Notes under the pieces: generated by a model
Databases searched by the model: none
The model's input: only the letters and a program-made list of their open reading frames with translations
What the model was told of the DNA's origin: nothing
Shown: piece after piece, positions 1-58,848 of the stretch
How the letters are laid out: each line of letters starts with the position of its first letter
Numbering within the stretch: the first letter of the stretch is position 1
Assembly (NCBI GenBank): GCA_043810355.1
Contig: JBDROB010000047.1
Coordinates: 1 to 58,848 of the forward strand
Source of the DNA: Candidatus Woesearchaeota archaeon
Lineage (GTDB): Archaea; Nanobdellota; Nanobdellia; Woesearchaeales; JAGVYU01
Length of the DNA: 58,848 nt
Direction: 5' to 3'
Made by a program: the position numbers and the translations under genes

Positions 1-136
1 GCGTTGAAAAAGTCTCCGTCCGTGCCATGTTTGCCATTGTTTGCCGTAGGCAAACATGGCATGGCTGGACGTAGCTGACCATGTTCCCATGATTCATTAT
101 GGGGTTATGGTCAGCGAAGTAGGAGATTTTCAACGC
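1..136. repeat. ORF-less compound palindrome E1 (outer stem plus two internal hairpins); may be truncated by window edge
   Basis: Outer arms GCGTTGAAAAagTCTCC (1-17) / GGAGATTTTCAACGC (122-136). Inner hairpins 24-35/49-60 (GCCATGTTTGCC/GGCAAACATGGC) and 75-82/107-114 (CTGACCAT/ATGGTCAG). Confidence 0.7.
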
Positions 137-186
137 AGCCATAGGATTGCATAAGATTTATAAATATATGAAAATATGGTGGTGAT

Positions 187-333
187 ATGGACAAAAAACT
201 TAAGAAGAACAAAGTCATTACTCAAAAAGAGCATGATGAGTGGCATAGGAATCATAAGGAATATGACAATAAGATTGATAAGGAGCATGAGGTTTGCCAC
301 AAAAAGATAGGATTGACAGTTAAGAAAGGTTAG
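187..333 (+). CDS. small His/Lys-rich hypothetical protein (48 aa), below the ORF-track size cutoff
   Basis: Read by eye: MDKKLKKNKVITQKEHDEWHRNHKEYDNKIDKEHEVCHKKIGLTVKKG. GGTGGTGA Shine-Dalgarno-like box 3 nt upstream and TTTATAAATA box about 20 nt upstream. The antisense ORF 130..342 is low-complexity. Confidence 0.4.
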   Translation: MDKKLKKNKVITQKEHDEWHRNHKEYDNKIDKEHEVCHKKIGLTVKKG

Positions 334-370
334 GGAGCACAAAGGCTTAATTCTATTATACTTTGCTTAT

Positions 371-446
371 GGATTTATTGAAAATTCGATCCTAATACTT
401 CATTCTTTAGAATGAAGATACAGGATCGAATCGAATTTTCAATCCC
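371..446. repeat. ORF-less long imperfect palindrome E2
   Basis: GGATTTATTGAAAATTCGATCC ... GGATCGAATCGAATTTTCAATCC with inner CTTCATTC/GAATGAAG hairpin. Confidence 0.7.
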
Positions 447-592
447 AAAAATTTGACAACACTAATGCGAGTCCGTAATACCCTCTGCTTTAGCATGGGG
501 ATATGTCAGAAATCACTTCTTGATTTCTGAGCATGTTAAGATGCATTTGGCATCTAAACAGGACGAGCATATTAATATTTGTCAAATTTTTG
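446..592. repeat. ORF-less compound palindrome E3
   Basis: Perfect 14-nt outer arms CAAAAATTTGACAA (446-459) / TTGTCAAATTTTTG (579-592). Inner hairpins include TCAGAAATCA/TGATTTCTGA (506-515/521-530). Confidence 0.75.
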
Positions 593-672
593 TTATTTCT
601 CTTTGTTTGATTTAACATAGGTAACTAAATAAAGACATTAAAAAACAAATGTTTTATTCATGTTGTATTCAA

Positions 673-716
673 GACCACTGGACATTCTGCTGTGAGATAT
701 ATAAATGAGTTCTGAT
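673..716 (+). promoter_or_regulatory. copy 1 of 44-nt repeat GACCACTGGACATTCTGCTGTGAGATATATAAATGAGTTCTGAT (contains TATA box)
   Basis: Identical over 44 nt to 2782-2825 and over 32 nt to 14095-14126. TATATAAA sits at its 3' part. Confidence 0.8.
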
Positions 717-853
717 TAAAGAAATGATGGGATTGCCCATCACTAAAGAAAAGCCCCTCAACAAGGTATTTCTAAGTGATGGGTGGTCCCACTCATATTT
801 AAACTTTTGGAATTCGGAAAAATTCAGATTAATTCATTTAAATGGAGGTAATA

Positions 854-1348
854 ATGAACCAACTGAACCTTCAATTAGGCAGAGCTATTCCAATAAATGG
901 TACAAGAAAAGAGATTAGAATGATCTTCCTTGACTTATGCACATCTTTGTACCAGAATGGAATTAAAAGGATTCTTTTTATTGACACAATCAATTTTCTT
1001 GATCCTCATAGGATGGATCTAGGAGATCTGAATGAGATAAACTTCTATGATAACATATTCTGTGTCAGGACAGGCCTGCCATATGACCTTTATGCAAGGC
1101 TGAGTACAGCAGAATCTTTCATAAGATATCACAGGATTCAGGTATTGTTAGTCTCATCAATATCTTCTCTTTTCTCTGGTTTTGAAAAAAACGAAACCAA
1201 ACAGATCGTAAAGAATATTCTTGAAAAAATCAATAATCTCACAGAAAAATGCAATCTGTTCACAATCATAGGCAACACAACCTCTGATGAAAAGGATGTG
1301 ATGGAGGCTTATGATGTTGTAGATAGGATTATGTCTAATCAATCTTAA
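854..1348 (+). CDS. RecA/RadB/KaiC-fold protein lacking a recognisable Walker A loop
   Basis: ORF 842..1348. GGAGGT at 844-849 favours ATG 854. ILFIDT and VLLVSSISSLF resemble RecA-superfamily strand motifs, but there is no GxxGxGK[ST]. Confidence 0.5.
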   Translation: MNQLNLQLGRAIPINGTRKEIRMIFLDLCTSLYQNGIKRILFIDTINFLDPHRMDLGDLNEINFYDNIFCVRTGLPYDLYARLSTAESFIRYHRIQVLLVSSISSLFSGFEKNETKQIVKNILEKINNLTEKCNLFTIIGNTTSDEKDVMEAYDVVDRIMSNQS

Positions 1349-1425
1349 CTAAATTGCAGAAAAATTCGATTTTAATAATCAAAATGAAAAGATTTATATA
1401 ATTGTAGATATGCACAAATATACAA

Positions 1426-1689
1426 ATGAATAATTTAGAGTATAAATCAAGATTATACAAGGCTTTAGGTGAACCTATAAGATTAAGGATTATCCAATAC
1501 CTTATGAAAAAGGGACAATGCACTTGTATTTGTGAATTGAGTAAACTTCTAAAAAGGGATCAATCTGTAATCTTTAGGCATATACAGATATTAAAGCAGG
1601 CTGGCATTATCAATACAAATAAAAAAGCCAAATATCTGATGTGTTGTATCAAAGATAAAGATAAGATTAAGAAATTGTTGGAGGATTAA
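1426..1689 (+). CDS. ArsR/SmtB-family winged-helix regulator
   Basis: LGEPIRLRIIQYL...CTCICELSKLL...SVIFRHIQILKQAGII, typical ArsR HTH with metal-site Cys. Confidence 0.85.
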   Translation: MNNLEYKSRLYKALGEPIRLRIIQYLMKKGQCTCICELSKLLKRDQSVIFRHIQILKQAGIINTNKKAKYLMCCIKDKDKIKKLLED

Positions 1690-1690
1690 G

Positions 1691-1813
1691 ATGGCAAAAA
1701 AGAAAAAGGGATTTTTTAGTAGATTAACAGCTAAACTTGATACTAAACTTGAAAAGAGATCTAAGAATAAGAAGTGCTGTTGTTGTCAGGATTCTAAAGA
1801 TAAGAAATGCTAG
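1691..1813 (+). CDS. small basic Cys-rich protein (40 aa, CCCC motif), below the ORF-track cutoff
   Basis: Read by eye: MAKKKKGFFSRLTAKLDTKLEKRSKNKKCCCCQDSKDKKC. It starts 2 nt after the ArsR-like stop, and its stop overlaps the next start (ATGCTAG). Confidence 0.45.
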   Translation: MAKKKKGFFSRLTAKLDTKLEKRSKNKKCCCCQDSKDKKC

Positions 1814-2766
1814 AAGAAATTTTAAATTGGATACTGTACTCAATTATAGGACTAAACCCAACAATAAAATGGGTTGAAACACTTAATTTTTTTATCTATG
1901 ATTCTATCAAGATCATATTGCTTCTGTTTGTGATGATATCTATTATAGGATTCCTAAGAACCTATTTACCTCAAAATAAGATAAAAAGATGGATAAGCGG
2001 CAAAAAGTATGGCACAAGTAATCTTATTGCATCTTTTTTTGGAGCAATAACCCCTTTTTGTTCATGTTCTTCAATTCCGATCTTTCTGGGTTTTTTAGAA
2101 GCAGGAATACCCCTTGGTGTTACATTCTCATTTTTAATCACTTCCCCTTTAGTAAATGAATATTTAGTAGTATTAATGTTCGGATTTTTTGGATGGAAAA
2201 TAACTTTAGCATATGTAATAAGTGGAATATTGATAGGTACAATATCTGGGCTGATTCTTGGAAAGATGAATCTTGAGAAATATTTAGTGAAAGACCTTGT
2301 CTCTACTAATAATACTAAAAAAGAAATAAGATTTAAAGGTCTTAAAAAAAGATTGGATTTTGGGCTGAATGAATCATTGTCTATAACCCGAAAATTATGG
2401 TTATGGATATTAGTAGGTGTTGGGGTTGGGGCAGTTATTCATAATTACGTGCCATCAGAAGTGATTCAATCAATAATAATCAAAGGAGGCATATTTGCAG
2501 TTCCAATTGCAGTAATTTTAGGAGTGCCCTTGTATGGGAGTTGTGCAGCAATTGTTCCTATTGCATTAGTATTATTTGAGAAAGGGGTTCCTATAGGCAC
2601 AGCTTTAGCTTTTATGATGGCTATATCTGGACTAAGTTTTCCAGAAGCAGTCATCTTAAGAAGGGCAATGAAGCTTAAATTAATCATGATATTCTTTTTA
2701 GTTGTTACAATGGCAATAATCCTGACTGGTTATATCTACAATCTTTTGCAAATCTTACTTATTTAA
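1807..2766 (+). CDS. multi-pass permease, UPF0718/ArsP-like
   Basis: Hydrophobic throughout. TPFCSCSSIPIFLGFLEAG and a second SCAAIVPIAL motif are typical of this permease family. It lies downstream of an ArsR-type regulator. Confidence 0.8.
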   Translation: MLEEILNWILYSIIGLNPTIKWVETLNFFIYDSIKIILLLFVMISIIGFLRTYLPQNKIKRWISGKKYGTSNLIASFFGAITPFCSCSSIPIFLGFLEAGIPLGVTFSFLITSPLVNEYLVVLMFGFFGWKITLAYVISGILIGTISGLILGKMNLEKYLVKDLVSTNNTKKEIRFKGLKKRLDFGLNESLSITRKLWLWILVGVGVGAVIHNYVPSEVIQSIIIKGGIFAVPIAVILGVPLYGSCAAIVPIALVLFEKGVPIGTALAFMMAISGLSFPEAVILRRAMKLKLIMIFFLVVTMAIILTGYIYNLLQILLI

Positions 2767-2781
2767 GTAAAATACTTCTTT

Positions 2782-2825
2782 GACCACTGGACATTCTGCT
2801 GTGAGATATATAAATGAGTTCTGAT
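2782..2825 (+). promoter_or_regulatory. copy 2 of the 44-nt TATA-containing repeat
   Basis: 44/44 identity to 673-716. About 30 nt upstream of ORF 2852/2858. Confidence 0.8.
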
Positions 2826-2857
2826 CTGATTTTAATTAACAAATAAATGGGGTGAAA

Positions 2858-3196
2858 ATGGGACACACAATAATGTCTATGCGCTGGGTCATCTATGATG
2901 AGATCCAGAAGCTGAAAAAGCTCTCTGATTCTTTGAGAGAGCCAGAGCATAGTATTGCAAATTCATTGTTATACCATATCTACAACAATATATCTGGAAT
3001 AACGCATGCTAATCCTTTTCCAAAGGATCTGCTAAACAGCATGATCTACACAATCTTGATAGAAGAAAAAAAGAAAAAAGGCATTGATGTCGACAACCTG
3101 ACTTTATTGTTGTTCTCTATCATTGTAAGGCATAAGGCTGGGAAGATTGAATTAGAAAAAAGTGATTTATATAAAAGGCAAATTTCAATCAAGTAA
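2858..3196 (+). CDS. hypothetical protein
   Basis: ORF 2852..3196. GGGGTGA box before ATG 2858. No recognisable motif. Confidence 0.5.
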   Translation: MGHTIMSMRWVIYDEIQKLKKLSDSLREPEHSIANSLLYHIYNNISGITHANPFPKDLLNSMIYTILIEEKKKKGIDVDNLTLLLFSIIVRHKAGKIELEKSDLYKRQISIK

Positions 3197-3202
3197 AAGA
3201 AT

Positions 3203-3532
3203 ATGGTTAAGTTGGAAATGTTTATAAAACAGAATATATTCTCAAACAGTATGGAATTTGACCATTATAAGGATCCAAAAGAAGCAGAATTAGTCTGGGA
3301 AGCATATTCCAGAGATTTGAAGAGATATGGATTGATAGTAGAAGCAGTAAGTGTTGCAGAAAGATGTGACACAGCAGATTCTTTAGATATTAGATTGGAT
3401 ATGATGGTCACTGCAGAAGCGAGCAGAAATATCAGTCGAAAAAGATATACATCTTCTTCATCTCCTATAGATATAGATGCATTTGGATCTTGGTCACTTG
3501 TTGTAAGGGCTTATGAGATGGATTTCCCTTAA
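3203..3532 (+). CDS. hypothetical protein
   Basis: ORF track. Tightly follows the previous ORF. No recognisable motif. Confidence 0.5.
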   Translation: MVKLEMFIKQNIFSNSMEFDHYKDPKEAELVWEAYSRDLKRYGLIVEAVSVAERCDTADSLDIRLDMMVTAEASRNISRKRYTSSSSPIDIDAFGSWSLVVRAYEMDFP

Positions 3533-3948
3533 GAAGGCAGCAGCCATTTTCTTGCAACTGCTTTCCAATCTCGTTTTGTATATTTCCCAGATAATATTTC
3601 AACTAATACCTTAGTTGAATCATCATACTCTCTTGGTAATTTTATTACTGACCCATGTTTATTCAATGCTATTGCCTGCACAACTTTCTCCTCTAGATCA
3701 AATGGTTCTCCGACAACAATTCCTTGAACTCCATATCTGTTCCCATCAACAATTTGCTGAGCCCTTTTGCAATAACCTATCTTAGAATAATTTATTACCA
3801 TCACTTTCAAATCTTTTTGTTTGACTATGCCAACTAATACTGTTTTATCAGGCACATAGATGGAATCTAAAGTATAGACGCTTAATCCCATTGGATCATG
3901 CTTGTCTTTTTCCCTTGTTCTGATGTGGTATGAGTCCATTCTTGGCAT
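3529..3948 (-). CDS. hypothetical protein
   Basis: ORF track, non-repetitive composition. Convergent 4-nt overlap with 3203..3532. Confidence 0.5.
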   Translation of the reverse strand: MPRMDSYHIRTREKDKHDPMGLSVYTLDSIYVPDKTVLVGIVKQKDLKVMVINYSKIGYCKRAQQIVDGNRYGVQGIVVGEPFDLEEKVVQAIALNKHGSVIKLPREYDDSTKVLVEILSGKYTKRDWKAVARKWLLPS

Positions 3949-3967
3949 AGATATACTAAATCATATA

Positions 3968-4207
3968 TTAAAATTTCTGTGATTTGAGATATTTTGAAAT
4001 CAATTCAACTTTTTTTTTATTAATCATTTCATAGAATTTTCTTGTATAATTTAATGGTAATATAGGGATATGTAATCTTTTCCATTCAATCTTTTCAGTC
4101 TTGTCAAACATATCTAATCTTCTATCTTCTTCAGGTGTTATTTGTCTTGTCATTTTAGTTTTCCTCTTGAGTAGTTTATTTAACCACTTCTTAATGACAA
4201 TAAACAT
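3968..4207 (-). CDS. hypothetical small basic protein
   Basis: ORF track only. Confidence 0.35.
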   Translation of the reverse strand: MFIVIKKWLNKLLKRKTKMTRQITPEEDRRLDMFDKTEKIEWKRLHIPILPLNYTRKFYEMINKKKVELISKYLKSQKF

Positions 4208-4288
4208 ATGAGGTATATAAGTCTTTGTTGTAATCCTAATAGCAACAAAATAGTAATGTTTAAATATAAACTAAACTCTCTTTATTGT

Positions 4289-5008
4289 ATGAATACAGAA
4301 GAACTGCAAGAATTTGGATTATCAAATACAGAAGCAAAAGTATATTTAGCTTTGCTTGAGCTTGGAAAAAGCAAAGCAGGGGAGATAACTAAAAAATCTG
4401 CTGTAAATAGGACTAATGTTTATGATGCTCTTGAAAGACTTATTGAAAAAGGTCTTGTTTCTTATATTTCAGAGAATAATAAAAAAGTCTTTGAAGCTGT
4501 AAATCCTCAAAGACTTCAAGAAATTCTAAAAGATAAGCAAGATAAACTAGGAAAAACAATAGAAGAACTTAAATCCAGATACCAAAAAAGCCAGAAGCAA
4601 GAAGATGCTTTTGTCTTTAGAGGCAAGAATGGAATAAAATCTATTTTTGAAGATATTTTAAACGAAAAGAAAGAGCTTTTTTGCTATGGTGCAGAAAGCA
4701 GGTTTAAAGAGATGTTTCCTTTTTATCAAAAGCATTGGAATAAAGAAAGAGCAAGATTAAAGATAAAGGTTAAAATGATTTACAGCGAAAGAGTTAAACA
4801 AGAAAAGAGAAAAGAAAATCTTAAACTTCTTGAAATGAAGTTTTTGCCTGAAACTTATGATTTTCCTTCTATGGTTATGATTTATGGCAATAGAGTTGTT
4901 ACGATTGTTTGGCTTGAAGAGCCATTTGGATTTATGATTAAGAGCGAAGAAGCGGTAAAGAGTAATATGAATTTCTTTGAGTTATTGTGGAAGATAGCCA
5001 AAAATTAA
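4289..5008 (+). CDS. TrmB-family transcriptional regulator
   Basis: LSNTEAKVYLALLELGKSKAGEITKKSAVNRTNVYDALERLIEKGLV is the TrmB wHTH. ATG 4289 fits the family N-terminus better than the track start 4208. Confidence 0.8.
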   Translation: MNTEELQEFGLSNTEAKVYLALLELGKSKAGEITKKSAVNRTNVYDALERLIEKGLVSYISENNKKVFEAVNPQRLQEILKDKQDKLGKTIEELKSRYQKSQKQEDAFVFRGKNGIKSIFEDILNEKKELFCYGAESRFKEMFPFYQKHWNKERARLKIKVKMIYSERVKQEKRKENLKLLEMKFLPETYDFPSMVMIYGNRVVTIVWLEEPFGFMIKSEEAVKSNMNFFELLWKIAKN

Positions 5009-5406
5009 AGAATCAAAACAGCTTCTTCTGGCTTTAAAATCCTGATTTTATTGTATTCTTTCAGTTTCAAAAGGTGCTTGTCCTGGCTTACGATAAAATC
5101 TGCTTCTCCATAAACCGCAGCTTCAACAAACTTATCATCTTCTGGGTCGTCTTTTACTGCTTGTATCGCTACAATAGGATCTACTATCATTGAGTTTTCT
5201 ATGATAAGATTTTTCCATTCTTCAATTAATTCTTCATCCATAGAAATCTTGAAGCTTCTAAGAGTTTCTACCAATTCTTCAATAAGTTGAGGAGAACTTA
5301 CTAGCTGAAACTTTCCTCTTTTCCATTTGTCTATGATTTGAGAACAAAAGTTTCCTTCCCAGAATATTCCTGAGATGAATACATTCGTGTCTAAAACTAT
5401 TCTCAT
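5005..5406 (-). CDS. vapC: PIN-domain toxin (VapC-like)
   Basis: MRIVLDTNVFISG N-terminus plus acidic residues. 4-nt overlap with the upstream antitoxin. Confidence 0.85.
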   Translation of the reverse strand: MRIVLDTNVFISGIFWEGNFCSQIIDKWKRGKFQLVSSPQLIEELVETLRSFKISMDEELIEEWKNLIIENSMIVDPIVAIQAVKDDPEDDKFVEAAVYGEADFIVSQDKHLLKLKEYNKIRILKPEEAVLIL

Positions 5407-5663
5407 TTTTTCCTTGCTTCGCTTATAGCTTCAGATACATCTGCTTCTTTTAATCCTCTCTTTTTTGCGAATTCTCTTGTTTTTTTGAGCAGTTTATCTA
5501 CTCCGCTAAAAGAAGGCATTTCAAGTTTCTTTAAGACAATAGTGTTATCTTCTCCGATAACTACAAATTTCTCTCCTTCATGTATTCTCAATCTGTCTCT
5601 TAGACTTTGAGGTATTACTATTTGCCCTCTTGAACTCATACTTGTTATTTCAATATTTTCCAT
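5403..5663 (-). CDS. vapB: AbrB/SpoVT-type antitoxin
   Basis: SSRGQIVIPQSLRDRLRIHEGEKFVV swapped-hairpin motif. Overlaps the PIN gene. Confidence 0.85.
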   Translation of the reverse strand: MENIEITSMSSRGQIVIPQSLRDRLRIHEGEKFVVIGEDNTIVLKKLEMPSFSGVDKLLKKTREFAKKRGLKEADVSEAISEARKK

Positions 5664-7198
5664 TTTTATCCTCCTGTAAGTTTATATTATTGGTAAGATT
5701 ATCTTATTTATAAGCTTTTCGGTTTGTTTTCGTTCGTCTGCCCCCAAATTCGTTTAGAAAATTTTTGCTTAGTAGTAGGGGTGGTGGGCGGGGAGAGTGG
5801 TGGGAGGTAAAACCTTGAGCGATTAGCGAAAGGCTATCTGTTGCATCAGCAACTCACCTGCACCCCCTTTAAATTAAAAGTTTGATTGTGTATAATCCTT
5901 GTTAAACTCTCCGAAGGATTGATTTTTAGTGCAACGATGCCGAAGGCAAAAAATCAAAGTAAAATTTCCGTTTCCAATAAATATCTGCGAAGCAGACTAA
6001 ATGTCCGAAGGACAGAGGCGAGAACCCCCACCTTGTGCTTCGCACAGAATTACTCTCTTGACAAATTGAAAATAAATCCTTTTTCTCCATCACTTACAAC
6101 TCTAAGCCTTTCTCCAGTTTCAATAGGGTATCTATGTTCGTGTTCCCTTCCCCCATAAAATGGCTGACTCAACGAATCTTTTGCATTAAGATACAAGATT
6201 CCTTTCTTTCTTGAAACTTCCATGTCGTGATGTTCTCCTAAATCTGTATAAGCTACAACAGCCCTTTTATTAGGTGTCCAATTATCAAGATGTGTGCAGT
6301 AAAATTGAAGATATGGCGTTACAAGAACATATCCTTCAGGATGACTTTTATCAAATTCTTCCAGACCATCTGCATCAACGCCATCTACCCCATAATAATG
6401 AGTAATTGAAAATGCTTCGCCTGTAAAATCACCAGTTCCATTTAAGTCATGTGTTGATGCAATTAACCCTTTATCTTGTAATTCAGGCATCTGAAACTTT
6501 TCAGAATCAGATAATCGGGTTAATTTTCTTGCCTGAAGAAGATTATACTGCCAATCTCCAGAATTACCGTAAGTTGCAAATTCCATTATTATTGGATGCT
6601 TTAACTCTCTTTCAGCAAAAAGAGCAATACTTGCTAAATTTTCAACTTCTTCATTTGACCATCTTGAATAATTTCTGGACATAACAACGGGACTTGATGT
6701 ATCAGGGAATACAGTTCCATCTTCAGCATATTCTCTGAGAAATGCTTCAATATATCTTTCACTATCATAAGCAGATTCTCTTATTATTTTTACAATATCT
6801 CTTGGTGCTGGAAATTTAGAATAAACAACTCCCGTATGCTCTTTTTTATCAACCATTGCCTGAACAATAACAGGAATTCTTTCATCAAGTACAGCACCAA
6901 CTTCACCAGCATATTTATTTGCCTTTTCAGTTTTTGCACTCTTTCTCACTTGATGAATTGTTCTGACTAATTTCTCTCTTGGAACATCAAGGTATGTTTC
7001 AAAAATTCCATCAAAAGAGTGTTCTCCATTATCTTCTAAAACTGATGAAGACCTAACCGCATATCTCTCAGAACCCAAAGAATCTGCGACTCCAATTATA
7101 TCTTGATAACTTCCTGCTAAGTTTAGTGAAGATGGAACTACAAAGAAATTAGGAACTATAACTTTCCCGCGATAAACGACTTCTTCGTTTAAATTCTC

Positions 7199-7782
7199 TA
7201 GCTAGAAATCCCCACCACTTGTGGTAGGGGATGAATAGCGTAATGCTTATAGAATACTGATTCTAGACATTACGGATTGGTAGAATGATGAGCCTCACAA
7301 AGGAGGTGAGGCCCAATGAGATACTCAGACCACAAATACAAACATGGTATCGGTTGGACGATGTGCCATATACAATGGGTCACAAAGTATCGATATAAGG
7401 TATTTAGTGACTTGAAGCTAAAAAACCTTTTGGAAATTCTGCTTATGGAGTCTAGCAGAAGACACAATTTTAACCTGTTGGAGATGGAGGTTCAGCCTGA
7501 TCATGTGCACGCTTTAGTGGCATTAAGGCCAAGTATGTCTCCATCTTTTGCTTTACAGGCAATGAAGGGCTACACTAGCAGATTGCTTTTCCTTATGGAG
7601 GAGGAAACTCTTTCCAGATGGTATTTTGATAATGGAAAAGAAAGAAGCCTATGGGGAGATGGTAAATTCATTGGGTCTGTCGGACATATAACTCTAGAAA
7701 AAGCAAAAGAGTACTTAGAGAAACAAGAGGCTTATCATGCCAAAGAATCCCCACCCTTTAGGGTTGGGGAGCATTAATTTTT
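7199..7782 (+). mobile_element. IS200-type insertion sequence (tnpA only); ends approximate
   Basis: Subterminal hairpins CCCCACCACTTGTGGTAGGGG (7210-7230) and CCCCACCCTTTAGGGTTGGGG (7749-7769), each preceded by ATCCCCACC. Splits a host reading frame. Confidence 0.8.
7316..7777 (+). CDS. tnpA: IS200/IS605-family Y1 (HUH) transposase TnpA
   Basis: HIQWVTKYRYKVF and QPDHVHALV (HUH) motifs, about 150 aa. Strong AGGAGGTGA box upstream. Confidence 0.9.
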   Translation: MRYSDHKYKHGIGWTMCHIQWVTKYRYKVFSDLKLKNLLEILLMESSRRHNFNLLEMEVQPDHVHALVALRPSMSPSFALQAMKGYTSRLLFLMEEETLSRWYFDNGKERSLWGDGKFIGSVGHITLEKAKEYLEKQEAYHAKESPPFRVGEH

Positions 7783-8009
7783 CTTCAAGAGATTTTAATG
7801 TTAAGATACCTCTTGCTTTTCCACCAACTAATTCAATTGGTGCTTCTCTTTCTGTATCTAAAACTAATTTGCTCATAATAATATTGAAAAATTAAACATT
7901 TTATAAATGTTCCTACTTTGGAGTTAAAAGTGGATGGTAGGGGGTTCTCGCCTCTTTTGTTTCTTTTTCTAAAAGAAAGGAAACGGAAATTTTATTGAGC
8001 ATAAGCCCT

Positions 8010-8705
8010 GTTAAGTGACCCGAACGGAATGAAATGAAGTGAGAGCGCAGCGTGGTCGACCGAAGGGAGAAGTTGAATTTCTGGACTCATTTTTCTAACT
8101 TTTTTATCGCTTCTTCGTACCACTGCCGAGCAATTTGTTTTGCTTTTTCAGAAGTAATTCTATTAAACATCCAATCAAACTTTTCTTTGACTTTTTCTTT
8201 TCCTACTTCAGAAACATGTTTGGTTAAAAATGTGGGAACATTATTTTCAAAAAAGCTGATGCTGTCTGCGTCTTTTAGTAAATTTTGGTCGTCATTTCCG
8301 CCCTCTTCATGTTTTGAGATTAGCATTTTGACTCTATCTATTAATTTCTGCTCGGCGCCCTCTTTTTTCAAAAAATCTGCCATGATTTCTGCGCCTCTTT
8401 CTTCATGAGGACGAAAGAATTCAGGATCAGCATAGCTGTGCGAATGTTTTTTGTCTTTGACATCTTGTTTTCTGAAAGCTCTTTCAATGTCATGAGCAAT
8501 AGCAGAAATTAATAGTGCTTCATCAGCATCAGCTTTTAACTGTTTAATCCAATAAACTGTTCTTTCAAAATGTTTGATTTGAGATGTTTTGCCAAGTTTT
8601 GTAAATGAATCTATTACAAATTGCTCGGCTTTTTTGTATAAATTTTCAGTCATATTATTAGAAGAAGCGATAAAGTATATAAAAGTTGTCCAGAAATTCA
8701 ATTTC
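8010..8705. other. module 2 of the inverted-repeat-bracketed gene array
   Basis: GTTAAGT box at 8010-8016. GC box GCGCAGCGTGGTCGAC at 8045-8060. Arms 8069-8086 GAAGTTGAATTTCTGGAC / 8688-8705 GTCCAGAAATTCAATTTC (18 bp, one G.T). Cargo is the HD-domain gene (minus strand). Confidence 0.8.
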
Positions 8706-8707
8706 AC
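8087..8707 (-). CDS. HD-domain phosphohydrolase-like protein
   Basis: ISAIAHDIERAF (HD) and further His/Asp. ATG at 8653 (MTENLYKK) is a more likely start, because the first 18 codons lie in the repeat arm. Confidence 0.7.
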   Translation of the reverse strand: MKLNFWTTFIYFIASSNNMTENLYKKAEQFVIDSFTKLGKTSQIKHFERTVYWIKQLKADADEALLISAIAHDIERAFRKQDVKDKKHSHSYADPEFFRPHEERGAEIMADFLKKEGAEQKLIDRVKMLISKHEEGGNDDQNLLKDADSISFFENNVPTFLTKHVSEVGKEKVKEKFDWMFNRITSEKAKQIARQWYEEAIKKLEK

Positions 8708-8716
8708 TTAAGTGCT

Positions 8717-9724
8717 GTTAAATGCCCCGACGACCGAAGGGAGGAGAATGCAATGTGGTCGACCGACTGAAAGGAGGGAGAAGTTGAAAAAATGGCGTAT
8801 CAGGGGCGAAGCCCAATCCACTAAAAAATTCAAGGGTCGGCTCAATATTATTTCTAATTTAGAAGTAGTAACATTATCAAAAGATTTATAAGTATATGTT
8901 TAATTATTAATGAAATATGAGTGAAGATAATCAGATTATTTTGTATGAAGGAAGTCCATTAGAAAGAATTGCATCTTCTGATATAGTTTTAAGAACTGAT
9001 AAACCATTAATGGAACAGAAAAGGCTATTTTTGGCAAGTGATGTTGTTGTGGGAGAATATGGTGTAACTGGTTTTGTAGTAGTTGATAATAAACCTGAAA
9101 AAAGGTGGATAAGTTACACTGAAGGAGATAAAACTGGTGTAAGCTGGGATCCAGAGTACCACTCTCTTGAATTTACTATGTATGGACTGGATGAACCATT
9201 AAGGAAGGCACATTTTGCTAATACAGATGAAGGTTTTAAAATGATTAGGTATTTTATTTTACCTTCAAATGTAAGTCAATTCTTTAGAACTGATAAATTC
9301 TTGGGATATCCCATGATTGATAAGTGTTGTAGAGAAGGTACGCTCCCAGAAGAATTTGATGAAGTTGAAGTAAATCCAGTATATGCATTCCATGGAGAAG
9401 AAAGAGAAATTATAGATAGAATAATCGAAAGGATTTCTCCAAATCTACAACAAATTGGTGAATCCAGATTTTCTTGGGAAGATTTTGGACATCAAGTATA
9501 TTTTTCATTTCATCCTTGGCAAACATATAAACCAGTTCTTGAAGCTGGAGAAGAATCAGTTGTTAGAGCTGTGAGAAATTTTGATCAATTTTTATCAAGA
9601 TTTGATGAAAGAAAAAAGCTTCAAAGAAGGGATTTAGAAATCCAAGGAGCACAAGAGTACAAAGGAGTTCTTCCACCATCTGAATAATTGAGTCGACCCT
9701 TTCTATATTTAGCCATTTTTTCAA
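8717..9724. other. module 3 of the inverted-repeat-bracketed gene array
   Basis: GTTAAAT box at 8717-8723. GC box TGCAATGTGGTCGACC at 8749-8764. Outer arms 8784-8796 TTGAAAAAATGGC / 9712-9724 GCCATTTTTTCAA (13/13). Inner arms 8832-8846 AAGGGTCGGCTCAAT / 9687-9701 ATTGAGTCGACCCTT. Cargo is ORF 8917..9687 (plus strand). Confidence 0.8.
8917..9687 (+). CDS. hypothetical protein (module 3 cargo)
   Basis: ORF track, balanced composition, no motif recognised. Confidence 0.55.
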   Translation: MSEDNQIILYEGSPLERIASSDIVLRTDKPLMEQKRLFLASDVVVGEYGVTGFVVVDNKPEKRWISYTEGDKTGVSWDPEYHSLEFTMYGLDEPLRKAHFANTDEGFKMIRYFILPSNVSQFFRTDKFLGYPMIDKCCREGTLPEEFDEVEVNPVYAFHGEEREIIDRIIERISPNLQQIGESRFSWEDFGHQVYFSFHPWQTYKPVLEAGEESVVRAVRNFDQFLSRFDERKKLQRRDLEIQGAQEYKGVLPPSE

Positions 9725-9810
9725 TTGCATTTAATTATGTTATATTCCCTCTTTAGAGGCTGAGCTCAAAGCGAAGAGTTTTTACGTAGTAAAAATTGAA
9801 TATAATCGCT

Positions 9811-10841
9811 GTTAAATACCCCGAGCCGAACGAGCGAAGCATAGTGAGGTGAGAGTGCAACGTGGTCGAGTACCGCAGTTCACAAAGTGAACGAGGAACG
9901 GAGAAGTAAAATTCTTACTTTATCAATCCTGCGAAGCAGACTATATTTAGGGGGTTTCCGTTTATCAAGGGCGTAAGCCAATTTAAGTGAATGGGTTAAG
10001 GGGAAAATCTTTTCTGAGTTAGATTTGAGTAAAGTTTATATTACTAATTATATTCCCAAAAATAATGACTAACAATGTAAATGAAGCTGCATCAAGGATG
10101 GAGCAATTGATAAACTCATTTGAGATTGTTCCAATAAAGCCTTTAGCAGGTAAGGCAATAAAAGTTCCTTCTGATGATCCATGTATATTAGGTAAAGGTG
10201 ATTCTTCTGTGATATTCCGGTTAGGCGAATTTACTGACGGGGATTATTTATGTGGCAAACTTTATGGTGCCAGGTCTCCAAGATATTCCTCTGGCATTTG
10301 GGAAATGGGGTTTTTATATATCTCAGGTTATATTATTTGTGGTTATGATAAGGGCTTAGATAATAATATTGATGTTTTAAGTAGGGTCGGTTTACAAGTG
10401 CCCCCTCACCATCAATTTAAGGCTGAAACCCATGGTGGAAAATTTACCCCCCATTATATAATCGTAGAAGATTTTACTCAAGGAGGCAGATATAATGTTG
10501 TTGATGCTGTTGATTTTGATTTCAATTCAATTCCAAATGGTGTTTCATTAGAAAAGGCATATCGGAAGACATTGTCAAGAACTTTAAGACGTTTGAGGTC
10601 AAAAAAGTATGTATTGCATTGTCATGGCCATGTTAGTGAAGCAGAGGGAGGGATTGACAATGCAATTGAGCATTTGTTTTTTGTTCAGCATAGGCAAAAT
10701 GGAGAAGGAAGATTAATTGTAGGGGATCTTGATCATATTGAAGCAAGGTATGTTCCATTTAGTGAAAGATTGCCAAAATGGATTCAGAATTTTCCCATTA
10801 TCTCTAATTTAGGAAACCCCCGTTCTAAGTAAGAATTTTAT
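9811..10841. other. module 4 of the inverted-repeat-bracketed gene array
   Basis: GTTAAAT box at 9811-9817. GC box GTGCAACGTGGTCGAG at 9855-9870. Outer arms 9906-9918 GTAAAATTCTTAC / 10829-10841 GTAAGAATTTTAT. Inner arms 9950-9959 GGGGGTTTCC / 10812-10821 GGAAACCCCC. Cargo is ORF 10065..10832 (plus strand). Confidence 0.8.
10065..10832 (+). CDS. hypothetical protein (module 4 cargo)
   Basis: ORF track, no confident motif. Confidence 0.55.
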   Translation: MTNNVNEAASRMEQLINSFEIVPIKPLAGKAIKVPSDDPCILGKGDSSVIFRLGEFTDGDYLCGKLYGARSPRYSSGIWEMGFLYISGYIICGYDKGLDNNIDVLSRVGLQVPPHHQFKAETHGGKFTPHYIIVEDFTQGGRYNVVDAVDFDFNSIPNGVSLEKAYRKTLSRTLRRLRSKKYVLHCHGHVSEAEGGIDNAIEHLFFVQHRQNGEGRLIVGDLDHIEARYVPFSERLPKWIQNFPIISNLGNPRSK

Positions 10842-10855
10842 TGTATTTAATCCTT

Positions 10856-11943
10856 GTTAAGTTCTTTTCCCATACGAAGTGTGGGAAAACTGCGTCCGCA
10901 GAGTTGAGAATTTGTCTTTTTTCAAGCACGGAGTGCCATCAAAATAATTCATCCAGGGGCTTTGGTCGTTATTACATTATACACTAAATAGTGGTAACAA
11001 ATAGAAACATTTATAAAGAAAATGTATTCAATCTTTATTATGTTGGAGCAAATTACGTATCAGAATAATCAAGAATTACAGGATGCACAATTAACTACAA
11101 TAGTTAATGTTGCAAGTGAAATTTACCAATCAAATGGAAATAAACCTATTAGAATTCTTGATTTAGCAACAGGTCCAAATGGATTTAATCCAGTTATTGT
11201 AAGAAATTTAATTGATAGAGGCATCGATTATGAATTGGTTTTATCAGACATTTCTCCAACACATTTCAGAATTGGATATGAAAATCTTGAACAAGAATTA
11301 TCTCCTGAAGAACTTCAAAAAGTAAAATGCGTACTAGCAGATTCTAGAGATTTTAAAAGAAATCTTACTGAAGTTCCATTATGGGGTGAAGGTAGAAAAC
11401 CGCTTGAAGAAGTTCTTGAAGATCCAAGATACCAATTTTTACAAACAGGTTATCAAGATGGTCAAAGAACAGTAGATTTTACTGATGGTGCTTTTGATTT
11501 GGTTATTGGAAATATTCCTTATGGAAGTATAAATACAGGAGATTATTCGGATGCAATAGATGAGTCTGCAAGAGTTTTGAAACCTAGTGGATATCATATT
11601 GTTGATGAAATGCATGTTGAAAATGTGCAGAGTTATGGATTGCGAGCTTGGTGTACCTTAAAAGAAATGTTTGGAAAACCATTAAGAGAAGCTTATCCAA
11701 CTGCAAGAAGAAGCTTATCGGCAATTTCTAGAGCAAGAGCAAAAGATCTTCAAGAAGTCTCATCTAAATTGGATTCAGTATTAACACCTGTTGCTGTTTA
11801 TTCAACAACTTACGTATATGATACAGAAGAACGAATTCCTGAACAAACTCTCCAAAAAGGAGATTTAGTAAAAAGAGCTGTATTTGTACATCAGAAAGTT
11901 GATTAAGCCCAAAGCCCCCTTCTACTAAAAGACAAATTCTCAA
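10856..11943. other. module 5 of the inverted-repeat-bracketed gene array
   Basis: GTTAAGT box at 10856-10862. Outer arms 10904-10920 TTGAGAATTTGTCTTTT / 11927-11943 AAAAGACAAATTCTCAA (17/17). Inner arms 10954-10965 CAGGGGCTTTGG / 11909-11920 CCAAAGCCCCCT. Cargo is the methyltransferase gene (plus strand). Confidence 0.8.
11022..11906 (+). CDS. class I SAM-dependent methyltransferase with NPPY-like motif (possible N6-amino methyltransferase)
   Basis: ILDLATGPNG (motif I) and DLVIGNIPYG (motif IV-like). Confidence 0.65.
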   Translation: MYSIFIMLEQITYQNNQELQDAQLTTIVNVASEIYQSNGNKPIRILDLATGPNGFNPVIVRNLIDRGIDYELVLSDISPTHFRIGYENLEQELSPEELQKVKCVLADSRDFKRNLTEVPLWGEGRKPLEEVLEDPRYQFLQTGYQDGQRTVDFTDGAFDLVIGNIPYGSINTGDYSDAIDESARVLKPSGYHIVDEMHVENVQSYGLRAWCTLKEMFGKPLREAYPTARRSLSAISRARAKDLQEVSSKLDSVLTPVAVYSTTYVYDTEERIPEQTLQKGDLVKRAVFVHQKVD

Positions 11944-11947
11944 TTGA

Positions 11948-12018
11948 ACTTAACAACATTTAAACGAATCCATTGGAATTCGGGGACTACAGGGGCTGTA
12001 GGGTTAATGTTGTTAGGA
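11948..12018. repeat. closed attC-like hairpin with core-like ends
   Basis: ACTTAACAACATT (11948-11960) pairs with AATGTTGTTAGG (12006-12017). The ends resemble RYYYAAC / GTTRRRY. Inner hairpins are CGAATCCA/TGGAATTCG and CTACAG/CTGTAG. Confidence 0.65.
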
Positions 12019-12063
12019 TCAAATCTGAAAAAGTGGTGTAACTTATGAGTGAACTTGGATAAC

Positions 12064-12118
12064 AAAAACCGCACTAATCCCCTACTTGAAGGTAGGGGTA
12101 TTTTATCATGCGGTTTTT
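12064..12118. repeat. closed hairpin element
   Basis: AAAAACCGCA / TGCGGTTTTT (10 bp) enclosing CCCCTAC/GTAGGGG. Confidence 0.7.
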
Positions 12119-12122
12119 GGGA

Positions 12123-12192
12123 TTGAAAATCTCGCACTAAAGTGCATGGTATTCCTTATCCCAGACAAAATCTCGCTGTGCGAGATTTTCAA
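12123..12192. repeat. closed hairpin element with TTGAAAA...TTTTCAA termini
   Basis: TTGAAAATCTCGCAC (12123-12137) / GTGCGAGATTTTCAA (12178-12192), 15/15. Inner GCAC-TAAA-GTGC. Confidence 0.75.
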
Positions 12193-12367
12193 TAATTAAA
12201 TAATGTAAAAAAGGGCAAATGATTTCCGGATAAGTTGGTAATCTTGTGGTATGTATTTAAATGAAATGAAAGATTTTCAATGAAATCAAAGAGGCTTCGA
12301 TTCTGCTGAAAAAATGCATGATTTTTTACCATAATACATTAAAAGGTCTTCAGGCTATAAAATATTT

Positions 12368-13246
12368 ATGGATATCTTAGAGGTAGTGAAAAAGGAGATG
12401 CTTCGTCGGAGATTGAGCAGAAGGACGATCTCTACATATCTTTTCTATATCAGGAAGTTCTTGCTTTTCTGTCCAAAACCTCCAAAAGAGTTCTCTAAAA
12501 AGGATATAAAAGATTTCCTTGAGCAGAAAGGCTATCTTGAAAAGTCTGGGAGCACAACTAATGTTGCCCTCATGTCCCTTCGTTTCATGATGGAAGAATG
12601 CCTTAGGAAAAGCATGAGGTTGAATATTAGGTATTCAAAGACTCCTAAATCTCTGACTGCTTGCTTGACAAAGGAAGAGGTTAGAATGCTGATTGATTCT
12701 TTCAAGAATGAAAAGCATAAACTGCTAATTTCACTCATGTATGGAGCTGGATTAAGAGTGAGTGAGGCTGTCAAGCTGAAGAAGGAGGATATTGATCTTT
12801 GTTCAGGATATGGATGGGTTAGAAGAGGAAAGGGCAACAAGGATAGGCCCTTTATTATTCCTATAAGTTTGAAACAAGGTATAATTAAAAGAATGGAGAT
12901 TGAAGGAACCTATATCTTTCCAGGAAGGAGTCAACATCATTTATCTGTTAGATCAGTGCAACAGATACTGAAAAGGGCAGGAAGAAAAGTGTTGAAAAAG
13001 CATGTCAACCCTCACATGCTAAGGCATTCATTTGCAACGCACTTGATTGAAGATGGAACAGATTTGATGGCTATTCAGTCACTTCTTGGCCATAATGAAG
13101 CTAGGACAACAATAGAATATCTTCATGTTGTTAAGCCAAAGATGCTGAATGTTAAGAGTCCGCTTGATTGTTTGGAGGATAAAAATGATGTCTCAAAACC
13201 ATGCAAAAATAGAAAGATTTATACAACAAAAATCTTTGATTTTTGA
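12368..13246 (+). CDS. tyrosine site-specific recombinase (Xer/IntI-like)
   Basis: N-terminal SAM-like domain (LSRRTISTYLFYIRKFLLF). Catalytic signatures AGLRVSEA, HMLRHSFATHL, LLGH, TTIEYLHV. C-terminal VKSPLD. Confidence 0.9.
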   Translation: MDILEVVKKEMLRRRLSRRTISTYLFYIRKFLLFCPKPPKEFSKKDIKDFLEQKGYLEKSGSTTNVALMSLRFMMEECLRKSMRLNIRYSKTPKSLTACLTKEEVRMLIDSFKNEKHKLLISLMYGAGLRVSEAVKLKKEDIDLCSGYGWVRRGKGNKDRPFIIPISLKQGIIKRMEIEGTYIFPGRSQHHLSVRSVQQILKRAGRKVLKKHVNPHMLRHSFATHLIEDGTDLMAIQSLLGHNEARTTIEYLHVVKPKMLNVKSPLDCLEDKNDVSKPCKNRKIYTTKIFDF

Positions 13247-13250
13247 GCAT

Positions 13251-13273
13251 AACATTCCTAAAATAGGAATGTT
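13251..13273 (+). terminator. stem-loop after the recombinase gene
   Basis: AACATTCCTA-AAA-TAGGAATGTT, 10-bp perfect stem 5 nt after the stop codon. Confidence 0.5.
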
Positions 13274-13312
13274 TATATATAATTAGATTATACAAACTCA
13301 GGGTGATAAAAA

Positions 13313-13528
13313 ATGGATGTATTTGAAGCTATTCCAAAGCATTGGGGAAATTCCATAGGAGTGACTATCCCAAGGGAAATTGTCAAAAAGAATGGGATTG
13401 TTCCCAAGAAGAAGGTAATGTTATTAGTCTTAAGAGAAGATAATACCCTGGAAAAGATGTTTGGTAGCCTTCCGAGAAAGAAATCAACACAAAAAATAAT
13501 GGATGAGATTGATGAAGGATATGACTGA
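13313..13528 (+). CDS. vapB: AbrB/MazE-type antitoxin
   Basis: WGNSIGVTIPREIVKKNGI motif. Overlaps the PIN gene (ATGACTGA). Confidence 0.8.
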   Translation: MDVFEAIPKHWGNSIGVTIPREIVKKNGIVPKKKVMLLVLREDNTLEKMFGSLPRKKSTQKIMDEIDEGYD

Positions 13529-13889
13529 AGTATTTTTTGCAGACACTTATGCATTGTTTGAGATAATTTTTAAGAATGATGATTATAAAAGATTTCTTAA
13601 ATTAATCTTTGTCACTACTAAATCTAATTTAGTTGAATTCTACTATCATTTATTAAAGGATTATGGAAAAAATGTTGCAGATGCACATCTTAAGGCTTTT
13701 TCTAGTATAATAATTCCAGTTACATATGAAAGCATTCAAGAAGGTATGAAGTTTAAACTTAAATTTAAGAAAGAAAAGCTGAGCTATGTAGATTGCATAG
13801 GATATGCTCTAGCTTTGGAATATGGCATCAAATTTCTCACTGGAGACCAGAAGTTTGAGTTTAAGGATAATGTGGAATTTGTTAAATGA
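13521..13889 (+). CDS. vapC: PIN-domain toxin (VapC-like)
   Basis: MTEVFFADTYALFEI N-terminus, C-terminal LTGDQKF. ATG 13521 overlaps the antitoxin stop. Confidence 0.75.
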   Translation: MTEVFFADTYALFEIIFKNDDYKRFLKLIFVTTKSNLVEFYYHLLKDYGKNVADAHLKAFSSIIIPVTYESIQEGMKFKLKFKKEKLSYVDCIGYALALEYGIKFLTGDQKFEFKDNVEFVK

Positions 13890-13923
13890 ATCAAGCATCT
13901 CCTGCTTTTATTCTGATATGCTG

Positions 13924-13993
13924 TCAAAGTCGGCAGGGACCGCCAGTCAATATGCTGGTGGCATGTTCGCTTCGCTCACCCTGCCGACTTTGA
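13924..13993. repeat. closed GC-rich hairpin element
   Basis: TCAAAGTCGGCAGGG (13924-13938) / CCCTGCCGACTTTGA (13979-13993), 15/15. The loop contains a GCTTCGC mini-hairpin. Confidence 0.75.
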
Positions 13994-14094
13994 GCATGCT
14001 CAGAAATATACCGCCTTCCAAAAATGGATTGTGGACTATTGCCCACTGGTCATGCAGGCCAGGAGTATATTTCTGACATATCAATACCTGTTCA

Positions 14095-14126
14095 ACCACT
14101 GGACATTCTGCTGTGAGATATATAAA
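14095..14126 (+). promoter_or_regulatory. copy 3 (32 nt) of the TATA-containing repeat, upstream of PolB
   Basis: ACCACTGGACATTCTGCTGTGAGATATATAAA is identical to the other two copies. ATG of polB lies 40 nt downstream. Confidence 0.8.
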
Positions 14127-14166
14127 CCATTTCTCATTCTCTTCAGGAAAATGAAAAAATGAAAAA

Positions 14167-16386
14167 ATGAAAGCAGTCTTCATAGATTGCTACAGAAAAA
14201 AGAATAAGATCATTCTGTGGCTGAAAAAGGGAAAAGAAAACATAATGTTAGAGGATAGTTTTACCCCAAAAATCTATGTGAGAGGCGATGATCTTAAGGG
14301 TATAAGGGAAACTTTGCAAAAAAATAGTAAAAATAGTATTAAATCAAGATTTGTAAAAAAAAACACTTTCTTTAAACAGAATATTTGGGTTCTGGAAATC
14401 TCTCTGCCTTTGTCATCTTTTTATCAAAAAAGAAAACTTGTTGAAAAACTTCTAGACTATACTGCAGAAATCTATAATGCTGACATAAAGCCAGAAGAAC
14501 ACTATATGTTTGAGAAAGACATATTTCCTTTAGCCAAGGTTGAAATAGAAAACAAGAATCATTGGCTTGTCTCAATCAGGTCTTTGGACAATCCTTATGA
14601 TATCCATTACAATATCCCTGACTTCTCTATCGCAAAGATAAAAGTCAAGACAAAGCATAATCTTTTCCGAAGGTTTGAGACATCACTGCAGGCAATCTCA
14701 ATAAACAATAACATATTTGAAGGTGATGAAAAGATAATATTATCCAAATTCAAGAAAGAGTTTGAAAAACTCGACCCTGATATTGTTGCAGCAGAGCATG
14801 GCAATCTTCTGCTTCCATTTCTTAAGGGCAGATTCAAATCCCATAATCTCCTTTTTAGCTTTAACAGGTTTGAAAATGATGATTTCACGCATAAGCAAGG
14901 TGAGCATTTTCATTCATACAACAAGGTAGTATTCAGGACTCATTCCATCTTCCTGAAAGGAAGGCTTCATTTTGATTCAAGGAGCTTTTTCACAGATGAT
15001 ATCACTGCACAAGGTGTTTTTGACGGAGCAAGGATGTGCAGGCAGACTATCCAGAGGACTCAGATGCGTTCTGTAGGAGCAGCTATCACAAATCTGTTGA
15101 TTTATGCCTCATACAAAAAAGACTTCCTGATACCATACAAGACAGGGGTGTATGAAAGATTCAAGACTTTGAAGCAATTATACATAGCTGACCATGGCTC
15201 AGTCATATTTGAGCCAAGAGTTGGCTTCCATAATCATGTTGCTGAATTTGATTTTGTCTCATTATACCCTAACATAATGAACAAGTTCAATCTCAGCCCT
15301 GAGACATTGTTCTGCAGATGCTGTAAAGATAATAAAGTCCCAGAATTGCATTACAATTACTGCACTAGAAATAGAGGTATTGTATCAGATGTTGCAAAAA
15401 ACATTATTGAGAGAAGGATTGAACTAAAAAAGATAGGGACTCCTGAGGCAATGAAAAGGGCTTGTTTCAGCAAATGGTTATTGGTCACTATGTTTGGCTA
15501 CCAAGCCTTCAGGAACAAGAAGATTGGGATAATTGAGACTCATGAGAGCATCCAGGCATATGCAAGACAGGCAATAATGAGATCTGTGAGATTAGCAGAA
15601 CAGCAGGATTGGGAAGTTATCCATGGAATAATTGACTCAATCTATGTAAAAAAGAAAGGTTTCAATGAAAAAGACACTGCAAGATTAGGAAGAGAGATAT
15701 TCCTCAACACAAATCTTGAGATCAATCATGAGGCTGATTACAGATGGATTGTGTTCCTGCCGTCTATAAATGACAGCAGGATCCCTGTCCCTACTCATTT
15801 TTATGGCGTCACTGTGGATAATGAGATCAAGATGAGGGGCATTGAGGCAAGAAGAAAAGACACTCCTGGAATAATTGTTGAGATGCAGGTTGAGATGATA
15901 AAGGAATTGAGCAAGGCAAAGGATGAGCTCCAATTCAGACAACTATTCCCAAATATTTTCTCAATACTTAAACGATATGTTGAAATGCTCCCTTTTGCCC
16001 ATGCTGATAATCTGGCTGTCTACAGATCTTTAAGAAAGGCTGATTATGCTAATAATATCCCTCAGAAGATTGTTGTAAATCAATTGAAAGAAAAAGGGTA
16101 CAGTATTGATCCTGGTCACACTATTGCTTACATCATAGCAGACATCAATAACAGGAATCCTAAGAAACGCTACTGCTCTTTAGAGGATTACAAAGGAAAG
16201 TTTGATCTTAGCAAATACACTGACATGCTTGTGAGGGCAACCTTCTCTTTGCTTCAGCCTTTTGATGTGACTGTGCCTGATTTATATGGGGTTTTAGCAA
16301 AGTCAAGGCAGCTTGTTATGTCAGATTTTGCTATGTCTGATTTTGCAGAGAAAGTAAAGATATCTGAAGTGGCTCTTAGAAACTAA
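14167..16386 (+). CDS. polB: divergent family-B DNA polymerase without recognisable 3'-5' exonuclease catalytic residues
   Basis: Motif A DFVSLYPNIM, motif B-like KWLLVTMFGY, motif C HGIIDSIYV (single Asp), MRGIEARRKD. At the Exo I/II positions the sequence is SIAKIKV and EHGNLLLPFL instead of DxE / NxxxFD. Confidence 0.85.
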   Translation: MKAVFIDCYRKKNKIILWLKKGKENIMLEDSFTPKIYVRGDDLKGIRETLQKNSKNSIKSRFVKKNTFFKQNIWVLEISLPLSSFYQKRKLVEKLLDYTAEIYNADIKPEEHYMFEKDIFPLAKVEIENKNHWLVSIRSLDNPYDIHYNIPDFSIAKIKVKTKHNLFRRFETSLQAISINNNIFEGDEKIILSKFKKEFEKLDPDIVAAEHGNLLLPFLKGRFKSHNLLFSFNRFENDDFTHKQGEHFHSYNKVVFRTHSIFLKGRLHFDSRSFFTDDITAQGVFDGARMCRQTIQRTQMRSVGAAITNLLIYASYKKDFLIPYKTGVYERFKTLKQLYIADHGSVIFEPRVGFHNHVAEFDFVSLYPNIMNKFNLSPETLFCRCCKDNKVPELHYNYCTRNRGIVSDVAKNIIERRIELKKIGTPEAMKRACFSKWLLVTMFGYQAFRNKKIGIIETHESIQAYARQAIMRSVRLAEQQDWEVIHGIIDSIYVKKKGFNEKDTARLGREIFLNTNLEINHEADYRWIVFLPSINDSRIPVPTHFYGVTVDNEIKMRGIEARRKDTPGIIVEMQVEMIKELSKAKDELQFRQLFPNIFSILKRYVEMLPFAHADNLAVYRSLRKADYANNIPQKIVVNQLKEKGYSIDPGHTIAYIIADINNRNPKKRYCSLEDYKGKFDLSKYTDMLVRATFSLLQPFDVTVPDLYGVLAKSRQLVMSDFAMSDFAEKVKISEVALRN

Positions 16387-17063
16387 TAAAACTCAGGTTT
16401 AATCTCTTCAAGGGCTTTTGCTCCCCTGTGAATTCTGGTCTTTACAGTATTTAATGGAACATCCAACATATCGCTGATATCCTTATAAGATACATGATAG
16501 ATTCTGTTCATGATTGTAGGAGTTAATAATCTTTCATCAATGCCTTCAACAATGTCATGTTTCCCATTAAATATTGCTTTATGGACCAATTTACGTGCTG
16601 CTGGATCATGGGCATATTGTTCTGGAGTCACATCAGGAAGGACTCTGGTTTCATAGGATGGTGGGCTGAAATTTAGGCCTATCTCATTATCTTTTGGATA
16701 TCTTTCTGGGTCTTCAAAAATCTTTCTCTGATTGCCAGATTTTTTATAATGCTTAAACAGAATATGTTCTGCAACAGTAAAAAGCCAGGTTTTTGCAAAA
16801 CCTTTGTCAGTGTATCCGCCTGTAGAATAGCTTTTCCAAGCTTGTAAAAAAACCTCTTGTTTTAGGTCTTCAGCTAAGTCAGGTTTTCCTGTCATAGAGA
16901 ATAAGTAATTACGTATGCCACGTTCGTATTGATCATAGAATTCTTTTGTAAATCTTTCCTGTAGCATTTCAATTGACAAGGCTGTGAGCGGAAAAGGCCT
17001 GATATTGTCAGGTCTAAGAGAATCAACACTACCTTTAACAACCTCTGCTAAATTACTTCCCAT
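16383..17063 (-). CDS. sigma-70 family (ECF-type) sigma-factor-like protein
   Basis: Region 2-like AEDLKQEVFLQAWKSY...WLFTVAEHILFKHYKK. Region 4-like YKDISDMLDVPLNTVKTRIHRGAKALEE. Confidence 0.7.
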   Translation of the reverse strand: MGSNLAEVVKGSVDSLRPDNIRPFPLTALSIEMLQERFTKEFYDQYERGIRNYLFSMTGKPDLAEDLKQEVFLQAWKSYSTGGYTDKGFAKTWLFTVAEHILFKHYKKSGNQRKIFEDPERYPKDNEIGLNFSPPSYETRVLPDVTPEQYAHDPAARKLVHKAIFNGKHDIVEGIDERLLTPTIMNRIYHVSYKDISDMLDVPLNTVKTRIHRGAKALEEIKPEFY

Positions 17064-17237
17064 ATAAAAAAGAAAATATGAATTACCTTATATAATTTGC
17101 TGTTCAGATATAAACCATATTCACCATATTCATAAAATTAATATTAAACTCATTAAGAAACTTAAGAAAAAGTTGTTATCTGTCTTAATTATTATAAGAC
17201 AATATTATTTATATACTACTGAAGCAGGCTAGTCAGC

Positions 17238-18383
17238 ATGAACTCAAATCCAAACGGAAGACTGGCTGTCTATGCCAATAGCATGGGCCAATTCTATGGT
17301 AAAAAGGTATTTGCAGAATTATCTGAATTAGTCAGGGAAGATACTGAAAAAAAGAGGACTGAGCATGACTTATTATTGCAGAGATGGCCAGATCATTTAA
17401 GGCAGGCAATGGAGCATGTCATGGAGCATGAATATGAGACACCTCCTGAATTTGTCTCTCCAAAATTGGATGAATTTCCAGATACAAATCAAAGACCAGT
17501 TATAGAGGATCTTGTCAGGGGACAGGATGCATATCTTGTCCAATGGCTTATAACTCCTCCTGGAGCTTCGGGTGAAGAAAGATACAGATGTTCTGCTGAC
17601 AGGCTTGCTTTTGAATTCTTCAAGACAATTGATGCATTGCGCCATGCAGGTATCAAGAGGCTTTCTCTAGTCACACCATATGCATATGATTCAAGAAAAG
17701 ACATCAGAGAGGGCAGGGATGCAATCGGTTCTCTTACATTCTGCAAGGCTTTGGATGGTATTATTAGGGGTGAGAGGATGCAGGCATTCTGCCTTGACCT
17801 TCATGCCCAGCAGATTGAGGGATTTTATCAGGCATATAATATTAATATGGATTCTGTCCCAATGTTTGATGTATTTGTTGACCATATTGAATCATATTAT
17901 CCAGCTCTCCCTAAGAACGCAGTTGTCCTTGCTCCTGATCTTGGCTCGACAAAGAGGGCAAGAAACCTTTCTGAAAGGCTTGGGGCTCCTGTTGTGATCA
18001 TTGACAAGAGAAGAGTAAGCCCTACAAAGATTATTATTGAGGCATTGGCTGCAGGAGGGGTTGATCCCAAAGGAAAAAAGATATTGCTTTTTGACGATGT
18101 CTTGGCATCAGGAGGCACTGCGATTGAAGGGACTGAATATCTGCAGAGAGAAAGAGGTGCAGGTGAAGCTTATTGGTTTATGACCCATCCTTCTATGACT
18201 AATATGCATAAATTAGATAGTGCTTATGAAAGAGGAGTTTTCAAGAGGATTTTCACAGCTGATACAGTTCCATTGCCTGACAGGGAATATCTTGAGCAGG
18301 TGAACACTTCTAGAAAGATAGCACAGCTTATCTGGAATATCCACACAGATAAGAGTGTTGGTCCTTATCTGGATACTAAATAG
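17238..18383 (+). CDS. ribose-phosphate pyrophosphokinase (PRPP synthetase)-like protein with about 100-aa N-terminal extension
   Basis: LVTPYAYDSRKD, LDLHAQQIEGFY, KILLFDDVLASGGTAIEG (PRPP loop). Confidence 0.65.
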   Translation: MNSNPNGRLAVYANSMGQFYGKKVFAELSELVREDTEKKRTEHDLLLQRWPDHLRQAMEHVMEHEYETPPEFVSPKLDEFPDTNQRPVIEDLVRGQDAYLVQWLITPPGASGEERYRCSADRLAFEFFKTIDALRHAGIKRLSLVTPYAYDSRKDIREGRDAIGSLTFCKALDGIIRGERMQAFCLDLHAQQIEGFYQAYNINMDSVPMFDVFVDHIESYYPALPKNAVVLAPDLGSTKRARNLSERLGAPVVIIDKRRVSPTKIIIEALAAGGVDPKGKKILLFDDVLASGGTAIEGTEYLQRERGAGEAYWFMTHPSMTNMHKLDSAYERGVFKRIFTADTVPLPDREYLEQVNTSRKIAQLIWNIHTDKSVGPYLDTK

Positions 18384-18430
18384 ATACTAAATAACAAAAA
18401 TTTAAATAATTCAGGGATAAATATTCCTAT

Positions 18431-19087
18431 ATGGCAGGGAAAATGGCAGGGAAAAAAGATGAAAAAAAGAGATTTTCAATGTGGGTGTACTTAGGGATTA
18501 TTGGTGCCTTAATTGTGCTCACTTTCTCCATAATTGTGATCATAAACTTATTTCAGACCGGTTTTCCTCAAAAAGGCATTCAGCCATATATTATCAAGAT
18601 ACCTTTTTTAGATGATGGTTCAGGATCTGATCATTCAGGCCTGCCTGATGATGCAACTGATAAGGATAATGGCAATAAGAAGAAAAACAATTCTGATGAT
18701 TTATCTGATTCAGATCAAGGAAGTGATGCTGATGAAAATAATGATGAGAGTGAATCTGAAACACAAGACCCATCCATAGATCAATTGACAGAACCAGAGA
18801 CATTATTGGCTGTAAATCCAAGTGAGGAATATGATGGTAACAACCTGTTATACATTGTATATCTCTCTCAAACCCAGGTTGAAATGATAAAGGGAGAAAA
18901 AGTGTATTTCACTATGACTTTTTCAGGTGTTTCTGGATCAGAGTTCTATTTCAACCATATCAGCCTTGCAGTAGCTAGCCCATTAGTCACAAGATATGTT
19001 GAAGTCGGCCCGAATTTCATCGAGCTTCCTTCAAAGGTTGCTGAACAGGCGACTTTTCTTAAAGTGGAATTGGTTCCAGTCACATAA
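18431..19087 (+). CDS. membrane-anchored protein with acidic low-complexity linker
   Basis: N-terminal TM segment WVYLGIIGALIVLTFSIIVIINLF, then a D/S/N/E-rich stretch. Confidence 0.5.
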   Translation: MAGKMAGKKDEKKRFSMWVYLGIIGALIVLTFSIIVIINLFQTGFPQKGIQPYIIKIPFLDDGSGSDHSGLPDDATDKDNGNKKKNNSDDLSDSDQGSDADENNDESESETQDPSIDQLTEPETLLAVNPSEEYDGNNLLYIVYLSQTQVEMIKGEKVYFTMTFSGVSGSEFYFNHISLAVASPLVTRYVEVGPNFIELPSKVAEQATFLKVELVPVT

Positions 19088-19189
19088 TTTTCTTCAATCC
19101 AAACAATGATCTATAAAAATGATAATTAATAATCCAAATCATGATCTAAAATCTAATATTTTTTTAAATATTTGAATAAAATTAAAGAA

Positions 19190-19666
19190 TTATCTTGGTT
19201 TTAGATAAGAGATCACATAACCGACTGCAGCTCCAGCAATTGCTGTAAATCCAAGCCTGTTTACCCATATATGCACATCAGGGTCATTCACCATCTGATC
19301 ATTCAATAAGATTGCTGCAAGCCCTACAGCTGCTACAGTTGCAGCTTTTCCAAATGCTCTTCTAACATAAGGATCACTTGGAACAATATTTCTTGTTACA
19401 TCTGTAACATTCCAGTCTGCTGACCTTCTTTGCCTTCTTTGCCTTCTTTCATAATCTGATTCATGATTAGATATATATTCAGGTAAGAATGAATTGACTA
19501 ATGTTCTAGAAATTATGGGATTTGCCATCTCAGTCTCAAAATTCATGATTGCATCATATTCTGTAACCCCAGGCCACCTGTTATTGTCATGATGATATCT
19601 GAATAGAGCTTCCCTTACTTGAGAATCTTGATCTACTATTCGCTTTAATTCCCCTATATTTGCCAT
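19190..19666 (-). CDS. hypothetical protein with C-terminal Gly/Ala-rich TM segments
   Basis: ORF 19190..19705. ATG 19666 (MANIGELKR) is the likely start. Confidence 0.45.
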   Translation of the reverse strand: MANIGELKRIVDQDSQVREALFRYHHDNNRWPGVTEYDAIMNFETEMANPIISRTLVNSFLPEYISNHESDYERRQRRQRRSADWNVTDVTRNIVPSDPYVRRAFGKAATVAAVGLAAILLNDQMVNDPDVHIWVNRLGFTAIAGAAVGYVISYLKPR

Positions 19667-19820
19667 AGGTAGAAGAATGATTTTCAATTTAAAAATGTTA
19701 TGCATTCTAATCTAATAATTAATTTAAATTTAACCTATCTTCTCCATTATAGCAATTTTTATAAATACATCATATCAAAGAAATCATAGATTAAAAAAGA
19801 GGAATACAAAAGGTGGTGAG

Positions 19821-20186
19821 ATGGCAAAGAAGAGGGTTTTGATTGTTGAGGATGAGCATAATATTGCTAAGGCAGAGGAACTTATACTAGGGGATGACTT
19901 TGAGGTATTTATTGCCAATGATGGAGAGTCAGGCTTGAAGATGGTCAAGGATCTAAAGCCCCATCTGATCATACTTGATCTTATGCTTCCTAACAGGGGT
20001 GGTTATGACATCTGTTTTAATGTAAGGCAAGACCCAGTATTAAGGGATACAAAGATACTTATGGTGACAGCAAAGAACCAGGATATTGACAAGGACAAGG
20101 GAGTTTTGGTTGGTGCTGATGATTATATGACAAAGCCATTTGAAGCTGCTGAACTGCTGAAAAGATCTGTTGATCTCCTCAAATAA
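19821..20186 (+). CDS. response regulator, receiver domain only (CheY-like)
   Basis: VLIVEDE...HLIILDLMLP...KILMVTAK...DYMTKPF. Confidence 0.9.
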   Translation: MAKKRVLIVEDEHNIAKAEELILGDDFEVFIANDGESGLKMVKDLKPHLIILDLMLPNRGGYDICFNVRQDPVLRDTKILMVTAKNQDIDKDKGVLVGADDYMTKPFEAAELLKRSVDLLK

Positions 20187-20190
20187 TAAA

Positions 20191-20209
20191 AATCTCGCAA
20201 TGTGAGATT
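20191..20209 (+). terminator. hairpin after the response regulator gene, related to the 12123-12192 element
   Basis: AATCTCGCA-A-TGTGAGATT followed by CTCAATAA. Compare GTGCGAGATTTTCAATAA at 12178. Confidence 0.45.
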
Positions 20210-20267
20210 CTCAATAAAATCCTTTTTTTCTGTATACTTTCTGTATACTGCATCTAGCTTGTGAAAA

Positions 20268-21764
20268 ATGATTGGAGAATTTATTGCTACATACTTGAAT
20301 CCTGACATCTTCAGTAGGTTCTTCCTTTTTCTAAATACTCAGCAAGGCATCCTTTTTGAGAGATCTATAGAATTAGTTATATTCACAATTCTGGCTTATA
20401 TGGTGATTTCTGAATACAGGAGATCAAAAAGAAAAGAATTGAGATATTTTATTCTTGCTTTTAGTGCATTATTCCTTTTAAGGCTTGCATCAGTTGTATT
20501 AAATCTTAACATTGTTTTTGGCCAGATTGCAAAAGCTTCATTTGATCCAGTTCTTCCTGTCTCAACACAGTTTTTGGAATTGTTCACCCTGGTCTTGCTG
20601 ATAAATGCTTTCTTATATCCGATAATCTCAAAAAAGATCAAGAACATGAATTTTCTTATAATCTATGAGATCTTGATGCTTATCCTCATCTCTATAATGG
20701 TTCAGATGTTTTGGCTTTACCATCGTTATATCCTTCCATTGGTTGATTTCAGGCTGACCCAAGGCAATCTGATCTTTATCTGGCTGAAGATAGCAATAGT
20801 CTGCTTTGCCCTCTACTTGATCATAAGACATAAGAATATAAAATTCAATTATAGGAAACATGTTTTTATCGCATTCTCAGTATATCTGCTGACTCCTTTG
20901 ATCCAGCTTTTCAATACTGTATTTTTTGAGTACGATGCGCAAAGGCTGATCTTGCTTGAGATACCATTCCCGCTTATATCAATCCTGTTATTCACTCAGA
21001 TCATCTATCTAAAGCTTGTCGACAAGGCATATCTGAGGGAAAAGTTGGAAGAGTCTCAAAAAAGGTACAAGGCAGAGAGAGAGCTCAGCAAATTAAAGGA
21101 TGAGTTTGTCTCTGTCGTTAGCCATGAGCTTAGGACTCCGTTGACTTCGATGAAACTGTACTGTGACCTTCTTCATTCTGAGAAATTTGGCAAGATCACA
21201 ACTAAGCAGCATGATGCAATCCATATTATTGAATCAGAATGCGACAGGCTGAATGTCTTGATAAATGACATCCTTAACCTCTCAAAATTAGAGTCAGGAA
21301 AAGACAAGATTAATTTAGGAAATTATTGCCTGGATGATCTGAAAAAGATGATAGTAGACAGGACTGCAAGGGAGAAAGGGATTGATGTAGACTATGATAT
21401 TCCAAAAGGGTTTGAGGCAAGAGTTGATGTGGACAAGTTCAAGCAGATGTATATCAATATATTCATCAATGCTGTCAAATTCACAGAAAAAGGGGGCAGG
21501 ATATCAGTCATTGTCAAGGTGATGAAGGAAAGGTGGAAATTGATTCTGAAAGATTCCGGCATTGGGATGCCCAAGAATGAGATTCCTAGACTCTTTGATA
21601 AATTCTATCAGATTGACTCGCATATGACAAGGAAATTTGGGGGAACCGGCCTTGGTCTGGCGATTGTCAAGGCAATTGTTGACCTTCATAATGGAAATAT
21701 TGAAGTAAATTCTGAGATTGGAAAAGGATCGACTTTTATTGTCACTTTCCCAAAGAATCCTTAA
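20268..21764 (+). CDS. membrane sensor histidine kinase
   Basis: Multiple N-terminal TM helices. H-box VSHELRTPLTS. NAVKFT, DSGIGM, GGTGLGLAIV ATPase boxes. Confidence 0.9.
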   Translation: MIGEFIATYLNPDIFSRFFLFLNTQQGILFERSIELVIFTILAYMVISEYRRSKRKELRYFILAFSALFLLRLASVVLNLNIVFGQIAKASFDPVLPVSTQFLELFTLVLLINAFLYPIISKKIKNMNFLIIYEILMLILISIMVQMFWLYHRYILPLVDFRLTQGNLIFIWLKIAIVCFALYLIIRHKNIKFNYRKHVFIAFSVYLLTPLIQLFNTVFFEYDAQRLILLEIPFPLISILLFTQIIYLKLVDKAYLREKLEESQKRYKAERELSKLKDEFVSVVSHELRTPLTSMKLYCDLLHSEKFGKITTKQHDAIHIIESECDRLNVLINDILNLSKLESGKDKINLGNYCLDDLKKMIVDRTAREKGIDVDYDIPKGFEARVDVDKFKQMYINIFINAVKFTEKGGRISVIVKVMKERWKLILKDSGIGMPKNEIPRLFDKFYQIDSHMTRKFGGTGLGLAIVKAIVDLHNGNIEVNSEIGKGSTFIVTFPKNP

Positions 21765-22818
21765 AGTAGGCATACTCACTCCTGTGATCTGCAATATATT
21801 GTGCAGCCCTCAGCCAATCAGGCTTATTGTCAATGTCAAGCGCAAAGATTGGATCTGCTAAAAATAATTTGACTTTCACTCTTTCACTTTCATCAAGCAT
21901 TCTTTCAAGCTCTTGAGTGGCCATTTTGCCTGTTACAAAACTATATATATTACTAGGGCCAAATTCTCTTATGTATTTTGGCCAATTCCATATTTTCATG
22001 ACCACTCTCTTGAAATCATAGAGGTGGCTGAACCTTTCCCTGGCATCAGGCCTTTTCAGTGCTTCCCTATTGAATATGAGAAAATTGGAATATACTAGCA
22101 CTGGCCTTTCTCCAATTGCACACATCCCATCATAATCACTATATCTCACTCCATATTTATGCAGGTTATGCCCCCATAATCTTGCTAAGAATGGAATTTC
22201 TGTCCTTGCTGTCCCAAATCTTTGAAGGCCTTCTTTCTCAATCAGGCCAATGACCTTATCTTTTCTTACCAGTCCGCAAAAGACTTCCATGTCTGGATTG
22301 CATCTCCATTTCCATGTTTCAATTGCATTCTTATAATTCTCAGCTCTAGGCAATGGACTGTCGCCAGGAATAATTGCAAAATATTTTCCTTCATATCCCA
22401 TTTCATCAAGGGCTTGTACTCCTCTGAAGAAATTATCAGTTATATTATCTCCTTGAGGAATCACAAGCCTGTGTTCACCAGATAATGCCTCCTGTAATTT
22501 CCATTCTGGCCCGATTGGCAGTACAAAATCAGGATTAATGTATGGGCATGCTCTTAGTTCACTTAGGATAATATCAAGATTAGATGGTCCTATTGTATTT
22601 GGGCCTAATGCAGGAAGTATTGCTTTATTTTCCCATTTGATAAAAGGATCTCCATAAAAGACTTCAGAGACTACTTTATCGATGAATTCCTTGTACCATG
22701 CTCTTCCTTCATCTTCGCCTGCTAAGACAAGGCATGCTAGTGATCTTTCACTTATATCTATGACCATGCTGCTCAAGAATTCAGCTCTAATCTTATAGTT
22801 TTCTGTTCTAGAACACAA
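21742..22818 (-). CDS. hypothetical protein (possible nucleotidyl/glycosyl-transferase-like fold)
   Basis: ORF track. FAIIPGDSPL is a weak resemblance only. Confidence 0.45.
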   Translation of the reverse strand: MCSRTENYKIRAEFLSSMVIDISERSLACLVLAGEDEGRAWYKEFIDKVVSEVFYGDPFIKWENKAILPALGPNTIGPSNLDIILSELRACPYINPDFVLPIGPEWKLQEALSGEHRLVIPQGDNITDNFFRGVQALDEMGYEGKYFAIIPGDSPLPRAENYKNAIETWKWRCNPDMEVFCGLVRKDKVIGLIEKEGLQRFGTARTEIPFLARLWGHNLHKYGVRYSDYDGMCAIGERPVLVYSNFLIFNREALKRPDARERFSHLYDFKRVVMKIWNWPKYIREFGPSNIYSFVTGKMATQELERMLDESERVKVKLFLADPIFALDIDNKPDWLRAAQYIADHRSEYAYFKDSLGK

Positions 22819-22841
22819 TCAACATTTTTAATAACATTTTT

Positions 22842-23816
22842 TTAATAAGCCAAATCTATCCTCAATTCTGTCAAACTGTAGATTAATTTCCCTATTTTCT
22901 TGAGGTGATGTAACAATTCTTTTTCCTCTGTACTTGTTTTAGGCCATACTTTGTCAAAGAGCTTATATCCTTCTGCATCTTTCTTATAAAGTTCTGCTGC
23001 CTTTTCTTTTGAGAAATTATAGTATAGGTCATAGAAATCCCTGACCATTGAGTCAACCAATGTTATGAACTCTTTTAATCCTGGGCTCATCTTATTGAGT
23101 TTTAGTATATGCAGGCCCATTTTCTTGTATTCATCTCCTACCATCTCTATCAGGAATATCAATGTGAACATTATAGGTGTTTTTTTGAAATCAGAATATC
23201 CCTGTTTATTTAATATTCGCAGGCAGAAGTCCTCAAACCTGTCAAGATTAGTGTCAATCATATGGAATGCTTTTAGCTCGTCTTTCTTTCCTTTAATAGA
23301 TCCCATTATCGCATCTGCCATTGTCAGTAGCAGGAGAAATATTCTCCTTAGAGTGTTCTCAAACTCTTTGCCAGTTGTCTCACCCAAATCTTTTATTATG
23401 ACATAGTTTGATTTCTGCTCAATTATCTCAAATCCCACAAACCTGTTCACCAAAGCTTGGATAGCCTCTAAAGCACTAAATCCTTGGATACTGTTCAGTG
23501 CATAGATTGTGTCATAAGTAAATGCTGTATACAGGTCTTTGAAAGACTTGTTCTCAAAAACAATCTTAATCTCATCATATCCTGCCCTATATGCAGATGA
23601 TACCATCCTCCATACCATAGTGACCATCTGGCCTGATATGTCAACAACAACCCTTTCAGATTCAGTATTTGTTTTCTCTGTTGTGATCTTCAGGTCTTTT
23701 CCTTGCTCAACAAGATCTATCTCATCCCCTGCTTTAATATTGAATTTTTCAGCCCATTTGCTAGGCAAGGTCATGGTCAGTGTATTATGCCCCTGTTTTA
23801 TGATTTTTCTCTTCAT
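22842..23816 (-). CDS. AbrB-domain plus PhoU-like regulator
   Basis: From ATG 23816: MKRKIIKQGHNTLTMTLPSKWAEKFNIKAGDEIDL (SpoVT/AbrB), followed by helical PhoU-like repeats. Confidence 0.7.
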   Translation of the reverse strand: MKRKIIKQGHNTLTMTLPSKWAEKFNIKAGDEIDLVEQGKDLKITTEKTNTESERVVVDISGQMVTMVWRMVSSAYRAGYDEIKIVFENKSFKDLYTAFTYDTIYALNSIQGFSALEAIQALVNRFVGFEIIEQKSNYVIIKDLGETTGKEFENTLRRIFLLLLTMADAIMGSIKGKKDELKAFHMIDTNLDRFEDFCLRILNKQGYSDFKKTPIMFTLIFLIEMVGDEYKKMGLHILKLNKMSPGLKEFITLVDSMVRDFYDLYYNFSKEKAAELYKKDAEGYKLFDKVWPKTSTEEKELLHHLKKIGKLIYSLTELRIDLAY

Positions 23817-24038
23817 TCTAACATATTTATTACATAAAAATATATAAACTTTTCGGAAAATATATATTATAAATAAATATGGTGATATATATTGAGATAT
23901 TGTGAAATATAGTGATATATTCCGATATAGGGCACTCAATATACAATTGGGTGCATTATTTTCATTATTGTAAAATTATATATAACTTCGAGTATATTAC
24001 TCATTTTACTACATACATTACGATACAGAGTGTTATAA

Positions 24039-24105
24039 TTGAGGGTAAACATTGTAATTGCAATGAGGGTAAAATAATCTAAGAATGAGGATAAATAATC
24101 TAAGA
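24039..24105 (+). promoter_or_regulatory. three TGAGGRTAAA boxes, two as a 22-nt tandem repeat abutting the lrp-like start
   Basis: TTGAGGGTAAAC at 24039-24050. AATGAGGGTAAAATAATCTAAGA at 24062-24084. AATGAGGATAAATAATCTAAGA at 24084-24105. Confidence 0.5.
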
Positions 24106-24107
24106 AA

Positions 24108-24572
24108 ATGATCTCAAAAAAAGATGCCCAGATAATATCTCATCTTAGGAATAATGCTCGAAAAAAGATTACTTCTATATCCCTGCAGACAAACATACCT
24201 GTAACAACAATCTATGACAAAGTAAGGAATCATGAGAAGAAATTCATTAAAAAGAACACATGCCTTCTGGATTTTCAGCAGTTTGGGATGATGGCAATGG
24301 CATACATCTCAGTCAAGGTAAATAAGGAGGGCAGGAAAGATCTTCAGGATTTTCTTCATAAGAAATCAAATGTCAATTCACTTTTCATAACAAACTTTGG
24401 TTCAGAATTCCTTTTTCAGTGTGTATTCAAGAATAATTCTGATGTGCATAATTTTGCAGATGAGATTGAGACAAGATTCCCTATAATTGACATAAAGGTA
24501 TTCAATATTATTGAAGAGCTTAAGTGTGAAGATTTTTTGACAAAACCAGAGCATTTTGATATGCTGAACTGA
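24108..24572 (+). CDS. Lrp/AsnC-family regulator
   Basis: N-terminal HTH (DAQIISHLRNNARKKITSISLQTNIPVTTIYDKV) plus a RAM-like C-domain. Paralogous to 50828..51289. Confidence 0.8.
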   Translation: MISKKDAQIISHLRNNARKKITSISLQTNIPVTTIYDKVRNHEKKFIKKNTCLLDFQQFGMMAMAYISVKVNKEGRKDLQDFLHKKSNVNSLFITNFGSEFLFQCVFKNNSDVHNFADEIETRFPIIDIKVFNIIEELKCEDFLTKPEHFDMLN

Positions 24573-24626
24573 AAATAAGTTTTGGAGGTTTGCTATTGAT
24601 ATTAGCGTGAGCTATATAATCATAGC

Positions 24627-25850
24627 ATGAGCTATAAGATGAGAAAGATTCCAATTGCACAGGTTGCCTATCGATCTGAATGGGCATTGGCAAAGTTTTT
24701 TGATGCATTAGCTTTAGGCACAATACAAGAAAGATTTGAATTAGTCGCTGTCTGCGGTGTTGAAAAGACAAAAGAAGAAGCTATTGTAAAATTAAGGGAA
24801 GAGATAATCAATAGGGTACGCCTTGTCGCCAAGACAGGATTCAGGGTTGACCAGAGGATTGATGAGATTCAGAGCTCTCTTCGCCTTTTGGACCAGCTTG
24901 TTTCCAAACTGGAATATCATCATGTAAATAATGACCCTTCATTGATAGACCAGTTTTTTGCATCAGATTTTGAAGCAGTTGTAGTGCATTCAAGAAATAT
25001 AACTCATCTTACTTATATTGATGGAGGGATTAAGGCTGGAAAGCATGTATTATGCGAGAAACCATTGATTCCAGTGCTTAACCAGAGAGGCAAGCCGTAT
25101 CATGATGATATTGCAGAGCTTGAGGATATTGTTAGAAAGGCACCTCCAAACTGTGTTCTTATGGATTCTGAGCATTATAGTTATAAGCAAGCTTCATTAG
25201 TGTTTTATGAAAATTTTCCTAAGATTCTTGGTGGAAAGAAGATAAAGAGGGTTGAGGGTGAGCTTGCTGAGATTGACGATCCTGGTTTTGGAAGGACCAA
25301 AGAAATATTGAGCCAGGAGAATTGTACAGGTCTTATGGGTGACACATTATGCCATCTTCTAGCATTTATCTCTAATCTAGGCGCAAAGCCTGTGCCTGTT
25401 CAGAGAAAGTATGGCAATTATTCTGGATATGGAGTTGATACATATGATGTTGTGGACTTTGAAGTCAGGGATTGCCCTGATTATTTCACAAATGATGCAA
25501 TTGCTCAATTCAGGGTTGTAAAGTTCATTGACCTTCTTCAGACACCTGAAAAGGATGAGAAAAAGTACATAAAATTCACTCTTGATGATGATACAGAAAT
25601 TAAATTGGATTTCAGAGATGGAGAAGTGACAAAAACTTTTAATGGAACTACTCAACCTGTAGCTTTTCGTTATATTCCTTACAAAAATGAATATGTGAAT
25701 ATCTTGAACACACTTTATGAATCAATCGTAAATGGGACACAGCCACGCACAACCTTCACCCATTCTTTGGCAACATTGAATGCCATCCATCAGGCGTATT
25801 GTCTTCCTTCAGCAAATAATATTCATGAAGAGGTGTATAAACCTAAGTAA
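24627..25850 (+). CDS. Gfo/Idh/MocA-family oxidoreductase
   Basis: AGKHVLCEKPL signature. Confidence 0.65.
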   Translation: MSYKMRKIPIAQVAYRSEWALAKFFDALALGTIQERFELVAVCGVEKTKEEAIVKLREEIINRVRLVAKTGFRVDQRIDEIQSSLRLLDQLVSKLEYHHVNNDPSLIDQFFASDFEAVVVHSRNITHLTYIDGGIKAGKHVLCEKPLIPVLNQRGKPYHDDIAELEDIVRKAPPNCVLMDSEHYSYKQASLVFYENFPKILGGKKIKRVEGELAEIDDPGFGRTKEILSQENCTGLMGDTLCHLLAFISNLGAKPVPVQRKYGNYSGYGVDTYDVVDFEVRDCPDYFTNDAIAQFRVVKFIDLLQTPEKDEKKYIKFTLDDDTEIKLDFRDGEVTKTFNGTTQPVAFRYIPYKNEYVNILNTLYESIVNGTQPRTTFTHSLATLNAIHQAYCLPSANNIHEEVYKPK

Positions 25851-25879
25851 CATAAGTAGGGGAAATTAGGAGAAATAAA

Positions 25880-26404
25880 ATGAAGTCTATAAAACTGAAT
25901 CTAGGATCAGGGGAAAAGATTGAGAAAGGATTTGTCAATATTGACAAGGTCAAGTTGCCAGGTGTTGACAAGATTTGGGATCTTGAAAAGACACCTTTGC
26001 CATTCAAGACTAATTCAGTCTCTGAAGTCAACTGCGAGCATATCCTTGAGCATATCCAGAACTTTCTCCCTTTGATGGAGGAATTGCATAGGATATGCAA
26101 GCCAGGAGCAAGGATACAGATTTCAGCTCCTTATTACAGGTATGAGGGTTCTTTCAGGGATCCTACTCATGTCAGGTTTTTTACAGAAAACACTTTTTAT
26201 TATTTCCAAAATGGAGTCAAGTTCTGCCATTATTCAAAAGCTAGGTTTAATGTCAAGGATGTCCAGTTGAAGAACCATTTCTTCAGTGATGTGAAGAACT
26301 TCCATAAGAATATTATTCCTTGGATTCCTTTCAAAAGATTCCTAAACCTCTTTTTCTGGAATATCTATTCTGAAATAAACTATGAATTGGAGGTGGAAAA
26401 ATGA
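25880..26404 (+). CDS. class I SAM-dependent methyltransferase
   Basis: LNLGSGEKIEKGFVNID ... EHILEHI ... KPGARIQISAP. Confidence 0.75.
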   Translation: MKSIKLNLGSGEKIEKGFVNIDKVKLPGVDKIWDLEKTPLPFKTNSVSEVNCEHILEHIQNFLPLMEELHRICKPGARIQISAPYYRYEGSFRDPTHVRFFTENTFYYFQNGVKFCHYSKARFNVKDVQLKNHFFSDVKNFHKNIIPWIPFKRFLNLFFWNIYSEINYELEVEK

Positions 26405-27837
26405 AAGTTGCAGGAATTTACCCTCAGATAATCAACATTGATCCAAAGATCCAGCATGCAGTGTCAGAGCCATACGGCCTTCAGATGATTTTGTCTGTTG
26501 CAAAACAGGATGGACATGAGGTTGAGCTGTTCATGCCAGTTGTTGAGGAAAATGGTGAGATCAAGAGCACTAGCGAGGATGAGATGATTCAGAGGATCAT
26601 CAGGTTCAAGCCTGATGTTGCAGGATTCTCAATGTACACAGCCCAGTATCCAATGGGAGTTAGGGTTGCCAATAGATTGAAAAAAGCCATTCCAAATTTA
26701 GTCACTGTTGGAGGAAATAGATATCCAACTTTTTTAGGGGATTATATTGATGAGCCTTTTGACTTCTTTGTATTGAAAGAAGGAGAGACATCTTTCAGGA
26801 ACTTATTGTACTCTTTAGGAAATGGAAGGAAATTTGAGGATGTCAAAGGAATCACATTCAGGAGAGATGGAAAAGCAATAAATACTGGAATTCAGCCAAG
26901 AGTCTTTGACCTTGACACTTTGCCTAATGCTTTAAGACAAGACATAATATTAAAGCAGGTTTACAAAGGCATCTCAATCCCTCCATTGTCAACTGATCCC
27001 CATTATGCAATAATGGAATACAGCAGATGCTGCTACAATAAGTGCAAGTTCTGCGATAATGCTGGCTTTTGGGGTAATAGGGTCACTTTTAGGACTCCAA
27101 AAAAGGTTGTGGATGAGATGTTTGAGCTTAAGGAAAAAGGTGTAAATATATTTTATTTTATGGATCTTAATTTTACTGCATTTCCAAATAAAGCCAAAGA
27201 GCTTTGTGATGAGATGATAAAGAGAAAACTGGATGTCTCATGGTACTGCATGAGCAATATCTCCACCTTAGATGGGAATGACTGGCTTCTTCATCTGATG
27301 AAAAAAGCAGGATGCTACAAGATTGCGTGGGGAATTGAATCAACCTCTGACAAGAATCTTGAGAAGATGGACAAATCAACTCATGGTGAGATGATGACAA
27401 ATGATCAGGCAAGAAGAGTGTTGGAAAATACATTGAAGGTAGGAATATTGAATCAAGGCTATTATATCATTGGATTTCCTTGGGAGACTCCTGAGTCAAT
27501 TGAAAAAGATGCAGAATTCCTGAAAACCATCCCTCTTCATCAGTTGAATATTGGCATTTTTACTCCAATCCCTTTGAGCAAATTCCATCATGAGATGATC
27601 CAGGAAGGATATAAGTTTGATCCTGATCTTGAGAAATATGACAGGAATACCTTGATCTTCAGCCATAAGTATCTTGATAATGCAAAGATCAAGGAGTTGC
27701 AGAAAAAGATCTACAATGATTTCTATGACTCTCCAGACTATTTAGAAAGAATCAAGAGGTCATGCAAAATTGATTTAAGGTTTATTCAATCTTTTAATGA
27801 GTATTTTGAATTTCTTGGAAAAGATTTGAGGGTGTAA
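26401..27837 (+). CDS. B12-binding-domain radical SAM enzyme
   Basis: CCYNKCKFC (CxxxCxxC) after an N-terminal Rossmann-like B12-type domain. 4-nt overlap with the upstream gene. Confidence 0.8.
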   Translation: MKVAGIYPQIINIDPKIQHAVSEPYGLQMILSVAKQDGHEVELFMPVVEENGEIKSTSEDEMIQRIIRFKPDVAGFSMYTAQYPMGVRVANRLKKAIPNLVTVGGNRYPTFLGDYIDEPFDFFVLKEGETSFRNLLYSLGNGRKFEDVKGITFRRDGKAINTGIQPRVFDLDTLPNALRQDIILKQVYKGISIPPLSTDPHYAIMEYSRCCYNKCKFCDNAGFWGNRVTFRTPKKVVDEMFELKEKGVNIFYFMDLNFTAFPNKAKELCDEMIKRKLDVSWYCMSNISTLDGNDWLLHLMKKAGCYKIAWGIESTSDKNLEKMDKSTHGEMMTNDQARRVLENTLKVGILNQGYYIIGFPWETPESIEKDAEFLKTIPLHQLNIGIFTPIPLSKFHHEMIQEGYKFDPDLEKYDRNTLIFSHKYLDNAKIKELQKKIYNDFYDSPDYLERIKRSCKIDLRFIQSFNEYFEFLGKDLRV

Positions 27838-27840
27838 AAT

Positions 27841-28617
27841 ATGGCAAACAGAAGAAAATCAGTTATCGTCACTGGCGGTTCAAAAGGTATAGGATTTGCA
27901 ATAGCCAAGAAATTTTATGAACAAGGGTATCATGTTGCAATCTTATCCAGGAACAAGGATGAAGTGTCAAAAGCAGCTGAATCAATAAGAAAACATTCTA
28001 CTGGAATAATTGTGCCTTATATGTGTGATATCAGAGATGCACAACAGGTATCAACAACTTTTAGGAATATTTATCAAAATTTTTGTTCCATTGATGTTCT
28101 TGTTAATAATGCAGGAGTAAATTCAAGAAGGGCAATGGATACTTCTGATCCAAAAGAGTGGTTTGCCAGATTTCCTGATAATTTTAAAGGTTGGAATGAT
28201 GAGATTGCTACAAATCTTACTGGTGTCTATATCTGCTCTTATGTTGCTGCAGGTTATATGCTTCATCAGGGTCATGGCACAATTATCAACATATCTTCAA
28301 TAAAGGGAAAAGAGCCGACTTCAAGCCCAGGTTATGGTGCTTCAAAAGCAGGTGTCATAAAACTGACAAGGGATTTTGCAAAGTCTTTGGCTCCTCATGG
28401 GATAAGGGTGAACTGCATCGCTCCAGGATTCATTGACTGCGGGATGACATCTGAGCTTCCTGAAGATAAGAAAGTGAAATACAGGGCAATGATCCCTGCT
28501 GGAGAGTTTGGCAGTGTTGAGGATATAGCAAGGGTTGCCTTTTTTCTTGCTTCAGAAGATTCCAGATATATAACTGGAGCAACTTTAGATGTAAATGGTG
28601 GATATTTAATGGATTGA
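27841..28617 (+). CDS. short-chain dehydrogenase/reductase (FabG-like)
   Basis: TGGSKGIG, NNAG, S...YGASK catalytic pattern. Confidence 0.9.
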   Translation: MANRRKSVIVTGGSKGIGFAIAKKFYEQGYHVAILSRNKDEVSKAAESIRKHSTGIIVPYMCDIRDAQQVSTTFRNIYQNFCSIDVLVNNAGVNSRRAMDTSDPKEWFARFPDNFKGWNDEIATNLTGVYICSYVAAGYMLHQGHGTIINISSIKGKEPTSSPGYGASKAGVIKLTRDFAKSLAPHGIRVNCIAPGFIDCGMTSELPEDKKVKYRAMIPAGEFGSVEDIARVAFFLASEDSRYITGATLDVNGGYLMD

Positions 28618-28628
28618 GGAATTTAAAA

Positions 28629-29354
28629 ATGATAATTGACCTAACTTATCCAATACATGAAGGGATGTTCAAGTATCCGAGTGATCCTGACCCTGAGATA
28701 TATTTCAAACTTTCTGAGTCTGTTGTAAACTCAAAAAACTATGTACATAAATTCACATCAGGTTTTGTAAATTTAACAATAAGAAACCATCATGGAACGC
28801 ATGTTGATGCACCTGCACATAAGTTGCCTGGAGGTAACACTATTGATGATTATCTTCTGGATAGGTTTGTGAACAAGGCTATTATTATTGAAATTCCTGA
28901 TATAGCATCTAGGGAATTGAAATCAGTGTTATTCGAAGATGTTTATACAAGAGTTGATTTTAAAGCTTTAGAGGAAAATGGTGTTACTGCATTGCTTTTC
29001 TATACAGGATATAGTGATAGAATTGCTGAGAATGAAGGCAAGCTAAATGGTAAAGAAAAAACAGATTTTGAAAGTGATTTTACATATTTAACTCCTGCTG
29101 CTGCACTTTATCTTTCAGAAAATGCTCCTTTCTTGAATATTGTTGGGATTGATTCATTTTCATTTGATCCAAAGGGAAGCAATAGTGAAGCTCATAAATT
29201 ATTTTTTATTAGGGATATTTTATTGTTAGAAACATTAGTCAATCTTGCTGACCTGAGTAAGGTAGTAGGTAATACACCATTTGAGCTTATTTCAGTCCCT
29301 TTGTTGTTTAAAGGTGCAGATGCAGCTCCATGCAGAGCATATGCAATAATATGA
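28629..29354 (+). CDS. putative cyclase / kynurenine-formamidase-family hydrolase
   Basis: HHGTHVDAPAH metal motif. Confidence 0.7.
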   Translation: MIIDLTYPIHEGMFKYPSDPDPEIYFKLSESVVNSKNYVHKFTSGFVNLTIRNHHGTHVDAPAHKLPGGNTIDDYLLDRFVNKAIIIEIPDIASRELKSVLFEDVYTRVDFKALEENGVTALLFYTGYSDRIAENEGKLNGKEKTDFESDFTYLTPAAALYLSENAPFLNIVGIDSFSFDPKGSNSEAHKLFFIRDILLLETLVNLADLSKVVGNTPFELISVPLLFKGADAAPCRAYAII

Positions 29355-30985
29355 ACTTTAAATCAGAAAAAAAGTACACAATGAAAAAAACAAAGATTAT
29401 GTTTGTACATCCGCCATTTCCTATCAATCACAGGCATAAGCTTGTTATACCAATATCAGTCTGTAAGATTGCTTCTTATCTGAGGGAAAATAATAATTCT
29501 GTTGAAATGAAATTAGTTGATGCACATGTAAATAACTTCAGGAACAAACAGATTCTTGAAAATATCAAAGAGTTTGATCCAGACATTGTTGCATTTGGAT
29601 TCTGGACATGCCAGTCGCCATTTGTGTATAAATTATCAAAATTGATTAGGGAACTAAATAATTACATAAAAATCATTTACGGAGGAATCCATACCAGCTT
29701 TAATCATGAAGAATGCTTAAACTATTGTGATGTGGCAATAATTGGAGAGGCTGAAAAGACTTTCACAAACCTTGTTGATGCTATCCAGGAAAAAAATAGT
29801 CTGTATGATGTCAAAGGAATTGCATTCAAGAACAGCCCTACTGTTGTCAAGACCCATGATCAGCCTCTTATAACTGATCTTGATGATATACCTTATCCAG
29901 CCTTTGATCTTGTTGACATGAAAAAGTACATAAACAGTGATAAGCTGAGGCAATTGCATGTGATTGGTGGCAAAAGGGTTCCAATTCTTGCTTCTAGAGG
30001 CTGTCCTTACAATTGCAGTTTCTGCCTCTCTCCAAGCATGTGGGGAAGGAAAGTAAGGTGGAAATCTCCATCAAAAGTCATTGAAGAGATCAAAAGATTG
30101 AATTCTGATTTTGGTTTTATTCGATTCCAGTTTTATGATGACAATTTTCTTTTGAACAGGGAATTTATTGAAAGATTGTGTGATCTGCTTATCACTCTTG
30201 ATTTTGACATCAGATGGGTTGCCTTGTCAAGGGCAGCTCATGTTGTAGAGAACAAGGATTTGCTTCCAAAACTGAAACAAGCAGGTTGTGTCGGCATTGA
30301 GATGGGTCTTGAGACTGCAGACAACAATATCCTTGAAAAGATAAACAAGGAGCAGAATATGGACATTGTTGATATGGCTGTGAAGTTTCAGATAGAGGCA
30401 GGGCTAAACCCCCTCTATACAATAATGGTGCTGAATCCTGGTGAGACAATAAAGAGCATAAGGGGATTGAGAGAATATGTTGAAACAAAAATCCCTGAAT
30501 CAATCAATTACAAGTTTTTTGGATCTGCTCCAAACCTTACTCTAGGCCAGTTTGCAACTCCTGCTCCTGGAACTGCTTTTTTTAAGAACAGGTTTAGCCA
30601 AGGCATTGTTCTTATGGATGATTGGAGTGATTATTTTCATCATCAGATAAATTTCATCCCTCATTCATTGCTGAATGATATCCCGTTGGCATTCAAGACA
30701 TTGAATGAATATGATATTGAACAATGTGTTGAAGTGGCAAAATCCTCGCTCTTCAAGTATTTTCCAGGAAATGAAAAAGTTGACAATAAGAATGAGGAAG
30801 ACATGAAGAGGATTTCAAAAAGATATTATGCTTTGGCAAAAGGGAATAAGTCAATCAAAGAGATTGCTGATCAGATATCAAAAGAATATAAGATAGATAT
30901 TGAAAAGGTCCTGAGATTTGTTGCATTGGCGACAATAGTATTTTCTCAGAAGAAAATTGTTGTTGAAAAGCTGTGGGGTGCTTAA
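29351..30985 (+). CDS. B12-binding-domain radical SAM enzyme (second paralog)
   Basis: SRGCPYNCSFC. ATGA overlap with the cyclase stop. Confidence 0.8.
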   Translation: MNFKSEKKYTMKKTKIMFVHPPFPINHRHKLVIPISVCKIASYLRENNNSVEMKLVDAHVNNFRNKQILENIKEFDPDIVAFGFWTCQSPFVYKLSKLIRELNNYIKIIYGGIHTSFNHEECLNYCDVAIIGEAEKTFTNLVDAIQEKNSLYDVKGIAFKNSPTVVKTHDQPLITDLDDIPYPAFDLVDMKKYINSDKLRQLHVIGGKRVPILASRGCPYNCSFCLSPSMWGRKVRWKSPSKVIEEIKRLNSDFGFIRFQFYDDNFLLNREFIERLCDLLITLDFDIRWVALSRAAHVVENKDLLPKLKQAGCVGIEMGLETADNNILEKINKEQNMDIVDMAVKFQIEAGLNPLYTIMVLNPGETIKSIRGLREYVETKIPESINYKFFGSAPNLTLGQFATPAPGTAFFKNRFSQGIVLMDDWSDYFHHQINFIPHSLLNDIPLAFKTLNEYDIEQCVEVAKSSLFKYFPGNEKVDNKNEEDMKRISKRYYALAKGNKSIKEIADQISKEYKIDIEKVLRFVALATIVFSQKKIVVEKLWGA

Positions 30986-30986
30986 A

Positions 30987-31892
30987 ATGCTGAAACAAGG
31001 TGAGATTGTGAGTCATGATATGAGTCATGGAAATGGATTGGCTCATTTTATTCCAGAACCTTTGATTGAAAAAGGTTACAAGATAAAGCCAAGGCATCTT
31101 GGTGAGCTGATGAAATATGGCAGAGGCCCTTATACAATGATCGTAAAGAAGAATTGCGGTTTTGAAAACCTTCCTCTCACAGATGTGTATGAGGGTGCAG
31201 AGCATTTACCTGATGATCTTTCAAAGAAACTGCCTAATCTGACTTTATTGAACCATTTGAGTGACGGCAATTCTTTTTTTGTCTATGGATGCACTATGGG
31301 CCATACTCATCCTGACAATGGATTGAGTGCCCAGGAAGTGTATGAGTTTTTTGGATATGGCGCAATGCTTCTGGCTTCAAGGGATGATGCAGAGCATAAA
31401 TATGTCCAGCTTCATGTTGCAAGACCAGGTAGTAAGGTGATTGTTCCTGGCAACTGCATCATGACCCTCTATAATTTGAACATGAGTGATGGCAAGCCAA
31501 TGCCATTATTGACAGCTGACATGGCTAATCCTTGGAACAATATGAGTGACAAGGATGTTATTGAGGAAAAAGGTGCCATGATGGTTATGTATGCAGCAGA
31601 TGGATCATTCGGCCCTCACATTGTGCCAAATGGCAGTTACAGCCATTTTGTCCTTCCATATCCATGCTCTTTTGGCATTAAGGCAGACCAGGGTGAAGGA
31701 AGTGCAATTGTTCAGGCTATTCTGGATAAGAGAGACATGTTGAGAAAGCATAATATTGAGGTCATTGAGGCAAGAGAAGATCCTGTATGTATAGGAGTTG
31801 ACGGCCAGACCTACAAACTCGACAGACCTTTGGATGAACTGGTGAATGATCCAGACAAGCCTGTCCATAGATTGTTGGGAATGGTTGATTAA
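30987..31892 (+). CDS. cupin-fold protein resembling archaeal cupin-type phosphoglucose isomerase
   Basis: TMGHTHPDNGLSAQEVYEF His/Glu cupin motif. ATG 30987 lies just after the upstream stop. Confidence 0.5.
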   Translation: MLKQGEIVSHDMSHGNGLAHFIPEPLIEKGYKIKPRHLGELMKYGRGPYTMIVKKNCGFENLPLTDVYEGAEHLPDDLSKKLPNLTLLNHLSDGNSFFVYGCTMGHTHPDNGLSAQEVYEFFGYGAMLLASRDDAEHKYVQLHVARPGSKVIVPGNCIMTLYNLNMSDGKPMPLLTADMANPWNNMSDKDVIEEKGAMMVMYAADGSFGPHIVPNGSYSHFVLPYPCSFGIKADQGEGSAIVQAILDKRDMLRKHNIEVIEAREDPVCIGVDGQTYKLDRPLDELVNDPDKPVHRLLGMVD

Positions 31893-31954
31893 ACCCATTT
31901 TTTCTTTTTCTTACCCAAAACTTTAAAAACAATTTCTCATCATCATACAAATAT

Positions 31955-31978
31955 GCCTCTGTAGCTTAGCCAGTAATG
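31955..31978 (+). other. orphan duplicate of a tRNA 5' end (acceptor strand plus D-arm start)
   Basis: GCCTCTGTAGCTTAGCCAGTAATG compared with GCCCCTGTAGCATAGCAGCTATTG at 32689. The shared upstream TACAAAT is also duplicated. Confidence 0.6.
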
Positions 31979-32056
31979 TTTTTCTAATACATTAATTGAA
32001 AAATTTCCGATTTTATTGACGATAAACATATTAAGGAGATATTATTATTTATTCAA

Positions 32057-32698
32057 ATGTTAAAAAACATTAAATTAAATGAAGAAATTTGTGAATTTAT
32101 TGGAGCTTTCATTGGTGATGGTTATATGGGAAATTATGGAAAACATAAAAGTCAATATTTAATAGGAATCGCAGGTGATAAAAAACTTGATTTAGATTAT
32201 TTCAAGAATTATTTAAAACCTTTGATTAAAAGAAATTTTCCTTTTACAAATCCAAAAATATATTTTAAAAAGAATGAAAACTCAATTATGTTAACAATTT
32301 ATTCTAAGGAATTATATCATATTTTTTTAGAGTTAGGATTTAACACTGGGAAAAAATCAAGAGTTGTTAAAATCCCCCATCAAATTCTGAAAAATGACTT
32401 ATTCATGAAATCTGCAATTAGAGGAATTTTTGATACTGATGGATGTTTGTATTTTGATAAAAGAAAACCTTATTTAAAACCATATCCAAGAATTACCTTA
32501 CAAATTGCAAGCCAGAAACTATTAAAACAATTAGAGAAGTTTTTATCAAATCATTTTAATTTATACCTAAATTATAATAATAGAAATGGATATAGAAACT
32601 ATATAGAGATTTATGGACATGACCAATTAGAAAAGTTTTTAAAATTGATAAGTTTTTCTAATAAAAGGCACTTAATCAAATTACAAATGCCCCTGTAG
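32057..32698 (+). CDS. LAGLIDADG-family homing endonuclease-like protein
   Basis: Two dodecapeptide-like motifs, FIGAFIGDGY and IRGIFDTDGC. The stop codon lies inside the tRNA-like 5' end. Confidence 0.85.
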   Translation: MLKNIKLNEEICEFIGAFIGDGYMGNYGKHKSQYLIGIAGDKKLDLDYFKNYLKPLIKRNFPFTNPKIYFKKNENSIMLTIYSKELYHIFLELGFNTGKKSRVVKIPHQILKNDLFMKSAIRGIFDTDGCLYFDKRKPYLKPYPRITLQIASQKLLKQLEKFLSNHFNLYLNYNNRNGYRNYIEIYGHDQLEKFLKLISFSNKRHLIKLQMPL

Positions 32699-32808
32699 CA
32701 TAGCAGCTATTGCGTTTGTGATAAAGTGTGCACTTTATTTCCGCAAAACCTTGGTACTATTAATTACCAGTAAGGTAAAGGTCGTGAGTGCAAATCTCAC
32801 CAGGGGCT
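32689..32808 (+). tRNA. tRNA-like gene with about 45 nt of extra internal sequence; anticodon not resolved by eye
   Basis: 7/7 acceptor stem GCCCCTG/CAGGGGC. D-arm GCAT..TTGC. AGGTC variable loop. T-arm GTGAG-TGCAAAT-CTCAC (atypical G at loop position 2). T-run afterwards. Confidence 0.45.
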
Positions 32809-33222
32809 TTTTCTATTTTTAATTATTTCTTATGACTATACTCAACTAATGATACAGGATCTGATTTAACCATAACAGTATAATGTTAACCATCTGTTCC
32901 TTCTACTTTTCCTTGACCTGTAAAATATTGGCCAACATATATTCTTTGGCCTCTCTTATGGACAAATTTTTTTGACATCAGTGTTTTCCAATACCCTCGA
33001 ACTGGATGAGCAGGTCTAGGTGATTTTGATTTTTTTATTTTTTTATATCATCAATAAATATAAACCTAAAAGAATAGTCTATCAACATAATAAAATGTAT
33101 AATAAGATGGTTAGTAAGATTATAATTAGATGATTAGTAAAATTATAATAAAATAATGAGTAAAAAATAGGAAATATAATAGAAAATAAAATAATTAATA
33201 AAAAAAAGAATCAAGAAAGAAA

Positions 33223-33816
33223 TCAATAATTTCTTCCTTTAATCTTGTTTCTGAATACAGCGCTTCTTGAAGGCCTTAACTTTTCAGCTCCTTTTCCTTT
33301 ATGTAACAATCCTCTGCTTTTCTTTCCAGAGCTTGTCAAGCCTCTATTTACCCTTCCTCTGTGCTGAGAGCATCCGATCCAGTTGATCCTGTCATCAGAC
33401 AGAATTGCTGGATGAGCCCTGTCAACCAATATGACCTCATACCAATAATATCTTCCATCTTCATTTAGATAATAGCTGTTTAGGACTTCGCAGTTTGGAT
33501 ATTTTTTATTTGCCCTGATCTCAGCCACAGTCTGATAGCTCAGATTAAGGTCCTTTCTTCTGCTCATCCTTTTTGATTTTCTTCCTTTGATATTTCCAGG
33601 CTTCATCCTTTTGCTTCTATTCACTCTTTGCCTGATTATAAGATATCCCTGCTTTGCCTTATATCCTAAAGAACGAGCTCGATCAATCCTTGTTGGCCTC
33701 TCCAGCCTTATTGTAACAGGCTCTTTTCTCCATTTTATGAGCCTCTGCTGCAATATTTCCTTCATATTCTGATCTGGCTTTTTCCAAATCTCTCTTACAT
33801 ATTTGTAAATTCCCAT
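33223..33816 (-). CDS. rpl15e: 50S ribosomal protein L15e
   Basis: MGIYKYVREIWKKP...LGYKAKQGY...WYEVILVD full-length L15e pattern. Confidence 0.95.
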   Translation of the reverse strand: MGIYKYVREIWKKPDQNMKEILQQRLIKWRKEPVTIRLERPTRIDRARSLGYKAKQGYLIIRQRVNRSKRMKPGNIKGRKSKRMSRRKDLNLSYQTVAEIRANKKYPNCEVLNSYYLNEDGRYYWYEVILVDRAHPAILSDDRINWIGCSQHRGRVNRGLTSSGKKSRGLLHKGKGAEKLRPSRSAVFRNKIKGRNY

Positions 33817-33935
33817 TTTATAGCCTCCATTATATTAATCAACACAAGATTCAGGCAAGCTACGCCCACATCTCTTGATAGAAAAAGAGAGTTTAAACCA
33901 CTTTAAAAATCTTTTGTTTATCTATTAATCCCTGT

Positions 33936-34715
33936 TCACCAGCATATTGCATCAAACACAGCTCTTGCTTCAAAAAATCCTTTTCCTTCATACTTTCCGA
34001 TCACGCAAAGCTTGTCTTCTGCCCTGACAATCTCAAATGGCTGAGACCATGGAAAAGGCCTGCTCACATAGAAATCCATGTCTTTGCCATTATGCTTCCC
34101 TTTCATTGTCATGCATCTTACATGGTCTCCTGGTCTTTTCTCATCTTCATGAGGGTTTATCATTGTACCTGTATCAATGATGTCTACACCATTTAGCATT
34201 TCATGGTTGAAATAATCCCTATATCCAAATTGTGCAGCATCATCTGCATTGTCGCCAAGCTTGTCCCTTGGATGAATCCTGTAGCCAAACATCCTGGCTG
34301 CTAGATTTGGGAATCTTGTAAAACCTCCATTATGGTAATAGCATATTGGTGAATCTTGCTCTTTTTGAGAATCTTGAATAGATAATATCCCATCTAATAA
34401 GTTTTTCCCTCCAACAAGTCCACTAGCCAAGATTGGTATAGCTGGAATTCCGATCTCAACAATTAAATTATAGGTCCATTCAGCCCAAGGATACCAATCT
34501 TGATGGCCAGCAACCATAGGGCTGTATTCAAAAAAAGCACTTATGAGATCATGGGATTCTATAGGAGCATAGGGTGCTGCTAGAACTGCAGTTGCTGCAG
34601 ATATTCCAAAAAATGGCAATGATTTGAGAAGCTTTATTTTTCCCTGTCTCTCATCCTGAGGAGGATATTTCATGCATAGGACATCCAATGATTCTTCTGG
34701 TGATAAATATCTCAT
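33936..34715 (-). CDS. hypothetical membrane-associated protein
   Basis: ORF track, hydrophobic segments near the N-terminus. Confidence 0.5.
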   Translation of the reverse strand: MRYLSPEESLDVLCMKYPPQDERQGKIKLLKSLPFFGISAATAVLAAPYAPIESHDLISAFFEYSPMVAGHQDWYPWAEWTYNLIVEIGIPAIPILASGLVGGKNLLDGILSIQDSQKEQDSPICYYHNGGFTRFPNLAARMFGYRIHPRDKLGDNADDAAQFGYRDYFNHEMLNGVDIIDTGTMINPHEDEKRPGDHVRCMTMKGKHNGKDMDFYVSRPFPWSQPFEIVRAEDKLCVIGKYEGKGFFEARAVFDAICW

Positions 34716-34767
34716 AAATCATGATTTAAAATCCTTTTATTAAAAATTTTCTATTCTTTAGAATATG

Positions 34768-35238
34768 TTATTGCTTTTTTGCCAACTGGTCAGTTATATC
34801 ATCACCAAGAGGATCGACTATTCTCAAAAGGTCTGAGCATATTGTGCCATAATGTCCTTCATTGACAAAATAAGGTGTAGTTACAACTTCTCCTTTCCTA
34901 GTGTCCCATCTGACCTGATTTTTTGGAAACATAGCTGTTCTTCCTTCAGCTCCTTCTGGATTCAGCAGATTAAAATTAAAATATTGTCCCTTTGTAATTG
35001 CCAGATGGTATGTTGCATCATCAGCTTGTACCCATAATTCAATTATATTCCTGTCATACTCATTCCTGTCAGCATGGACAATAACTCCTGAGGTCATCCC
35101 AGATTCTTCTTCAATAATTGTGTCAATATTTTCTGGTGGAAGAATATATGTTTTTTCTATCTGTCTGCAAGAAAATAGTTGAGAAGCACAAATTGCTGCA
35201 ATTCCAATAATCCTTATAGCACTTTGCCACTTCTGCAT
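34768..35238 (-). CDS. putative lipoprotein
   Basis: From ATG 35238: MQKWQSAIRIIGIAAICASQLFSC, a signal/lipobox-like N-terminus. Confidence 0.5.
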   Translation of the reverse strand: MQKWQSAIRIIGIAAICASQLFSCRQIEKTYILPPENIDTIIEEESGMTSGVIVHADRNEYDRNIIELWVQADDATYHLAITKGQYFNFNLLNPEGAEGRTAMFPKNQVRWDTRKGEVVTTPYFVNEGHYGTICSDLLRIVDPLGDDITDQLAKKQ

Positions 35239-35369
35239 TCTTTGATTATAAAATTTAATGTTAATAAATCTTGTTATTATACATTGGTTATGATTAAGAC
35301 TATGAATTACATCAATCAAACTTTCAAACAACCATAAAATATTTAAAAGATTAATTTTATAATATATTT

Positions 35370-35603
35370 ATGAAACATCTAAGCTATAGTTCAGCTACAC
35401 CTCTTGTTAAGTACAGACCACCTACAACATATGTTCCACTTCGTGCAGCCATGGATTTTGGAGGCATGGGAGGGCTTGAGGGCAAAGCAATGGGAGGCAA
35501 AGGAAAAGGTACACAAGAAAGAATGCCTCTTGAAAAAGTGGTCCTAGGAGTAATCAAACAGCTTTGGGCCCAAGCATCTGCACAGACAGGCTATTCAAAA
35601 TAG
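35370..35603 (+). CDS. hypothetical Gly-rich small protein
   Basis: ORF track, AT-rich TATA-like region directly upstream. Confidence 0.35.
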   Translation: MKHLSYSSATPLVKYRPPTTYVPLRAAMDFGGMGGLEGKAMGGKGKGTQERMPLEKVVLGVIKQLWAQASAQTGYSK

Positions 35604-35632
35604 ATTGAATCTTTTTTATAATTAACTTAAAT

Positions 35633-37267
35633 TCAATTCCCTCTTATAGAATATCCTCCAAGACAAGTATCTATTGTTCCATCATCACTTATGCTTAAAG
35701 GCCTGTCACCAAAATCAAGCCTGATAACATGCCATTTTTTATTGAGATGATCATATATTCTGTGAGAATTGGCATCCCTTCTCTCAAATAATACATGGTT
35801 TCCATCTGGGCTTAACATAAAGCAATCTCCTTCATTTACATCATCAGCTAATTTAACTCTTTCATCAGTATCTAAATTATGCCACCAATAACTATTCGGG
35901 TCTGTTGATACTAAAACATTACCAGTGCTGTTCATGCTTCTTACACCGCATTTTTCACGATGCACTAAGTCTAAGGTTTCAGTATCATAGACAAAGCTCT
36001 CAGGATCATAGCCATCTCCAGTCCTGACCAAAGCCCTATTATCTCTTTCTGACAATAGGAAGTCAGATAGATATCCTTCACTTTTTCTTGCAAATGTAGA
36101 CCAAACTCTTGAATCATAATGAGCAGCCCGTATCATTGTTTCCAAGTTTATCAGTCGACTATTTACAGGAGCTTCACATCCAGGTGCCAGGATAAAACCA
36201 GCAGGACCTACATCTGCTATCAATTGGCAGCAATATTTTGCTACCTCATATGGAGTGTGGAAAGCAAGGAGAGAAGCTGGCACATTGCCCATAAGGCACA
36301 TCATGTCACCAAGAACTTCTTTTGCATACCTCATGTCAGTGGATCCATCCAGGTGTAAAATACACTTCTTGGCTGGAAAATCCCTGAAATAATGAAGCCT
36401 GTCTGTCCAATCATTGTCATAATGAAGGACTGGTGTAATCCCAGCATTGACTAACTCTTCAATCATTGCTTTTGTGTATGGAAAATCAAATATTTCATAC
36501 ATCTCTAATGAAATTTGAGAGCCAAATGCACCTCCTATCATAGCAGTCTTAGCTCCTGAAGCTTTTACGTTTCTTATATACAAGCCAATAGACTCTTCAA
36601 AAATCCTTTTTATTGTCTTCTCAACCAAATCAGGCTGTTCACATAAGTCTCTCATTCCCTGTTGGTATGACCTTAATTGAATATAAGCTTCAAAAGGAGG
36701 ATATGGATGTGCTCCAGCATAGATGAATTTTCCTTGTCTTGCCCACATCTTGTGATAAGGGCGCATCAAAAAATATGGCAATCTGGACGAGAACTTTACC
36801 AGATAATCAAAAGATTTAGGATCAAGATTAGACATTTGCTCAAGCCATTTGTCAGGAAACCTGCTTCTCAGATCTTCGCTTTTGGCTAGAACTGAAAAAA
36901 AATGTTGAAGAAAACCTTTATCATGGATTTTTAAGCAATCAGCATGAGAAAGGACTTCTGAATCAAGCACTTGAGGTCCCTGATGGTCAGGCCAGCCATC
37001 ATACCCAGGTATTCTGGATTTAAAAGGTGTGAAATAAGCCATATACTCTGTCCACATGTTCATGACATTTGGGACAATATCAAAATCTCCCAAATTTCTC
37101 ATAGCAATCTTTGTTGCCCTGTAGATGTCATTGAAGCTGAATAAATGTTTTGACAGTGGATTTCCTGTTATAGACTGTCCTAAATTGACTATACGTGGGT
37201 CAACTGGCGGCCTGTCAATAACTTCTAGGGCTATAGCTGCTTCAACCCTGTCAATGCTTGTTACCAT
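35633..37267 (-). CDS. uroporphyrinogen-decarboxylase (URO-D/MtaA)-family protein with extra C-terminal domain
   Basis: VEAAIALEVIDRPPV N-terminus and a TIM-barrel-length region, plus about 150 aa extra. Confidence 0.6.
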   Translation of the reverse strand: MVTSIDRVEAAIALEVIDRPPVDPRIVNLGQSITGNPLSKHLFSFNDIYRATKIAMRNLGDFDIVPNVMNMWTEYMAYFTPFKSRIPGYDGWPDHQGPQVLDSEVLSHADCLKIHDKGFLQHFFSVLAKSEDLRSRFPDKWLEQMSNLDPKSFDYLVKFSSRLPYFLMRPYHKMWARQGKFIYAGAHPYPPFEAYIQLRSYQQGMRDLCEQPDLVEKTIKRIFEESIGLYIRNVKASGAKTAMIGGAFGSQISLEMYEIFDFPYTKAMIEELVNAGITPVLHYDNDWTDRLHYFRDFPAKKCILHLDGSTDMRYAKEVLGDMMCLMGNVPASLLAFHTPYEVAKYCCQLIADVGPAGFILAPGCEAPVNSRLINLETMIRAAHYDSRVWSTFARKSEGYLSDFLLSERDNRALVRTGDGYDPESFVYDTETLDLVHREKCGVRSMNSTGNVLVSTDPNSYWWHNLDTDERVKLADDVNEGDCFMLSPDGNHVLFERRDANSHRIYDHLNKKWHVIRLDFGDRPLSISDDGTIDTCLGGYSIRGN

Positions 37268-37316
37268 TGTTAGTGGGAAAAAGAATCCTTTTATATAAAT
37301 TGTTGGAATGCAGGAT

Positions 37317-37450
37317 TCATATCAAAGAATATCTTTGTATCAGATAATTTCTTCATATCAAAGGATATCTAATATAATACTGAAAAATATATATTTTTTG
37401 TTGAATAGATGGATAGTTAATATTGTTGAATGGTTAATATTGTTGAATAG
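37317..37450. promoter_or_regulatory. two families of direct repeats in a divergent intergenic region
   Basis: TCATATCAAAGRATATCT twice (37317-37336, 37352-37370). TAATATTGTTGAATRG in tandem (37418-37433, 37435-37450), plus TTGTTGAATAG at 37398. Confidence 0.55.
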
Positions 37451-37573
37451 ATAATATTGAACATATTCCTGTAATCATAATTATCGAATTACACATATCT
37501 ATTTAAATAAAATTTTCCTCCCTAAAGAGATGTATTTATAGGATTAAACCTTTAAAAAGTTGGGGATATCTAT

Positions 37574-38638
37574 ATGTATTCATTGGCATCTATATGTAAA
37601 ACAGCAGGAAGTTCTTTAGGTTATGCCTGCAGGCATACAGCAGAATTTGCAAGAAGGAACAGAAAAAGGATAGTCCTTGGAGGAGCTGCTCTTTCTTTGC
37701 CACTTATAGCAGGCTGTGTCCAGCAGAACCAAAGCCAGGATATTCTTCAGAATGCACTGGTTTCAATGAGCCCTGCTCAAGCACAATCTGTCGTGTCTCC
37801 TCAACTTCCTAGAAAAGCAGGAGTAAGACTGGATGACATAGCAATTGCAAACTATCACGCATCAGATAGGGTTTTGGCAGGTGATACTGATTGGGAGTTG
37901 ATGAGGATTCCGATTGGAAAAAGCCATAAGGCAATACAGCACCAGCTGAGAGACAGGAGATTGGGAAAGCTGGATTCAATCAACATAAGTGTTGACAAGA
38001 GCAAAGGCTATACTTTTGAAGTCGGCCATTCCATAGACTGGTTCAGTCTTGGCAGGTCACATAACCAGATGATGATGCTGCGTTATCTGGGCATTGATTT
38101 TACGACATTTGAAGACTGGAGAGACAATGCAATGTTAGGCACCCCTTATATTGGCTTGGGAAAAAACCTTAATGACAGATGGTCAGTTTGGGGCATTGTT
38201 GCAGGAGTCTATGGTGATATCTCAAATGACAAGCCATTGATGGATGCAGATTTCTACATGTGGGGCATGTGTGCTGAAGCAGGCTTTACCTTTTACCCTT
38301 TTGGAAAGACAGATCCTGTTTTTCAAGAAAAAGGGTTTGCAAGGATATTAGAGTCATTAAAGCAGGCAAAGCCGTTTGTCACAGCTTCATTAGGTGTTGC
38401 CTATACAGAGGGTGGAGGGCTTATGAGCCTTCATGGCCCTGTCATCGAGATAATGGGATTTGAGATGATAAACCATCATCTAGGGTCTTATGCTGTTGGA
38501 AGAATAGGGGTTGATGTTCCTTTGACACAAAGGATTGACTTATATATTTCAGGAGGAGGAGGCAAGTATCTGTTTAAGGAAGGAGATGAACTGGATCATG
38601 CTACAGCTAGATTTGGCTGCAGATGGCAATTGAACTGA
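37574..38638 (+). CDS. putative lipoprotein, paralog A
   Basis: ICKTAG... then LSLPLIAGC lipobox-like. Paralogous to the next ORF. Confidence 0.55.
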   Translation: MYSLASICKTAGSSLGYACRHTAEFARRNRKRIVLGGAALSLPLIAGCVQQNQSQDILQNALVSMSPAQAQSVVSPQLPRKAGVRLDDIAIANYHASDRVLAGDTDWELMRIPIGKSHKAIQHQLRDRRLGKLDSINISVDKSKGYTFEVGHSIDWFSLGRSHNQMMMLRYLGIDFTTFEDWRDNAMLGTPYIGLGKNLNDRWSVWGIVAGVYGDISNDKPLMDADFYMWGMCAEAGFTFYPFGKTDPVFQEKGFARILESLKQAKPFVTASLGVAYTEGGGLMSLHGPVIEIMGFEMINHHLGSYAVGRIGVDVPLTQRIDLYISGGGGKYLFKEGDELDHATARFGCRWQLN

Positions 38639-38648
38639 AAAGGTAAAA

Positions 38649-39725
38649 ATGACAGTATTGACAACGATATGTAAAAGAGCAGGTGATATCATTGGCAAGG
38701 CTTATGATAGTTCTAGAGCAATCCTAAGAAGCAAGAGGACAAGGTTTGCTGCTGCTGCAGGTTTGCTTTTGTTAGGAGCCAATTGTGCCACAGCAAATAA
38801 GAGCCAAGAAGCACATCATCAGGCTCTATCAGCCCAAAGGCATGTTCTGACTCAACATGCAGAGGTTTATGATGTATATTCCATCAGAGAGCCTTCCAAA
38901 AGAGTGACAATTGATGATGCTGTCCTGAGCATTGCACTTGACAACTCAAATCCTGGAGTTGCTCACCAGATGAGGGACTTGTACAGGGAAAGGAATCTGG
39001 ATTCAATAAACTTCAGTGTCAGAAGAGTTCCTGAACCTGTTGACAAGAATCAAGGTTATTATACTTTTGGAGAGATTGAGACAAGACGATTCAGGTTTGA
39101 GAATATCAACCAGCAAGTTGCTATATTGGATTTGACTGGATCAACATTTAAGAACCTCTGTTACATGAATGATAATTTTATAGCACAGACACCTGTTTAT
39201 GGCCAGGAAAAGAGGTTTAAAGATAGATTTGCAGTTGGTTACAAGATTATATTCTTTGCAATGAATTTTTACAATGAAAAACCTGTACTGGATGGTTATC
39301 TCTCTGATTTATTGATTTTTAAAGCAGATTTCCATTCAGAAGGAGCTGGTGCAGGAGGATTTTTTGAATGGCATCCTTTTGGATATGTAGATGAGAAAAG
39401 AAAAGTATTACCTTCTCTTGGTATTGGAGCTGGTGCTGAATACACAGGAGGAACTGTGAGTACTTCACTGGAATTTCCTGCTTTATCTCAGGGAGTACTT
39501 GCTCAAGAGTTTGCTTATTTTAATTTCTATGCTGAAGTCTTTGCAAGACTTAATTTGCACATAAACAAGAATGGAGATGAAGGATACATTGGTTATTCCT
39601 ATCAGTGGCATTCCCATAATCCAGAAGACATGGACTGCCACAAATTGGTTATAGGTTATAGGATGTTTGTCCCTCTGGCAAACTCTGAGAGAAAGCTATC
39701 TTTTAGGGATGCCAGGAGGAATTGA
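38649..39725 (+). CDS. putative lipoprotein, paralog B
   Basis: ICKRAG... then LLLLGANC. Shared internal blocks (LDSINxSV, etc.). Confidence 0.55.
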   Translation: MTVLTTICKRAGDIIGKAYDSSRAILRSKRTRFAAAAGLLLLGANCATANKSQEAHHQALSAQRHVLTQHAEVYDVYSIREPSKRVTIDDAVLSIALDNSNPGVAHQMRDLYRERNLDSINFSVRRVPEPVDKNQGYYTFGEIETRRFRFENINQQVAILDLTGSTFKNLCYMNDNFIAQTPVYGQEKRFKDRFAVGYKIIFFAMNFYNEKPVLDGYLSDLLIFKADFHSEGAGAGGFFEWHPFGYVDEKRKVLPSLGIGAGAEYTGGTVSTSLEFPALSQGVLAQEFAYFNFYAEVFARLNLHINKNGDEGYIGYSYQWHSHNPEDMDCHKLVIGYRMFVPLANSERKLSFRDARRN

Positions 39726-39830
39726 TTGTATGTTACAAACTTATAAATTCATTCAAACTATTTGGAAGTAAATCCCATATACCTCATATTACCATATTTT
39801 TCTAAATTATGTATATAAAAAGATAATTCA

Positions 39831-41022
39831 TTATCTTAACCCTATGATATCCTTTAATACTCGTTTTGCAATATTCCTATAAGCAACTCTTACCTCATCT
39901 GGAGCTGGAGGGCAGCCTGCAATATATTCTGATCTTCCATTTAAATGGCAACATTGATATCTGTCCTCTGTACATTGCCCCAAAAATATTGCATGTCTTG
40001 TATCTTCAGTAGCCAAAGATTCTTTTCCAGAAAAAATTGTAATACCTCCTTTAGATAATAAATTATTGATAAGCATTGGAAGATACATACGCCAATTGCT
40101 CCTTTCTCTGCCTAAAGCATTTTTCATAGTTGATGCACATGCTGTGCAAGTTGTATCTCCAAATAAAAAAGTTGTTTTGCGATTTATGACTCTGCCATCA
40201 GAAGGAGGTTCTTGTATATTGATGTAATCAACATAATCACCAACAATCCTTACATCTTCATCCACATCAATATGTTTGATTCTATATGGATCAATACCTA
40301 CTTGTTTTGCTGCAAAAGTATCTACTTGAGAATTATCTGTTCCAACTACCATAAAATTTGCATAAATAGGTGTGCCTTTTGTTCCTGTTCCAAATCCTTC
40401 AATTGCAGGCATTGCACTTAATAAGACTAGATCAGGCTTTACAATTTTTATTTAGAGCTTTTATTGCATCATGCAAACCACTCATATGAAATCCTTTTTG
40501 GTAAGTTGATTCTATACACCCCTTTAGGTTCTTAGAAGCCATTGTAAGCAATGTCTGTATATGTGTTTTTATTGTAGGCATTGAAATAAAAAAAGTGTCT
40601 GGATCAATAAAACCCTCCCAGATTTCAATATATCCTGAATCATGATATTTAAACTCAAATTCTTCTCGTTCTAAACGGGGGTTTTTTACATCTATAAGTT
40701 CTACATCTCCGCCATATTCTTCTACTAATTTGTCGATTCCTGTGGCTTTGACTACTTCACCAAAATTAATATCCATTGGAGGTGCCTCTGCAATAATTAT
40801 CTGAAGACTTTCATTCCTTTCTCTCAGATAATCAATAGTTGCTCGTATAGCTGCCTTAGGAGTAATATATCCGTCAGGAAATGGACCTACAATATTTGGT
40901 TTTATGACTACTCTTTTTCCAGACAAGGAACCAATCTCTAGATCTTCAAAAGGTTGATGAATCTTAGATCTGATTGTATCTGGTGTCACAGAGTATATTC
41001 CAACAACATTTCTTAATACCAT
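39831..41022 (-). pseudogene. DUF362-family gene split by a 1-nt frameshift
   Basis: N-part GKRVVIKPNIVGP... ends KALNKNCKA*. The other frame reads IKIVKPDLVLLSAMPAIEGFGTG straight into ORF 39831..40412. The shift lies in the A/T run near 40440-40452. Confidence 0.7.
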
Positions 41023-41042
41023 CTTTAGTCACCTAAAAAAAC

Positions 41043-42236
41043 CTAATTTTTCTTTGCAGGCCTATGGTCTACCCTCTCATACCATGGATTATCATTCAGT
41101 TCAAGCAGTGTCTCTAATGCTCCTTGTTTTCTTTTTGCACAATGGTCAAGACCTCTATAAAGCAATTCATCTCTTGCTAGTGCTTTGTCTTGATGATTAC
41201 TTGCTTGTTCATCAAAATAAGCTTCTATAGCTTCTAATCCGTGTAGATTCATTCTTTCGACAAGGTAAGGTACACTCACAGGTACATTTTCTGTTCTGCC
41301 ATGGTCTAGATGCATTATTAGCTGTGCTTCTTCCTTAGGATCTCCTGTACCTTTGCCAGTCATGCCAAATTTCATCTCAATGTCATTAGAACTGATATGC
41401 CCAAACCCTTTAATGATTCCAATGACTTTCTCAGATTGAGTATAATGATATGCAGAGCCAGGGTAAAGTGCATCTATTGTTCCTGTTATATAAATCATAG
41501 GGACATTAATCCCTTCAATAATCTCTTTTGAGCACCATAAGGTTGCAGGTGATGAGACAAATCCTGTTATAAATCCGTCTGAAAACTCATTGAGAATATA
41601 TGGAGTTGCCCAGCCACCTAATGAATATCCTCCTAAAACAGCTTTTTCAAAATCAGCATTTACAAGATTATTTGCTGCATATCCTTTAATTGCTTTTATT
41701 GCAAATCTGCTCTGCTCAAGTCTTTCATTAAAAGCTCTTCCAGCTTCTTCTCCATCCAATCCATTTCCAAACAGATTTTGAATACTGACTTCCCCAAAAA
41801 AATCCATAAGAGCTCTTCTGTCTAGATCAATTGAAAATTTATAGTCATCACCCCTTATCCTCCCTGCATTTGCAAAATCAAAAAAATGAGGTGCAGCTAC
41901 AAAATATCCTCTTCTCGCAAGTCCTTTTAATGTTACAAATGAGCTTATCGGAGATTTTGATAATCCATGCAGAAATATCACTCCTTGTGATTTACCTTCA
42001 TATCCTATAGGAAACCAAAAATCTGTTCTCATCTCCCTGCCATCAGGCATTTCAAAATTTACTTTCTCAAATCCTACTTCATACAGTGGTGTCTGATTTT
42101 GTTCTGCTAGTTGAATATCATTAGATTCCATCCTGTTTCCTTCTGCTACATATCTCTCTCTTTTTGAAGCACACCCTGTTAAAGCTAATGCAGCACAACT
42201 TCTGAGAAAGCCTCTTCTGGTTTGTTCATTGTTCAT
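41043..42236 (-). CDS. Tat-signal alpha/beta hydrolase lipoprotein
   Basis: TRRGFLRSCAALALTGC. Nucleophile elbow GYSLGG. Confidence 0.7.
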   Translation of the reverse strand: MNNEQTRRGFLRSCAALALTGCASKRERYVAEGNRMESNDIQLAEQNQTPLYEVGFEKVNFEMPDGREMRTDFWFPIGYEGKSQGVIFLHGLSKSPISSFVTLKGLARRGYFVAAPHFFDFANAGRIRGDDYKFSIDLDRRALMDFFGEVSIQNLFGNGLDGEEAGRAFNERLEQSRFAIKAIKGYAANNLVNADFEKAVLGGYSLGGWATPYILNEFSDGFITGFVSSPATLWCSKEIIEGINVPMIYITGTIDALYPGSAYHYTQSEKVIGIIKGFGHISSNDIEMKFGMTGKGTGDPKEEAQLIMHLDHGRTENVPVSVPYLVERMNLHGLEAIEAYFDEQASNHQDKALARDELLYRGLDHCAKRKQGALETLLELNDNPWYERVDHRPAKKN

Positions 42237-42257
42237 TTTTCATTACCTCATGTGATA

Positions 42258-43163
42258 TTAATCCAATAATCCACCTGCTGTTAATTCAGCAGCTGCTTTT
42301 TCTACTGTATCTCCTTTTGTTCCAGTTGAATACAAGGCAGATACAACTGTTTTATCCTGGTATGCTTGAAATATCCAATTCATTGGGATTGAGTTGCCAC
42401 CTTTTGGATCTGGGTGCAAAATGCTGAAAAATGTCATATCACGCATTGCTTTAACTTGAGCTGGATCAGTAATCACAACTCTTTCACCTACTTGATAACC
42501 ACATTCACAGATTGTGTATGTTTGGATTGCAGCTTCATCTGGAGTTGTCTCAAATCTAACTCTGCTGCCTGCTGCAAAATAATAAACAGTTCTACTTGGA
42601 CCCCACCAAATGTACTTTCGTTTCTCTTTGCTGACAGATCCTCTGAAGTTTTCCCAAGATAATACATGCTCTAAATTATCATAACTTTCCTGATTAAACT
42701 CAACATTTGAGTCTAATTCAGGCCCTAATTTTGGTTTTTTTTCTTTTTGAAATCTTTTTGCATCGCTTAAAAATCCTCGACTATCACTGGTTATTAATTC
42801 ATTTGTCAAATCCTTACCTGTTAAAACAGTTTGAATTTCGTATTGAATCTTTTGTTTTTTTAATTTATCAAATAACTCTTGTTTACTGAGTCCCTCAGGA
42901 AGGCTTTCCCACCATTCTTTTTCAACTCTTAATCTTCCTGTAACAACAGGGATTGCACCCCAGCATGCATAAACATCAATCTCAGTTAATATTTTGTATT
43001 CTATATTCCTTTTGTCAAAATCTTCCTGAGTAATTTTTTCAAATTCTGATTTAGTTTCCTGTGCAGCAGCAGATGCTGAATTTTGCATTGCCAAATATTC
43101 TAATCCAACTAAACCTGCAGCAATGGCTGGAAGCTGCATAAATTGTCTTCTAGATTGTTTCAT
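42258..43163 (-). CDS. Tat-signal protein, unknown function
   Basis: MKQSRRQFMQLPAIAAGLVG. Confidence 0.55.
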   Translation of the reverse strand: MKQSRRQFMQLPAIAAGLVGLEYLAMQNSASAAAQETKSEFEKITQEDFDKRNIEYKILTEIDVYACWGAIPVVTGRLRVEKEWWESLPEGLSKQELFDKLKKQKIQYEIQTVLTGKDLTNELITSDSRGFLSDAKRFQKEKKPKLGPELDSNVEFNQESYDNLEHVLSWENFRGSVSKEKRKYIWWGPSRTVYYFAAGSRVRFETTPDEAAIQTYTICECGYQVGERVVITDPAQVKAMRDMTFFSILHPDPKGGNSIPMNWIFQAYQDKTVVSALYSTGTKGDTVEKAAAELTAGGLLD

Positions 43164-43168
43164 CTTAA

Positions 43169-44407
43169 TCAATACCTCACCAAATTTTTCACAAAATCAT
43201 TTTGTTTTAACAGATCTAGCCTGTCATAGCCACTTCTGTCTCTTTCAATACAAGCGGTTATAAATGCAGAAGTTGCTTCAATCATTATCTGTGCTTTTTC
43301 AGAACTATGGTCTAAGTCTCTTTTATAATGTCTGAGCAGTCTGATTCCATCCATTGGATTCATGCTTGGCAATTCAATATCTTCTCCACAATTGCTTAAA
43401 TCAACTGCTTCCATTGGCTTTTCTCTCGTTCCTACATCAGGATAATCTTCAAAAAACCTGCTGCTGTCAAAACCATCTTCTCCTTTTCGCAGATATTTTT
43501 TCCCTATTCCAGAATCATAAAACGCTTTGAATGCAGGCCCAAAATGCCCATAATCGTCAATATTTAGAAATACTCTCTCCCCTCTAGCATGACGAAACCT
43601 GGATTCAACATGTTCTTCAAGTATGTCATCTCCACCAGTAGAAACAAAGATTGGCTTTCTGATCCTTCTCATCTCTCTATCTGAATACCATTGCATTGAT
43701 GGTGTTATACAGATTGCAGCGACATAATCATCATAATCTTGTTGGATGAGATGCAATGATGTCAGACCACCTAATGACTGCCCAGCAATAATCAGATTAT
43801 CCATATCTAATCTGCCTTTTAATCCTTTTACATGATTATTGACATATGAAGCAATATTTTTCAAAGCCCTATGTTCTCTCAATCTGTGATTGATTAACAG
43901 ATGGTCATAAAACTCCTCTTCACTTATTGGCCCTTTTATAACTCTCTTTTTCAGCACATTCCATAATCTTTTTGAAAATTCTGACCAGTCTGGATGGATA
44001 CCTCCTCTGAATATTCCAGAGTCCATGCTGTCAAGAATCAGGATATCATTGTGGTTTGCAACAACCACAATATATCCTCTCTTAGCCCAGGCAGATGCCA
44101 TATGCTCTTGACTGTCTGCTCTCAAGAAAAATCCTGGTGAATAAAGGATGACTTTAGATGGTTCTTCTTTGTCAAGAGGATAATATATCCTGGTTTCAAG
44201 TTCTTCTTCAAGTGTGCTTACACAAAATTTGCCTTTCTTCACACCAACCTTATAGACATCATCGTAGGTTTTTCCAGCAAACACCCTGTCTTTTGCTTCA
44301 AACATCTCAATTGCTTGCTCTAAGGTAATCCCAGGATTATCTGCACTAGCTGCTATCGCAGATCCTCCTAAGAATCCAATCATCTCAAATAAACTTCTTC
44401 TTTTCAT
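43169..44407 (-). CDS. alpha/beta hydrolase with signal-like N-terminus
   Basis: GQSLGG elbow. Paralogous to its neighbours. Confidence 0.65.
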   Translation of the reverse strand: MKRRSLFEMIGFLGGSAIAASADNPGITLEQAIEMFEAKDRVFAGKTYDDVYKVGVKKGKFCVSTLEEELETRIYYPLDKEEPSKVILYSPGFFLRADSQEHMASAWAKRGYIVVVANHNDILILDSMDSGIFRGGIHPDWSEFSKRLWNVLKKRVIKGPISEEEFYDHLLINHRLREHRALKNIASYVNNHVKGLKGRLDMDNLIIAGQSLGGLTSLHLIQQDYDDYVAAICITPSMQWYSDREMRRIRKPIFVSTGGDDILEEHVESRFRHARGERVFLNIDDYGHFGPAFKAFYDSGIGKKYLRKGEDGFDSSRFFEDYPDVGTREKPMEAVDLSNCGEDIELPSMNPMDGIRLLRHYKRDLDHSSEKAQIMIEATSAFITACIERDRSGYDRLDLLKQNDFVKNLVRY

Positions 44408-45586
44408 TTAATCCTCATGGTACTTAATAAAACTATTTTGCCTTACCAAAAATTGGTCTGTCCAGATATCCTGCAAATTGATCAGTGCTTCAAGATTGTT
44501 TTTCAACATTCCATCCAACATATCATGCACGTATTTTTGGATTATTGGCCCTGTATAGCTGTGAGCCTCTGCCTGTGCAGGCATTGTTCCGTCAAATAGG
44601 GCTAGTAAAGGCCCTTTTTGTGCATCTGCTTTTTCATGCTGCAATTGCTCTAAGATATCCATGATAGATGAGCAGAATGAATAATGTCCTGCATTTGCAA
44701 CAGTCAAAAAATAATGGGTATTAGCAACATTTTCAACCCCTAATACCTGTTCATAAGGCAGAATTGAGAATTTTCTGTCATCAGCATCACCCACTATCCA
44801 CATTGTTGGCTTCATCTGTCCAATCTGAGATAACCATCCGCTTGCTGGAGCCTGGCAGATGGCGAATTTGATTGAATCATCCCATTTTCCTTCAATATGC
44901 CTTTGGTAACTCAATGGGCTTCCTCCTTTGTTACAGACACCTACACCATATCCTCCTAATGAATGTCCGATCATCCCGATATTGTTCATATCAGCTTTGT
45001 TTCCATATTCACCTGCAACTTTTTCCAAAGCCAATGCAATATCTCTGACCCTGTAATCAAAACCATTGCCAATTATCTCCATGATCTGATTATTGACTGC
45101 ATCATCTTCATGAAATCTTCTTCCATCTAATCCTGTGTCAAATATCCACATAGCGCATTGAACAGGATCATTGATGTCTAATCCAGCCTGTGAAAGTTGA
45201 TCAGCCAAATTAGTCAGTTTATTGATTGCTCCAAACAAATCCAAAGAAAATGGCAGGAATGATGTTCCCATATTGATATAATCATAATGTTCAGGGGCAA
45301 CAACAAAATAACCTTTTCTTGCTATATCAAGTAAATGAGATTCATATATTCTTACACCTCCTGAGAATCCATGAGAAAACAGGACAGTAGGAGAATTAAC
45401 GCAATCCTTGTGATAATATACGCTTATTGGAAGTCCAAAAATGTTATCTCCACCAGGATATTGAACTGTAAATTTCTCCCTAAACACATCTCCAAATGGC
45501 TTTCTGCAGTTTGCACCAGATGTTGTGAGTCCAATGCCTAATGCTAGTGATGATCTTTGAAAAAACTCTCTCCTGTTCATTCTCAT
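44408..45586 (-). CDS. Tat-signal alpha/beta hydrolase
   Basis: MNRREFFQRSSLALGIG. GHSLGG elbow. Confidence 0.7.
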   Translation of the reverse strand: MRMNRREFFQRSSLALGIGLTTSGANCRKPFGDVFREKFTVQYPGGDNIFGLPISVYYHKDCVNSPTVLFSHGFSGGVRIYESHLLDIARKGYFVVAPEHYDYINMGTSFLPFSLDLFGAINKLTNLADQLSQAGLDINDPVQCAMWIFDTGLDGRRFHEDDAVNNQIMEIIGNGFDYRVRDIALALEKVAGEYGNKADMNNIGMIGHSLGGYGVGVCNKGGSPLSYQRHIEGKWDDSIKFAICQAPASGWLSQIGQMKPTMWIVGDADDRKFSILPYEQVLGVENVANTHYFLTVANAGHYSFCSSIMDILEQLQHEKADAQKGPLLALFDGTMPAQAEAHSYTGPIIQKYVHDMLDGMLKNNLEALINLQDIWTDQFLVRQNSFIKYHED

Positions 45587-45661
45587 TAGGAATAAAAATT
45601 CTATTTAAAAACATTTATGTTTTAGAAGTTTAGTTAATATGAAATTCATATCGCAGGACAA

Positions 45662-46090
45662 TTATTCATTAAGAACAAGATCATCAATACTTGCTTTTCC
45701 TATGTATTTAAAGACAAACTTCTCAGGAGTCACTTTCTTGACCCTGAACATGTATGCTGTATCCTCAGTCATTACACAGATATCTTCAGATGAGACAGGA
45801 TAATCACGCCTTCTCATAGTCCTGTCTGAGCCTGCTGATGCACCTTTACTCCAAGGCACCCAAAAAGAGGTTGTCAAGGAAAAATCATCATTCTCTATTC
45901 CATTATACCTTAATTCAAAATCAAATAGCTCAATATAATTTCCAGCACTTAACTTTATGGTATGATTTCTCCAATATTGGTCTTCAGTCCTTGCATTGCT
46001 TACACAAGCAGCTAGCCCGCCTATAGCTGATCCACCTGTTGCTGTAAATCCAGCTGCTCTTTTCAGGAATTGTCTTCTTGATATGTCCAT
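45662..46090 (-). CDS. small Tat-signal protein
   Basis: ISRRQFLKRAAGFTATGGSAIGGLAAC. Confidence 0.55.
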   Translation of the reverse strand: MDISRRQFLKRAAGFTATGGSAIGGLAACVSNARTEDQYWRNHTIKLSAGNYIELFDFELRYNGIENDDFSLTTSFWVPWSKGASAGSDRTMRRRDYPVSSEDICVMTEDTAYMFRVKKVTPEKFVFKYIGKASIDDLVLNE

Positions 46091-46141
46091 AACATACTGA
46101 AAAGCAGGAAAATAATATAAATTTTGCTATAATAAGGTTGT

Positions 46142-47512
46142 TCACTTGCTATTATCAACAAAGTAAAACATATCAGCGCCTGAATGAGTAGGCAATGGTA
46201 TTTCCAATTCTTTGTGAGTGAATATCCCATATTCTGGGAATAGCTTATACATGCCAGGCTTATGCCATCCTCCAACTCTTATAAGATGGACAGGATAAGG
46301 ACAAGGCTTATCACCGCTTATATGATGCATGATTTCATCAACCAATATCACATTACGATCATCAAGGATCTCGTCAAACATACGAGAAAAACTTTCAAAA
46401 CCAGGTCTTTCAAAAACTTTCTTAATTCTTGCAATCTCATCTTCTGCATTGCCTGAACTAAAAGAATTGCTTGTAAATAATCCCATAGAATAGAGAGAAG
46501 GTGCATTAGTAATTTGAAAAACTCCCATTTTTGCCATGAGGTTTATTGTTTCCCAAGAGATTCCTTCATAAGTGCCGACTGCACTAAAACTTTCCAGCCA
46601 GTAAACAGGAATATCCCTGTTTTCACATAAAACTTCCATTGGAGGACTATTATAATTCATTCCAGCCTGAAGAACCCTTCTTGAATAAATGAAAGGCTTT
46701 AATAATGGATTAGGCATCCTTTTATTTAACCCTTCACTAAGCATGCAATCAATTTCAATTGAGTCAAGCAATCTTTCTGCTGCTATAGACGAACTTCTAT
46801 TATATATGTGAGATTCACCAACCAAGATCATCTCACTCTTATGCCCCTCGTGTTCAAGAGTGCATTGTGTGGCTGAAATATTGACTTTGTCAGGATAGAA
46901 TGTTTGGTCTTCTTCAGGCCTGGCTGAATAATGTCCGTAGCAAAGAATGCTTGCAAGCATAAAGCTTACTGTGAAGATCTCAACTCTTCTCTGTAATCTT
47001 TCAAATGAGTCTATGCTTTTTCTTGGTGCACCTTTGACCCAATCAACAACACTTTTTCCAAGATTACGATAATAGTTATCAGCATTAGTCAGTCTTTGGT
47101 CTAAAGAGCCTGGCTTTAGGAAAGCCTTAAATGCTTCCCAATGGGGTTGAACAAAAGCTTTGCATGGCAATCTTAAGATTTCATAACCTAATGAAATGAG
47201 ATTTGTCACAGATGCAGCAATTCCATATTTTGGTTCAATAGTCATTGCAGCCAATGTCACAGGAATTGCTAACCTGTAGACAGTCTGTCTGTACACATCA
47301 TCCATGAATGTGACATCAGAAATATCTCTAGTAACCCATTTTCTTATCCTGGTAGGCATCATGAAAGGGAATGTGGCAGAATTGTAAATGGCATTTGAAA
47401 TCAATCCAGTGTAATGGGCAGCTCTTTTTAATGCTCTTCTTTTTTTGCTTTCAGAAACTACAATCTTTTCTAAATCAATATCATCAAAACCCATATATAG
47501 AAACTTTAACAC
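46142..47512 (-). CDS. TraB/GumN-like protein with N-terminal membrane region
   Basis: LVGESHIYN ... IRVGGWHKPG resemble the two His-containing TraB-family blocks. Confidence 0.45.
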   Translation of the reverse strand: MLKFLYMGFDDIDLEKIVVSESKKRRALKRAAHYTGLISNAIYNSATFPFMMPTRIRKWVTRDISDVTFMDDVYRQTVYRLAIPVTLAAMTIEPKYGIAASVTNLISLGYEILRLPCKAFVQPHWEAFKAFLKPGSLDQRLTNADNYYRNLGKSVVDWVKGAPRKSIDSFERLQRRVEIFTVSFMLASILCYGHYSARPEEDQTFYPDKVNISATQCTLEHEGHKSEMILVGESHIYNRSSSIAAERLLDSIEIDCMLSEGLNKRMPNPLLKPFIYSRRVLQAGMNYNSPPMEVLCENRDIPVYWLESFSAVGTYEGISWETINLMAKMGVFQITNAPSLYSMGLFTSNSFSSGNAEDEIARIKKVFERPGFESFSRMFDEILDDRNVILVDEIMHHISGDKPCPYPVHLIRVGGWHKPGMYKLFPEYGIFTHKELEIPLPTHSGADMFYFVDNSK

Positions 47513-47636
47513 ATGTAATTTAAAGATTCCCTTTTTGCATCTATTATGACACCATATCTATATTTTATGCCAATGTTTTAATTGGTATTTTCTATAAAAA
47601 CAAATTTATATAAATGATTTGGATAAATGTTGGACA

Positions 47637-49217
47637 ATGAAGAGGGGTGACATCTTTTCAAGGAGGACACTTCTAAAGGCAGCAGTAGCTTTAGCTGCAG
47701 GGACTAATCTGAATTGTCCTGTAAATAATCAATTTATCGGTTATGGATCAGATTCATTCACATTGCCTGAAATAATTGACTTGAATCAATCTGAAGCTGA
47801 AGTTCTGGATTATTTTAGGCAGGTTTTTGAAATAGGATTAGAAAGTTTGAGGTTTGGTGACATCCATGCTCATACAAATTATTCTTTCTTGTCAGAATTA
47901 TGTGGTTTAACTGATCAAACACCTATTTATGGTCCTGACCTTGCTCTACAGCATGCAAAGGATTGCGGTCTTGATTTTATTGCATTGACAGAAAATGCTG
48001 AGATGCAGAATATTGCTGCAATCACAAATATTGCAAAAAATTTAAGTGATCAAAGAGTCATAGCTAAACTTAGAGAGTACCATGCTGAAAAATTAAATCC
48101 AGTTGAGATACTTGAAAGGTTGGAATGTGATTTTAGAGAAAAGAGTATTGGAAGTGTTTTAGGATTATCCACTTGGAGAAATGAGATTGAATGGAACAAT
48201 TATCATAATTCAAGAGGTATAATTGCTTTTAATGCTTTTGAATATACAAACACTGTTAATCTTCCAATAATAGGTTCTAGAGAAGCATTTGGCCATAGAA
48301 TAGCATTATTTAGAGATATTGAACAAGATAGAGTGCCATGGAATCCGATTGGAGCTTCATGGATTGCATCACAGATATTTCAGGCAGAATATGCGCACAC
48401 TGGAAGAGATCTTCATAATATGTTGAGCAGTTATGAAGGAAGGGTAATTACAATACCTCATGCAGTTGCAAAGATTGGAGATACTGATACACTAAATCAA
48501 AGCGGAGGCCCTCAGGATCATAGGCTTGATCTTAATTATTTAAATAAAAGATTTGATAGAGGTGTTGAGATATTCAGCAAATGGGGGAATTTTATGGGTC
48601 CTGCACCTCGTGGCTATCCTGGAGCAGGCCAAGAAGAATTATTCTTTTACACTAGAGGTATAGCTGATCCAATAACAATTAGGTCATTCCTTCATCAGGG
48701 ATGGTGTGTTAATGGTGATTTAAATTTTGCACTTAGTTTTTTTGGAGGAACAGATGGTCATACTGGTGACCCTGCCTCTCCGGTTTATCCTTCTTGCATG
48801 ATGTATTGCCCTGGATCTGTTACAGGTGTTGTTGCAAAACACCTTACAAGAGGAGAGGTTTTTGATGGCATGTTTGATGGCCATACAATTGTAACAACTA
48901 CATCTGCCTCTAATAAGAGAATTCCTATGCTGATGGCTGTCAGGACTAAACGCAATGATCATATCAATGATCATATTATGGGAGATCAAGGAGTCCATGA
49001 TGGTCATGTTGTGCTGAATGTAGTGGCTGATAGGGATGTGACTCAATTGGAGTTGGTGGTGGATGGAGGAGTGGCAGGTACTTTTGCCGGAAATCATCTA
49101 AGAGCGGATATTTCTCTACCTCAAGGAAATCATTTTGTCTATGCCAGAGCTGTTTCTTTTGATAGTGAAAAGAAATATACTTGGACCTCTCCTGTTTATC
49201 TGAGATCAAGTAATTAG
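47637..49217 (+). CDS. Tat-signal PHP/DUF3604-like metallohydrolase
   Basis: SRRTLLKAAVALAAG. GDIHAHTNYS. Confidence 0.6.
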   Translation: MKRGDIFSRRTLLKAAVALAAGTNLNCPVNNQFIGYGSDSFTLPEIIDLNQSEAEVLDYFRQVFEIGLESLRFGDIHAHTNYSFLSELCGLTDQTPIYGPDLALQHAKDCGLDFIALTENAEMQNIAAITNIAKNLSDQRVIAKLREYHAEKLNPVEILERLECDFREKSIGSVLGLSTWRNEIEWNNYHNSRGIIAFNAFEYTNTVNLPIIGSREAFGHRIALFRDIEQDRVPWNPIGASWIASQIFQAEYAHTGRDLHNMLSSYEGRVITIPHAVAKIGDTDTLNQSGGPQDHRLDLNYLNKRFDRGVEIFSKWGNFMGPAPRGYPGAGQEELFFYTRGIADPITIRSFLHQGWCVNGDLNFALSFFGGTDGHTGDPASPVYPSCMMYCPGSVTGVVAKHLTRGEVFDGMFDGHTIVTTTSASNKRIPMLMAVRTKRNDHINDHIMGDQGVHDGHVVLNVVADRDVTQLELVVDGGVAGTFAGNHLRADISLPQGNHFVYARAVSFDSEKKYTWTSPVYLRSSN

Positions 49218-49283
49218 ATATAATCTATAAACTCTACAACCTAAATATTTATATACAAAAACATAGTATATTATTTTTTTAAA

Positions 49284-50792
49284 ATGAGTGTTGACTTTAC
49301 AGGCAAGGACATTATTTCTATATATGATCTGACAAAGGAAGATATTGAGTTTCTTATAAGGAAGACTGAGGAGTTTCGCAAGAAAGAGCTTGCAAATGAG
49401 AGATATTCTTCAGGATTAAAAAATAAGAAATTAGGATTGCTCTTTTTCGAAGACTCAACAAGGACAAAGAAGAGCTTTGACACTGCAATGGAAGAGCAGG
49501 GGGGCATTGTCTATGATCTCAATATCCAGACTTCTTCAATAAAAAAGCATGAATCTGTGAGAGATACTATTTTAATGGCTCTTACCCATCATAATGACTG
49601 CTTGGTCATGCGGCACAGCAAGGATGGCTCTGTCCAATGGGCTGCAGATGTAGCCAATATTCCAGTGATCAATGGAGGTGATGGAAAGAACCAGCACCCT
49701 ACACAGACAATGCTTGATTTGGTGACAATCCATCAGATATTAGGCAGGCTTGATAATATATCAATTGGTTTTGGTGGTGACTTGAAATATGGCAGGACTG
49801 CACATTCATTGCCAATAGGCTTGTCCCATTTTGATAATGTGACTTTGCACCTTGCAGCACCTGAAGAGCTGCAGATGCCGCAGGAATTGGTATCAAACCT
49901 GGAGAAAAGAGGCATGAAAATAGTCAATCATGACAACTTGATCGATGCCCTTAAGAGTGTTGATGTCTTTTACCAGACAAGGCCTCAGATTGAGCGCATG
50001 AACATAAAAGAGCCTTCTATGATATATCAGATGATGGAAAAGTGGAAGATCACTCCAGAAGTGTTGGAATATATTCCAGATGGCAAAATAATGCATCCTT
50101 TGCCTATTGACAGCCATCTTGAGGAGATAAGTTTTGCAGTTGCTTTTTCTCCTCAGCAGTTTTATTATGAGCAGGCTCATAATGGTGTTTTGCTGAGAAA
50201 AGCATTGATCCATTCAATCTTATATCAAAAAGATCCTGTGCATTTTTCTGGGGACCTTTCTGATGTTAAGCCATCCATTGGAGAAAACAAAGTTTTTAGG
50301 GAATTGACAACTTTGTCAAGAAAAGACACTTTCATTGATCTTATCAAGAATGGCATTGTGATTGACCATCTTGAGCCTGGCTCTTCACTTGATGTATTGA
50401 ATCAGCTTAATCTTTTGGAAAGGGGCTGGTCTGTTTTTATTGGCAATAATATCATAAGCAGGGATACAGGCAAAAGGAAAGATATGATAAAGATCATTGG
50501 AGGAAAACTGAGTGAAAGGGATCTCAAGCAGATGGCAATAATCTCTCCAGATGTCACAATCAATGAGATCAAGGAAGGGATTGTCATGAGAAAATATCAG
50601 GTATTGATATGTGGGAATGAGAACTGCATATCAAGGGTTATCACAGAAGATGTCCCTCCAAGATTTTATATTGAGGAAAAATACAACAACAAGATCAGGT
50701 GCAGGTATTGCCAGTCAGGCTATAACCGGCAGATTCCCTATGTTTCAGAAGAGGACAAGGACAAGTTTTTCTCTATGCTAGAAAAAAAGTAA
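49284..50792 (+). CDS. pyrBI: aspartate carbamoyltransferase, catalytic and regulatory chains fused in one ORF
   Basis: STRTKKSF, HPTQ, HPLP catalytic motifs in the first 300 aa or so. The C-terminal roughly 150 aa carry the PyrI Zn motif CGNENCIS...CRYC. Confidence 0.85.
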   Translation: MSVDFTGKDIISIYDLTKEDIEFLIRKTEEFRKKELANERYSSGLKNKKLGLLFFEDSTRTKKSFDTAMEEQGGIVYDLNIQTSSIKKHESVRDTILMALTHHNDCLVMRHSKDGSVQWAADVANIPVINGGDGKNQHPTQTMLDLVTIHQILGRLDNISIGFGGDLKYGRTAHSLPIGLSHFDNVTLHLAAPEELQMPQELVSNLEKRGMKIVNHDNLIDALKSVDVFYQTRPQIERMNIKEPSMIYQMMEKWKITPEVLEYIPDGKIMHPLPIDSHLEEISFAVAFSPQQFYYEQAHNGVLLRKALIHSILYQKDPVHFSGDLSDVKPSIGENKVFRELTTLSRKDTFIDLIKNGIVIDHLEPGSSLDVLNQLNLLERGWSVFIGNNIISRDTGKRKDMIKIIGGKLSERDLKQMAIISPDVTINEIKEGIVMRKYQVLICGNENCISRVITEDVPPRFYIEEKYNNKIRCRYCQSGYNRQIPYVSEEDKDKFFSMLEKK

Positions 50793-50800
50793 GAGGAGTT

Positions 50801-50819
50801 CTTGCACAACTAGTGCAAG
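50801..50819. terminator. hairpin between convergent genes
   Basis: CTTGCAC-AACTA-GTGCAAG. Confidence 0.5.
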
Positions 50820-50827
50820 GGCATTGG

Positions 50828-51289
50828 TTATACTGGTTTTATTTCACACCTATTGCTTAAGAACTCCTCTTTCTTCAGCTCATCAATGATGTAATATGAT
50901 ATTTTTGTCTTTACCCTGTATTTCTCATCCAATTTCTCTATGAAATCTTCCAGATCCCTGACATTCCTGAAGATTATATCAATCATAAAATCAAATCCAT
51001 TATTGATCTTAAAGACTGAATTTACATTTTCATGTTTCATCAGGAATTCCAACAATTCATTTTTCCTGCTTTTGATGGATTTTATCATCACCTGAGCCCT
51101 TGCATTATAGCCTAGGCTCTGAAAATCTATCAATCCTACATATCTTCTCATAATATTTCCATCAAACTTTCTCATCCTGTCAAAGATTGTGGATATTGGC
51201 ATCTTCAATTCCCTGCTCATATTAGTCAATGTTTTTCTTCCATCTTCCCTTAGGTGTGCTATTATTTCCAGATCTTTTTCATTTATCAT
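50828..51289 (-). CDS. Lrp/AsnC-family regulator
   Basis: DLEIIAHLREDGRKTLTNMSRELKMPISTIFDRM HTH. Confidence 0.8.
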   Translation of the reverse strand: MINEKDLEIIAHLREDGRKTLTNMSRELKMPISTIFDRMRKFDGNIMRRYVGLIDFQSLGYNARAQVMIKSIKSRKNELLEFLMKHENVNSVFKINNGFDFMIDIIFRNVRDLEDFIEKLDEKYRVKTKISYYIIDELKKEEFLSNRCEIKPV

Positions 51290-51419
51290 CTTTTTTGCCT
51301 CCAGATTTCTTATGATTTTTTACAAATCCGAAACCTATTCGATATTATTGTATATTTTCTATTTATACCTTGACTGTCTATCTTATCACAACAATCTGTT
51401 GTAGTCACCTAGACAACTT

Positions 51420-52259
51420 ATGTTTATAATTATGGATCCAACAAGAAAAACTATGGCAACAGACATTATTAAGGACATAAATGATATAGAAGAGGGGATA
51501 ATAAAGTTTTTAAGCACATATTCATTCTCCTCTATTATGAAGGAAGAAGTCCTTGAAAGCATTGGTCTGAGCAGGAATGAGGCTAAAGTCTTTGTTGCTC
51601 TTCTTCAAATTGGCCCAAGTTCTGTAGGCAATATCTCCCAAGAGTCAAAGATACACAGGACAAATGTCTACGATGCTCTTGACAGGCTTACTAAAAAAGG
51701 CCTTGTATCATATTTTATGGATGGAAATGACTCAAAAGTGTTTGAAGCATCCAATCCTGACAATCTGATGAGCATAATCAATGAAAAAAAGGTATTATTG
51801 GAGAAAATACTACCTTCTCTCAAGATCCAGAAAGAGATGACTGAAAAAAAGAGCCAGGCCCATGTTTATGAAGGCATCACTGCTTTTACAAGGATTCTTG
51901 AAGGATTCCTGAAATATAAGGATCCTATTCTTGTGTATGGCATTCCTAAAAAAGCCCCTGAATATATGAAGCATTTCATACCTGGTTTCCATAACAGGAG
52001 AATCCCTAAAAAGATCAAGATGCTTCATATCTATAACCATAATGCTGCTGACAGGATCAAGTATCTCAATTCTCTATCATTTACTGAAGCTAAATTTCTT
52101 CCTCAAGAGCTGGATTCACAGGTTTCCACAAACATCTCCGGAGATGAAGTCGTCTTTACTATCTGGGCTGATCCAATCATCTCAATCCAGATAAACAACA
52201 AGACTGTTGCTGATTCTTATAAGAACTATTTTTATCTTTTGTGGGAAGCTGCTAAATGA
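51420..52259 (+). CDS. TrmB-family transcriptional regulator (start uncertain)
   Basis: LSRNEAKVFVALLQIGPSSVGNISQESKIHRTNVYDALDRLTKKGLV. Confidence 0.8.
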   Translation: MFIIMDPTRKTMATDIIKDINDIEEGIIKFLSTYSFSSIMKEEVLESIGLSRNEAKVFVALLQIGPSSVGNISQESKIHRTNVYDALDRLTKKGLVSYFMDGNDSKVFEASNPDNLMSIINEKKVLLEKILPSLKIQKEMTEKKSQAHVYEGITAFTRILEGFLKYKDPILVYGIPKKAPEYMKHFIPGFHNRRIPKKIKMLHIYNHNAADRIKYLNSLSFTEAKFLPQELDSQVSTNISGDEVVFTIWADPIISIQINNKTVADSYKNYFYLLWEAAK

Positions 52260-52262
52260 TAT

Positions 52263-52646
52263 TTAATAAGTCTCAACTTTTAATCCATTAATCCTTTTAA
52301 AATGTTTTACATTTCTTGTTAAGACAGCCTCATTATTAATTAATGCTATTCCAGCAATCATGCAATCTTCTGAATCTATCTCTTTTCCTTTTTTAAGTAA
52401 TTCTCTAAAAATATCTCCTGCAATAAGCCCTGCGTTTTTATTGAGTTCTAGCACAATAATACCTTTAAAGAAATCTTTTGTATTTTTTATCTCAGATTCT
52501 GATCTGATCCTTTTTAATGTCTCAAAAACACTGATGCTAGTTGTCATAATTATCTCTTTTTCTTCAATTTCTTTAGATTTCTTAAAAGCATCAATCTTAT
52601 TATTTAATAAATCAATAATAAATGAAGAATCTAGTATCAATTTCAT
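52263..52646 (-). CDS. vapC: PIN-domain toxin (VapC-like)
   Basis: MKLILDSSFIIDLL. Confidence 0.8.
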   Translation of the reverse strand: MKLILDSSFIIDLLNNKIDAFKKSKEIEEKEIIMTTSISVFETLKRIRSESEIKNTKDFFKGIIVLELNKNAGLIAGDIFRELLKKGKEIDSEDCMIAGIALINNEAVLTRNVKHFKRINGLKVETY

Positions 52647-52861
52647 CCACCTATGTATCTTTTCCTTGATCTTGATCTGTCTTTCTTTATACCTTCTCTT
52701 ATCTCATTGGCTGTTTTATCACTTAATACACCTGCAAAATCAGATAATCTTCTTCTGCCACCTATCTTATTTATCACATCAGAGAAGCTTTCATTCTTCT
52801 CTTTCCATGATTTCAGCCTTTCATAAGCTTCAACTGTTATTGAAATTGTTTTGGTTGACAT
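52643..52861 (-). CDS. vapB: antitoxin (VapB-like)
   Basis: MSTKTISITVEAYERLKSWK. 4-nt overlap with the PIN gene. Confidence 0.7.
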   Translation of the reverse strand: MSTKTISITVEAYERLKSWKEKNESFSDVINKIGGRRRLSDFAGVLSDKTANEIREGIKKDRSRSRKRYIGG

Positions 52862-52951
52862 ACTGTGTATGTGTATGTACATATATTATTTAAATCTTTC
52901 GTTGAATCATAATAATAACCTTTAAAAACTCTTTTCTACAAACACATATCT

Positions 52952-54256
52952 ATGCAGAAAAATGTTAGAAATAAGATAATAATAAAGAAAACAAATGAGA
53001 AGAATTCAAAAAACATCGAAATAATGTCTCCAGTAGGCTCATTTGAATCATTAGCAGCAGCCATCAAGGCAGGAGCTGACTCAGTCTATTTTGGTGTTGG
53101 CAAACTTAATATGCGTTCAAGGTCATCTGTAAATTTCACTCGAGCAGACCTAAAGAAGATATCTCAGATCTGTAAAAAGAACAAAGTTAAGTCATATCTT
53201 GCCTTGAACACAATTGTTTATGATGATGAAATCAAGGAGATAAAAAAGATATGCGATTCAGCTAAAAAAGAAAACATCTCAGCTGTGATAGCCTCAGACA
53301 TTTCTGTTATTGAATATGCAAGAAGGATTGGATTGGAAGTCCATATATCCACCCAGCAGAACATCTCAAACATAGAATCCCTGAGATATTTCTCAAAATA
53401 TGCTGATGTCATTGTCCTTGCACGAGAGTTGACACTAGATCAGATAAAAAACATCAGCAAATTAATCAAAAAACAGGACATAAGGGGTCCAAACAAAAAG
53501 CTTGTCAAGCTTGAACTGTTTGTTCATGGAGCATTATGCGTCTCGATTGCAGGCAAATGCTATATGAGCCTGGCTCAGTACAACCACTCTGCCAACAGGG
53601 GTGATTGCCTGCAGGTATGCAGAAGAGGATATAGGGTCACAGATCTTGAGACAGGAGATGAACTGGAGATTGACAACAAGTATGTGATGTCCCCTAAGGA
53701 TCTGTGCACAATCGGATTTTTGGACAAGATCATTGATGCAGGGATTTCTGTATTAAAGATTGAAGGCAGGGGAAGGTCTCCTGATTATGTCTTTACTGCA
53801 ACAAAATGCTATAAGGAAGCTGTTGAATCAATCGAGGACAAGACTTATACTAAAGAAAAGATAAACAATTGGATCAAAGAGCTTGAAAAAGTATTTAACA
53901 GGGGATTTTGGCATGGAGGATATTATCTTGGGAAAAAACTGGGAGAATGGTCTGGTGCATATGGTTCAAAAGCTGCCAAAGAGAAGATTTACATTGGCAA
54001 AGCTTTAAATTATTTTATAAAACCAAATATAGCTCACTTTATAATTGAATCTGATAAATTGTCAGTTGGTGACGAGATAATGATCATTGGTCCGACAACA
54101 GGTGTTGTAAATGCAAAAATAAAAGAAATGATTGTAAATGATAAAAAGATTGATTCAGCCAAAAAAGGAGATAATATCACTATCTTGATTAAGGAAAAAT
54201 TAAGAAAAAATGATAAATTATACAAGATAGTTGATAGGAAGAGTTTGCAGGGTTAA
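52952..54256 (+). CDS. peptidase U32-family protein (Fe-S type)
   Basis: SPVGSFESLAAAIKAGADSVYFG. Cys cluster CVSIAGKCYMS...CLQVC. Confidence 0.8.
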   Translation: MQKNVRNKIIIKKTNEKNSKNIEIMSPVGSFESLAAAIKAGADSVYFGVGKLNMRSRSSVNFTRADLKKISQICKKNKVKSYLALNTIVYDDEIKEIKKICDSAKKENISAVIASDISVIEYARRIGLEVHISTQQNISNIESLRYFSKYADVIVLARELTLDQIKNISKLIKKQDIRGPNKKLVKLELFVHGALCVSIAGKCYMSLAQYNHSANRGDCLQVCRRGYRVTDLETGDELEIDNKYVMSPKDLCTIGFLDKIIDAGISVLKIEGRGRSPDYVFTATKCYKEAVESIEDKTYTKEKINNWIKELEKVFNRGFWHGGYYLGKKLGEWSGAYGSKAAKEKIYIGKALNYFIKPNIAHFIIESDKLSVGDEIMIIGPTTGVVNAKIKEMIVNDKKIDSAKKGDNITILIKEKLRKNDKLYKIVDRKSLQG

Positions 54257-54257
54257 G

Positions 54258-55325
54258 ATGTCAAAATATAATCCAAAAAAGTTTCTCCATGTTGAAGATA
54301 TTAAGATCAGTAGGGCTACTGCGAAACTTCTGGATGAGGCTACAGAGGTCTATAATAAAAACTTTGACAATAAAACCTGGTTTGGAAGATGTCTATTCCT
54401 GAGCTGGTACTGCTCAAGGGCAACATGCAAGTTCTGTTTCAGGGCAACCAGGAACCATCAGAAAAGGTTTGCCAAGAAATACAGGAGATCAATGGAGGGT
54501 CTTTTGCTTGAAGCATTATTCTGCAGGATTTTCAATTGGCGCATTGAGTTCCTTACAGGCGGTTATGATATCTATGATTTCAAAGAACTGATTGAGACAA
54601 TCAAGAGCATTAAGCTTGTCTATGGAGAAAAGATATGGATTAATCTTGGAACATTTGATGAGTCTCAATTGAAACAATTAAAGCCTTATGTCAAAGGTGT
54701 CTGTGCTTCAATTGAGACAGCTAATCCCATATTGCATAAAAAAGTCTGCCCAGATAAGCCTATCAGACCATTCTCAGACATGCTTAGACAAGCAAAAAGA
54801 TTGGGATTTGAGACAAGTGCTGCATTTATAGTAGGCTTAGGGGAAAAGCCTGAAGACATAGAACATCTGTTCAAATTCATTGAAAAGCACAATCTAGACA
54901 GGATAACTGTCTATGCCTTAAAGCCAGTGGCAGGGACAGTATTTACAACTCCCCCTTCTTCAGATGAATATCTTCAATGGCTTGCTAAGATAAGGATCAA
55001 TTTCCCTAAATTGGAGATCATGGCTGGTACCAACTTAAGAAGGTCAGAAGAAGTAGGCTATTACATGAGGGCAGGTGTTAATGCAATCACTAAGTATCCA
55101 GCATCAAAGCAGTTTGCCACCAAAAAATCCATGCTTGTTGAAAGATTGATTAAGTCTGAGAAAAGGGATTTCACCTCAAACCTGACAAAACTCCCAAAAA
55201 TCAACTGGCATAAAGAGATTGATAAATTGAGGATAAATAGGCAGTTGAAGGAAAAGATGGAATTAAAGATTGACTCTTATCTTAATGGTTTTAAGAATCC
55301 TAAGGATGAGGATAAAGAAATTTAG
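54258..55325 (+). CDS. radical SAM protein (BioB/ThiH-like) with CX4CX2C spacing
   Basis: SWYCSRATCKFCF. TIM-barrel-length body. Starts 2 nt after the U32 stop. Confidence 0.65.
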   Translation: MSKYNPKKFLHVEDIKISRATAKLLDEATEVYNKNFDNKTWFGRCLFLSWYCSRATCKFCFRATRNHQKRFAKKYRRSMEGLLLEALFCRIFNWRIEFLTGGYDIYDFKELIETIKSIKLVYGEKIWINLGTFDESQLKQLKPYVKGVCASIETANPILHKKVCPDKPIRPFSDMLRQAKRLGFETSAAFIVGLGEKPEDIEHLFKFIEKHNLDRITVYALKPVAGTVFTTPPSSDEYLQWLAKIRINFPKLEIMAGTNLRRSEEVGYYMRAGVNAITKYPASKQFATKKSMLVERLIKSEKRDFTSNLTKLPKINWHKEIDKLRINRQLKEKMELKIDSYLNGFKNPKDEDKEI

Positions 55326-55382
55326 AAACCTTTAAATATTCTAACGTATTTATGTTTTTTAACATAATGGAGGTTAAACACC

Positions 55383-55625
55383 ATGGTATCAATAACCCTA
55401 TCAGTCCCAGAAGAGACAAGGAAACTTATGAAAAGATTCCCAGAGATGAATTGGTCAGGTTTTGTCAGGAAGACTATTGAAGAAAAAGCAAAAGCATTGT
55501 CATGGAAAGAGGAAATGCTCAAGCAATGGGAGAAAGAAAAGCCTCTTGCTGAAGAATTGGTCCGAGATATTAAAAAGATTAGGAAAGGGAGATTTAAAGA
55601 ATTACAGAAAAAAGGATTGATATAA
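55383..55625 (+). CDS. vapB: antitoxin-like small protein
   Basis: MVSITLSVPEETRKLMKRF. Abuts the PIN gene (ATAATG). Confidence 0.65.
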   Translation: MVSITLSVPEETRKLMKRFPEMNWSGFVRKTIEEKAKALSWKEEMLKQWEKEKPLAEELVRDIKKIRKGRFKELQKKGLI

Positions 55626-56050
55626 TGAAGATTGTCATAGATTCAAACATATTATTCACTTATTTCTGGAAAGATTCATATCTAAGGAAGATATTAAAAG
55701 AAAAATTAGTTGTATTTTTCATACCAAATTATTCTTTATATGAGCTGGAAAAATACTTGCCCACACTAAGGATTAAGGCCAAATTATCTGAAAAAGAAAT
55801 TAGGACTATAGTTGAATTCTTGAAAGAAATAACTTTTTTTATCCCAAGAGGATCATATAATGATTCAATGAAATTGATTAAGAAAAGAATTACAACAGAT
55901 CCAGATGACATTGATTTTATTGCATTGGCTTATAAGCTAAAATTGCCTCTTTGGTCAAATGATAGGGAACTAAAAAACCAAAAACTAATTCCTGTTCTTA
56001 ATACAAAACAGATTATTGAATTAGCAGATGAGTTTGCCAATGATAAATAA
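55625..56050 (+). CDS. vapC: PIN-domain toxin
   Basis: MKIVIDSNILFTYF ... DPDDIDFIALA. Confidence 0.75.
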   Translation: MKIVIDSNILFTYFWKDSYLRKILKEKLVVFFIPNYSLYELEKYLPTLRIKAKLSEKEIRTIVEFLKEITFFIPRGSYNDSMKLIKKRITTDPDDIDFIALAYKLKLPLWSNDRELKNQKLIPVLNTKQIIELADEFANDK

Positions 56051-56055
56051 AAATA

Positions 56056-56307
56056 TCATCTCTTATAAATATTTTTTACCCACCATTTCTTGATAAATGG
56101 CAGTGATAGTGTTGATAGGATGAACCCAATGGTCGGGACTAAAGCATTTAACCAAGGCTTGTTGTTTCCGATAGTCCAAAGAAACCAGACAGCAATGAAA
56201 TATGTGATTATAGCAATGATACCTCTTCTGGTGAATGAAGTCTCCCATGCCTTGTCTGCCTCAACTCTCCTGTTTCTGTCTTGGATAATTTTAAATTTTG
56301 ATTCCAT
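56056..56307 (-). CDS. small two-TM membrane protein
   Basis: ORF 56056..56325. Hydrophobic IIAIITYFIAVWFLW and LVPTIGFILSTL. Confidence 0.5.
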   Translation of the reverse strand: MESKFKIIQDRNRRVEADKAWETSFTRRGIIAIITYFIAVWFLWTIGNNKPWLNALVPTIGFILSTLSLPFIKKWWVKNIYKR

Positions 56308-56359
56308 GATCAATATTTCAAACAAAGTATTATATAAAACTTACTGCAAAATTATTGTG

Positions 56360-56473
56360 CGGCGTGGGCGGGATTTCCAGTCTTAGGGGGTTTATATCTT
56401 TGAACCCGCATGAGATAAGGAATACCTCAACAAGTTTTCAGCTTGTTGCACAACCAGGTTGTGCGTCCACGCC
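56360..56473 (-). tRNA. tRNA-like gene, anticodon GAA, with a 19-nt extra arm and a 25-nt insertion in the T-loop
   Basis: Minus strand reads GGCGTGG-AC-GCAC-AACCTGGTT-GTGC-A-ACAAG-CTGAAAA-CTTGT-[TGAGGTA TTCCT TATCTCA T]-GCGGG-TTCAAA[25 nt]T-CCCGC-CCACGCC-G. TATA-like palindrome 20-30 nt upstream (56485-56508). Confidence 0.6.
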
Positions 56474-56520
56474 ATTGCACAAATAGCAAATTTTATATAT
56501 TTGCTATCACATCATATCTT

Positions 56521-56575
56521 TGATAAGGAATATCTTAACAAAGATTCAGTTTGATGCACACATTTTGTGCGTCTT
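56521..56575 (-). pseudogene. partial diverged duplicate of the tRNA(GAA)-like gene (D-arm to extra arm)
   Basis: The minus strand reads GAC-GCAC-AAAATGT-GTGC-A-TCAAA-CTGAATC-TTTGT-TAAGATATTCCTTATC. The acceptor and T-arm are absent. Confidence 0.55.
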
Positions 56576-56731
56576 TTTCTTTTTTTCATAAATTTATTTA
56601 GGACAAGTCCTTAATAAGTTTAATTGAGTCTTTTTCGTAAGATATTCTCAGAAACTGAAAGATTTTTGAATTCAAAAAAAATTTTTCAAGAAAGCGAAGA
56701 AAAATTAAAAAATTCACAAAATATATATAAA

Positions 56732-56932
56732 TTATTTTTGATATCTAGTATGCATATAAGTCAAAGTGCCATCAATCACTCCCTGGGCAAACTGAAGCAA
56801 TAGAGGATGATCATCTGTAACTCCAACTATTGGTGGCATTGGTTTCGCATCTATGCATTGCTGTTGATATTGCCTCTCAACTTCCATGTCATCCAATATT
56901 CTTTCCAGTCTCTTTGGCCCTATCCTTACCAT
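56732..56932 (-). CDS. hypothetical small protein
   Basis: ORF track. One of three co-oriented small ORFs. Confidence 0.35.
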   Translation of the reverse strand: MVRIGPKRLERILDDMEVERQYQQQCIDAKPMPPIVGVTDDHPLLLQFAQGVIDGTLTYMHTRYQK

Positions 56933-56948
56933 TCTCTTTCTCCTGGAA

Positions 56949-57245
56949 TCAGCATTCCATTATCTTCACTTTCTCAATCCATCTTATGGGTATGGCTACC
57001 AGATCAATTCCATTTGCATTGCTTATGTTTGTTGCAACACACAATACTTTCTTGTCTTGTGCAACAATCCTGCCCATAGTCCTAGTCGGACAGAGAAAAT
57101 CCAATAGTTTGCTCATGTTCAGTTTTTCAACATTCATATGAGCGCAAGCATCCAGCCATTCAACCTCAACCAGTGCCTTGTCGTCAATCTTCATCCCTCT
57201 ATCCAAGTCTTTTTGGGTTGCCATCCTCGCAATAGGGACAACCAC
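56949..57245 (-). CDS. hypothetical small protein
   Basis: ORF track. Confidence 0.4.
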   Translation of the reverse strand: MVVPIARMATQKDLDRGMKIDDKALVEVEWLDACAHMNVEKLNMSKLLDFLCPTRTMGRIVAQDKKVLCVATNISNANGIDLVAIPIRWIEKVKIMEC

Positions 57246-57275
57246 CCTTTCCTGTCTTCATTGTTTTCATTTTCT

Positions 57276-57590
57276 TCACCTTTGGCTTGACCTTTGGCCC
57301 GGTCTAATTGTTGGCAGCATATTCAAATATTTTTTACCCACTATTTCAGAAACTAATAGAGCCCTATCTAATTCCCTTCTGGCTAACTGAGATTCATAAC
57401 CATGTTCTTCTATAGCAGATCTTGCTGCACTGACACTGTCTCTGATATGATCACAGTCTTTGGAATGCTCTGAAGTGTATAATTGCCTTCTTCGGCACAT
57501 GTTTTCAACAACTCTGCAAACTTCTATTTCTCTAGTCATCATGTCTTCTAGGTCTTCTCTTGTCATCTCTTCTGTCATTTTTGCCTCCAT
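57276..57590 (-). CDS. hypothetical acidic small protein
   Basis: ORF track. Confidence 0.4.
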   Translation of the reverse strand: MEAKMTEEMTREDLEDMMTREIEVCRVVENMCRRRQLYTSEHSKDCDHIRDSVSAARSAIEEHGYESQLARRELDRALLVSEIVGKKYLNMLPTIRPGQRSSQR

Positions 57591-57645
57591 CAGTTGATGT
57601 TATCACTGATACAATTAGATTATACTGGCTCCTTTATATATATTA

Positions 57646-58112
57646 TTGAAGATTATTCAAAAATTAACCGAAAAATATATAAATAATGGGATATTATACG
57701 AAGATATGAAGGATATTACTAAGAAAATTATAGATCTGTTCAAGTCAGGATATTGCACACCTCAGATAGCCAGGGTTGCAAAAAAGCTGAAAGAGCCATC
57801 CACCACTATCCATTATAATGTCAAAAGGCTTGAAAAGAAGGTGCAATAAAAGCCTATAAGGCAGTATTTGACTACAAGAAGATTGACAAAGGCCATTGCA
57901 CTTATGTCCTTGGCAACCTTTCATCTGATAATTATGCAGAGCCAGAAGTAGTTGCAAAAGATATTGCAAGACATGATGAGGTTGAGAGCATTGACATTGT
58001 AACAGGAGATTATGAGATATTGATGAAATTAAGGACAAAGGACATTGATGAATACTATCAATTTGTCAAGTTCTTGATAAAAAATATGGATTTGTCAAGA
58101 CCTATTCAATAA
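57646..58112 (+). pseudogene. Lrp/AsnC-like regulator split by a 1-nt frameshift
   Basis: Frame 1 ends ...TTIHYNVKRLEKKVQ* (57849). Frame 0 continues from 57834 as GAIKAYKAVFDYKKIDKGHCTYV...DIVTGDYEILMKLR to TAA 58110-58112. The junction lies in AAGAAGGTG. Confidence 0.65.
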
Positions 58113-58157
58113 CTTCCTTAAAACAGGTAAAGACAGAGTTTGTTGAGTTGTGAAAAA

Positions 58158-58724
58158 ATGGACCCATTAAAAATAATCAGGAAATACTATAAACCAGGAT
58201 CAACTGCTTACAGGTTTATTGTCACACATGGCAGATTGGTCCAGAAAAAGGCAGTTGAGATTGCTAAATCAGCTAAAAAAAAGAATCCTAAACTAAAGAT
58301 TGACATGAAATTCCTTAAGGAAGCAGCAATGCTCCATGATATTGGCGTCATTAATGTCAGGACTTTGCACATGGGCACTGTTGGAACAAAGGATTATATT
58401 CATCATATAACTGAAGGAAGGAAGATACTTGTAAAAGAAGGTTTTCCAAAGCATGCAAAAGTGTGCGAGCGGCATATTGGAGTAGGCCTAACAAAAGATG
58501 ATATAATAAATCAAAATCTTCCCCTGCCTAAAAGGGATATGGTTCCGATTTCAATTGAGGAAAAGATAATCTGTCTTGCTGACAAGTTCTACACCAAATA
58601 TCCTCCAAAACTTAAAAAAGAGAAATCCTTGAGAGAGATAAGATCAACAATCAAGAGATATCCTGGAGGGCAATTGAGGAAATTCAATAAGTTATACGAG
58701 GAGTTATTCAGTATCTCCGATTAG
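58158..58724 (+). CDS. HD/HDIG-domain phosphohydrolase
   Basis: AAMLHDIGV, HHITEG, ERHIGVG. Confidence 0.75.
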   Translation: MDPLKIIRKYYKPGSTAYRFIVTHGRLVQKKAVEIAKSAKKKNPKLKIDMKFLKEAAMLHDIGVINVRTLHMGTVGTKDYIHHITEGRKILVKEGFPKHAKVCERHIGVGLTKDDIINQNLPLPKRDMVPISIEEKIICLADKFYTKYPPKLKKEKSLREIRSTIKRYPGGQLRKFNKLYEELFSISD

Positions 58725-58848
58725 AAATTAACTCCTCCTAAATGCTCAGAAAAAAGCAAATAGGAGAAGCTATGGTTTAATTTTGCTAATAAAACCATGG
58801 CTAATATAATATCTTATCTTCAAAAATGTTTCGATTCTGAAACAAGAA

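Follow-up and report, generated by a model that had tools for sequence, protein, structure and literature searches.

A Probable Shared Promoter with a Conserved Upstream Box at the Separated PolB2 Mutasome Genes of a Woesearchaeote

Introduction

Why should one TATA-containing sequence stand three times, identical and in one orientation, in a short stretch of an archaeal genome? The question is raised by contig JBDROB010000047.1 of Candidatus Woesearchaeota archaeon (assembly GCA_043810355.1), of which 58,848 nt were analysed (the window). A first, sequence-only reading offered two answers: a promoter and operator shared by a small regulon, or the attachment sites of tandemly integrated islands. 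The comparisons presented here indicate that the repeat is probably one archaeal promoter in three copies, together with a conserved upstream box to which a protein may bind.

The Repeat and Its Three Copies

The 32-nt sequence ACCACTGGACATTCTGCTGTGAGATATATAAA occurs exactly at 674-705, 2783-2814 and 14095-14126, always on the + strand, and a search of the window allowing up to three mismatches gave no further match. Dinucleotide shuffles of the sequence gave 0 matches in 100, so that three exact copies are found against 0 expected by chance. Alignment bore out the claimed 44/44 identity of copies 1 and 2 (673-716 and 2782-2825), and exact search the shorter third copy, in which identity is lost directly after the TATA box TATATAAA, as had been noticed. 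Each copy also lies, as proposed, upstream of a gene start: the distance from the end of the TATA box to the start codon is 148 nt (ATG 854), 43 nt (ATG 2858) and 40 nt (ATG 14167).

Predicted promoter copy 1: 674-705, + strand; box CACTGGACA at 676-684, TATA box TATATAAA at 698-705
Predicted promoter copy 2: 2783-2814, + strand; box at 2785-2793, TATA box at 2807-2814
Predicted promoter copy 3: 14095-14126, + strand; box at 14097-14105, TATA box at 14119-14126

The spacer between box and TATA box in copy 1 is 13 nt long and ends in a purine-rich, BRE-like GTGAGA (692-697). Copy 2 is followed by an SD-like GGGGTGA and then by ATG 2858. No secondary structure was found in the 44-mer (z = +2.0).

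Genes Downstream of the Copies

The genes behind the three copies are iRadA, PPB2 and PolB2, the three subunits of the PolB2 mutasome, a translesion DNA polymerase complex known from archaea.

iRadA: 854-1348, + strand; 164 aa, Rad51/RadA fold without Walker A or Walker B; PolB2 mutasome subunit
PPB2 (arCOG07300-like): 2858-3196, + strand; 112 aa, all-helical, with a conserved N-terminal MGHT arm; PolB2 mutasome subunit
109-aa ORF: 3203-3532, + strand; starts 7 nt after PPB2
PolB2-type family B DNA polymerase: 14167-16386, + strand; motif A DFVSLYPNIM intact, motif C HGIIDS

The product of the first gene had been described as a RecA-fold protein without a P-loop, and this is borne out. Profile searches matched only DMC1, RAD51, RAD51C and RadA (E 0.006-0.03), and Foldseek with the AF2 model (pLDDT 66) returned RAD51, RadA, RecA and KaiC (E 1e-6, probability 1.0). 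In 11 aligned members, neither the Walker A GK[ST] nor the acidic residue (Asp) of Walker B is present; the ATPase site of this Rad51/RadA homolog is thus inactivated, as in the published mutasome. Inside the 148-nt leader of iRadA there is a second conserved TATA-like site (803-811), nearer to the gene than copy 1. Because of this closer site and the distance of 148 nt, iRadA may have a further promoter besides copy 1, and that one may even be the main one.

Copy 2 was said to precede an unknown two-gene unit. Two ORFs do follow it, and the first is probably PPB2: its product is modelled as all-helical (pLDDT 82), its MGHT N-terminus is nearly invariant among homologues, and in relatives its gene lies between iRadA and PolB2. 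The 112-aa protein matches the published PPB2 with its 'MGRT' arm, the comparison with arCOG07300 being one of descriptions. The related loci contain no homolog of the 109-aa ORF, which is possibly co-transcribed with PPB2 and does not derive from it by duplication.

The gene behind copy 3 does encode, as had been read from the letters, a PolB without exonuclease motifs. Of the Pfam domains, PF00136 is matched and the exonuclease domain PF03104 is not. Motif C has a single Asp, HGIIDS being aligned to YGDTDS of solved PolB, so that only the second Asp is kept. The best NCBIfam matches are two short archaeal PolB families (E 1e-93 and 1e-91, with scores below the cut-offs), far ahead of the models of replicative PolB (1e-37). 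Judged from its motifs and operon partners, the polymerase probably belongs to the PolB2 clade.

The three genes have the same orientation and are not adjacent, either in the window or in the genome of a sister organism: gaps of 1.5 kb and 11 kb separate iRadA from PPB2 and PPB2 from PolB2. This separation is the distinctive feature of the locus.

Accessory DNA between the Copies

The DNA between the copies was taken from the start to be accessory or mobile, and rightly. Its contents are as follows.

Inserted block between iRadA and PPB2: 1426-2766, + strand
arsR-family regulator: 1426-1689, + strand
40-aa Cys-rich peptide: 1691-1813, + strand
ArsP-type permease: 1807-2766, + strand
Accessory island between PPB2 and PolB2: 3529-13889; also contains a TrmB-like regulator and a PPDK-like fragment
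First MazE/PIN pair: 5005-5663, within the island
IS200-type Y1 transposase: 7316-7777, within the island
attC-like repeats separating ORFs: about 8010-8075, 8715-8790 and 9810-9875, within the island
Tyrosine recombinase (XerA/integron-integrase-like): 12368-13246, within the island
Second MazE/PIN pair: 13313-13889, within the island
Repeated hairpin element (MITE/PATE-like): 13921-14085, + strand; about 165 nt

The recombinase, toxin-antitoxin (TA) pairs, insertion sequence and repeats that had been placed between the copies were found between copies 2 and 3, with the recombinase 849 nt from copy 3. The half-box suspected to be a further operator exists (CACTGGTCA, 14044-14052). Since it lies within the repeated, hairpin-rich element, of which the sister genome has two more copies, it is probably not an independent operator.

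The Intact Operon in Related Genomes

The ancestral arrangement is a single operon with one promoter at its head. Among more distantly related Woesearchaeota, at least 12 loci have an operon HNH-iRadA-(exonuclease)-PPB2-PolB2, and all 15 related loci (L004-L017 and L020) contain it whole or in part, many of their contigs being short and the operon therefore often only partly visible. The iRadA and PPB2 of the window are homologous to the two genes directly 5' of PolB in relatives (E 6e-33 and 8e-38). The usual neighbour of the operon in Woesearchaeota is SRAP, the gene of an abasic-site protein. In every locus with upstream DNA available, the box stands 13 nt before a TATA box. In one of them (L005) the exonuclease gene lies away from the operon and has a double box and TATA box of its own; in another (L017) the TATA box is about 20 nt before the HNH start, an arrangement that is leaderless.

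The sister genome has about 87% nucleotide identity to the window, with coding sequences 77-95% identical. It has copies of the repeat at the orthologous positions before iRadA, PPB2 and PolB2. The orthologous intergenic regions, repeat included, are 74-79% identical, and the 8 copies of the two genomes agree throughout a run of 19 alignment columns, beyond which the flanks diverge. Two extra copies stand in the sister genome before HNH and corA. The corA copy fits poorly with a regulon of DNA repair alone.

A Box at a Fixed Distance from the TATA Box

The window and the related loci together provided 206 kb in which the box could be sought. Exact CACTGGACA boxes number 24 where 0.9 would be expected, each of them on the strand of the gene. 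In 19 of 19 promoters the box lies 13 nt before the TATA box, and the spacer sequences vary between lineages; across diverged genomes, a motif is thus held at a fixed distance by a spacer of variable sequence. The remaining parts are those of an archaeal promoter: an 8-nt TATA box, a purine-rich BRE (GTGAGA, directly before TATATAAA) and a suitable distance to the start codon, of 40-43 nt for PPB2 and PolB2. The promoter activity of the repeat is a prediction from these sequence features. Counted from the expected transcription start, the box would occupy about -49 to -41.

The strongest competing explanation is that a strong constitutive promoter has been duplicated, in which CACTGGACA is a lineage-specific extension of the core promoter, for example a contact of a TFB variant, instead of a site for a regulator that responds to conditions. 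Because its TATA and BRE-like segments come close to consensus, such a promoter may work without an activator; a linked regulator gene is lacking; and an identity of 32-44 nt is more suggestive of copying than of selection on each base. However, a general promoter element would be expected to be widespread, and among the well over a hundred genes in the 206 kb the box is found only at genes that belong to the PolB2 operon in some genomes at least (HNH, iRadA, PPB2, PolB2 and the operon-linked exonuclease) and at corA. The number and arrangement of boxes also differ between genomes, with offsets of 7, 16 or 21 nt, which is typical of factor-binding sites, and PolB2 operons are damage-regulated wherever this has been tested. 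A constitutive promoter is thus an improbable explanation. The 32-44 nt identity is nevertheless longer than the box requires in other lineages, and part of it may stem from past duplication or gene conversion instead of function.

The second answer of the sequence-only reading, that the copies are attL, hybrid and attR cores of two tandem islands integrated by the recombinase at 12368-13246, is very hard to sustain. In its favour, direct repeats enclose accessory DNA, the tyrosine recombinase gene lies 849 nt to the left of copy 3, and the interval between copies 2 and 3 contains TA pairs, attC-like repeats and an IS200-type transposase. Against this, comparison with the empty sites of relatives, where the iRadA, PPB2 and PolB2 genes abut or overlap, reveals no single core copy at the junctions: neither box nor core was found at the uninterrupted iRadA-PPB2-PolB2 junctions of L004, L005, L006, L017 and L020, and the only copy is at the head of the operon. 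There is therefore no attB at these sites. The core is not confined to element borders beside the integrase, since the sister genome has it before HNH and corA. Furthermore, the segment between copies 1 and 2 holds iRadA, a core gene of the operon and not just cargo; a TA pair and the repeated hairpin element lie between the recombinase and copy 3; orthologous copies have been kept in place as their flanks diverged; and the box is conserved at its fixed TATA spacing in lineages without islands.

Equally implausible is a role outside transcription, with the boxes serving as origin recognition boxes (ORB) that mark a replication origin, or as a chromatin site bound by Orc: CACTGGACA matches the core CCA(C/G)TGGAAA at 8 of 9 positions and PolB2 neighbourhoods in other archaea are enriched in orc1/cdc6, but the match, being short and found post hoc against known motifs, is a lead only; it is limited to the core, without the G-rich 3' part (AGGGGT), and the boxes are single, oriented with the gene, 13 nt from a TATA box and 2-11 kb apart, and are not arranged on both sides of an AT-rich unwinding element beside orc1/cdc6, a gene absent from the window (the composition profile, at 2-kb resolution, is too coarse to speak for or against a local element of this kind).

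A Split Operon under Shared Control

The shared promoter with an upstream box, which was the first of the two original answers, is thus supported, in that the genes it serves are the mutasome subunits and the box is conserved before the intact operon. The most probable explanation is as follows. In most Woesearchaeota the promoter is present once, at the head of HNH-iRadA-PPB2-PolB2. In the lineage of the window, inserted accessory DNA (the arsR-arsP block and then the island) has broken up the operon, leaving each of the separated genes, iRadA, PPB2 and PolB2, with its own promoter copy, so that the three subunits would stay under the same control.

The box would be bound by a sequence-specific regulator that responds to DNA damage, and a binding site of this kind is its most likely function. 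A response to damage is suggested because the PolB2 operons of Sulfolobales are damage-induced and those elsewhere are linked to orc1/cdc6 or lexA. We lean slightly towards an activator, since the site is just upstream of the BRE. As to its identity, no regulator gene is consistently adjacent in the loci examined, and orc1/cdc6 is found neither in the 58.8-kb window nor within 10 kb on either side in L004-L006, L017, L020 and L021. An Orc1/Cdc6 paralog is nevertheless the first candidate, because of the match of the box to the ORB core at 8 of 9 positions.

It is tempting to go further and suppose that CACTGGACA is derived from ORB, is bound by an Orc1/Cdc6 paralog and switches on the PolB2 mutasome after damage in DPANN archaea. 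We consider this unlikely as a whole. If it were true, Orc-based damage control would be ancient and widespread, with different fragments of ORB serving as its cis elements, and the three identical promoters of the split locus could serve as natural reporters of Orc control. To our knowledge, Orc-based damage control has so far been demonstrated only in Sulfolobales; likewise, we know of regulation of DNA-damage tolerance in archaea only from that group and of none in DPANN archaea.

The locus provides a concrete candidate, based on comparative evidence, for the cis element of the PolB2 mutasome: CACTGGACA, 13 nt and a TATA box. This element can be used as bait for the regulator and as a search pattern for the regulon in complete genomes. 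Shared control of the three mutasome genes appears to persist despite their separation by mobile DNA, which is independent genetic support for the proposed joint action of iRadA, PPB2 and PolB2 in one complex. It also calls for caution in annotation, as long identical direct repeats around islands should not be taken for att sites until relatives have been checked.

Comparison with Known Systems

In bacterial SOS mutagenesis cassettes, LexA boxes precede imuA-imuB-dnaE2, umuDC and polB2 operons with lexA. Here too one dedicated operator would govern an error-tolerant polymerase together with its inactive RecA-like partner, and the repeated operator would hold separated units in one regulon. 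In contrast to these cassettes, the promoter is of the archaeal TATA/BRE type, there is no LexA, and the box lacks the palindromic form of a LexA site.

The archaeal ORB has the consensus CTTCCAGTGGAAACGAAAGGGGT (Pelve et al., as tabulated in PMC4153887). The box shares with it the core CCA(C/G)TGGA(A)A, at 8 of 9 box positions, but the G-rich extension is missing, and the boxes are not paired in inverted orientation about an unwinding element; they are instead coupled to a TATA box and a gene start.

In Sulfolobales, the damage-responsive motif ANTTTC is bound by Orc1-2 (Sun et al. 2018, PMC6061795). [quoted passage not shown] The kind of control is that proposed here, and both elements resemble parts of ORB. 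Damage induction is extrapolated here from Sulfolobales, whose element differs in sequence from CACTGGACA. Other differences are the fixed position of the latter 13 nt upstream of a TATA box, the lack of an Orc1/Cdc6 gene nearby, and the size of the regulon, which is large in Sulfolobales and here looks confined to genes of the operon.

The closest system is the PolB2 mutasome itself, in which iRadA, PPB2 and PolB2 were described as one operon (Makarova et al. 2014, PMC4104785; Timinskas, Timinskas & Venclovas 2025, PMC11791011). This operon is reported to be damage-induced, with neighbours enriched for orc1/cdc6, lexA and SRAP (PMC4104785; PMC11791011), and Dpo2 of Sulfolobus is a damage-induced extender in translesion synthesis (TLS) (PMC8764526; PMC7390963). 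These papers mention no promoters and define no cis-regulatory element (PMC4104785; PMC11791011; PMC8764526; PMC7390963). The locus described here agrees with the published system in its exonuclease-less PolB with a single motif C Asp, in its inactive Rad51/RadA homolog, in its small helical protein, whose N-terminal MG(R/H)T is conserved, and, in related Woesearchaeota, in the order iRadA-PPB2-PolB2 with SRAP as a frequent neighbour. It differs in that the operons of Woesearchaeota begin with HNH and some add a stand-alone RNase_H_2-type exonuclease, and in that the genes of the window do not form an operon but lie 1.5 and 11 kb apart, each with a predicted promoter of its own.

The repeated sequence

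The 32-mer ACCACTGGACATTCTGCTGTGAGATATATAAA occurs exactly three times in the window, at 674-705 (copy 1), 2783-2814 (copy 2) and 14095-14126 (copy 3), always on the + strand. No other match was found in the window with up to three mismatches allowed, and 100 shuffles gave none. Copies 1 and 2 are identical over 44/44 nt (673-716 and 2782-2825), and the identity of copy 3 with them ends right after the TATA box; the repeat described in the sequence-only reading, with three exact 32-nt copies of which two extend to 44 nt, is thus real. Copies 2 and 3 have some additional similarity upstream, and 11-12 nt following the TATA box are common to copies 1 and 2 and to a copy before corA in the sister genome (MAG GCA_043805595.1). 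The window is AT-rich (~35% G+C), and its proteins mark this contig of 58,848 bp as woesearchaeotal (DPANN). A structured RNA or hairpin was ruled out for the 44-mer, which shows no secondary structure and folds less stably than its shuffles (MFE -1.7 kcal/mol, z = +2.0), and tRNA and Rfam scans of the window gave 0 hits. The following genes lie behind and between the copies:

854-1348, 164-aa protein (iRadA), behind copy 1
1426-2766, block between copies 1 and 2: arsR-family gene (1426-1689), 40-aa Cys-rich ORF, ArsP permease
2858-3196, 112-aa protein (putative PPB2), behind copy 2, together with a 109-aa ORF
between copies 2 and 3: TrmB-like regulator (4208-5008), two MazE/PIN pairs, IS200-type transposase, ORFs separated by attC-like repeats, tyrosine recombinase
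14167-16386, 739-aa family B polymerase (probable PolB2), behind copy 3

An hhalign comparison (probability 0.2%) excluded the 109-aa ORF as a duplicate of PPB2. The 148-nt leader that separates copy 1 from iRadA (706-853; L001 9849-10000 in the sister genome) was likewise excluded as a remnant of an HNH gene, local alignment scores being inside the shuffle range. The leaders of the two genomes share two short conserved blocks, CCCCTCAACAAG (753-764) and another TATA-like sequence, TATTTAAACTTTTGGAA (803-819). A second promoter, closer to the gene, may serve iRadA.

The operon in related archaea

Polymerase homologs with 55-59% identity are encoded in other Woesearchaeota and in Pacearchaeota, and in those contigs genes for proteins of 111-119 and 161-166 aa lie directly upstream of the polymerase gene. 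The 164-aa and 112-aa proteins of the window are homologous to these two (E 6e-33 and 8e-38), so the three genes behind the window copies normally form one operon. It is usually headed by an HNH gene and usually adjoined by SRAP. Searching metagenomes with the 112-aa family yielded ten further loci with the same gene order; in two of them, an exonuclease gene of the RNase_H_2 type lies between the genes for the 161-aa and 112-aa proteins.

Such a stand-alone RNase_H_2/DnaQ-like 3'-5' exonuclease gene (L005 13552-14382, L007 449-1225 and L012 5216-5992 in relatives) is located either inside the PolB2 operon or separately with its own double box, and could provide the exonuclease-less PolB2 with proofreading or end-processing. 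The window contains no homolog.

Promoter architecture

In every operon with an available 5' flank, a spacer of exactly 13 nt separates the short motif CACTGGACA (hereafter the box) from an 8-nt TATA box downstream, which reads TATTTAAA, CTTATAAA or TATATAAA. The spacer mostly ends in purine-rich GTGA(R)(R), and in some genomes another box is found 7, 16 or 21 nt further upstream. The 206 kb of non-redundant sequence contains 24 exact boxes, where 0.9 would be expected (100 Markov shuffles, maximum 4); all 24 are on the gene strand, and the 13-nt spacing holds in 19/19 promoters. Throughout this sequence the boxes precede only genes that belong to the operon in at least some genomes, the sole exception being corA of the sister genome. 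Where SRAP is divergent, the box is inside the short intergenic region that it shares with the operon, and in L005 the exonuclease gene outside the operon carries its own double box and TATA box.

The repeat is best read as the promoter of the operon, including a predicted regulator box. The operon of the window lineage was interrupted first by the arsR-arsP block and later by the 11-kb accessory island; each fragment bears a promoter copy. A single factor binding the box would keep the subunit genes co-regulated. The suggestion of a shared promoter and operator defining a small regulon was thus right in substance, since the three genes normally form one operon and the box-TATA unit is conserved before it. 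Co-regulation by the box-binding factor would most likely respond to DNA damage. The box lies just upstream of the BRE, where archaeal activators usually bind. A repressor occluding TFB may act there instead, because the TATA box and BRE are already near consensus.

The sister genome and the att-site reading

In the protein collection, GCA_043805595.1 is the sole close relative (88% identity for its 164-aa protein), and among 185,579 GTDB species representatives it is the only one with the 20-mer CCACTGGACATTCTGCTGTG. The element stands, with 0-2 mismatches, before the orthologous 164-aa and 102-aa genes and corA, and on a different contig also before PolB; a variant with a different TATA segment precedes an HNH gene. 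When all eight copies are aligned, 19 consecutive columns are invariant (CCACTGGACATTCTGCTGT). Nucleotide identity between the two genomes is 77-95% in coding regions and 74-79% in the intergenic DNA surrounding copies 1 and 2. Orthologous copies have flanks in common and paralogous copies share the core alone. The promoter duplications therefore predate the split of the two species, the core having stayed constant since.

The CorA-type metal transporter gene of the sister genome (L001 8139-9095) has a full promoter copy in front (8003-8034) and is not evidently connected with DNA repair; the window contig begins too far downstream to reveal whether corA is arranged likewise. The arsR/40-aa Cys-rich peptide/ArsP block (L001 10573-11914) is 94-95% identical in nucleotide sequence between the genomes and neighbouring genes ~87%, which suggests stronger constraint or more recent exchange.

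The three copies had also been read as attL, hybrid and attR cores of tandemly integrated islands. As had been noted, accessory DNA does lie between the copies, and a contig break of the sister assembly coincides with its place. However, the empty site expected in syntenic loci of relatives is not there: their uninterrupted gene junctions lack the core. The sister genome has further copies before HNH and corA, the segment from copy 1 to copy 2 contains a core operon gene, and the box-TATA unit is kept in genomes without islands. Intact operons and the sister genome therefore contradict the att-site reading, which is rejected. A mobile or viral origin of the module was also rejected, as IMG/VR holds neither PPB2 relatives nor the box-TATA pattern.

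Mobile and hairpin elements

Elements resembling attC, with GTTAAAT/GTTAAGT cores and a common segment, GAGAGYGCARYGTGGTCGA, lie at ~8010-8075, 8715-8790 and 9810-9875 and separate the ORFs of the 7900-12300 region. They are upstream of the tyrosine recombinase (12368-13246), which scores best against the NCBIfam models for archaeal XerA/integron integrase and for integron integrase, without reaching the cut-off of either. Together they may be an archaeal integron-like cassette array.

Very stable long intergenic hairpins occur at 1-140, 370-450 and 13900-14010 (z -10.7, -5.9 and -7.7). They resemble elements of the MITE/PATE kind, which the IS200-type Y1 transposase (7316-7777) may have mobilised. 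The hairpin before PolB2 is a ~165-nt repeat, of which the sister genome has two further copies (L001 4227-4386 and 5035-5198); because of it, the PIN-PolB2 spacer is 96.7% identical between the genomes, against 77-88% for genes. The half-box noted near 14044 is present, but as part of this repeated element, and was dropped as an independent second operator. Positions 345-545 are an insertion relative to the sister genome. Elsewhere in the window, the ribosomal protein L15e gene adjoins a free-standing LAGLIDADG-type ORF (213 aa, 32057-32698).

Comparison with the PolB2 mutasome

Profile hits of the 161-164-aa family are weak and exclusively to DMC1, RAD51C and RadA (E 0.006-0.03), and its Walker A and Walker B residues are missing. 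An AF2 model of iRadA, built from two sequences only (pLDDT 66, pTM 0.68), matches RAD51/RadA/RecA/KaiC at E 1e-6. The 112-aa family, for which 83 members were found, is helical throughout and almost invariably begins with MGHT. Neither a profile search nor a structure search with its AF2 model (pLDDT 82, E < 3) returned a PDB match; the model is a helical bundle, and the idea of PPB2 as a winged-helix autoregulator was rejected. The window polymerase has an intact motif A, HGIIDS as motif C and no exonuclease-domain hit; an exact-protein look-up gave no match.

The gene set is most probably the published PolB2 mutasome: PolB2, iRadA (an inactive Rad51 homolog) and PPB2. The published complex is a heteropentamer with three PPB2 subunits. 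The published PPB2 is a small helical protein with an N-terminal 'MGRT' arm, where the window family has MGHT. The mutasome is reported to be encoded in a single operon and to be damage-induced in Sulfolobales (PMC4104785, PMC11791011). PolB2 neighbourhoods are enriched in orc1/cdc6 in archaea, lexA in bacteria, and SRAP (PMC4104785, PMC11791011). In Sulfolobus, damage induces a single polymerase, Dpo2, an active translesion extender that lacks exonuclease activity (PMC8764526, PMC7390963); its induction requires Orc1-2, which binds the element ANTTTC (PMC6061795).

Eight of the nine box positions agree with the core of the archaeal ORB, a short match; the ORB has the consensus CTTCCAGTGGAAACGAAAGGGGT and also occurs in variants with CCACTGGAAAC (PMC4153887). 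Given this match, the reported linkage of orc1/cdc6 to PolB2 and the Sulfolobus Orc1-2 precedent, an Orc1/Cdc6 paralog is the first candidate regulator. No orc1/cdc6 gene was found within the window or the examined flanks of relatives, and a literature search found no paper giving the box motif in an archaeal context.

Convergent with PolB2 in the window (16383-17063, - strand), and at the corresponding position of the sister genome (L021 4801-5484), this archaeon encodes a 226-aa bacterial-type ECF sigma-70 homolog with regions 2 and 4 (TIGR02937, above cut-off). It was set aside as regulator, being conserved in the sister only and not homologous to the different sigma-r4-containing protein encoded next to the L004 operon.

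The element offers a direct handle on a presumed DPANN damage-response regulator and does not contradict current understanding. What is known is the gene set as a system; what is new is its conserved cis element in Woesearchaeota and a split operon with replicated promoters.

Follow-up and report, generated by a model that had tools for sequence, protein, structure and literature searches.

A probable mobile gene-cassette array with integron-like organisation next to a XerA-type recombinase in a small archaeal genome

Why should five consecutive genes of a small archaeal genome each be enclosed by inverted repeats of their own, upstream of a XerA-family tyrosine recombinase? Comparison of the window, i.e. 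the whole stretch of 58,848 nucleotides analysed, with about 25 related loci, from which the borders were defined, identifies positions 5902-11953 as a cassette array of five gene cassettes and an empty one (Table 1). This array is probably a chromosomal mobile-cassette system, an integron analogue run by the XerA-type recombinase, which agrees with a first-pass annotation of the sequence that had proposed an integron-like array of cassettes next to a tyrosine recombinase.

The nine arm pairs described in that annotation are all located where it had placed them, with complementarities of 16/17, 16/16, 17/18, 13/13, 14/15, 12/13, 10/10, 17/17 and 10/12, and equally accurate are its cargo assignments, gene orientations and the distance of 425 nt from the array to the recombinase on its right. 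That the arms exceed chance is borne out by nine perfect inverted repeats of at least 13 nt in 5880-11950 (counted at 300-3500 nt separation) versus 0.54 expected from 300 dinucleotide shuffles (maximum 4), with only six in the other 53 kb of the window; all three perfect inverted repeats of at least 16 nt lie inside the array. Two extra nested pairs within the HD coding sequence (8103-8116/8661-8674 and 8125-8138/8616-8629) and the outermost complementary layer, made up of 8-nt boxes termed R' and R'', had been overlooked, as had the empty cassette within the long third spacer and the splitting of the first gene by an IS200 element. The IS200/IS605-type insertion is outside the cassette system and is missing from the copies of cassette 1 in loci L224, L225 and L220.

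Table 1. Coordinates of the cassette array, its boundaries and the adjacent recombinase in the window
Feature	Position	Strand	Borders and sequence elements	Outer arms	Inner arms	Cargo or content
Left boundary junction	5888..5909	+	GTGTATAA (flank arm, ATT before), centre TCCTTG, R' of cassette 1 TTAAACTC			
Cassette 1	5902..8004	+	R' 5902-5909; leader up to AG 5958-5959; R'' 7997-8004	5959-5975/7979-7995	6014-6029/7940-7955	PPDK_N-like gene, minus strand, interrupted by IS200 element
IS200/IS605-type insertion	7196..7773	+	TnpA ORF 7316-7777 (Pfam Y1_Tnp, E = 5e-24)			Within cassette 1 gene
Cassette 2	8011..8711	+	R' TTAAGTGA; leader; AG 8071-8072; R'' TCACTTAA 8704-8711	8073-8086/8688-8701	More helices within coding sequence	HD/DUF4202 gene, minus strand
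Cassette 3	8718..9734	+	R' TTAAATGC; AG 8782-8783; R'' GCATTTAA	8784-8796/9712-9724	8832-8846/9687-9701	256-aa protein without family match
Empty cassette	9740..9805	+	R' TTATATTC; short leader; AG; hairpin; TTG; R'' GAATATAA			Mini-hairpin TTTTTAC-GTA-GTAAAAA
Cassette 4	9812..10850	+	R' TTAAATAC; AG 9905-9906; R'' GTATTTAA	9906-9918/10829-10841	9950-9959/10812-10821	255-aa ORFan
Cassette 5	10857..11953	+	R' TTAAGTTC; leader of two hairpins; AG 10902-10903; R'' GAACTTAA	10904-10920/11927-11943	10954-10965/11909-11920	Methyltransferase
Terminal region	11954..12054	+	Centre CAACAT; arm TTAAACGA; two hairpins			
Terminal region, second site-like sequence	12006-12020		AATGTTGTTAGGATC			
Terminal region, conserved box	12028-12054		AAAAAGTGGTGTAACTTATGAGTGAAC			Kept in L001, L002, L005
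XerA-family tyrosine recombinase	12368..13246	+	Pfam Phage_integrase, 1e-37			292 aa

The unit of the array is defined by the end boxes. Each cassette starts with TG/TTAARNNN (R', 8 nt; the slash marks the border) and ends with the reverse complement NNNYTTAA (R''), and in between follow a purine-rich leader carrying small C-GNA-G-capped hairpins, AG, outer arm, inner arm, cargo, the inner and outer counterpart arms and a TT(G) directly abutting R''. The junction rule noted earlier, AG before the left arm and TTG after the right arm (TTT in module 2) with G facing T, applies to all modules. As the R'' of a cassette and the R' of its right-hand neighbour, 5-6 nt apart, make up the junction (consensus ATTGnnnnTAA-N5-6-TTAnnnnn), every junction resembles a hybrid Xer/dif core site; the centres vary by site (TCCTTG, GCCCTG, GTGCTG, TTATG, TCGCTG and CAACAT). 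The box thought to match the integron core is where cassettes begin, at G/TTAARY: its five plus-strand copies (YTGTTAARY) are real, starting at 5899, 8008, 8715, 9809 and 10854, two bases left of the positions first given, and an inverted copy lies at 11948-11956. The GC box described for the spacers occurs four times (5929, 8045, 8748 and 9855) and is missing before module 5.

The R' and R'' boxes of a cassette belong together. Complementarity is 8/8 in five of the six cassettes of the window, and of the four outer positions that vary, own pairs agree at 3.83, neighbours at 2.0 and all non-own pairs at 1.88; cassette 1 matches at 6/8 only, and its boxes look like a hybrid of two of the recurring types into which the end boxes group. 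With zero mismatches, the full grammar is found in 17 cassettes of nine genomes (arms of 7-22 bp), all in one shared orientation relative to the recombinase, and in a further 16 cassettes of L226-L228. At least 15 loci with a relative of the recombinase have an array in the corresponding position. Units equivalent to the empty cassette exist in three copies in L005 and also in L227. With respect to the cargo, which appears to possess its own promoter inside the arms in either orientation, the cassette 3 protein is the single member of its 90%-identity cluster, and no homologue of the cassette 4 protein was found among 5.8 billion proteins.

Evidence for mobility comes from the HD cassette, common to three unrelated arrays, those of the window, of L210/L211 and of L212-L219, with 92-94% of nucleotides identical and in the same orientation, one of these arrays being on contigs with bacterial marker genes. 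The cassette is present in other archaea as well as in bacteria, hosts assigned as archaeal or bacterial from database labels and a small number of marker genes. The shared block extends exactly from CTG/TTAAGTGA to TTTCACTTAA/ with unrelated flanks in all three arrays, and whole cassettes have evidently moved between arrays. As the block includes the left leader and the right R'', the arms do not delimit the modules, as had been assumed; the greater part of every spacer is in fact included in the cassette to its right, and two cassettes contribute to each junction.

Presence/absence variation, suggested earlier as a check, was found between related loci, and array turnover between relatives is documented by these comparisons. 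Homology to L001, with an 86% identical recombinase, begins at the terminal region and continues rightwards at 84-91%, while the sequences to the left are unrelated; in L224 a single cassette stands in place of the six of the window. In L214 the SSF cassette of L213 is missing and the junction unit is recombined from the units on either side of that cassette, with the crossover inside a 43-nt identical stretch, an event that could be plain homologous recombination. The inversion of genes between arms, one of the options initially listed, has by the same kind of comparison occurred: in L224, L225 and L220 the cassette 1 cargo is inverted with breakpoints within the 16-nt inner arms. Different in sequence from cassette to cassette in the window, the arms are not strictly private, as the leader and arms of L005 recur in L210 at 84-86% identity with unrelated cargo genes enclosed, so that one arm set has been re-used with different cargo. 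In addition, the cassette 5 leader is 94% identical to an L005 leader that precedes unrelated arms and cargo.

The recombinase belongs to the XerA family with an about equal IntI score. It lacks the IntI insertion, with NCBIfam scores of 194 bits for XerA_Arch and 190 bits, split in two, for the integron integrase, and PDB matches to IntI4 (2A3V, 1e-35, about 45 IntI residues absent) and Pyrococcus abyssi XerA (4A8E, 8e-35). P. abyssi XerA recombines dif without partner proteins in vitro (PMC2958812), and the left arm of the left boundary, ATTGTGTATAA, matches the published left arm of P. abyssi dif, ATTGGATATAA (PMC2958812), at 9 of 11 positions; upstream of this boundary a search for the left end of another cassette found none. 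It is likely that the adjacent recombinase carries out the exchange at the junction sites, although it could be the housekeeping dimer resolvase, in which case adjacency reflects insertion at dif.

How would the cassette ends be brought together? In an excised circle R'', centre, R', leader and all arms would join as one long branched palindrome (200-330 nt) whose tip, and not its base, holds the crossover site, whereas classical attC is cut near the base; as the cut falls at the tip, each gene sits within its own hairpin in the array. Modelled with DNA parameters, circle junctions fold as four-way junctions (z = -3.3 to -7.5). The arm duplexes are more stable on the plus strand in 14 of 17 cases, every stem is closed by a conserved G.T pair, and the leaders (1071 nt) contain CGAAG 16 times versus CTTCG zero times, C-GNA-G being a known DNA mini-hairpin motif. 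Recombination may be structure-specific, and the palindrome may act as folded single-stranded top-strand DNA that unites the cassette ends like attC, a proposal to which we give slightly less than even chances; slightly more tentatively, the arms might double as loading and flipping sites for cargo. The differing junction centres would hinder classical two-strand exchange, which counts against the mobile-cassette reading, as does the long single-stranded DNA that a loop of 0.6-3 kb would demand.

Alternatively, the array might be a stack of IMEX-like elements at chromosomal dif recombined by ordinary double-stranded Xer/dif exchange with a housekeeping XerA nearby by chance, whereby the nested arms would be transcription insulators, terminators or relics of cassette origin outside recombination. 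Such an explanation, which we consider unlikely, accommodates the XerA scores and the junctions, which make good duplex sites of the dif type, their centres being 5-6 nt long and their arms like those of P. abyssi dif. It also accommodates two findings that count against the mobile-cassette reading: junction sequences alone are not unusually structured, with folds no more stable than those of shuffled sequences (z = +1.1 to +1.3 in two cases), and paired positions show no significant excess conservation between copies of the same cassette (8.9% of paired versus 12% of unpaired positions changed; Fisher p = 0.33). A duplex homodimer site, however, does not need own R' and R'' that match perfectly at positions variable between cassettes, and neither the 15-nt centre with a mini-hairpin between the junction arms of L210 nor the branched structure of about 95 nt in the L212, L152 type is workable as a duplex site; the preference of wobble pairs and C-GNA-G loops for one strand and the arm hairpin retained by empty cassettes equally argue against it. 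Insertion of a foldback or terminal-inverted-repeat transposon or MITE pair into a preferred target in each module would explain inverted termini with short common ends in a window containing an IS200 element and hairpin elements, but the only transposase in or near the cassettes is that of the unrelated IS200, missing from sister copies, the arms have no common family sequence, target-site duplications are absent and the mobile unit reaches past the arms to R' and R'', so that this origin has hardly any probability.

Programmed inversion of the shufflon or inverton kind, with arms as inversion sites for flipping cargo genes, has its attractions in the exact inversion of the cassette 1 cargo at the inner arms, in the presence of both cargo orientations within one array and in the weak similarity of the recombinase to tyrosine DNA invertases. 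It is nevertheless improbable, since the arms lack a shared recognition motif, the HD cassette is the same way round in all three arrays, and boxes, whole-cassette transfer and empty cassettes are left unexplained; moreover, with the cargo promoter apparently inside the arms, flipping should leave expression unswitched. An RNA-level role, in which a processing stem would loop each gene out of a long top-strand transcript, much as happens in rRNA operons, or a 5'-3' panhandle would form, is very improbable, and the transcript panhandle raised earlier received no support. While the top-strand bias of G.U-compatible pairs and occasional UUCG and GCAA loops would suit RNA, the transcript would run antisense to two of the five genes, promoter-like TATA boxes lie within the arms, so that a gene's own mRNA would be without the left arm, the DNA-type C-GNA-G triloop dominates 16 to 0, a search of Rfam families gave no match and mobility is seen directly at the DNA level.

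With the mobile-cassette array as the preferred reading, integrons (IntI with attC/attI; especially sedentary chromosomal ones with uniform repeats such as the Vibrio VCRs) are among the closest known systems: they share the tyrosine recombinase beside a one-directional, mostly single-gene array, the cassette start G/TTRRRY complementary to its own inverse core, repeat conservation within arrays, a cargo of ORFans, toxin-antitoxin pairs and small enzymes, content that varies between relatives and cassettes common to distant hosts. On the other hand, the recombinase lacks the IntI-specific insertion and lies past the downstream end of the array (top strand) and not beside an upstream attI, the contiguous attC hairpin 3' of the gene is replaced by halves of a tip-cut palindrome flanking the gene, complementarity is 13-22 bp plus further nested helices versus 7 bp, a conserved leader is part of the cassette and cargo lies in either orientation, apparently with its own promoter. 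Archaeal integrons and attC clusters have been reported, with hosts including Nanoarchaeota (Woesearchaeales, Pacearchaeales) whose genomes have attC clusters and zero IntI genes (Ghaly et al., 2022; PMC9668308). The ends of the Nanoarchaeota attC tested there, CATAAC...GTTATG, resemble the R''/R' boxes of L152-type loci, yet the attC hairpins described are classical and contiguous and the IntI has the extra domain, the split palindrome, leader and XerA-type partner are not mentioned there, and none of GCA_018812845, GCA_016928155 and GCA_043805595 is present in the supplement (PMC9668308).

Xer/dif recombination, including archaeal XerA/dif, and the elements that exploit it, IMEX such as CTX phage, share the XerA-family recombinase and the dif layout of the sites, including the arm match to P. 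abyssi dif; here, in contrast, many direct-repeat sites have cassette-specific arms, and the mobile units are single genes devoid of replication or phage functions, each with an elaborate internal palindrome. In the case of CTX phage, Xer enzymes are able to use a folded single-stranded hairpin. The pdif modules of Acinetobacter plasmids are likewise discrete accessory-gene modules with Xer-type site borders in varied contexts; their flanking sites alternate in inverted orientation and are themselves the inverted repeats, whereas here the sites are direct and every cassette has inverted repeats of its own, distinct from the sites and internal to it. The array appears to work like an integron but falls outside the integrons as a class.

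The borders of the mobile unit are delimited by the HD cassette (cassette 2), whose protein falls into a 90%-identity cluster of 16 members and whose DNA was recovered from two other arrays, namely L210/L211, a MAG labelled Nanoarchaeota together with a second assembly, and L212-L219, labelled Nealsonbacteria, where the contigs L213 and L215 also encode RuvB and TsaE, which are bacterial genes. The three versions are 92-94% identical, and the common block, with leader, AG and left arm, gene and right arm in this order, spans exactly CTG|TTAAGTGA to TTTCACTTAA|, outside of which the DNA differs in all three arrays. As the block includes the leader and the closing box R'', the leader is part of the cassette to the right of it and the arms lie inside. 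The first-pass annotation had let each module end at its inverted-repeat arms; the ends are instead a box of 8 nt, R', and the reverse complement of this box, R'', and a crossover at the arm bases AG|T and A|TTG is ruled out by this extent of the HD block in three arrays.

Positions in the window of the cassettes and of associated features
Feature	Position (nt)	Remark
Cassette 1	5902-8004	PPDK_N-like gene
IS200/IS605-type element	7196-7773	splits the PPDK_N-like gene of cassette 1
TnpA ORF	7316-7777	
IS200/IS605 end hairpins	7206-7232; 7746-7770	
Cassette 2	8011-8711	HD protein
Complementarity within coding sequence of HD cassette	8103-8138 with 8616-8674	
Cassette 3	8718-9734	
Empty cassette	9740-9805	
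Cassette 4	9812-10850	
Cassette 5	10857-11953	methyltransferase
Inverted terminal YTGTTAARY copy	11948-11956	
Box AAAAAGTGGTGTAACTnnnnAGTGAAC	12028-12054	
131-nt insertion	12061-12191	
First hairpin of insertion	12077-12103	
Second hairpin of insertion	12120-12195	
Recombinase gene	12368-13246	+ strand
Similar hairpins	1-136; 375-445	
44-nt direct repeat	673-716; 2782-2825	
TrmB-like regulator gene	4208-5663	
G-rich box GGTGGTGGGCGGGGAGAGTGGTGGGAGGTA	5780-5809	just left of the array
Sigma-70-like gene	16383-17063	regions 2 and 4

In five of the six window cassettes the own R'/R'' pair matches at 8/8 positions, and at the four variable outer positions own pairs agree at 3.83 of 4, compared with 2.0 between adjacent boxes and 1.88 over the remaining combinations. 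The boxes belong to types that recur across genomes, the exception of cassette 1 (6/8) being a hybrid of two types. A G|TT crossover and a left end complementary to the own inverse core are the defining logic of integron cassettes. Upstream of position 5888 no left end of a cassette 0 was found. The protein of cassette 4 has no homologue among 5.8 billion proteins and that of cassette 3 is a singleton, ORFan cargo typical for cassettes. The methyltransferase ORF of cassette 5 was listed with a start at 11022, 6 nt past a TATA-like box, in a version that is not in the protein collection; the ATG at 11041 is a better fit to a leaderless start.

The inverted repeats themselves are genuine. The nine arm pairs located by the first-pass annotation are in place with full or nearly full complementarity, and between 5880 and 11950 nine perfect inverted repeats, 13 nt or longer and spaced by 300-3500 nt, compare with 0.54 expected from 300 dinucleotide-preserving shuffles, the maximum of which was 4. 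The other 53 kb of the window contain six such repeats, which is chance level, and all three repeats of 16 nt or more fall inside the array. Throughout, the left arm is preceded by AG and the right arm followed by TT(G), with G facing T; each spacer carries one + strand copy of the YTGTTAARY box, to which an inverted copy at the terminal site is added, and cargo annotation, gene orientations and the position of the tyrosine recombinase agree with the earlier description. Its GC box is found in four spacers, not in every one, and its interpretation was right in kind, as an integron-like array with possible inversion, but wrong as to the module borders. Beyond that description, the gene of module 1 is split by an IS200 element, the module 2 coding sequence holds two additional nested pairs and the long third spacer contains an empty unit. 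In the HD cassette, the stretch that encodes the C-terminus pairs with the one for the N-terminus, such that nested complementarity enters the coding sequence, and the 130-nt flanks fold at -83 kcal/mol (RNA parameters).

The outer arms are unbroken helices of 13-17 bp and do not suggest the archaeal bulge-helix-bulge motif, in which two 3-nt bulges at the foot of the long-range stem are separated by a 4-bp helix. Rfam 15 at the gathering score returned only tRNAs in the window and nine related loci, a permissive search to E = 5 gave nothing credible and a tRNA scan likewise nothing. Nor do the arms bear the signature of a TIR transposon or MITE, as their sequences differ between cassettes and flanking direct repeats are absent; the sole transposase is the IS200 TnpA, a secondary insertion.

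What the arms delimit is evident from two comparisons. Compared with the window, the related loci L224, L225 and L220 carry the cassette 1 cargo in the opposite orientation, with breakpoints exactly in the 16-nt inner arms, the orientation outside these arms is unchanged and the IS200 element is absent; gene inversion between the arms, one option raised in the first-pass annotation, has thus taken place at this cassette. In L005 and L210, two further arrays, leader and arms (outer, middle and inner) are common on both sides (165 and 84 nt, 84-86% identity), whereas the inner arms enclose unrelated genes, three of them in one array and four in the second. Cargo inversion at the inner arms and the same arms around unrelated genes show that the arms are active borders, and arms, leader and R boxes thus behave as a reusable chassis.

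The same architecture recurs in related loci. Directly upstream of the L005 recombinase, 62% identical to that of the window in the alignment, leaders up to 94% identical to those of the window precede AG and different arms, which enclose other genes, and three tandem empty units have their arms reduced to TTTGG-TAAAG-CCAAA. A metagenome scan and look-ups recovered the pattern in L130, L136, L140, L142, L152, L157, L226, L227 and L228. A strict grammar (TG, 8-nt box, leader of at most 130 nt, AG, stem of 7 bp or more, TT and the box again as its exact reverse complement) finds, in nine genomes, 17 distinct cassettes (window: five), all in a single orientation relative to the recombinase, and zero cassettes on the other strand of the window. 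With slightly looser thresholds, L226-L228 add 16 exact-box matches in unchanged orientation, some of which have a common left end. A scan of genome contigs with a single recombinase query gave one useful locus, a duplicate of L001, a first metagenome pattern scan gave nothing, and viral scans gave no match to three specific patterns and only scattered single matches, judged to be chance, to one 16-mer.

Cassettes are gained and lost as whole units between relatives, as are those of integrons. From the terminal site on towards the right, L001 (recombinase 86% identical) and the window align at 84-91%, and to the left they have nothing in common; L224, L225 and L220 have the left flank (TrmB, PIN, MazE) and cassette 1 in common with the window at 88-91%, the single cassette of L224 lying directly ahead of a recombinase with no more than 47% identity to that of the window. 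L214 is without the SSF-transporter cassette of L213, both originating from one set of samples, and its junction unit combines the 5' part of one flanking unit with the 3' part of the other. This exchange took place inside a 43-nt identical stretch, which fits a crossover at centre|R', the centre being the 5-6 nt between consecutive cassettes, and homologous recombination equally. We consider it likely that cassettes move by site-specific exchange at the junctions.

The seven window junctions read ATTGnnnnTAA-N5/6-TTAnnnnn, two inverted arms around a centre, which is the layout of Xer/dif core sites with inverted arms of ~11 bp and a centre of 6-8 bp. At the left boundary, the arm ATTGTGTATAA agrees with the left arm of the Pyrococcus abyssi dif site, ATTGGATATAA-TCGGCC-TTATATCTAAA, at 9/11 positions, and XerA recombines this dif in vitro without the need for partners (PMC2958812). 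The conserved A|TTG seen in the first-pass annotation is the outer portion of the dif-like arm. Within the 59-kb window, cumulative GC skew has no clear turning point at the array.

We hold it slightly less likely than not that recombination acts on a folded top strand and not on this duplex. The complementarity of own ends at the variable positions speaks for the folded strand. The + strand is the more stable for the arm duplexes in 14 of 17 cassettes and for the leaders in 12 of the 16 cassettes that have one, every stem is closed by a conserved G.T pair, and the leaders (1071 nt unique) contain CGAAG 16 times and CTTCG not once, C-GNA-G triloops being DNA mini-hairpins of unusual stability. 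Among changed pairs between cassette copies, eight became G.T and two A.C. On the other hand, copies of one cassette have no significant extra conservation at paired versus unpaired positions (p = 0.33), the window junctions are perfectly good duplex sites, and a loop of 0.6-3 kb would need long single-stranded DNA. Larger R''-R' gaps elsewhere cannot work as plain duplex core sites: in L210 the gap is 15 nt, of which 9 are in a mini-hairpin, leaving 6, and in L212 and the L152-type loci it is occupied by a 95-nt branched unit (alignment A2).

In an excised circle, leader, arms and R boxes would be contiguous and form a branched palindrome, 200-330 nt long and carrying R''-centre-R' at the tip. 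Modelled circle junctions (DNA parameters) fold into a closing stem and a four-way junction of the R-box hairpin and leader hairpins, with z = -3.3 to -7.5. The classical attC is cut near its base and so stays on one side of the gene; a cut at the palindrome tip would leave the two halves flanking the gene, which would account for the ORF in the loop described in the first-pass annotation.

The structured unit of the L152-type loci, which measures 125-140 nt in L152, L149, L142, L157 and L155, combines an 11-bp helix of strong covariation with invariant AAG, TTTGGGTGA and GAAC, the invariant strands also being given as AAG, ATTTGGGTGA and GAAC, placed around two variable hairpins. An empty cassette is its best reading, and it matches no Rfam family. 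A canonical attC with an R''/R' outer helix was considered and dropped, since the outer pair is complementary in some copies only and the strongly covarying inner helix acts like an empty cassette's R box. Reading TTTGGGTGA...GAAC as hammerhead-like was rejected as well, since the core nucleotides misfit.

The best family of the window recombinase is NF040815 (XerA_Arch) with 194 bits, below the cut-off of 220, and eight related recombinases reach 215-240 bits, five above and three just under this cut-off. The integron-integrase model TIGR02249 (cut-off 265) matches in two pieces with 190 bits, and the eight relatives likewise give a split match below the cut-off. Among PDB entries, Vibrio IntI4 (2A3V) matches at 1e-35 with ~45 IntI residues absent and P. 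abyssi XerA at 8e-35 in a single piece. Given the near-equal scores, the split IntI match with its missing residues, the one-piece XerA match and the agreement of the eight relatives, the window recombinase is an XerA-type enzyme without the IntI insertion.

The nearest relatives of the recombinase carry the source names Woesearchaeota, Nanoarchaeota or DPANN archaeon, and Pfam scans of 20 further window genes revealed no domain-specific marker, so that the archaeal assignment depends on how close relatives have been named. The window also encodes a sigma-70-like protein; with the contig's nearest relatives labelled Woesearchaeota, this gene is either a bacterial acquisition or a reason to check the domain assignment.

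The window contains several further elements. The 131-nt insertion is missing from the syntenic L001; its first hairpin resembles the IS200 end hairpins, and it may be a non-autonomous IS200 derivative, while its second hairpin has the termini TTGAAAAT/ATTTTCAA. The exact 44-nt direct repeat GACCACTGGACATTCTGCTGTGAGATATATAAATGAGTTCTGAT precedes two genes, 32 contiguous nt of it recur upstream of the PolB gene in L001, and it looks like a common promoter or operator. The G-rich box is 94% conserved in L130 (2048-2077), whose recombinase is only 51% identical to the window's. A TrmB-like regulator gene recurs in or beside the arrays of the window, L130, L133, L210 and L220-L225, inside a cassette in L130 and accompanied by a PIN/MazE toxin-antitoxin pair in the window, and may be an accessory factor or simply frequent cargo. 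Between terminal site and recombinase start, the box AAAAAGTGGTGTAACTnnnnAGTGAAC is conserved in four genomes (window, L001, L002 and L005) and may serve the recombinase gene as a regulatory element or binding site.

DPANN archaea and CPR bacteria, both with tiny genomes and host-dependent, possibly have in common an undescribed gene-capture platform, a reading we hold as somewhat doubtful, in which an XerA-type enzyme without IntI insertion moves cassettes, a long branched palindrome cut at its tip is the recombination element and genes are loaded, flipped and swapped out in the hairpin loop of a reusable chassis. If true, cassette genesis would become visible and a gene-exchange route between two domains would emerge. 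The making of integron cassettes has long been an open question, and the empty cassettes, the same arms with unrelated cargo in two genomes and the arm-bounded inversion suggest a testable route, with genes entering a hairpin loop. One cassette is present at 92% identity on archaeal-labelled contigs and on contigs with bacterial marker genes; a common cassette pool would be a concrete mechanism of accessory-gene exchange between DPANN and CPR.

With respect to known systems, the array functions like an integron yet is not a member of the class. In common are the G|TTRRRY boundary and the left end complementary to its own inverse core, as seen at the HD borders and in the 8/8 pairs. On the other hand, the window recombinase lacks the additional domain around patch III of the IntI clade, and the contiguous imperfect attC hairpin of ~55-140 nt 3' of the gene (R''-L''-loop-L'-R') is replaced by R''-5/6 nt-R' junctions without L boxes; spacers as classical attC hairpins were rejected, as the junction region folds no better than shuffles in two of three cases. 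In place of an attI beside intI, a common promoter and promoterless cassettes facing one way, the recombinase is at the downstream end of the array on the top strand, two of the five cargo genes face the opposite way and TATA-like boxes, read from the sequence as candidate promoters, are inside cassettes. Modules of the pdif type are bounded by Xer sites in alternating orientation, whereas the internal junction sites are all co-oriented and inverted only at the terminal copy. With Xer/dif the array has recombinase family and site layout in common, but it consists of several sites in place of one dif, and the units that move are single genes, in contrast to IMEX. Ghaly et al. (2022; PMC9668308) listed Nanoarchaeota genomes in which attC clusters occur in the absence of IntI, and the ends of the Nanoarchaeota attC that they tested, CATAAC...GTTATG, resemble the R boxes of L152-type loci. 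These integrase-less clusters may belong to the window-type system, whose recombinase may be their missing enzyme partner. Searches of the literature outside subscription journals found no earlier description of an XerA-linked array with split palindromes. Integrons are thought to originate from an Xer-like recombinase that gained an insertion and took up folded attC hairpins. With strong comparative support, the array is best filed as a variation on the integron/Xer cassette theme not previously described in the literature covered, and its integron cassette logic (G|TT crossover, self-complementary ends, variable arrays), combined with a plain XerA-type enzyme and dif-like junctions, could represent an intermediate or a parallel solution.

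Follow-up and report, generated by a model that had tools for sequence, protein, structure and literature searches.

Integrons are the textbook gene-capture machine and are defined by IntI, whose extra domain reads folded attC sites with the R''/R' consensus RYYYAAC...GTTRRRY. Among Xer systems, difSL adjoins xerS, and inverted pdif sites, to which XerC and XerD bind, flank the dif modules of Acinetobacter plasmids. The latter modules and IMEX have been described, in the sections of the literature drawn on here, as small gene modules that are bounded by Xer sites and use the host XerC/D (PMC6449649, PMC13141974), and in the Thermococcales dif is reported not to lie beside xerA (Cortez et al., 2010, PMC2958812). 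A classification of simple tyrosine recombinases recognized 'integron-like' and 'Cand' subgroups, with Xer-related enzymes of candidate phyla forming a subgroup of their own; in the sections of that study considered here, cassette arrays are not mentioned for either group (Smyshlyaev et al., 2021, PMC8138268). For archaea, the sections of Ghaly et al. (2022, PMC9668308) used here list 539 attC sites and six IntI genes in 75 genomes, with arrays that mostly lack IntI and IntIs that have the extra domain. The terms DPANN and Woesearchaeota do not occur in a 2021 review of archaeal tyrosine recombinases (PMC8371274). Within the article texts covered, we found no published account of the association between recombinase clades and arrays described below, and the Nanoarchaeota arrays of Ghaly et al. 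may be the same sites.

The locus examined here lies in a genome assembly of a Candidatus Woesearchaeota archaeon (1.46 Mb in 83 contigs, 87.6% complete). The window, by which we mean the whole analyzed stretch of 58,848 nt (contig C47), contains a tyrosine recombinase gene with an array of cassettes on its 5´ side and a toxin-antitoxin pair on its 3´ side:

5886..11952, plus strand: array of five cassettes, upstream of the recombinase gene and on the recombinase strand
5886, 7995, 8702, 9796 and 10841 (start positions), plus strand: site cores (L-boxes), TTGnnnnTAAnCnYTGTTAAR or a variant
5895..5976, plus strand: type-A module, with invariant TTAGTGCAACG between a 9-bp helix and a GNA-loop mini-hairpin
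11942..11971, plus strand: proximal core-type site, with left arm AATTGAACTTA, 8-nt spacer ACAACATT and right arm TAAACGAATCC
11949..12044, plus strand: hairpin CTTAACAACATT...AATGTTGTTAGG, in which 11949-11960 pairs with 12006-12017, and a conserved box
12368..13246, plus strand: tyrosine recombinase gene, ATG start, 292 aa, Xer-sized, with a SAM_4 N-domain and a catalytic domain
13313..13889, plus strand: MazE/AbrB-like antitoxin and PIN toxin pair, directly downstream of the recombinase gene and syntenic in the related locus L038

The product of 12368..13246 is an intact tyrosine recombinase with the full set of catalytic residues. A Pfam search of the 292-aa protein returned PF00589 at 130 bits and PF13495 (SAM_4) at 49.7 bits, and R130, K155, H216, R219, H242 and Y251 are invariant in 41/41 aligned family members, in agreement with an earlier sequence-only reading that all tyrosine-recombinase signatures are present. 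We propose that the protein is an active Xer-type tyrosine recombinase, for which the sites of the array would be the presumptive substrates. The nearest proteins are labeled Candidatus Woesearchaeota, Nanoarchaeota or DPANN by their sources. Only two PF00589 genes are present in the host genome, the one in the window and one on contig C29, whose product shares 41% identity with the window recombinase.

The same reading had described the enzyme as Xer-sized and devoid of the additional domain of IntI, and this description held. Using a motif pattern on the recombinases from the fetched loci, we found a distance of 55 aa between GKGxKxR and HxLRH in the window protein, compared with 99-102 aa, mostly 100, in insertion-bearing IntI (43/45 rows, including IntI1 from plasmid R46; for the remaining two, L097 and L110, the pattern gave no usable value). 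Xer-sized rows in which both motifs were found spanned 51-66 aa, some rows giving no value. The IntI references were the R46 IntI1 and diverse IntI taken from an alignment scan; a plasmid tblastn for such references yielded IS91-linked and Clostridium 'XerA-like' genes, not IntI, and was set aside. The match to Vibrio IntI4 (PDB 2a3v, 126.7 bits) is split into two pieces (query 7-168 with IntI4 9-173, and query 189-267 with IntI4 239-318), between which 65 IntI4 residues face 20 query residues, and the match to Pyrococcus XerA (4a8e, 123.8 bits) runs in a single piece. The window recombinase is without the IntI-specific additional domain between patches II and III and therefore cannot read extrahelical bases in the manner of IntI.

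The ends of the protein had also been taken as marks of kinship with IntI, an idea that did not survive comparison with the host's second recombinase. The N-terminal string LSRRTISTYLFYIRKFLLF and the C-terminal string YLHVVKPKMLNVKSPLDCL are both present in the 292-aa ORF, and the C-terminus continues from KSPLD into a 23-aa extension that most relatives lack. R46 IntI1 ends in ...GVRSPLDAL and the C29 protein in ...KVRSPFDEL, and the SPLD tail is shared by the window family, DPANN XerA-type proteins and bacterial IntI, but is absent from E. coli XerC and XerD. Because the C29 XerA has both this tail and a SAM_4 domain like that of the window protein, neither feature is specific to IntI; the tail is a trait common to a wider XerA/IntI group.

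Comparison with curated profiles, which the sequence-only reading had suggested, left the window protein below every cut-off: 194 bits on the XerA_Arch model NF040815 (cut-off 220), 190 bits in two stretches on the IntI model TIGR02249 (cut-off 265) and 117 bits on NF011946 (cut-off 435). In a search with the IntI model, all 41 family members matched at E <1e-10, the best at 6e-67. The C29 protein passed NF040815 with 251.8 bits and, at 221 bits, scored above the window protein on TIGR02249 as well. NF040815 was also passed by 5/5 further basal XerA-type rows (234.7-281.5 bits) and, among six array-linked rows that include the window protein, by a single one at 222 bits; the curated XerA model separates XerA-type from array-linked rows.

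Phylogenetic placement, likewise suggested earlier, gave the window protein a clade of its own and did not put it with the XerA dimer-resolution enzymes, among which the host's separate, profile-passing XerA was found. In a 114-row tree (IQ-TREE, LG+C20; all supports reported here are SH-aLRT values from quick searches), IntI formed one clade (support 100), the window protein fell in a 34-row clade (99) and the C29 XerA in a 17-row DPANN XerA-type clade (92). A 76-row subset under LG+C20 recovered the window family (17 rows, 100), the XerA-type proteins (90), IntI (100), IntI together with four insertion-less bacterial neighbors (L061, L062, L101 and L106; 92) and two more DPANN clades (87 and 89), with no resolved backbone among the window clade, the XerA-type clade, IntI and the two other DPANN clades. 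IntI had been nested within the array-linked clades in a 150-row LG+G4 tree; this arrangement did not hold under LG+C20 and, because the latter leaves the backbone order open, we do not claim it. In these trees, the window recombinase belongs to a well-supported Woesearchaeota/Nanoarchaeota clade outside both the IntI and the XerA clades.

Upstream of the gene, every L-box is followed by a hairpin-rich structured module of ~60-100 nt ending in ...AAG, and the L-box core sites in the window all repeat in direct orientation, on the recombinase strand. Four of the five cassettes have private inverted arms, 16-19 nt long, at their ends (cognate arms of 18, 18, 8, 16 and 19 nt, against a non-cognate mean of 9.0 and maximum of 11, n = 20). 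The cassettes encode a PPDK_N-like protein, an IS200-type Y1 transposase, a DUF4202/HD protein, a methyltransferase and two proteins without a Pfam match, and we found no counterpart of the cassette ORFs of the window at any fetched locus. The longer L-box is specific, being found in 6/101 genomes compared with one for the reversed control, while matches to the short pattern CTGTTAAAT with one mismatch allowed (30 versus 29.9 expected) were at the level of chance. A search for canonical attC sites with paired ends gave none on either strand, with a pattern too strict for a fair test, and an Rfam search over 1-21000 returned nothing relevant, the sole match being U7 at E 0.09.

The commonest of the structured modules, type A, was compared in 19 copies from the window, three loci and eight further genomes. 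Its proposed helices were paired in 89.5% of cells compared with 70.8% after shuffling and 32-63% in slid controls, figures that are biased towards the 9-bp A/T-rich helix because the structure was named from the same sequences. Compensatory changes, with both sides altered, were seen at 9/12 pairs across the 19 copies, and RNAalifold recovered three pairs only. The hairpin loops of this module, read on the plus strand, are mostly GAA, GTA or GCA. Such GNA loops form unusually stable DNA mini-hairpins and would point to a folded DNA strand. Between genomes whose recombinases share ~50% identity, the modules are 80-96% identical.

At the end of the last cassette is a sixth site, unlike the other five, 424 nt (about 420) upstream of the recombinase ATG. 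The core-type format of this proximal site is kept in 7/7 loci of the window subclade, at 182-424 nt from the start codon; its right arm (TAnACGAAnTC) is conserved and its left arm varies. The two arms are complementary at 5-7 of 11 positions and, in L041, at 11 of 11, which gives a perfect 11-8-11 palindrome. The overlapping hairpin encloses two small palindromes and is followed at 12022-12044 by the box AATCTGAAAAAGTGGTGTAACTT, which is conserved in the window, L038, L041, L042, L043 and L124. The sequence-only reading had named clustering with chromosomal XerA, together with a dif-like site, as the outcome that would count against it. No such clustering was seen, but the half of that statement that concerns the site applies, since the proximal site has a dif/lox-type core with 11-nt arms and an 8-nt spacer; this dif-like site is nevertheless the junction of the cassette array.

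The junction was delimited by comparison with the closest relative, L038, whose recombinase is 86% identical to that of the window (blastp). The two loci are syntenic from window position 11951 to 23609, through the recombinase gene, the toxin-antitoxin pair and a polymerase gene, and left of 11951 they show no relationship. The boundary of left arm and spacer is therefore where the variable region starts. Further candidate pairs for such a break were uninformative, L129, L048 and L125 being too divergent and L135/L136 being one identical contig in two bins. The proximal spacers (ACAACATT type, AC...) differ from the spacers of the cassette sites (ATCCTTGT type) and are never replaced by them, so an inserted cassette seems to bring in a left arm only. 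Together with the position of the L038 junction, the unswapped spacer suggests an exchange on one side of the spacer.

The L038 comparison also bears on whether the enzyme might instead serve an integrated plasmid or provirus as its integrase, with the element running downstream and the proximal site as an att junction. The toxin-antitoxin pair, a family-B DNA polymerase gene and a sigma-like gene that follow the recombinase gene would suit such an element, as would a 29-nt palindromic repeat at 12167 and 20189 and a second copy of the proximal site on contig C72 with no recombinase nearby. Synteny with L038, however, continues past the repeat at 20189, and the repeat at 12167 lies inside a 131-nt stretch that is missing in L038. 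Moreover, the toxin-antitoxin and other downstream genes were found beside 0/96 other Xer-like homologs in the 3 kb searched, the conserved partner of the recombinase being the upstream array. We consider an element of this kind a very improbable source of the gene.

To describe the family across relatives, we surveyed all 97 Xer-like genes found, each with 8 kb of upstream and 3 kb of downstream sequence, in the 70 genomes with a match from a 100-genome sample of the order. Grouping by tree gave 65 array-linked genes, in three clades (the window clade and two sisters), and 32 XerA-type genes. Array-linked genes lay within 2 kb of a contig end in 50/65 cases on the 5´ side and 7/65 on the 3´ side, counts in which an identical contig appears twice, from two bins, and which draw on related, hence non-independent, genomes; for XerA-type genes the counts were 3/32 and 2/32. 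Bacterial IntI genes in species-representative MAGs were <2 kb from a contig end in 22/44 cases on the 5´ side and 13/44 on the 3´ side and, since the 3´ count is also high, their 5´ skew is much weaker than that of the array-linked clades. This bias towards contig ends is indirect evidence of a link to arrays.

The sites themselves showed a fixed polarity. An nhmmer search with the inter-cassette segments of the window gave 20/20 matches upstream of the recombinase gene and on its strand, at 15/97 loci. In 351 kb of upstream and 271 kb of downstream sequence, plus-strand matches to the L-box core pattern numbered 15 upstream and one downstream, and the minus strand had a single match upstream and none downstream. 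L047, L048 (five sites) and L003 have their modules upstream, on the strand of the gene; in L054, an exception, three modules lie downstream in the opposite orientation. Some modules, such as those in G078 and G098, are also far removed from any detected recombinase. When at least 2 kb of upstream sequence was available, sites were present at 10/15 array-linked genes, and the window queries detected none at the other 5/15, among them G080 with a single L-box-like match. For XerA-type genes with longer upstream sequence, sites were found in 2/29, both >4 kb away. The counts from a whole-array BLAST, which scored two candidates per genome, are lower bounds. Relatives of the window recombinase are thus linked to arrays of constant polarity.

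These counts speak to a further alternative, in which the enzyme is a redundant XerA paralog with no functional tie to the array and both the adjacency and the contig-end bias stem from a variable, repeat-rich region. Although its 194 bits fall near the 220-bit XerA cut-off and the tree backbone is without resolved order, a region that is merely variable fits poorly with the strict polarity of the sites, the 5´-sided breaks in assembly (50 versus 7) and the conservation of the proximal site at a fixed distance from the gene, and the pattern recurs in three clades and dozens of genomes. We think this explanation highly unlikely.

The distribution of recombinase types bears on a third alternative, in which gene and adjoining site make up a single-recombinase Xer/dif module like XerS/difSL, the proximal site serves dimer resolution, the cassettes are IMEX-like hitch-hikers and cassette traffic is a by-product. 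Array-linked enzymes were the only type in 38/70 genomes, including the near-complete G097 (one contig), G028 and G098; both types were present in 18 and only the XerA type in 14. Near-complete genomes with the XerA type only were G016 and, apart from a degenerate 206-aa fragment, G085, and no Xer-like match was found in the near-complete G025. The 11-8-11 format of the core beside the gene, perfect in L041, and the many genomes with the array-linked type alone speak for such a module. The position of the locus in G097 also fits: orc1/cdc6 lies at 439.8 kb of 1131.6 kb and the recombinase gene at 1041 kb, ~36 kb from the opposite point, and the skew switches near 420-456 kb and 930-1010 kb, so that the locus is near the second switch, at the position expected for dif. 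The skew sampling covered ~35% of this one genome in 57-kb steps, however, and the G098 locus is offset by ~108 kb (11%) from the point opposite orc1; the terminus position in G097 is positional evidence, from one relative, for a dif role. Against such a module are also the separate host XerA above the NF040815 cut-off, the 18 sample genomes with both types, and the content of the cassettes, which consist of one gene each and bring no replication or mobility functions themselves.

We regard the Xer/dif module as an unlikely account of the locus as a whole, although part of it may apply in certain lineages. In genomes with the array-linked type only, the enzyme may also, or only, resolve chromosome dimers, and these genomes, together with the terminus-proximal locus of G097, are why we allow that it may double as a dimer resolvase in some lineages. 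The host of the window has a true XerA, so dimer resolution by the window enzyme is unnecessary there.

The reading we prefer, and judge probable, is that the window enzyme is a site-specific recombinase dedicated to the cassette array beside it, and that the two form an integron analog without the IntI domain. The enzyme would bind a core-type site in which a spacer of ~8 nt separates a left arm RATTGnnnnTA from a right arm TAnAC..., and which is present once beside the gene, in the manner of attI, and once per cassette. A free circular cassette would be inserted beside the gene when its site recombines with the proximal one, and recombination between two sites of the array would excise a cassette. 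Neither excised circles nor empty sites were observed. Exchange might take place on one side of the spacer only and be resolved by replication as in integrons. Recognition would more likely proceed via the conserved core within a folded single strand, given the private arms, the GNA-loop mini-hairpins and the covarying helix. We infer catalysis on the sites, the point of crossover and the single-strand pathway from the sequence comparisons above. In this form, the earlier suggestion that a Xer-sized enzyme at a cassette array would use a distinct mechanism retains its link to the array and the missing insertion, and loses the kinship to IntI that had been read from the tail.

This preferred reading draws on several likenesses to IntI integrons: a recombinase gene, a proximal site and tandem, mostly single-gene cassettes that each have a structured site; nearby toxin-antitoxin genes; arrays that vary between close relatives and assemblies that break 5´ of the gene; the SAM_4 N-domain and SPLD tail of the enzyme; and a junction pattern that suggests one-sided exchange at the spacer. 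Unlike IntI, the window enzyme lacks the insertion, scores under the TIGR02249 cut-off and is placed outside the IntI clade. The sites differ as well, in that they carry a conserved sequence core, include no canonical attC by the strict R''/R' search and have private inverted arms that flank the ORF instead of lying within 60-120 nt, and the array is upstream of the gene on the same strand rather than divergent.

Archaeal XerA/dif resembles the locus in the size, domain pair, SPLD tail and catalytic residues of the recombinase, in a core site with inverted arms and in the terminus-proximal position in G097, but the window family forms a clade of its own, under the NF040815 cut-off, and its host has a true XerA elsewhere. 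In contrast to the Thermococcales arrangement, the site in the window subclade adjoins a cassette array, at 182-424 nt from the gene. The dif modules of Acinetobacter plasmids and IMEX elements, as presented in the sections drawn on here, are alike in that modules without a recombinase of their own are bounded by Xer-type sites and shuffle between replicons; the window core sites are instead direct repeats on one strand beside a dedicated single recombinase gene, and the window cassettes additionally have private arms and a folded module.

More tentatively, we suggest that Xer-sized, insertion-less recombinases of the three clades (65/97 genes) could be the missing integrase of DPANN cassette arrays and constitute a second kind of integron, with reading of the core in a folded strand and one-sided exchange. 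If so, they could explain why archaeal cassette arrays are mostly without IntI. IntI, XerA and the array-linked enzymes would then share one SPLD-tailed stem, on which IntI arose by gaining its extra domain, and a widespread archaeal clade without this insertion, found at hypervariable arrays with fixed polarity, would represent a second solution to gene capture. For metagenomes, in which assemblies usually break at such arrays, the recombinase gene and its proximal site would provide a simple marker. For the tiny symbiotic archaea that carry it, the array-linked recombinase would be a candidate agent of accessory-gene exchange.

The fetched loci L061, L062, L101 (its second recombinase gene) and L106 encode bacterial Xer-sized tyrosine recombinases that lack the IntI-specific insertion and adjoin the IntI clade in the tree (support 92). 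These enzymes may be insertion-less bacterial relatives of IntI. Among the other recombinase loci, L135 and L136 lie on contigs of two genome bins (G039:C21 and G072:C25, respectively) that are 100% identical across 4400 nt, reflecting either double binning of a single population or an element common to both.

The sequence of the proximal site, at the recombinase end of the cassette array, has a second copy on contig C72 of genome G000 (~3850-3990, minus strand; 78% identity over 64 nt), where a copy of the promoter-like repeat comes after it; C72 carries no tyrosine recombinase. The interval separating the proximal site from the recombinase gene includes a stretch of 131 nt (window 12061-12191) that is absent from the close relative L038 and contains an inverted repeat together with the palindrome AAAATCTCGCTGTGCGAGATTTT; this palindrome reappears in variant form at 20189. 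This stretch may be a small mobile insert.

Inside one array cassette, we observed a gene for an IS200/IS605-type Y1 (HUH) transposase (window 7316-7777, plus strand; PF01797, 85 bits), with G/C-rich hairpins ahead of it at window ~7190-7310. The element is a single-strand-DNA transposon residing within a cassette whose own sites likewise appear to be folded as single strands. On the other side of the recombinase gene, directly past the PIN toxin gene, lies a G+C-rich imperfect palindrome (window 13917-14004) with a stem of ~17 bp that includes a bulge. In appearance, this palindrome is closer to bacterial attC than are the sites of the array itself; a strict attC pattern gave no match to it.

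A 55-nt repeat with a TATA-like box is present in three copies, all on one strand of the window:

662-716, 55-nt repeat with TATA-like box, first copy
2771-2825, 55-nt repeat with TATA-like box, second copy
14083-14137, 55-nt repeat with TATA-like box, third copy, directly upstream of the family-B polymerase gene

The same repeat was found in L038. At the very start of the window, nucleotides 1-140 match exactly, in reverse complement, the final 140 nt of C29, the XerA-carrying contig of the same genome, and the common stretch forms a long imperfect palindrome, representing either a branch in the assembly graph or a repeat element.

Finally, the predicted translation of an ORF on the minus strand (window 16383-17063) resembles an ECF sigma-70 factor of bacteria, and its C-terminus appears region 4-like. 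If this ORF does encode an ECF sigma-70 factor, its presence in an archaeon would be odd.

Follow-up and report, generated by a model that had tools for sequence, protein, structure and literature searches.

A likely homing-endonuclease cassette carrying its own tRNA-Thr(GGU) gene in a disrupted tRNA-Thr locus of a Woesearchaeota archaeon

How archaeal tRNA genes gain non-canonical introns, become split and scatter fragments is a long-standing question, for which the prior basis was one population-level example (Caldiarchaeum) with a responsible gene product that was only guessed. The same question is raised by a Woesearchaeota contig of 58,848 nucleotides (the whole stretch analyzed, hereafter the window), in which a LAGLIDADG endonuclease gene lies between two copies of a tRNA 5' end (Table 1). 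We consider it likely that this gene and the tRNA gene behind it act together as a free-standing homing-endonuclease cassette, with tRNA-Thr genes as its target and a replacement tRNA as its cargo; its cleavage, immunity and transcription we infer.

Table 1. Features of the disrupted tRNA-Thr(GGU) locus, in window coordinates.
Feature	Position	Strand	Details
Resident promoter, TATA-like box CTTTAAAAAC	31921-31930	+	24 nt from box end to tRNA position 1; promoter function inferred
Orphan fragment of the resident tRNA-Thr(GGU), positions 1-21	31955-31975	+	Acceptor strand, D-stem 5' strand, D-loop
AT-rich leader of the insert	31976-32056	+	81 nt; GC 18.5%; no counterpart in L088
Free-standing LAGLIDADG homing endonuclease gene	32057-32698	+	642 nt, 213 aa; two motifs, monomeric type
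TATA-like CTAATAAAAG inside the ORF, in the codons of the conserved FSNKR motif	32658-32667	+	-31 to -22 from tRNA position 1
Complete cargo tRNA-Thr(GGU) gene, discriminator U73	32689-32808	+	Rfam RF00005, 38.9 bits unspliced
Cargo exons	32689-32716 (1-28), 32748-32756 (29-37), 32773-32808 (38-73)	+	Cloverleaf
Intron 1, non-canonical 28/29	32717-32747	+	31 nt; hand-derived BHB agrees with the splice sites that the cloverleaf demands
Intron 2, canonical 37/38	32757-32772	+	16 nt; Rfam and ARAGORN-spliced sequence
AT-rich tail between cargo tRNA and L15e gene	32809-33220		GC 24%; no counterpart in L088 (blastn)

The LAGLIDADG gene was the sole ORF of at least 60 aa in 31976-33220, and its GC content was 23.7%. 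A 642-nt LAGLIDADG reading frame ending inside the tRNA 5' end had been noticed in the sequence, and both the Pfam match and the predicted fold of the product bore out the LAGLIDADG assignment. The protein passed the curated cut-off of LAGLIDADG_3 (PF14528, E=1.2e-8), and the final codons ATG CCC CTG TAG overlapped tRNA positions -2 to 10, with the stop TAG (32696-32698) at positions 8-10. The motifs FIGAFIGDG (D21) and IRGIFDTDG (D128) carried Asp residues that were invariant in 27 sequences, and the window protein retained every one of the 29 columns that do not vary in the family alignment, D21 and D128 among them. The AlphaFold2 model (pLDDT 92.6, pTM 0.90) showed the pseudo-dimeric alpha-beta-beta-alpha-beta-beta-alpha fold, and Foldseek matched it with probability 1.0 to I-Tsp061I, I-DmoI, I-AniI, I-SceI and intein endonuclease domains (TM about 0.65-0.77 vs. 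I-DmoI, I-Tsp061I and intein endonuclease domains). A weak sequence match to 2dch and the TliVMA intein was also obtained. Judging by the PF14528 match, the intact catalytic Asp residues and invariant columns and the resemblance of the model to I-DmoI and I-Tsp061I, the endonuclease looks active.

The right copy (GCCCCTGTAGCATAGCAG, 32689-32706) had been expected to continue into a full tRNA-like gene, as was indeed found with Rfam on the unspliced gene and with ARAGORN on the spliced sequence. After removal of both introns in silico, ARAGORN called a tRNA-Thr(GGT) of 73 nt. The acceptor stem (GCCCCTG/CAGGGGC) paired perfectly, and positions 27:43, 28:42 and 29:41 covaried across L001, L002, L006 and L007. 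Neither ARAGORN nor Rfam called a tRNA in the window at gathering or whole-window settings, while a local permissive Rfam scan found the cargo tRNA; the zero calls in 58.8 kb are a warning for annotation, as standard tools miss multi-intron tRNAs.

A bulge-helix-bulge (BHB) motif with 3-nt bulges and a 4-bp central helix could be drawn at both introns, with weak outer or inner helices (relaxed motif) and predicted cleavage behind the second nucleotide of each bulge. At intron 1 the central helix consisted of UGCG (positions 23-26) and CGCA, with bulges UU/U and AA/A, and position 23 covaried with intron nucleotide -3 in 21/21 endonuclease loci (A:T 8, T:A 9, T:G 2, G:T 1). At intron 2 the helix, also derived by hand, was formed by UUGG (32-35) and CCAG, with bulges UA/C and UA/A; L001 lacked this intron and had the uninterrupted sequence CCTTGGTAAGG. 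The D-arm of the cargo (GCAT AGCAGCTA TTGC) differed from that of the resident gene (GCTT AGCCAGTA GAGC), as did the intron set: 28/29 and 37/38 in the cargo vs. 37/38 and 59/60 in the resident gene, the latter as represented by L088, a related locus with an intact copy. By these sequence features the cargo is a real tRNA gene that was not copied from the resident. Its T-arm (GTGAG TGCAAAT CTCAC) was identical to that of the L088 resident, so that the present tRNA could be a hybrid of a 5' part from the cassette and a 3' part from the resident instead of a gene imported whole. The CTAATAAAAG element may be an internal promoter of the cargo; A/T-rich FSN codons were counted by hand 24-32 nt before the tRNA start in 8 loci (the window, L001, L002, L006, L007, L030, L040 and L043).

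The origin of the left copy (GCCTCTGTAGCTTAGCCAG, 31955-31973) was revealed by L088, a Woesearchaeota MAG with an intact, endonuclease-free tRNA-Thr(GGU) gene at the orthologous spot (Rfam 41.8 bits). The comparison with an uninterrupted allele, proposed originally as a check, thus became possible: blastn identity between L088 and the window was 89% in the upstream genes, 92% in the intergenic DNA including the left copy and 94% in the L15e gene, and it stopped exactly past tRNA position 21. No endonuclease was detected in L088 (tblastn best E=1.1), so that the two loci represent an occupied and an empty state of a conserved target. The 21 nt at 31955-31975 were 21/21 identical to the 5' end of the intact L088 gene, and the CTTTAAAAAC box occurred in L088 at the same spacing, probably serving as promoter of the resident tRNA-Thr; the view of the left copy as an orphan tRNA 5' fragment with its own TATA-like box was hence upheld. 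The L088-type tRNA-Thr reads GTAGCTTAGCCAGTA/GAGCGTTACCTTGGTA. A pattern scan of metagenomes with CCGCNAANCCTTGGTA returned 119 loci, 117 of them chance matches and two real (L144 and L186).

Independently of L088, the left copy was the second-best match in the 58.8-kb window, both strands, to an nhmmer profile built from 16 intron-less tRNA-Thr genes, and matched profile positions 1-21. Being short (19-21 nt) and differing from the right copy by three substitutions, an indel and its D-loop, it could be thought to match by chance, lying as it does in AT-rich intergenic DNA. That is exceedingly improbable: when the 750 nt before the ORF were searched with the right copy by gapped local alignment, the score had z=5.8 and was reached by 0/200 shuffles, a left-copy-type repeat recurred in L002, L008, L010, L014 and L019, and the identity to the intact orthologous gene of L088, which has the promoter box too, rules chance out. 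In the window, L008, L010, L014 and L019 the left remnants stopped at position 21 or 22. An alignment had suggested that the left copy reached approximately position 35, into an intron, which was rejected since the homology to L088 ends at 21. Homology of the left copy to a CACTGGACA block that is conserved in front of related endonuclease genes was likewise rejected, because L088 identifies it as resident tRNA. The seven-nucleotide flank TACAAAT, which starts at 31946 and not at 31947, had been counted as part of the repeat but probably does not belong to it: the leader of the empty allele reads CATATTAATAT, and the match of TACAAAT to the C-terminal codons of the endonuclease may therefore reflect chance or local conversion.

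The insert (31976-33220, ~1.25 kb) had a GC content of 0.25 vs. 0.39-0.42 in the flanking genes. Its leader begins with a hairpin (TAATGT/ACATTA) and contains AAGGAG at 32033-32038. The promoter-like block CACTGGACA...TATTTAAAC found upstream of most related endonuclease genes was missing from the window leader, which fits use of the resident promoter without proving it. On the right, L088 has 4.2 kb of other genes in place of the 412-nt AT-rich tail, so that this tail may or may not belong to the insert. The similarity of the cargo trailer to resident DNA in L088 was not significant (341/2000 shuffles as high), neither leader nor tail had a homologue in any other fetched locus, and a second border repeat was not found downstream of the cargo tRNA. 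The flanks of the window showed no synteny with L001-L087 and are shared with L088, which was found later; for the upstream 311-aa protein, exact look-up and a metagenome scan returned nothing.

The search for relatives of the endonuclease gave 289 protein clusters and, in species-representative genomes, 353 relatives. Measured against the literature the arrangement is unusual, as originally proposed, but it is no singleton: it is the rule of this family. A tRNA-Thr gene adjoined the endonuclease in 83/83 distinct loci examined, nearly all from DPANN archaea; the tRNA-Thr match touched the 3' end of the ORF in 74, lay within 450 nt in 7 and was weaker but visible in 2. In L040, L043, L029 and L086, 5' and 3' remnants of a resident gene bracketed a unit of endonuclease and complete tRNA. 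The acceptor halves of such split residents paired with each other (e.g., GCCTCTA/TAGAGGC) and not with the cargo, and the remnants were without an anticodon region, those of L040, L043 and L029 missing positions 16-35. Left and right remnants were mismatched in L014, L083 and L085, indicating more complex histories, and the left and right copies were near-identical in L008 and L019. The same ORF also occurs without the duplication (L001, L006, L007 and others), an observation named originally as one that would refute the proposed reading; the finding stands, because these loci bear other remnants or none. Truncated or partial endonuclease copies were present in L019, L021, L022 and L075, a decay typical of homing endonuclease genes, and the genomic context of the gene differed in every genome.

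Of the free-standing and giant-intron arrangements offered originally, the former is right and the latter is rejected. If the left copy were a first exon, and a BHB intron of ~734 nt or a trans-spliced leader encoded the endonuclease as in archaeal rRNA introns, the classical intron-borne location of archaeal LAGLIDADG genes, the richness of the host tRNA in introns and the promoter kept at the left copy would all be accommodated. Inspection by hand gave no BHB at 21/22, where exon CCAG requires CUGG before the 3' bulge and CAGC is found, and none is possible that pairs 31975/31976 with 32709/32710. The downstream TTGC pairs with GCAT of the right copy and fails to pair with GCTT, the D-stem strand of the left copy. 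The right copy is a complete, self-consistent tRNA, and from the remnants of L040, L043 and L029 no tRNA could be assembled at all. When 31850-32900 was scanned permissively with Rfam (E up to 10), the tRNA and two weak chance matches came up and no group I intron signal did. A giant intron is therefore very unlikely, given the missing junction BHB, the complete right copy and the anticodon-less remnants in relatives.

Duplication of the tRNA 5' segment by integrase-, transposon- or Campbell-type recombination would require a small circular or transposable element carrying that segment, with the LAGLIDADG protein as a passenger or in another role. The direct repeats bracketing the ORF would agree with this, as would the near-identical copies of L008 and L019, which fit a single-crossover duplication, and the same layout in Caldiarchaeum has been interpreted so (PMC3293823). 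We nevertheless regard it as unlikely, as only the LAGLIDADG ORF lies between the repeats, no integrase or transposase domain was found there and no tyrosine recombinase or integrase is encoded in 31976-33220. The left copy of the window is also of another type than the right one, and L040, L043 and L029 lost the middle of the resident and have remnants flanking a complete cargo, which a single crossover cannot yield. Viewed as a possible att core, the 19-21-nt repeats differ at 3 positions plus the indel. Domestication of the protein as a tRNA-Thr factor (maturase-like, WhiA-like DNA-binding or processing), with linkage kept by selection and the fragments incidental, would explain the strict tRNA-Thr linkage across many DPANN lineages, and the bI3 maturase and WhiA were among the Foldseek matches. 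This is distinctly improbable: the gene is missing from a close relative with a good tRNA-Thr at the same site, has low GC, changes its context from genome to genome and exists in degenerate copies, while its catalytic Asp is invariant and the surrounding resident genes are disrupted.

Under the homing-cassette explanation, the cassette invaded a single-locus tRNA-Thr(GGU) gene with a break between positions 21 and 22, at the D-loop/D-stem boundary, and left the resident promoter and first 21 nt as an orphan (31921-31975). As the cargo brings a complete tRNA-Thr(GGU) with a different D-arm and two BHB introns, the cell would keep a functional tRNA. As in intronless homing, the gene lies outside any intron or intein and beside its presumed target, and flanking sequence would be co-inherited with it. 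The endonuclease would cut endonuclease-free tRNA-Thr alleles in the D-arm/anticodon-stem region, and recombinational repair off a cassette-bearing copy would install the cassette, the conserved tRNA serving both as target and as short homology arms. The endonuclease mRNA may be transcribed from the stranded resident tRNA promoter. The cargo tRNA could be made from the TATA-like box in the last ORF codons or, alternatively, by RNase P and tRNase Z processing of a read-through transcript, which would remove the stop codon of the ORF.

The cargo itself might escape cutting through its different D-arm and through the 28/29 intron, which would break a presumed 20-bp site. A 28/29 intron was present in 16/19 cargos, L001, L015 and L087 had cargo introns at 21/22, and the cargo-type D-arm and introns traveled with the endonuclease clade. 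Intron-based immunity is nevertheless weakly supported by these sequences, because the endonuclease-free tRNA-Thr of L144 also has the 28/29 intron, the cargos of L011 and L087 lack it, and the remnants in L008, L010 and L019 already carry the cargo-type D-arm.

No earlier description of LAGLIDADG-tRNA-Thr cassettes was found in the literature searched, and the known systems resemble the window in part. I-DmoI and I-Tsp061I (from rRNA BHB introns) and intein domains share the fold and monomeric two-motif architecture of the window enzyme and presumably its mechanism, a double-strand break in the empty allele repaired from the occupied one. Their targets are rRNA or protein-coding genes restored at the RNA or protein level, whereas the window cassette targets a tRNA gene and would restore function in the DNA itself, through a replacement tRNA. 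Free-standing homing endonuclease genes of fungal mitochondria insert at gene ends and bring a replacement segment, the displaced segment becoming a pseudogene. Like the cassette, they travel with a substitute piece of the target and strand the resident piece; they differ in their protein-coding targets, in-frame fusions and organellar location. SSV1- and pNOB8-type elements also use tRNA genes as landing sites, and the tRNA part of the element keeps the gene functional and creates a partial direct repeat, but they rely on a tyrosine-recombinase integrase, have att sites usually in the 3' half and span many kilobases. The unit in the window has no integrase, is ~0.8-1.25 kb long and has its junction in the D-arm.

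Phage T4 SegB is encoded by a free-standing gene in a tRNA gene cluster and is a case of "intronless homing": it cuts the tRNA region of an endonuclease-less genome, and co-conversion passes on the gene with flanking tRNA sequence (PMC2330249). SegB is a GIY-YIG enzyme of a phage, with no disruption of a resident tRNA, no remnants and no dedicated cargo tRNA, whereas the window enzyme is a LAGLIDADG protein encoded on the chromosomes of cellular archaea and linked strictly one-to-one to tRNA-Thr. Of all precedents, the insertion in Caldiarchaeum subterraneum, at a heterogeneous tRNA-Thr(GGU) locus, comes closest (Sugahara et al., 2012, PLoS One; PMC3293823): the same tRNA species was hit and the layout is the same. 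A 5' fragment (positions 1-27) stays upstream with its native flank, and a 1.87-kb insertion carries one ORF directly upstream, on the same strand, of a reconstituted tRNA-Thr(GGU), which gained an extra non-canonical intron at 24/25; the population also contains an empty allele, and a further copy lies beside tRNA-Thr(CGU) (PMC3293823). The 813-bp ORF was called a putative recombinase by SVMProt, and the element, with six to seven genomic repeats, was likened to pNOB8-type plasmids, with LAGLIDADG proteins and homing unmentioned (PMC3293823). The hosts differ (Aigarchaeota vs. DPANN), and the window has a demonstrable LAGLIDADG endonuclease and apparently one copy per locus; the Caldiarchaeum ORF "b" was compared by description only.

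The present loci tie an identifiable LAGLIDADG family to this one tRNA species in hundreds of DPANN genomes; alleles with and without the cassette occur, and some resident genes are seen midway through being split and replaced. The family may also be a source of tRNA-gene-specific meganucleases. That such cassettes generally drive the disruption of tRNA genes in archaea, with the cargo introns (28/29; 21/22) inside the recognition site conferring self-immunity, is a tentative proposal that may well not hold. If true, replacement of resident tRNA-Thr alleles would bring in new non-canonical introns and leave tRNA fragments stranded, which would give non-canonical tRNA introns a concrete selective origin and lend direct support to the old idea that broken-up tRNA genes are protected from mobile elements. 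The different tRNA-Thr intron sets at two orthologous loci with ~90% identical flanks are attributed to replacement, and the ideas that introns are gained when alleles are replaced and that they protect against homing endonucleases are both directly testable.

The layout claimed in the original prediction, a LAGLIDADG endonuclease gene between two copies of a tRNA 5′ end, with a box ahead of the left copy and the ORF stop codon inside the right one, is present in the sequence as described. The ORF ends in ATG CCC CTG TAG, of which TAG is tRNA positions 8–10. Since U8-A9-G10 reads TAG in the ORF frame, a stop within the tRNA needs no special cause; in relatives with G9 or another frame the ORF runs on (offsets −14 to −38). 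In a gapped local alignment with the 750-nt stretch preceding the ORF, the repeat had z = 5.8, with 0 of 200 shuffles equalling its score, and a profile of intron-less tRNA-Thr genes placed the left copy as second-best match in the whole window, both strands included. A chance repeat was thereby ruled out.

Features of the tRNA-Thr locus in the window
Feature	Position	Length	Remark
Box CTTTAAAAAC	31921-31930		in front of left copy
tRNA-like 5′ end GCCTCTGTAGCTTAGCCAG (left copy)	31955-31973		
Endonuclease ORF	32057-32698	642 nt	
A/T-rich CTAATAAAAG	32658-32667		in conserved FSNKR codons, 22-31 nt upstream of tRNA start
Second tRNA 5′ end copy GCCCCTGTAGCATAGCAG	from 32689		
Complete tRNA	32689-32808		
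Intron 1	32717-32747	31 nt	between positions 28 and 29
Intron 2	32757-32772	16 nt	canonical 37/38 site
Tandem repeats	33086-33163		between cargo tRNA and L15e; three imperfect copies of a 23-nt AT-rich unit (AAATGTATAATAAGATGGTTAGT-like)

A 96%-identical homologue of the downstream L15e protein was found in a Woesearchaeota MAG. Its contig, L088, matched the window (blastn) at 89% across the radical-SAM and 311-aa genes, 92% across the intergenic region and left copy (31890–31975), and 94% across L15e; window 31976–33220 had no counterpart in it. The comparison with an uninterrupted allele in a related genome, proposed as a check on the original prediction, is provided by this contig, which at the orthologous position carries an intact tRNA-Thr(GGU) (Rfam, 41.8 bits) with the same CTTTAAAAAC box ahead, and which lacks the endonuclease. 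The first 21 nt of the L088 tRNA, GCCTCTGTAGCTTAGCCAGTA, are identical to window 31955–31975; beyond position 21, L088 reads GAGCGTTACCTTGGTA... and the window ATGTTTTTC.... This identity followed by divergence indicates that the original (resident) gene survives in the left copy as a stranded 5′ end, that the resident was broken between positions 21 and 22, and that the window DNA after position 21 is an insertion. The GC content after the break is 0.25, vs. about 0.40 in neighbouring genes. The duplicated tRNA part is real, whereas the 7-nt flank TACAAAT, which had been counted into the repeat, probably lies outside the duplication, as judged from L088.

The complete tRNA gene now accompanying the endonuclease (the cargo) differs from the L088 resident in its D-arm (GCAT AGCAGCTA TTGC vs. 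GCTT AGCCAGTA GAGC in the resident), acceptor pair 4:69 (C:G vs. U:A) and intron positions (28/29 and 37/38 vs. 37/38 and 59/60). Because the T-arm is the same in both, the present gene may equally well be wholly imported or a hybrid, made by crossover inside the tRNA from a cassette 5′ part and a resident 3′ part, that later underwent A69G. Before L15e, L088 has the rest of the tRNA and 4.2 kb of other genes, vs. the cargo tRNA and 412 nt of AT-rich DNA in the window. This tail matched nothing compared (L088 and the other fetched loci), and similarity between the trailers after the tRNA in window and L088 was not significant. L088 also contains about 210 nt of stacked, MITE-like palindromic hairpins (10967–11176, minus strand) in the interval separating the tRNA promoter from the upstream gene. 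They are missing from that site in the window, but part of the stack matches window 12059–12122 at 86% identity.

A local permissive Rfam scan detected the complete tRNA with 38.9 bits, its anticodon region interrupted by a long insertion. Comparison with the tRNAs adjoining homologous ORFs showed covariation of pairs 27:43, 28:42 and 29:41 and a constant UUGGUAA loop, indicating a tRNA-Thr(GGU) with discriminator U73 and two introns; spliced in silico, it measures 73 nt and was called tRNA-Thr(ggt) by ARAGORN. Both introns satisfy the bulge-helix-bulge (BHB) rule, applied as a 4-bp helix with 3-nt bulges on either side and cleavage after the second bulge nucleotide. In intron 1 the central helix joins tRNA positions 23–26 with intron CGCN, and position 23 covaries with the N in 21 of 21 loci (A:T 8, T:A 9, T:G 2, G:T 1). 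The elbow of the cargo tRNA and of the L088 resident (10774–10901, minus strand) is odd: the T-loop UGCAAAU has G in place of the universal U55, and the D-loop, AGCAGCUA or AGCCAGUA, is without the G18-G19 pair. Many Woesearchaeota cargo tRNAs share it (L002, L006, L008–L011, L014, L016, L017). A T-loop intron (~59/60) occurs in some cargos downstream of the endonuclease gene (L021, L061, L075) and in the L088 resident (10787–10817, minus strand); across these archaea, tRNA-Thr introns lie in the D-loop, at 28/29, at 37/38 and in the T-loop.

The ORF product matches LAGLIDADG_3 with two motifs and keeps every residue that is invariant across 27 aligned family sequences, D21 and D128 among them. 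Its AlphaFold2 model is confident (pLDDT 92.6) and can be superposed on two monomeric archaeal enzymes, I-Tsp061I and I-DmoI, as well as on the endonuclease domains of inteins, with support also at the sequence level. Many relatives (P0091–P0120; L029, L040, L043 at ~1600–2000) have 325–340 aa, with a ~120-aa N-terminal extension before the LAGLIDADG core, and L029 has an additional ~100-aa ORF between cargo tRNA and 3′ remnant.

Searches returned 289 homologous protein clusters and 353 relatives in species-representative genomes, the best 80 of which were nearly all from Woese-, Pace-, Nano-, Iain-, Micr- and Aenigmatarchaeota. When 83 distinct loci were scanned with a tRNA-Thr profile, a match touched or overlapped the ORF 3′ end in 74 (50 on the same strand, 24 on the opposite one) and lay within 450 nt in seven; the remaining two had weaker but visible fragments. 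The window's flanking genes were common to none of the 87 loci fetched through the endonuclease (L001–L087); the endonuclease tracks the tRNA rather than the neighbourhood. Loci show the window's arrangement of 5′ remnant, endonuclease and full tRNA-Thr(GGU) (layout A); the same with a 3′ remnant directly after the full tRNA (B); 5′ remnant, promoter-like TTTATAAA, full tRNA-Thr(CGU), longer ORF and 3′ remnant (C); or a mirrored order in which the tRNA lies on the opposite strand (D). In the CGU subfamily (L063, L064, L068, L076, L079, L081–L083, L085, L086) the cargo, with its own TTTATAAA box, lies upstream of the longer ORF, ~400 nt before the endonuclease homology, and the resident 3′ remnant (positions ~44–73) abuts the ORF stop codon. 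Three family contigs (L007, GCA_043812595.1; L024; L037) are binned as Patescibacteria, Falkowbacteria or 'bacterium', with an adjoining tRNA-Thr of archaeal style (introns, U73); this could reflect mis-binning or cross-domain transfer.

In L040, L043, L029 and L086, 5′ and 3′ remnants bracket the endonuclease and complete tRNA. The remnants lack the anticodon region, and their acceptor halves pair mutually (GCCTCTA/TAGAGGC, GCTCAGA/TCTGGGC, GCCTCTG/CAGAGGC and GCCTCCG/CGGAGGC) but not with those of the tRNA they enclose, indicating that the resident was split and partly lost and that a different tRNA-Thr lies inside the insert. Left remnants in the window's clade end at position 21 or 22 (window, L008, L010, L014, L019) or 28 (L002). 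L002 and L004, from different samples, have identical endonuclease and cargo tRNA and diverge completely directly after the tRNA 3′ end (3241 onward), with a DNA methylase neighbourhood beyond it in one and a CBS-domain neighbourhood in the other; the tRNA 3′ end is a second recombination breakpoint. Some endonuclease copies are truncated (L019, L021, L022, L075), which fits what is expected once a selfish gene has become fixed.

The original prediction had offered a free-standing gene or a giant intron. A giant BHB intron or split gene was rejected, as the junctions form no BHB, the D-stem strand of the left copy has no downstream pairing partner, the right copy is complete and remnants elsewhere lack the anticodon; the free-standing option holds, and the interpretation was essentially right. 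Taken alone, the window may represent an integrase-, transposon- or Campbell-type insertion, but it lacks a recombinase, and loci with deleted middles would be unexplained. The empty allele, decayed copies and foreign composition make it unlikely that the protein is a domesticated tRNA-Thr factor. The window locus belongs to a large family of homing-endonuclease cassettes by which tRNA-Thr genes are replaced.

The 21/22 insertion, intact endonuclease gene, structurally sound replacement tRNA and empty allele in a close relative are established, and the same logic was found in many genomes. By the most likely mechanism, the enzyme would cut tRNA-Thr genes that are free of the endonuclease, within the D-arm/anticodon-stem region, and the cassette would be copied into them during repair; a tRNA would be an ideal target, because different species share both the conserved site and the short homology arms. 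The cargo would have to resist cutting. In the window's clade, 16 of 19 cargos have the 28/29 intron and others a D-loop intron, both positions at most ~10 bp from the junction, where the L088 resident is uninterrupted. That these introns confer resistance is conceivable but rather doubtful, since an endonuclease-free tRNA-Thr from a metagenome pattern scan (L144) has the 28/29 intron and some cargos are without.

Most related ORFs are preceded, ~60–100 nt upstream of the ATG, by a conserved CACTGGACA, 20–25 nt on by TATTTAAAC and then by a (G)GTGATTTAAAATG Shine-Dalgarno/start context (block seen in L002, L006, L008, L009, L011, L012, L014–L016, L026), probably the family's own promoter and leader. 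As the block is absent from the window leader, the stranded resident promoter would be the obvious driver of the endonuclease mRNA. The CTAATAAAAG stretch could be the cargo's own promoter; alternatively, RNase P would release the tRNA from a read-through transcript, removing the ORF stop codon, so that endonuclease translation and tRNA maturation would be mutually exclusive for each RNA.

The closest precedent is the tRNA-Thr(GGU) locus of Caldiarchaeum subterraneum. There, a 5′ fragment (positions 1–27) is followed by 1.87 kb of inserted DNA whose single ORF lies directly ahead of a reconstituted tRNA-Thr(GGU) with a gained 24/25 intron, and an empty allele exists within the same population; the authors interpreted the ORF product as a putative recombinase, without considering homing endonucleases (PMC3293823). 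Among free-standing enzymes adjoining tRNA genes, the closest functional counterpart is SegB of phage T4 (PMC2330249). The structural relatives I-DmoI and I-Tsp061I are rRNA-intron enzymes whose host gene is kept working by RNA splicing, whereas in the window host function is kept by DNA-level replacement. A survey of archaeal group I introns placed 39 of 39 in rRNA genes. A full-text literature search found no description of LAGLIDADG–tRNA-Thr cassettes in DPANN archaea, and the family is apparently new to the literature. Neither ARAGORN at default settings nor Rfam at its gathering threshold called any tRNA in the whole 58.8-kb window; multi-intron tRNAs of such genomes are likely to be missed systematically in routine annotation.
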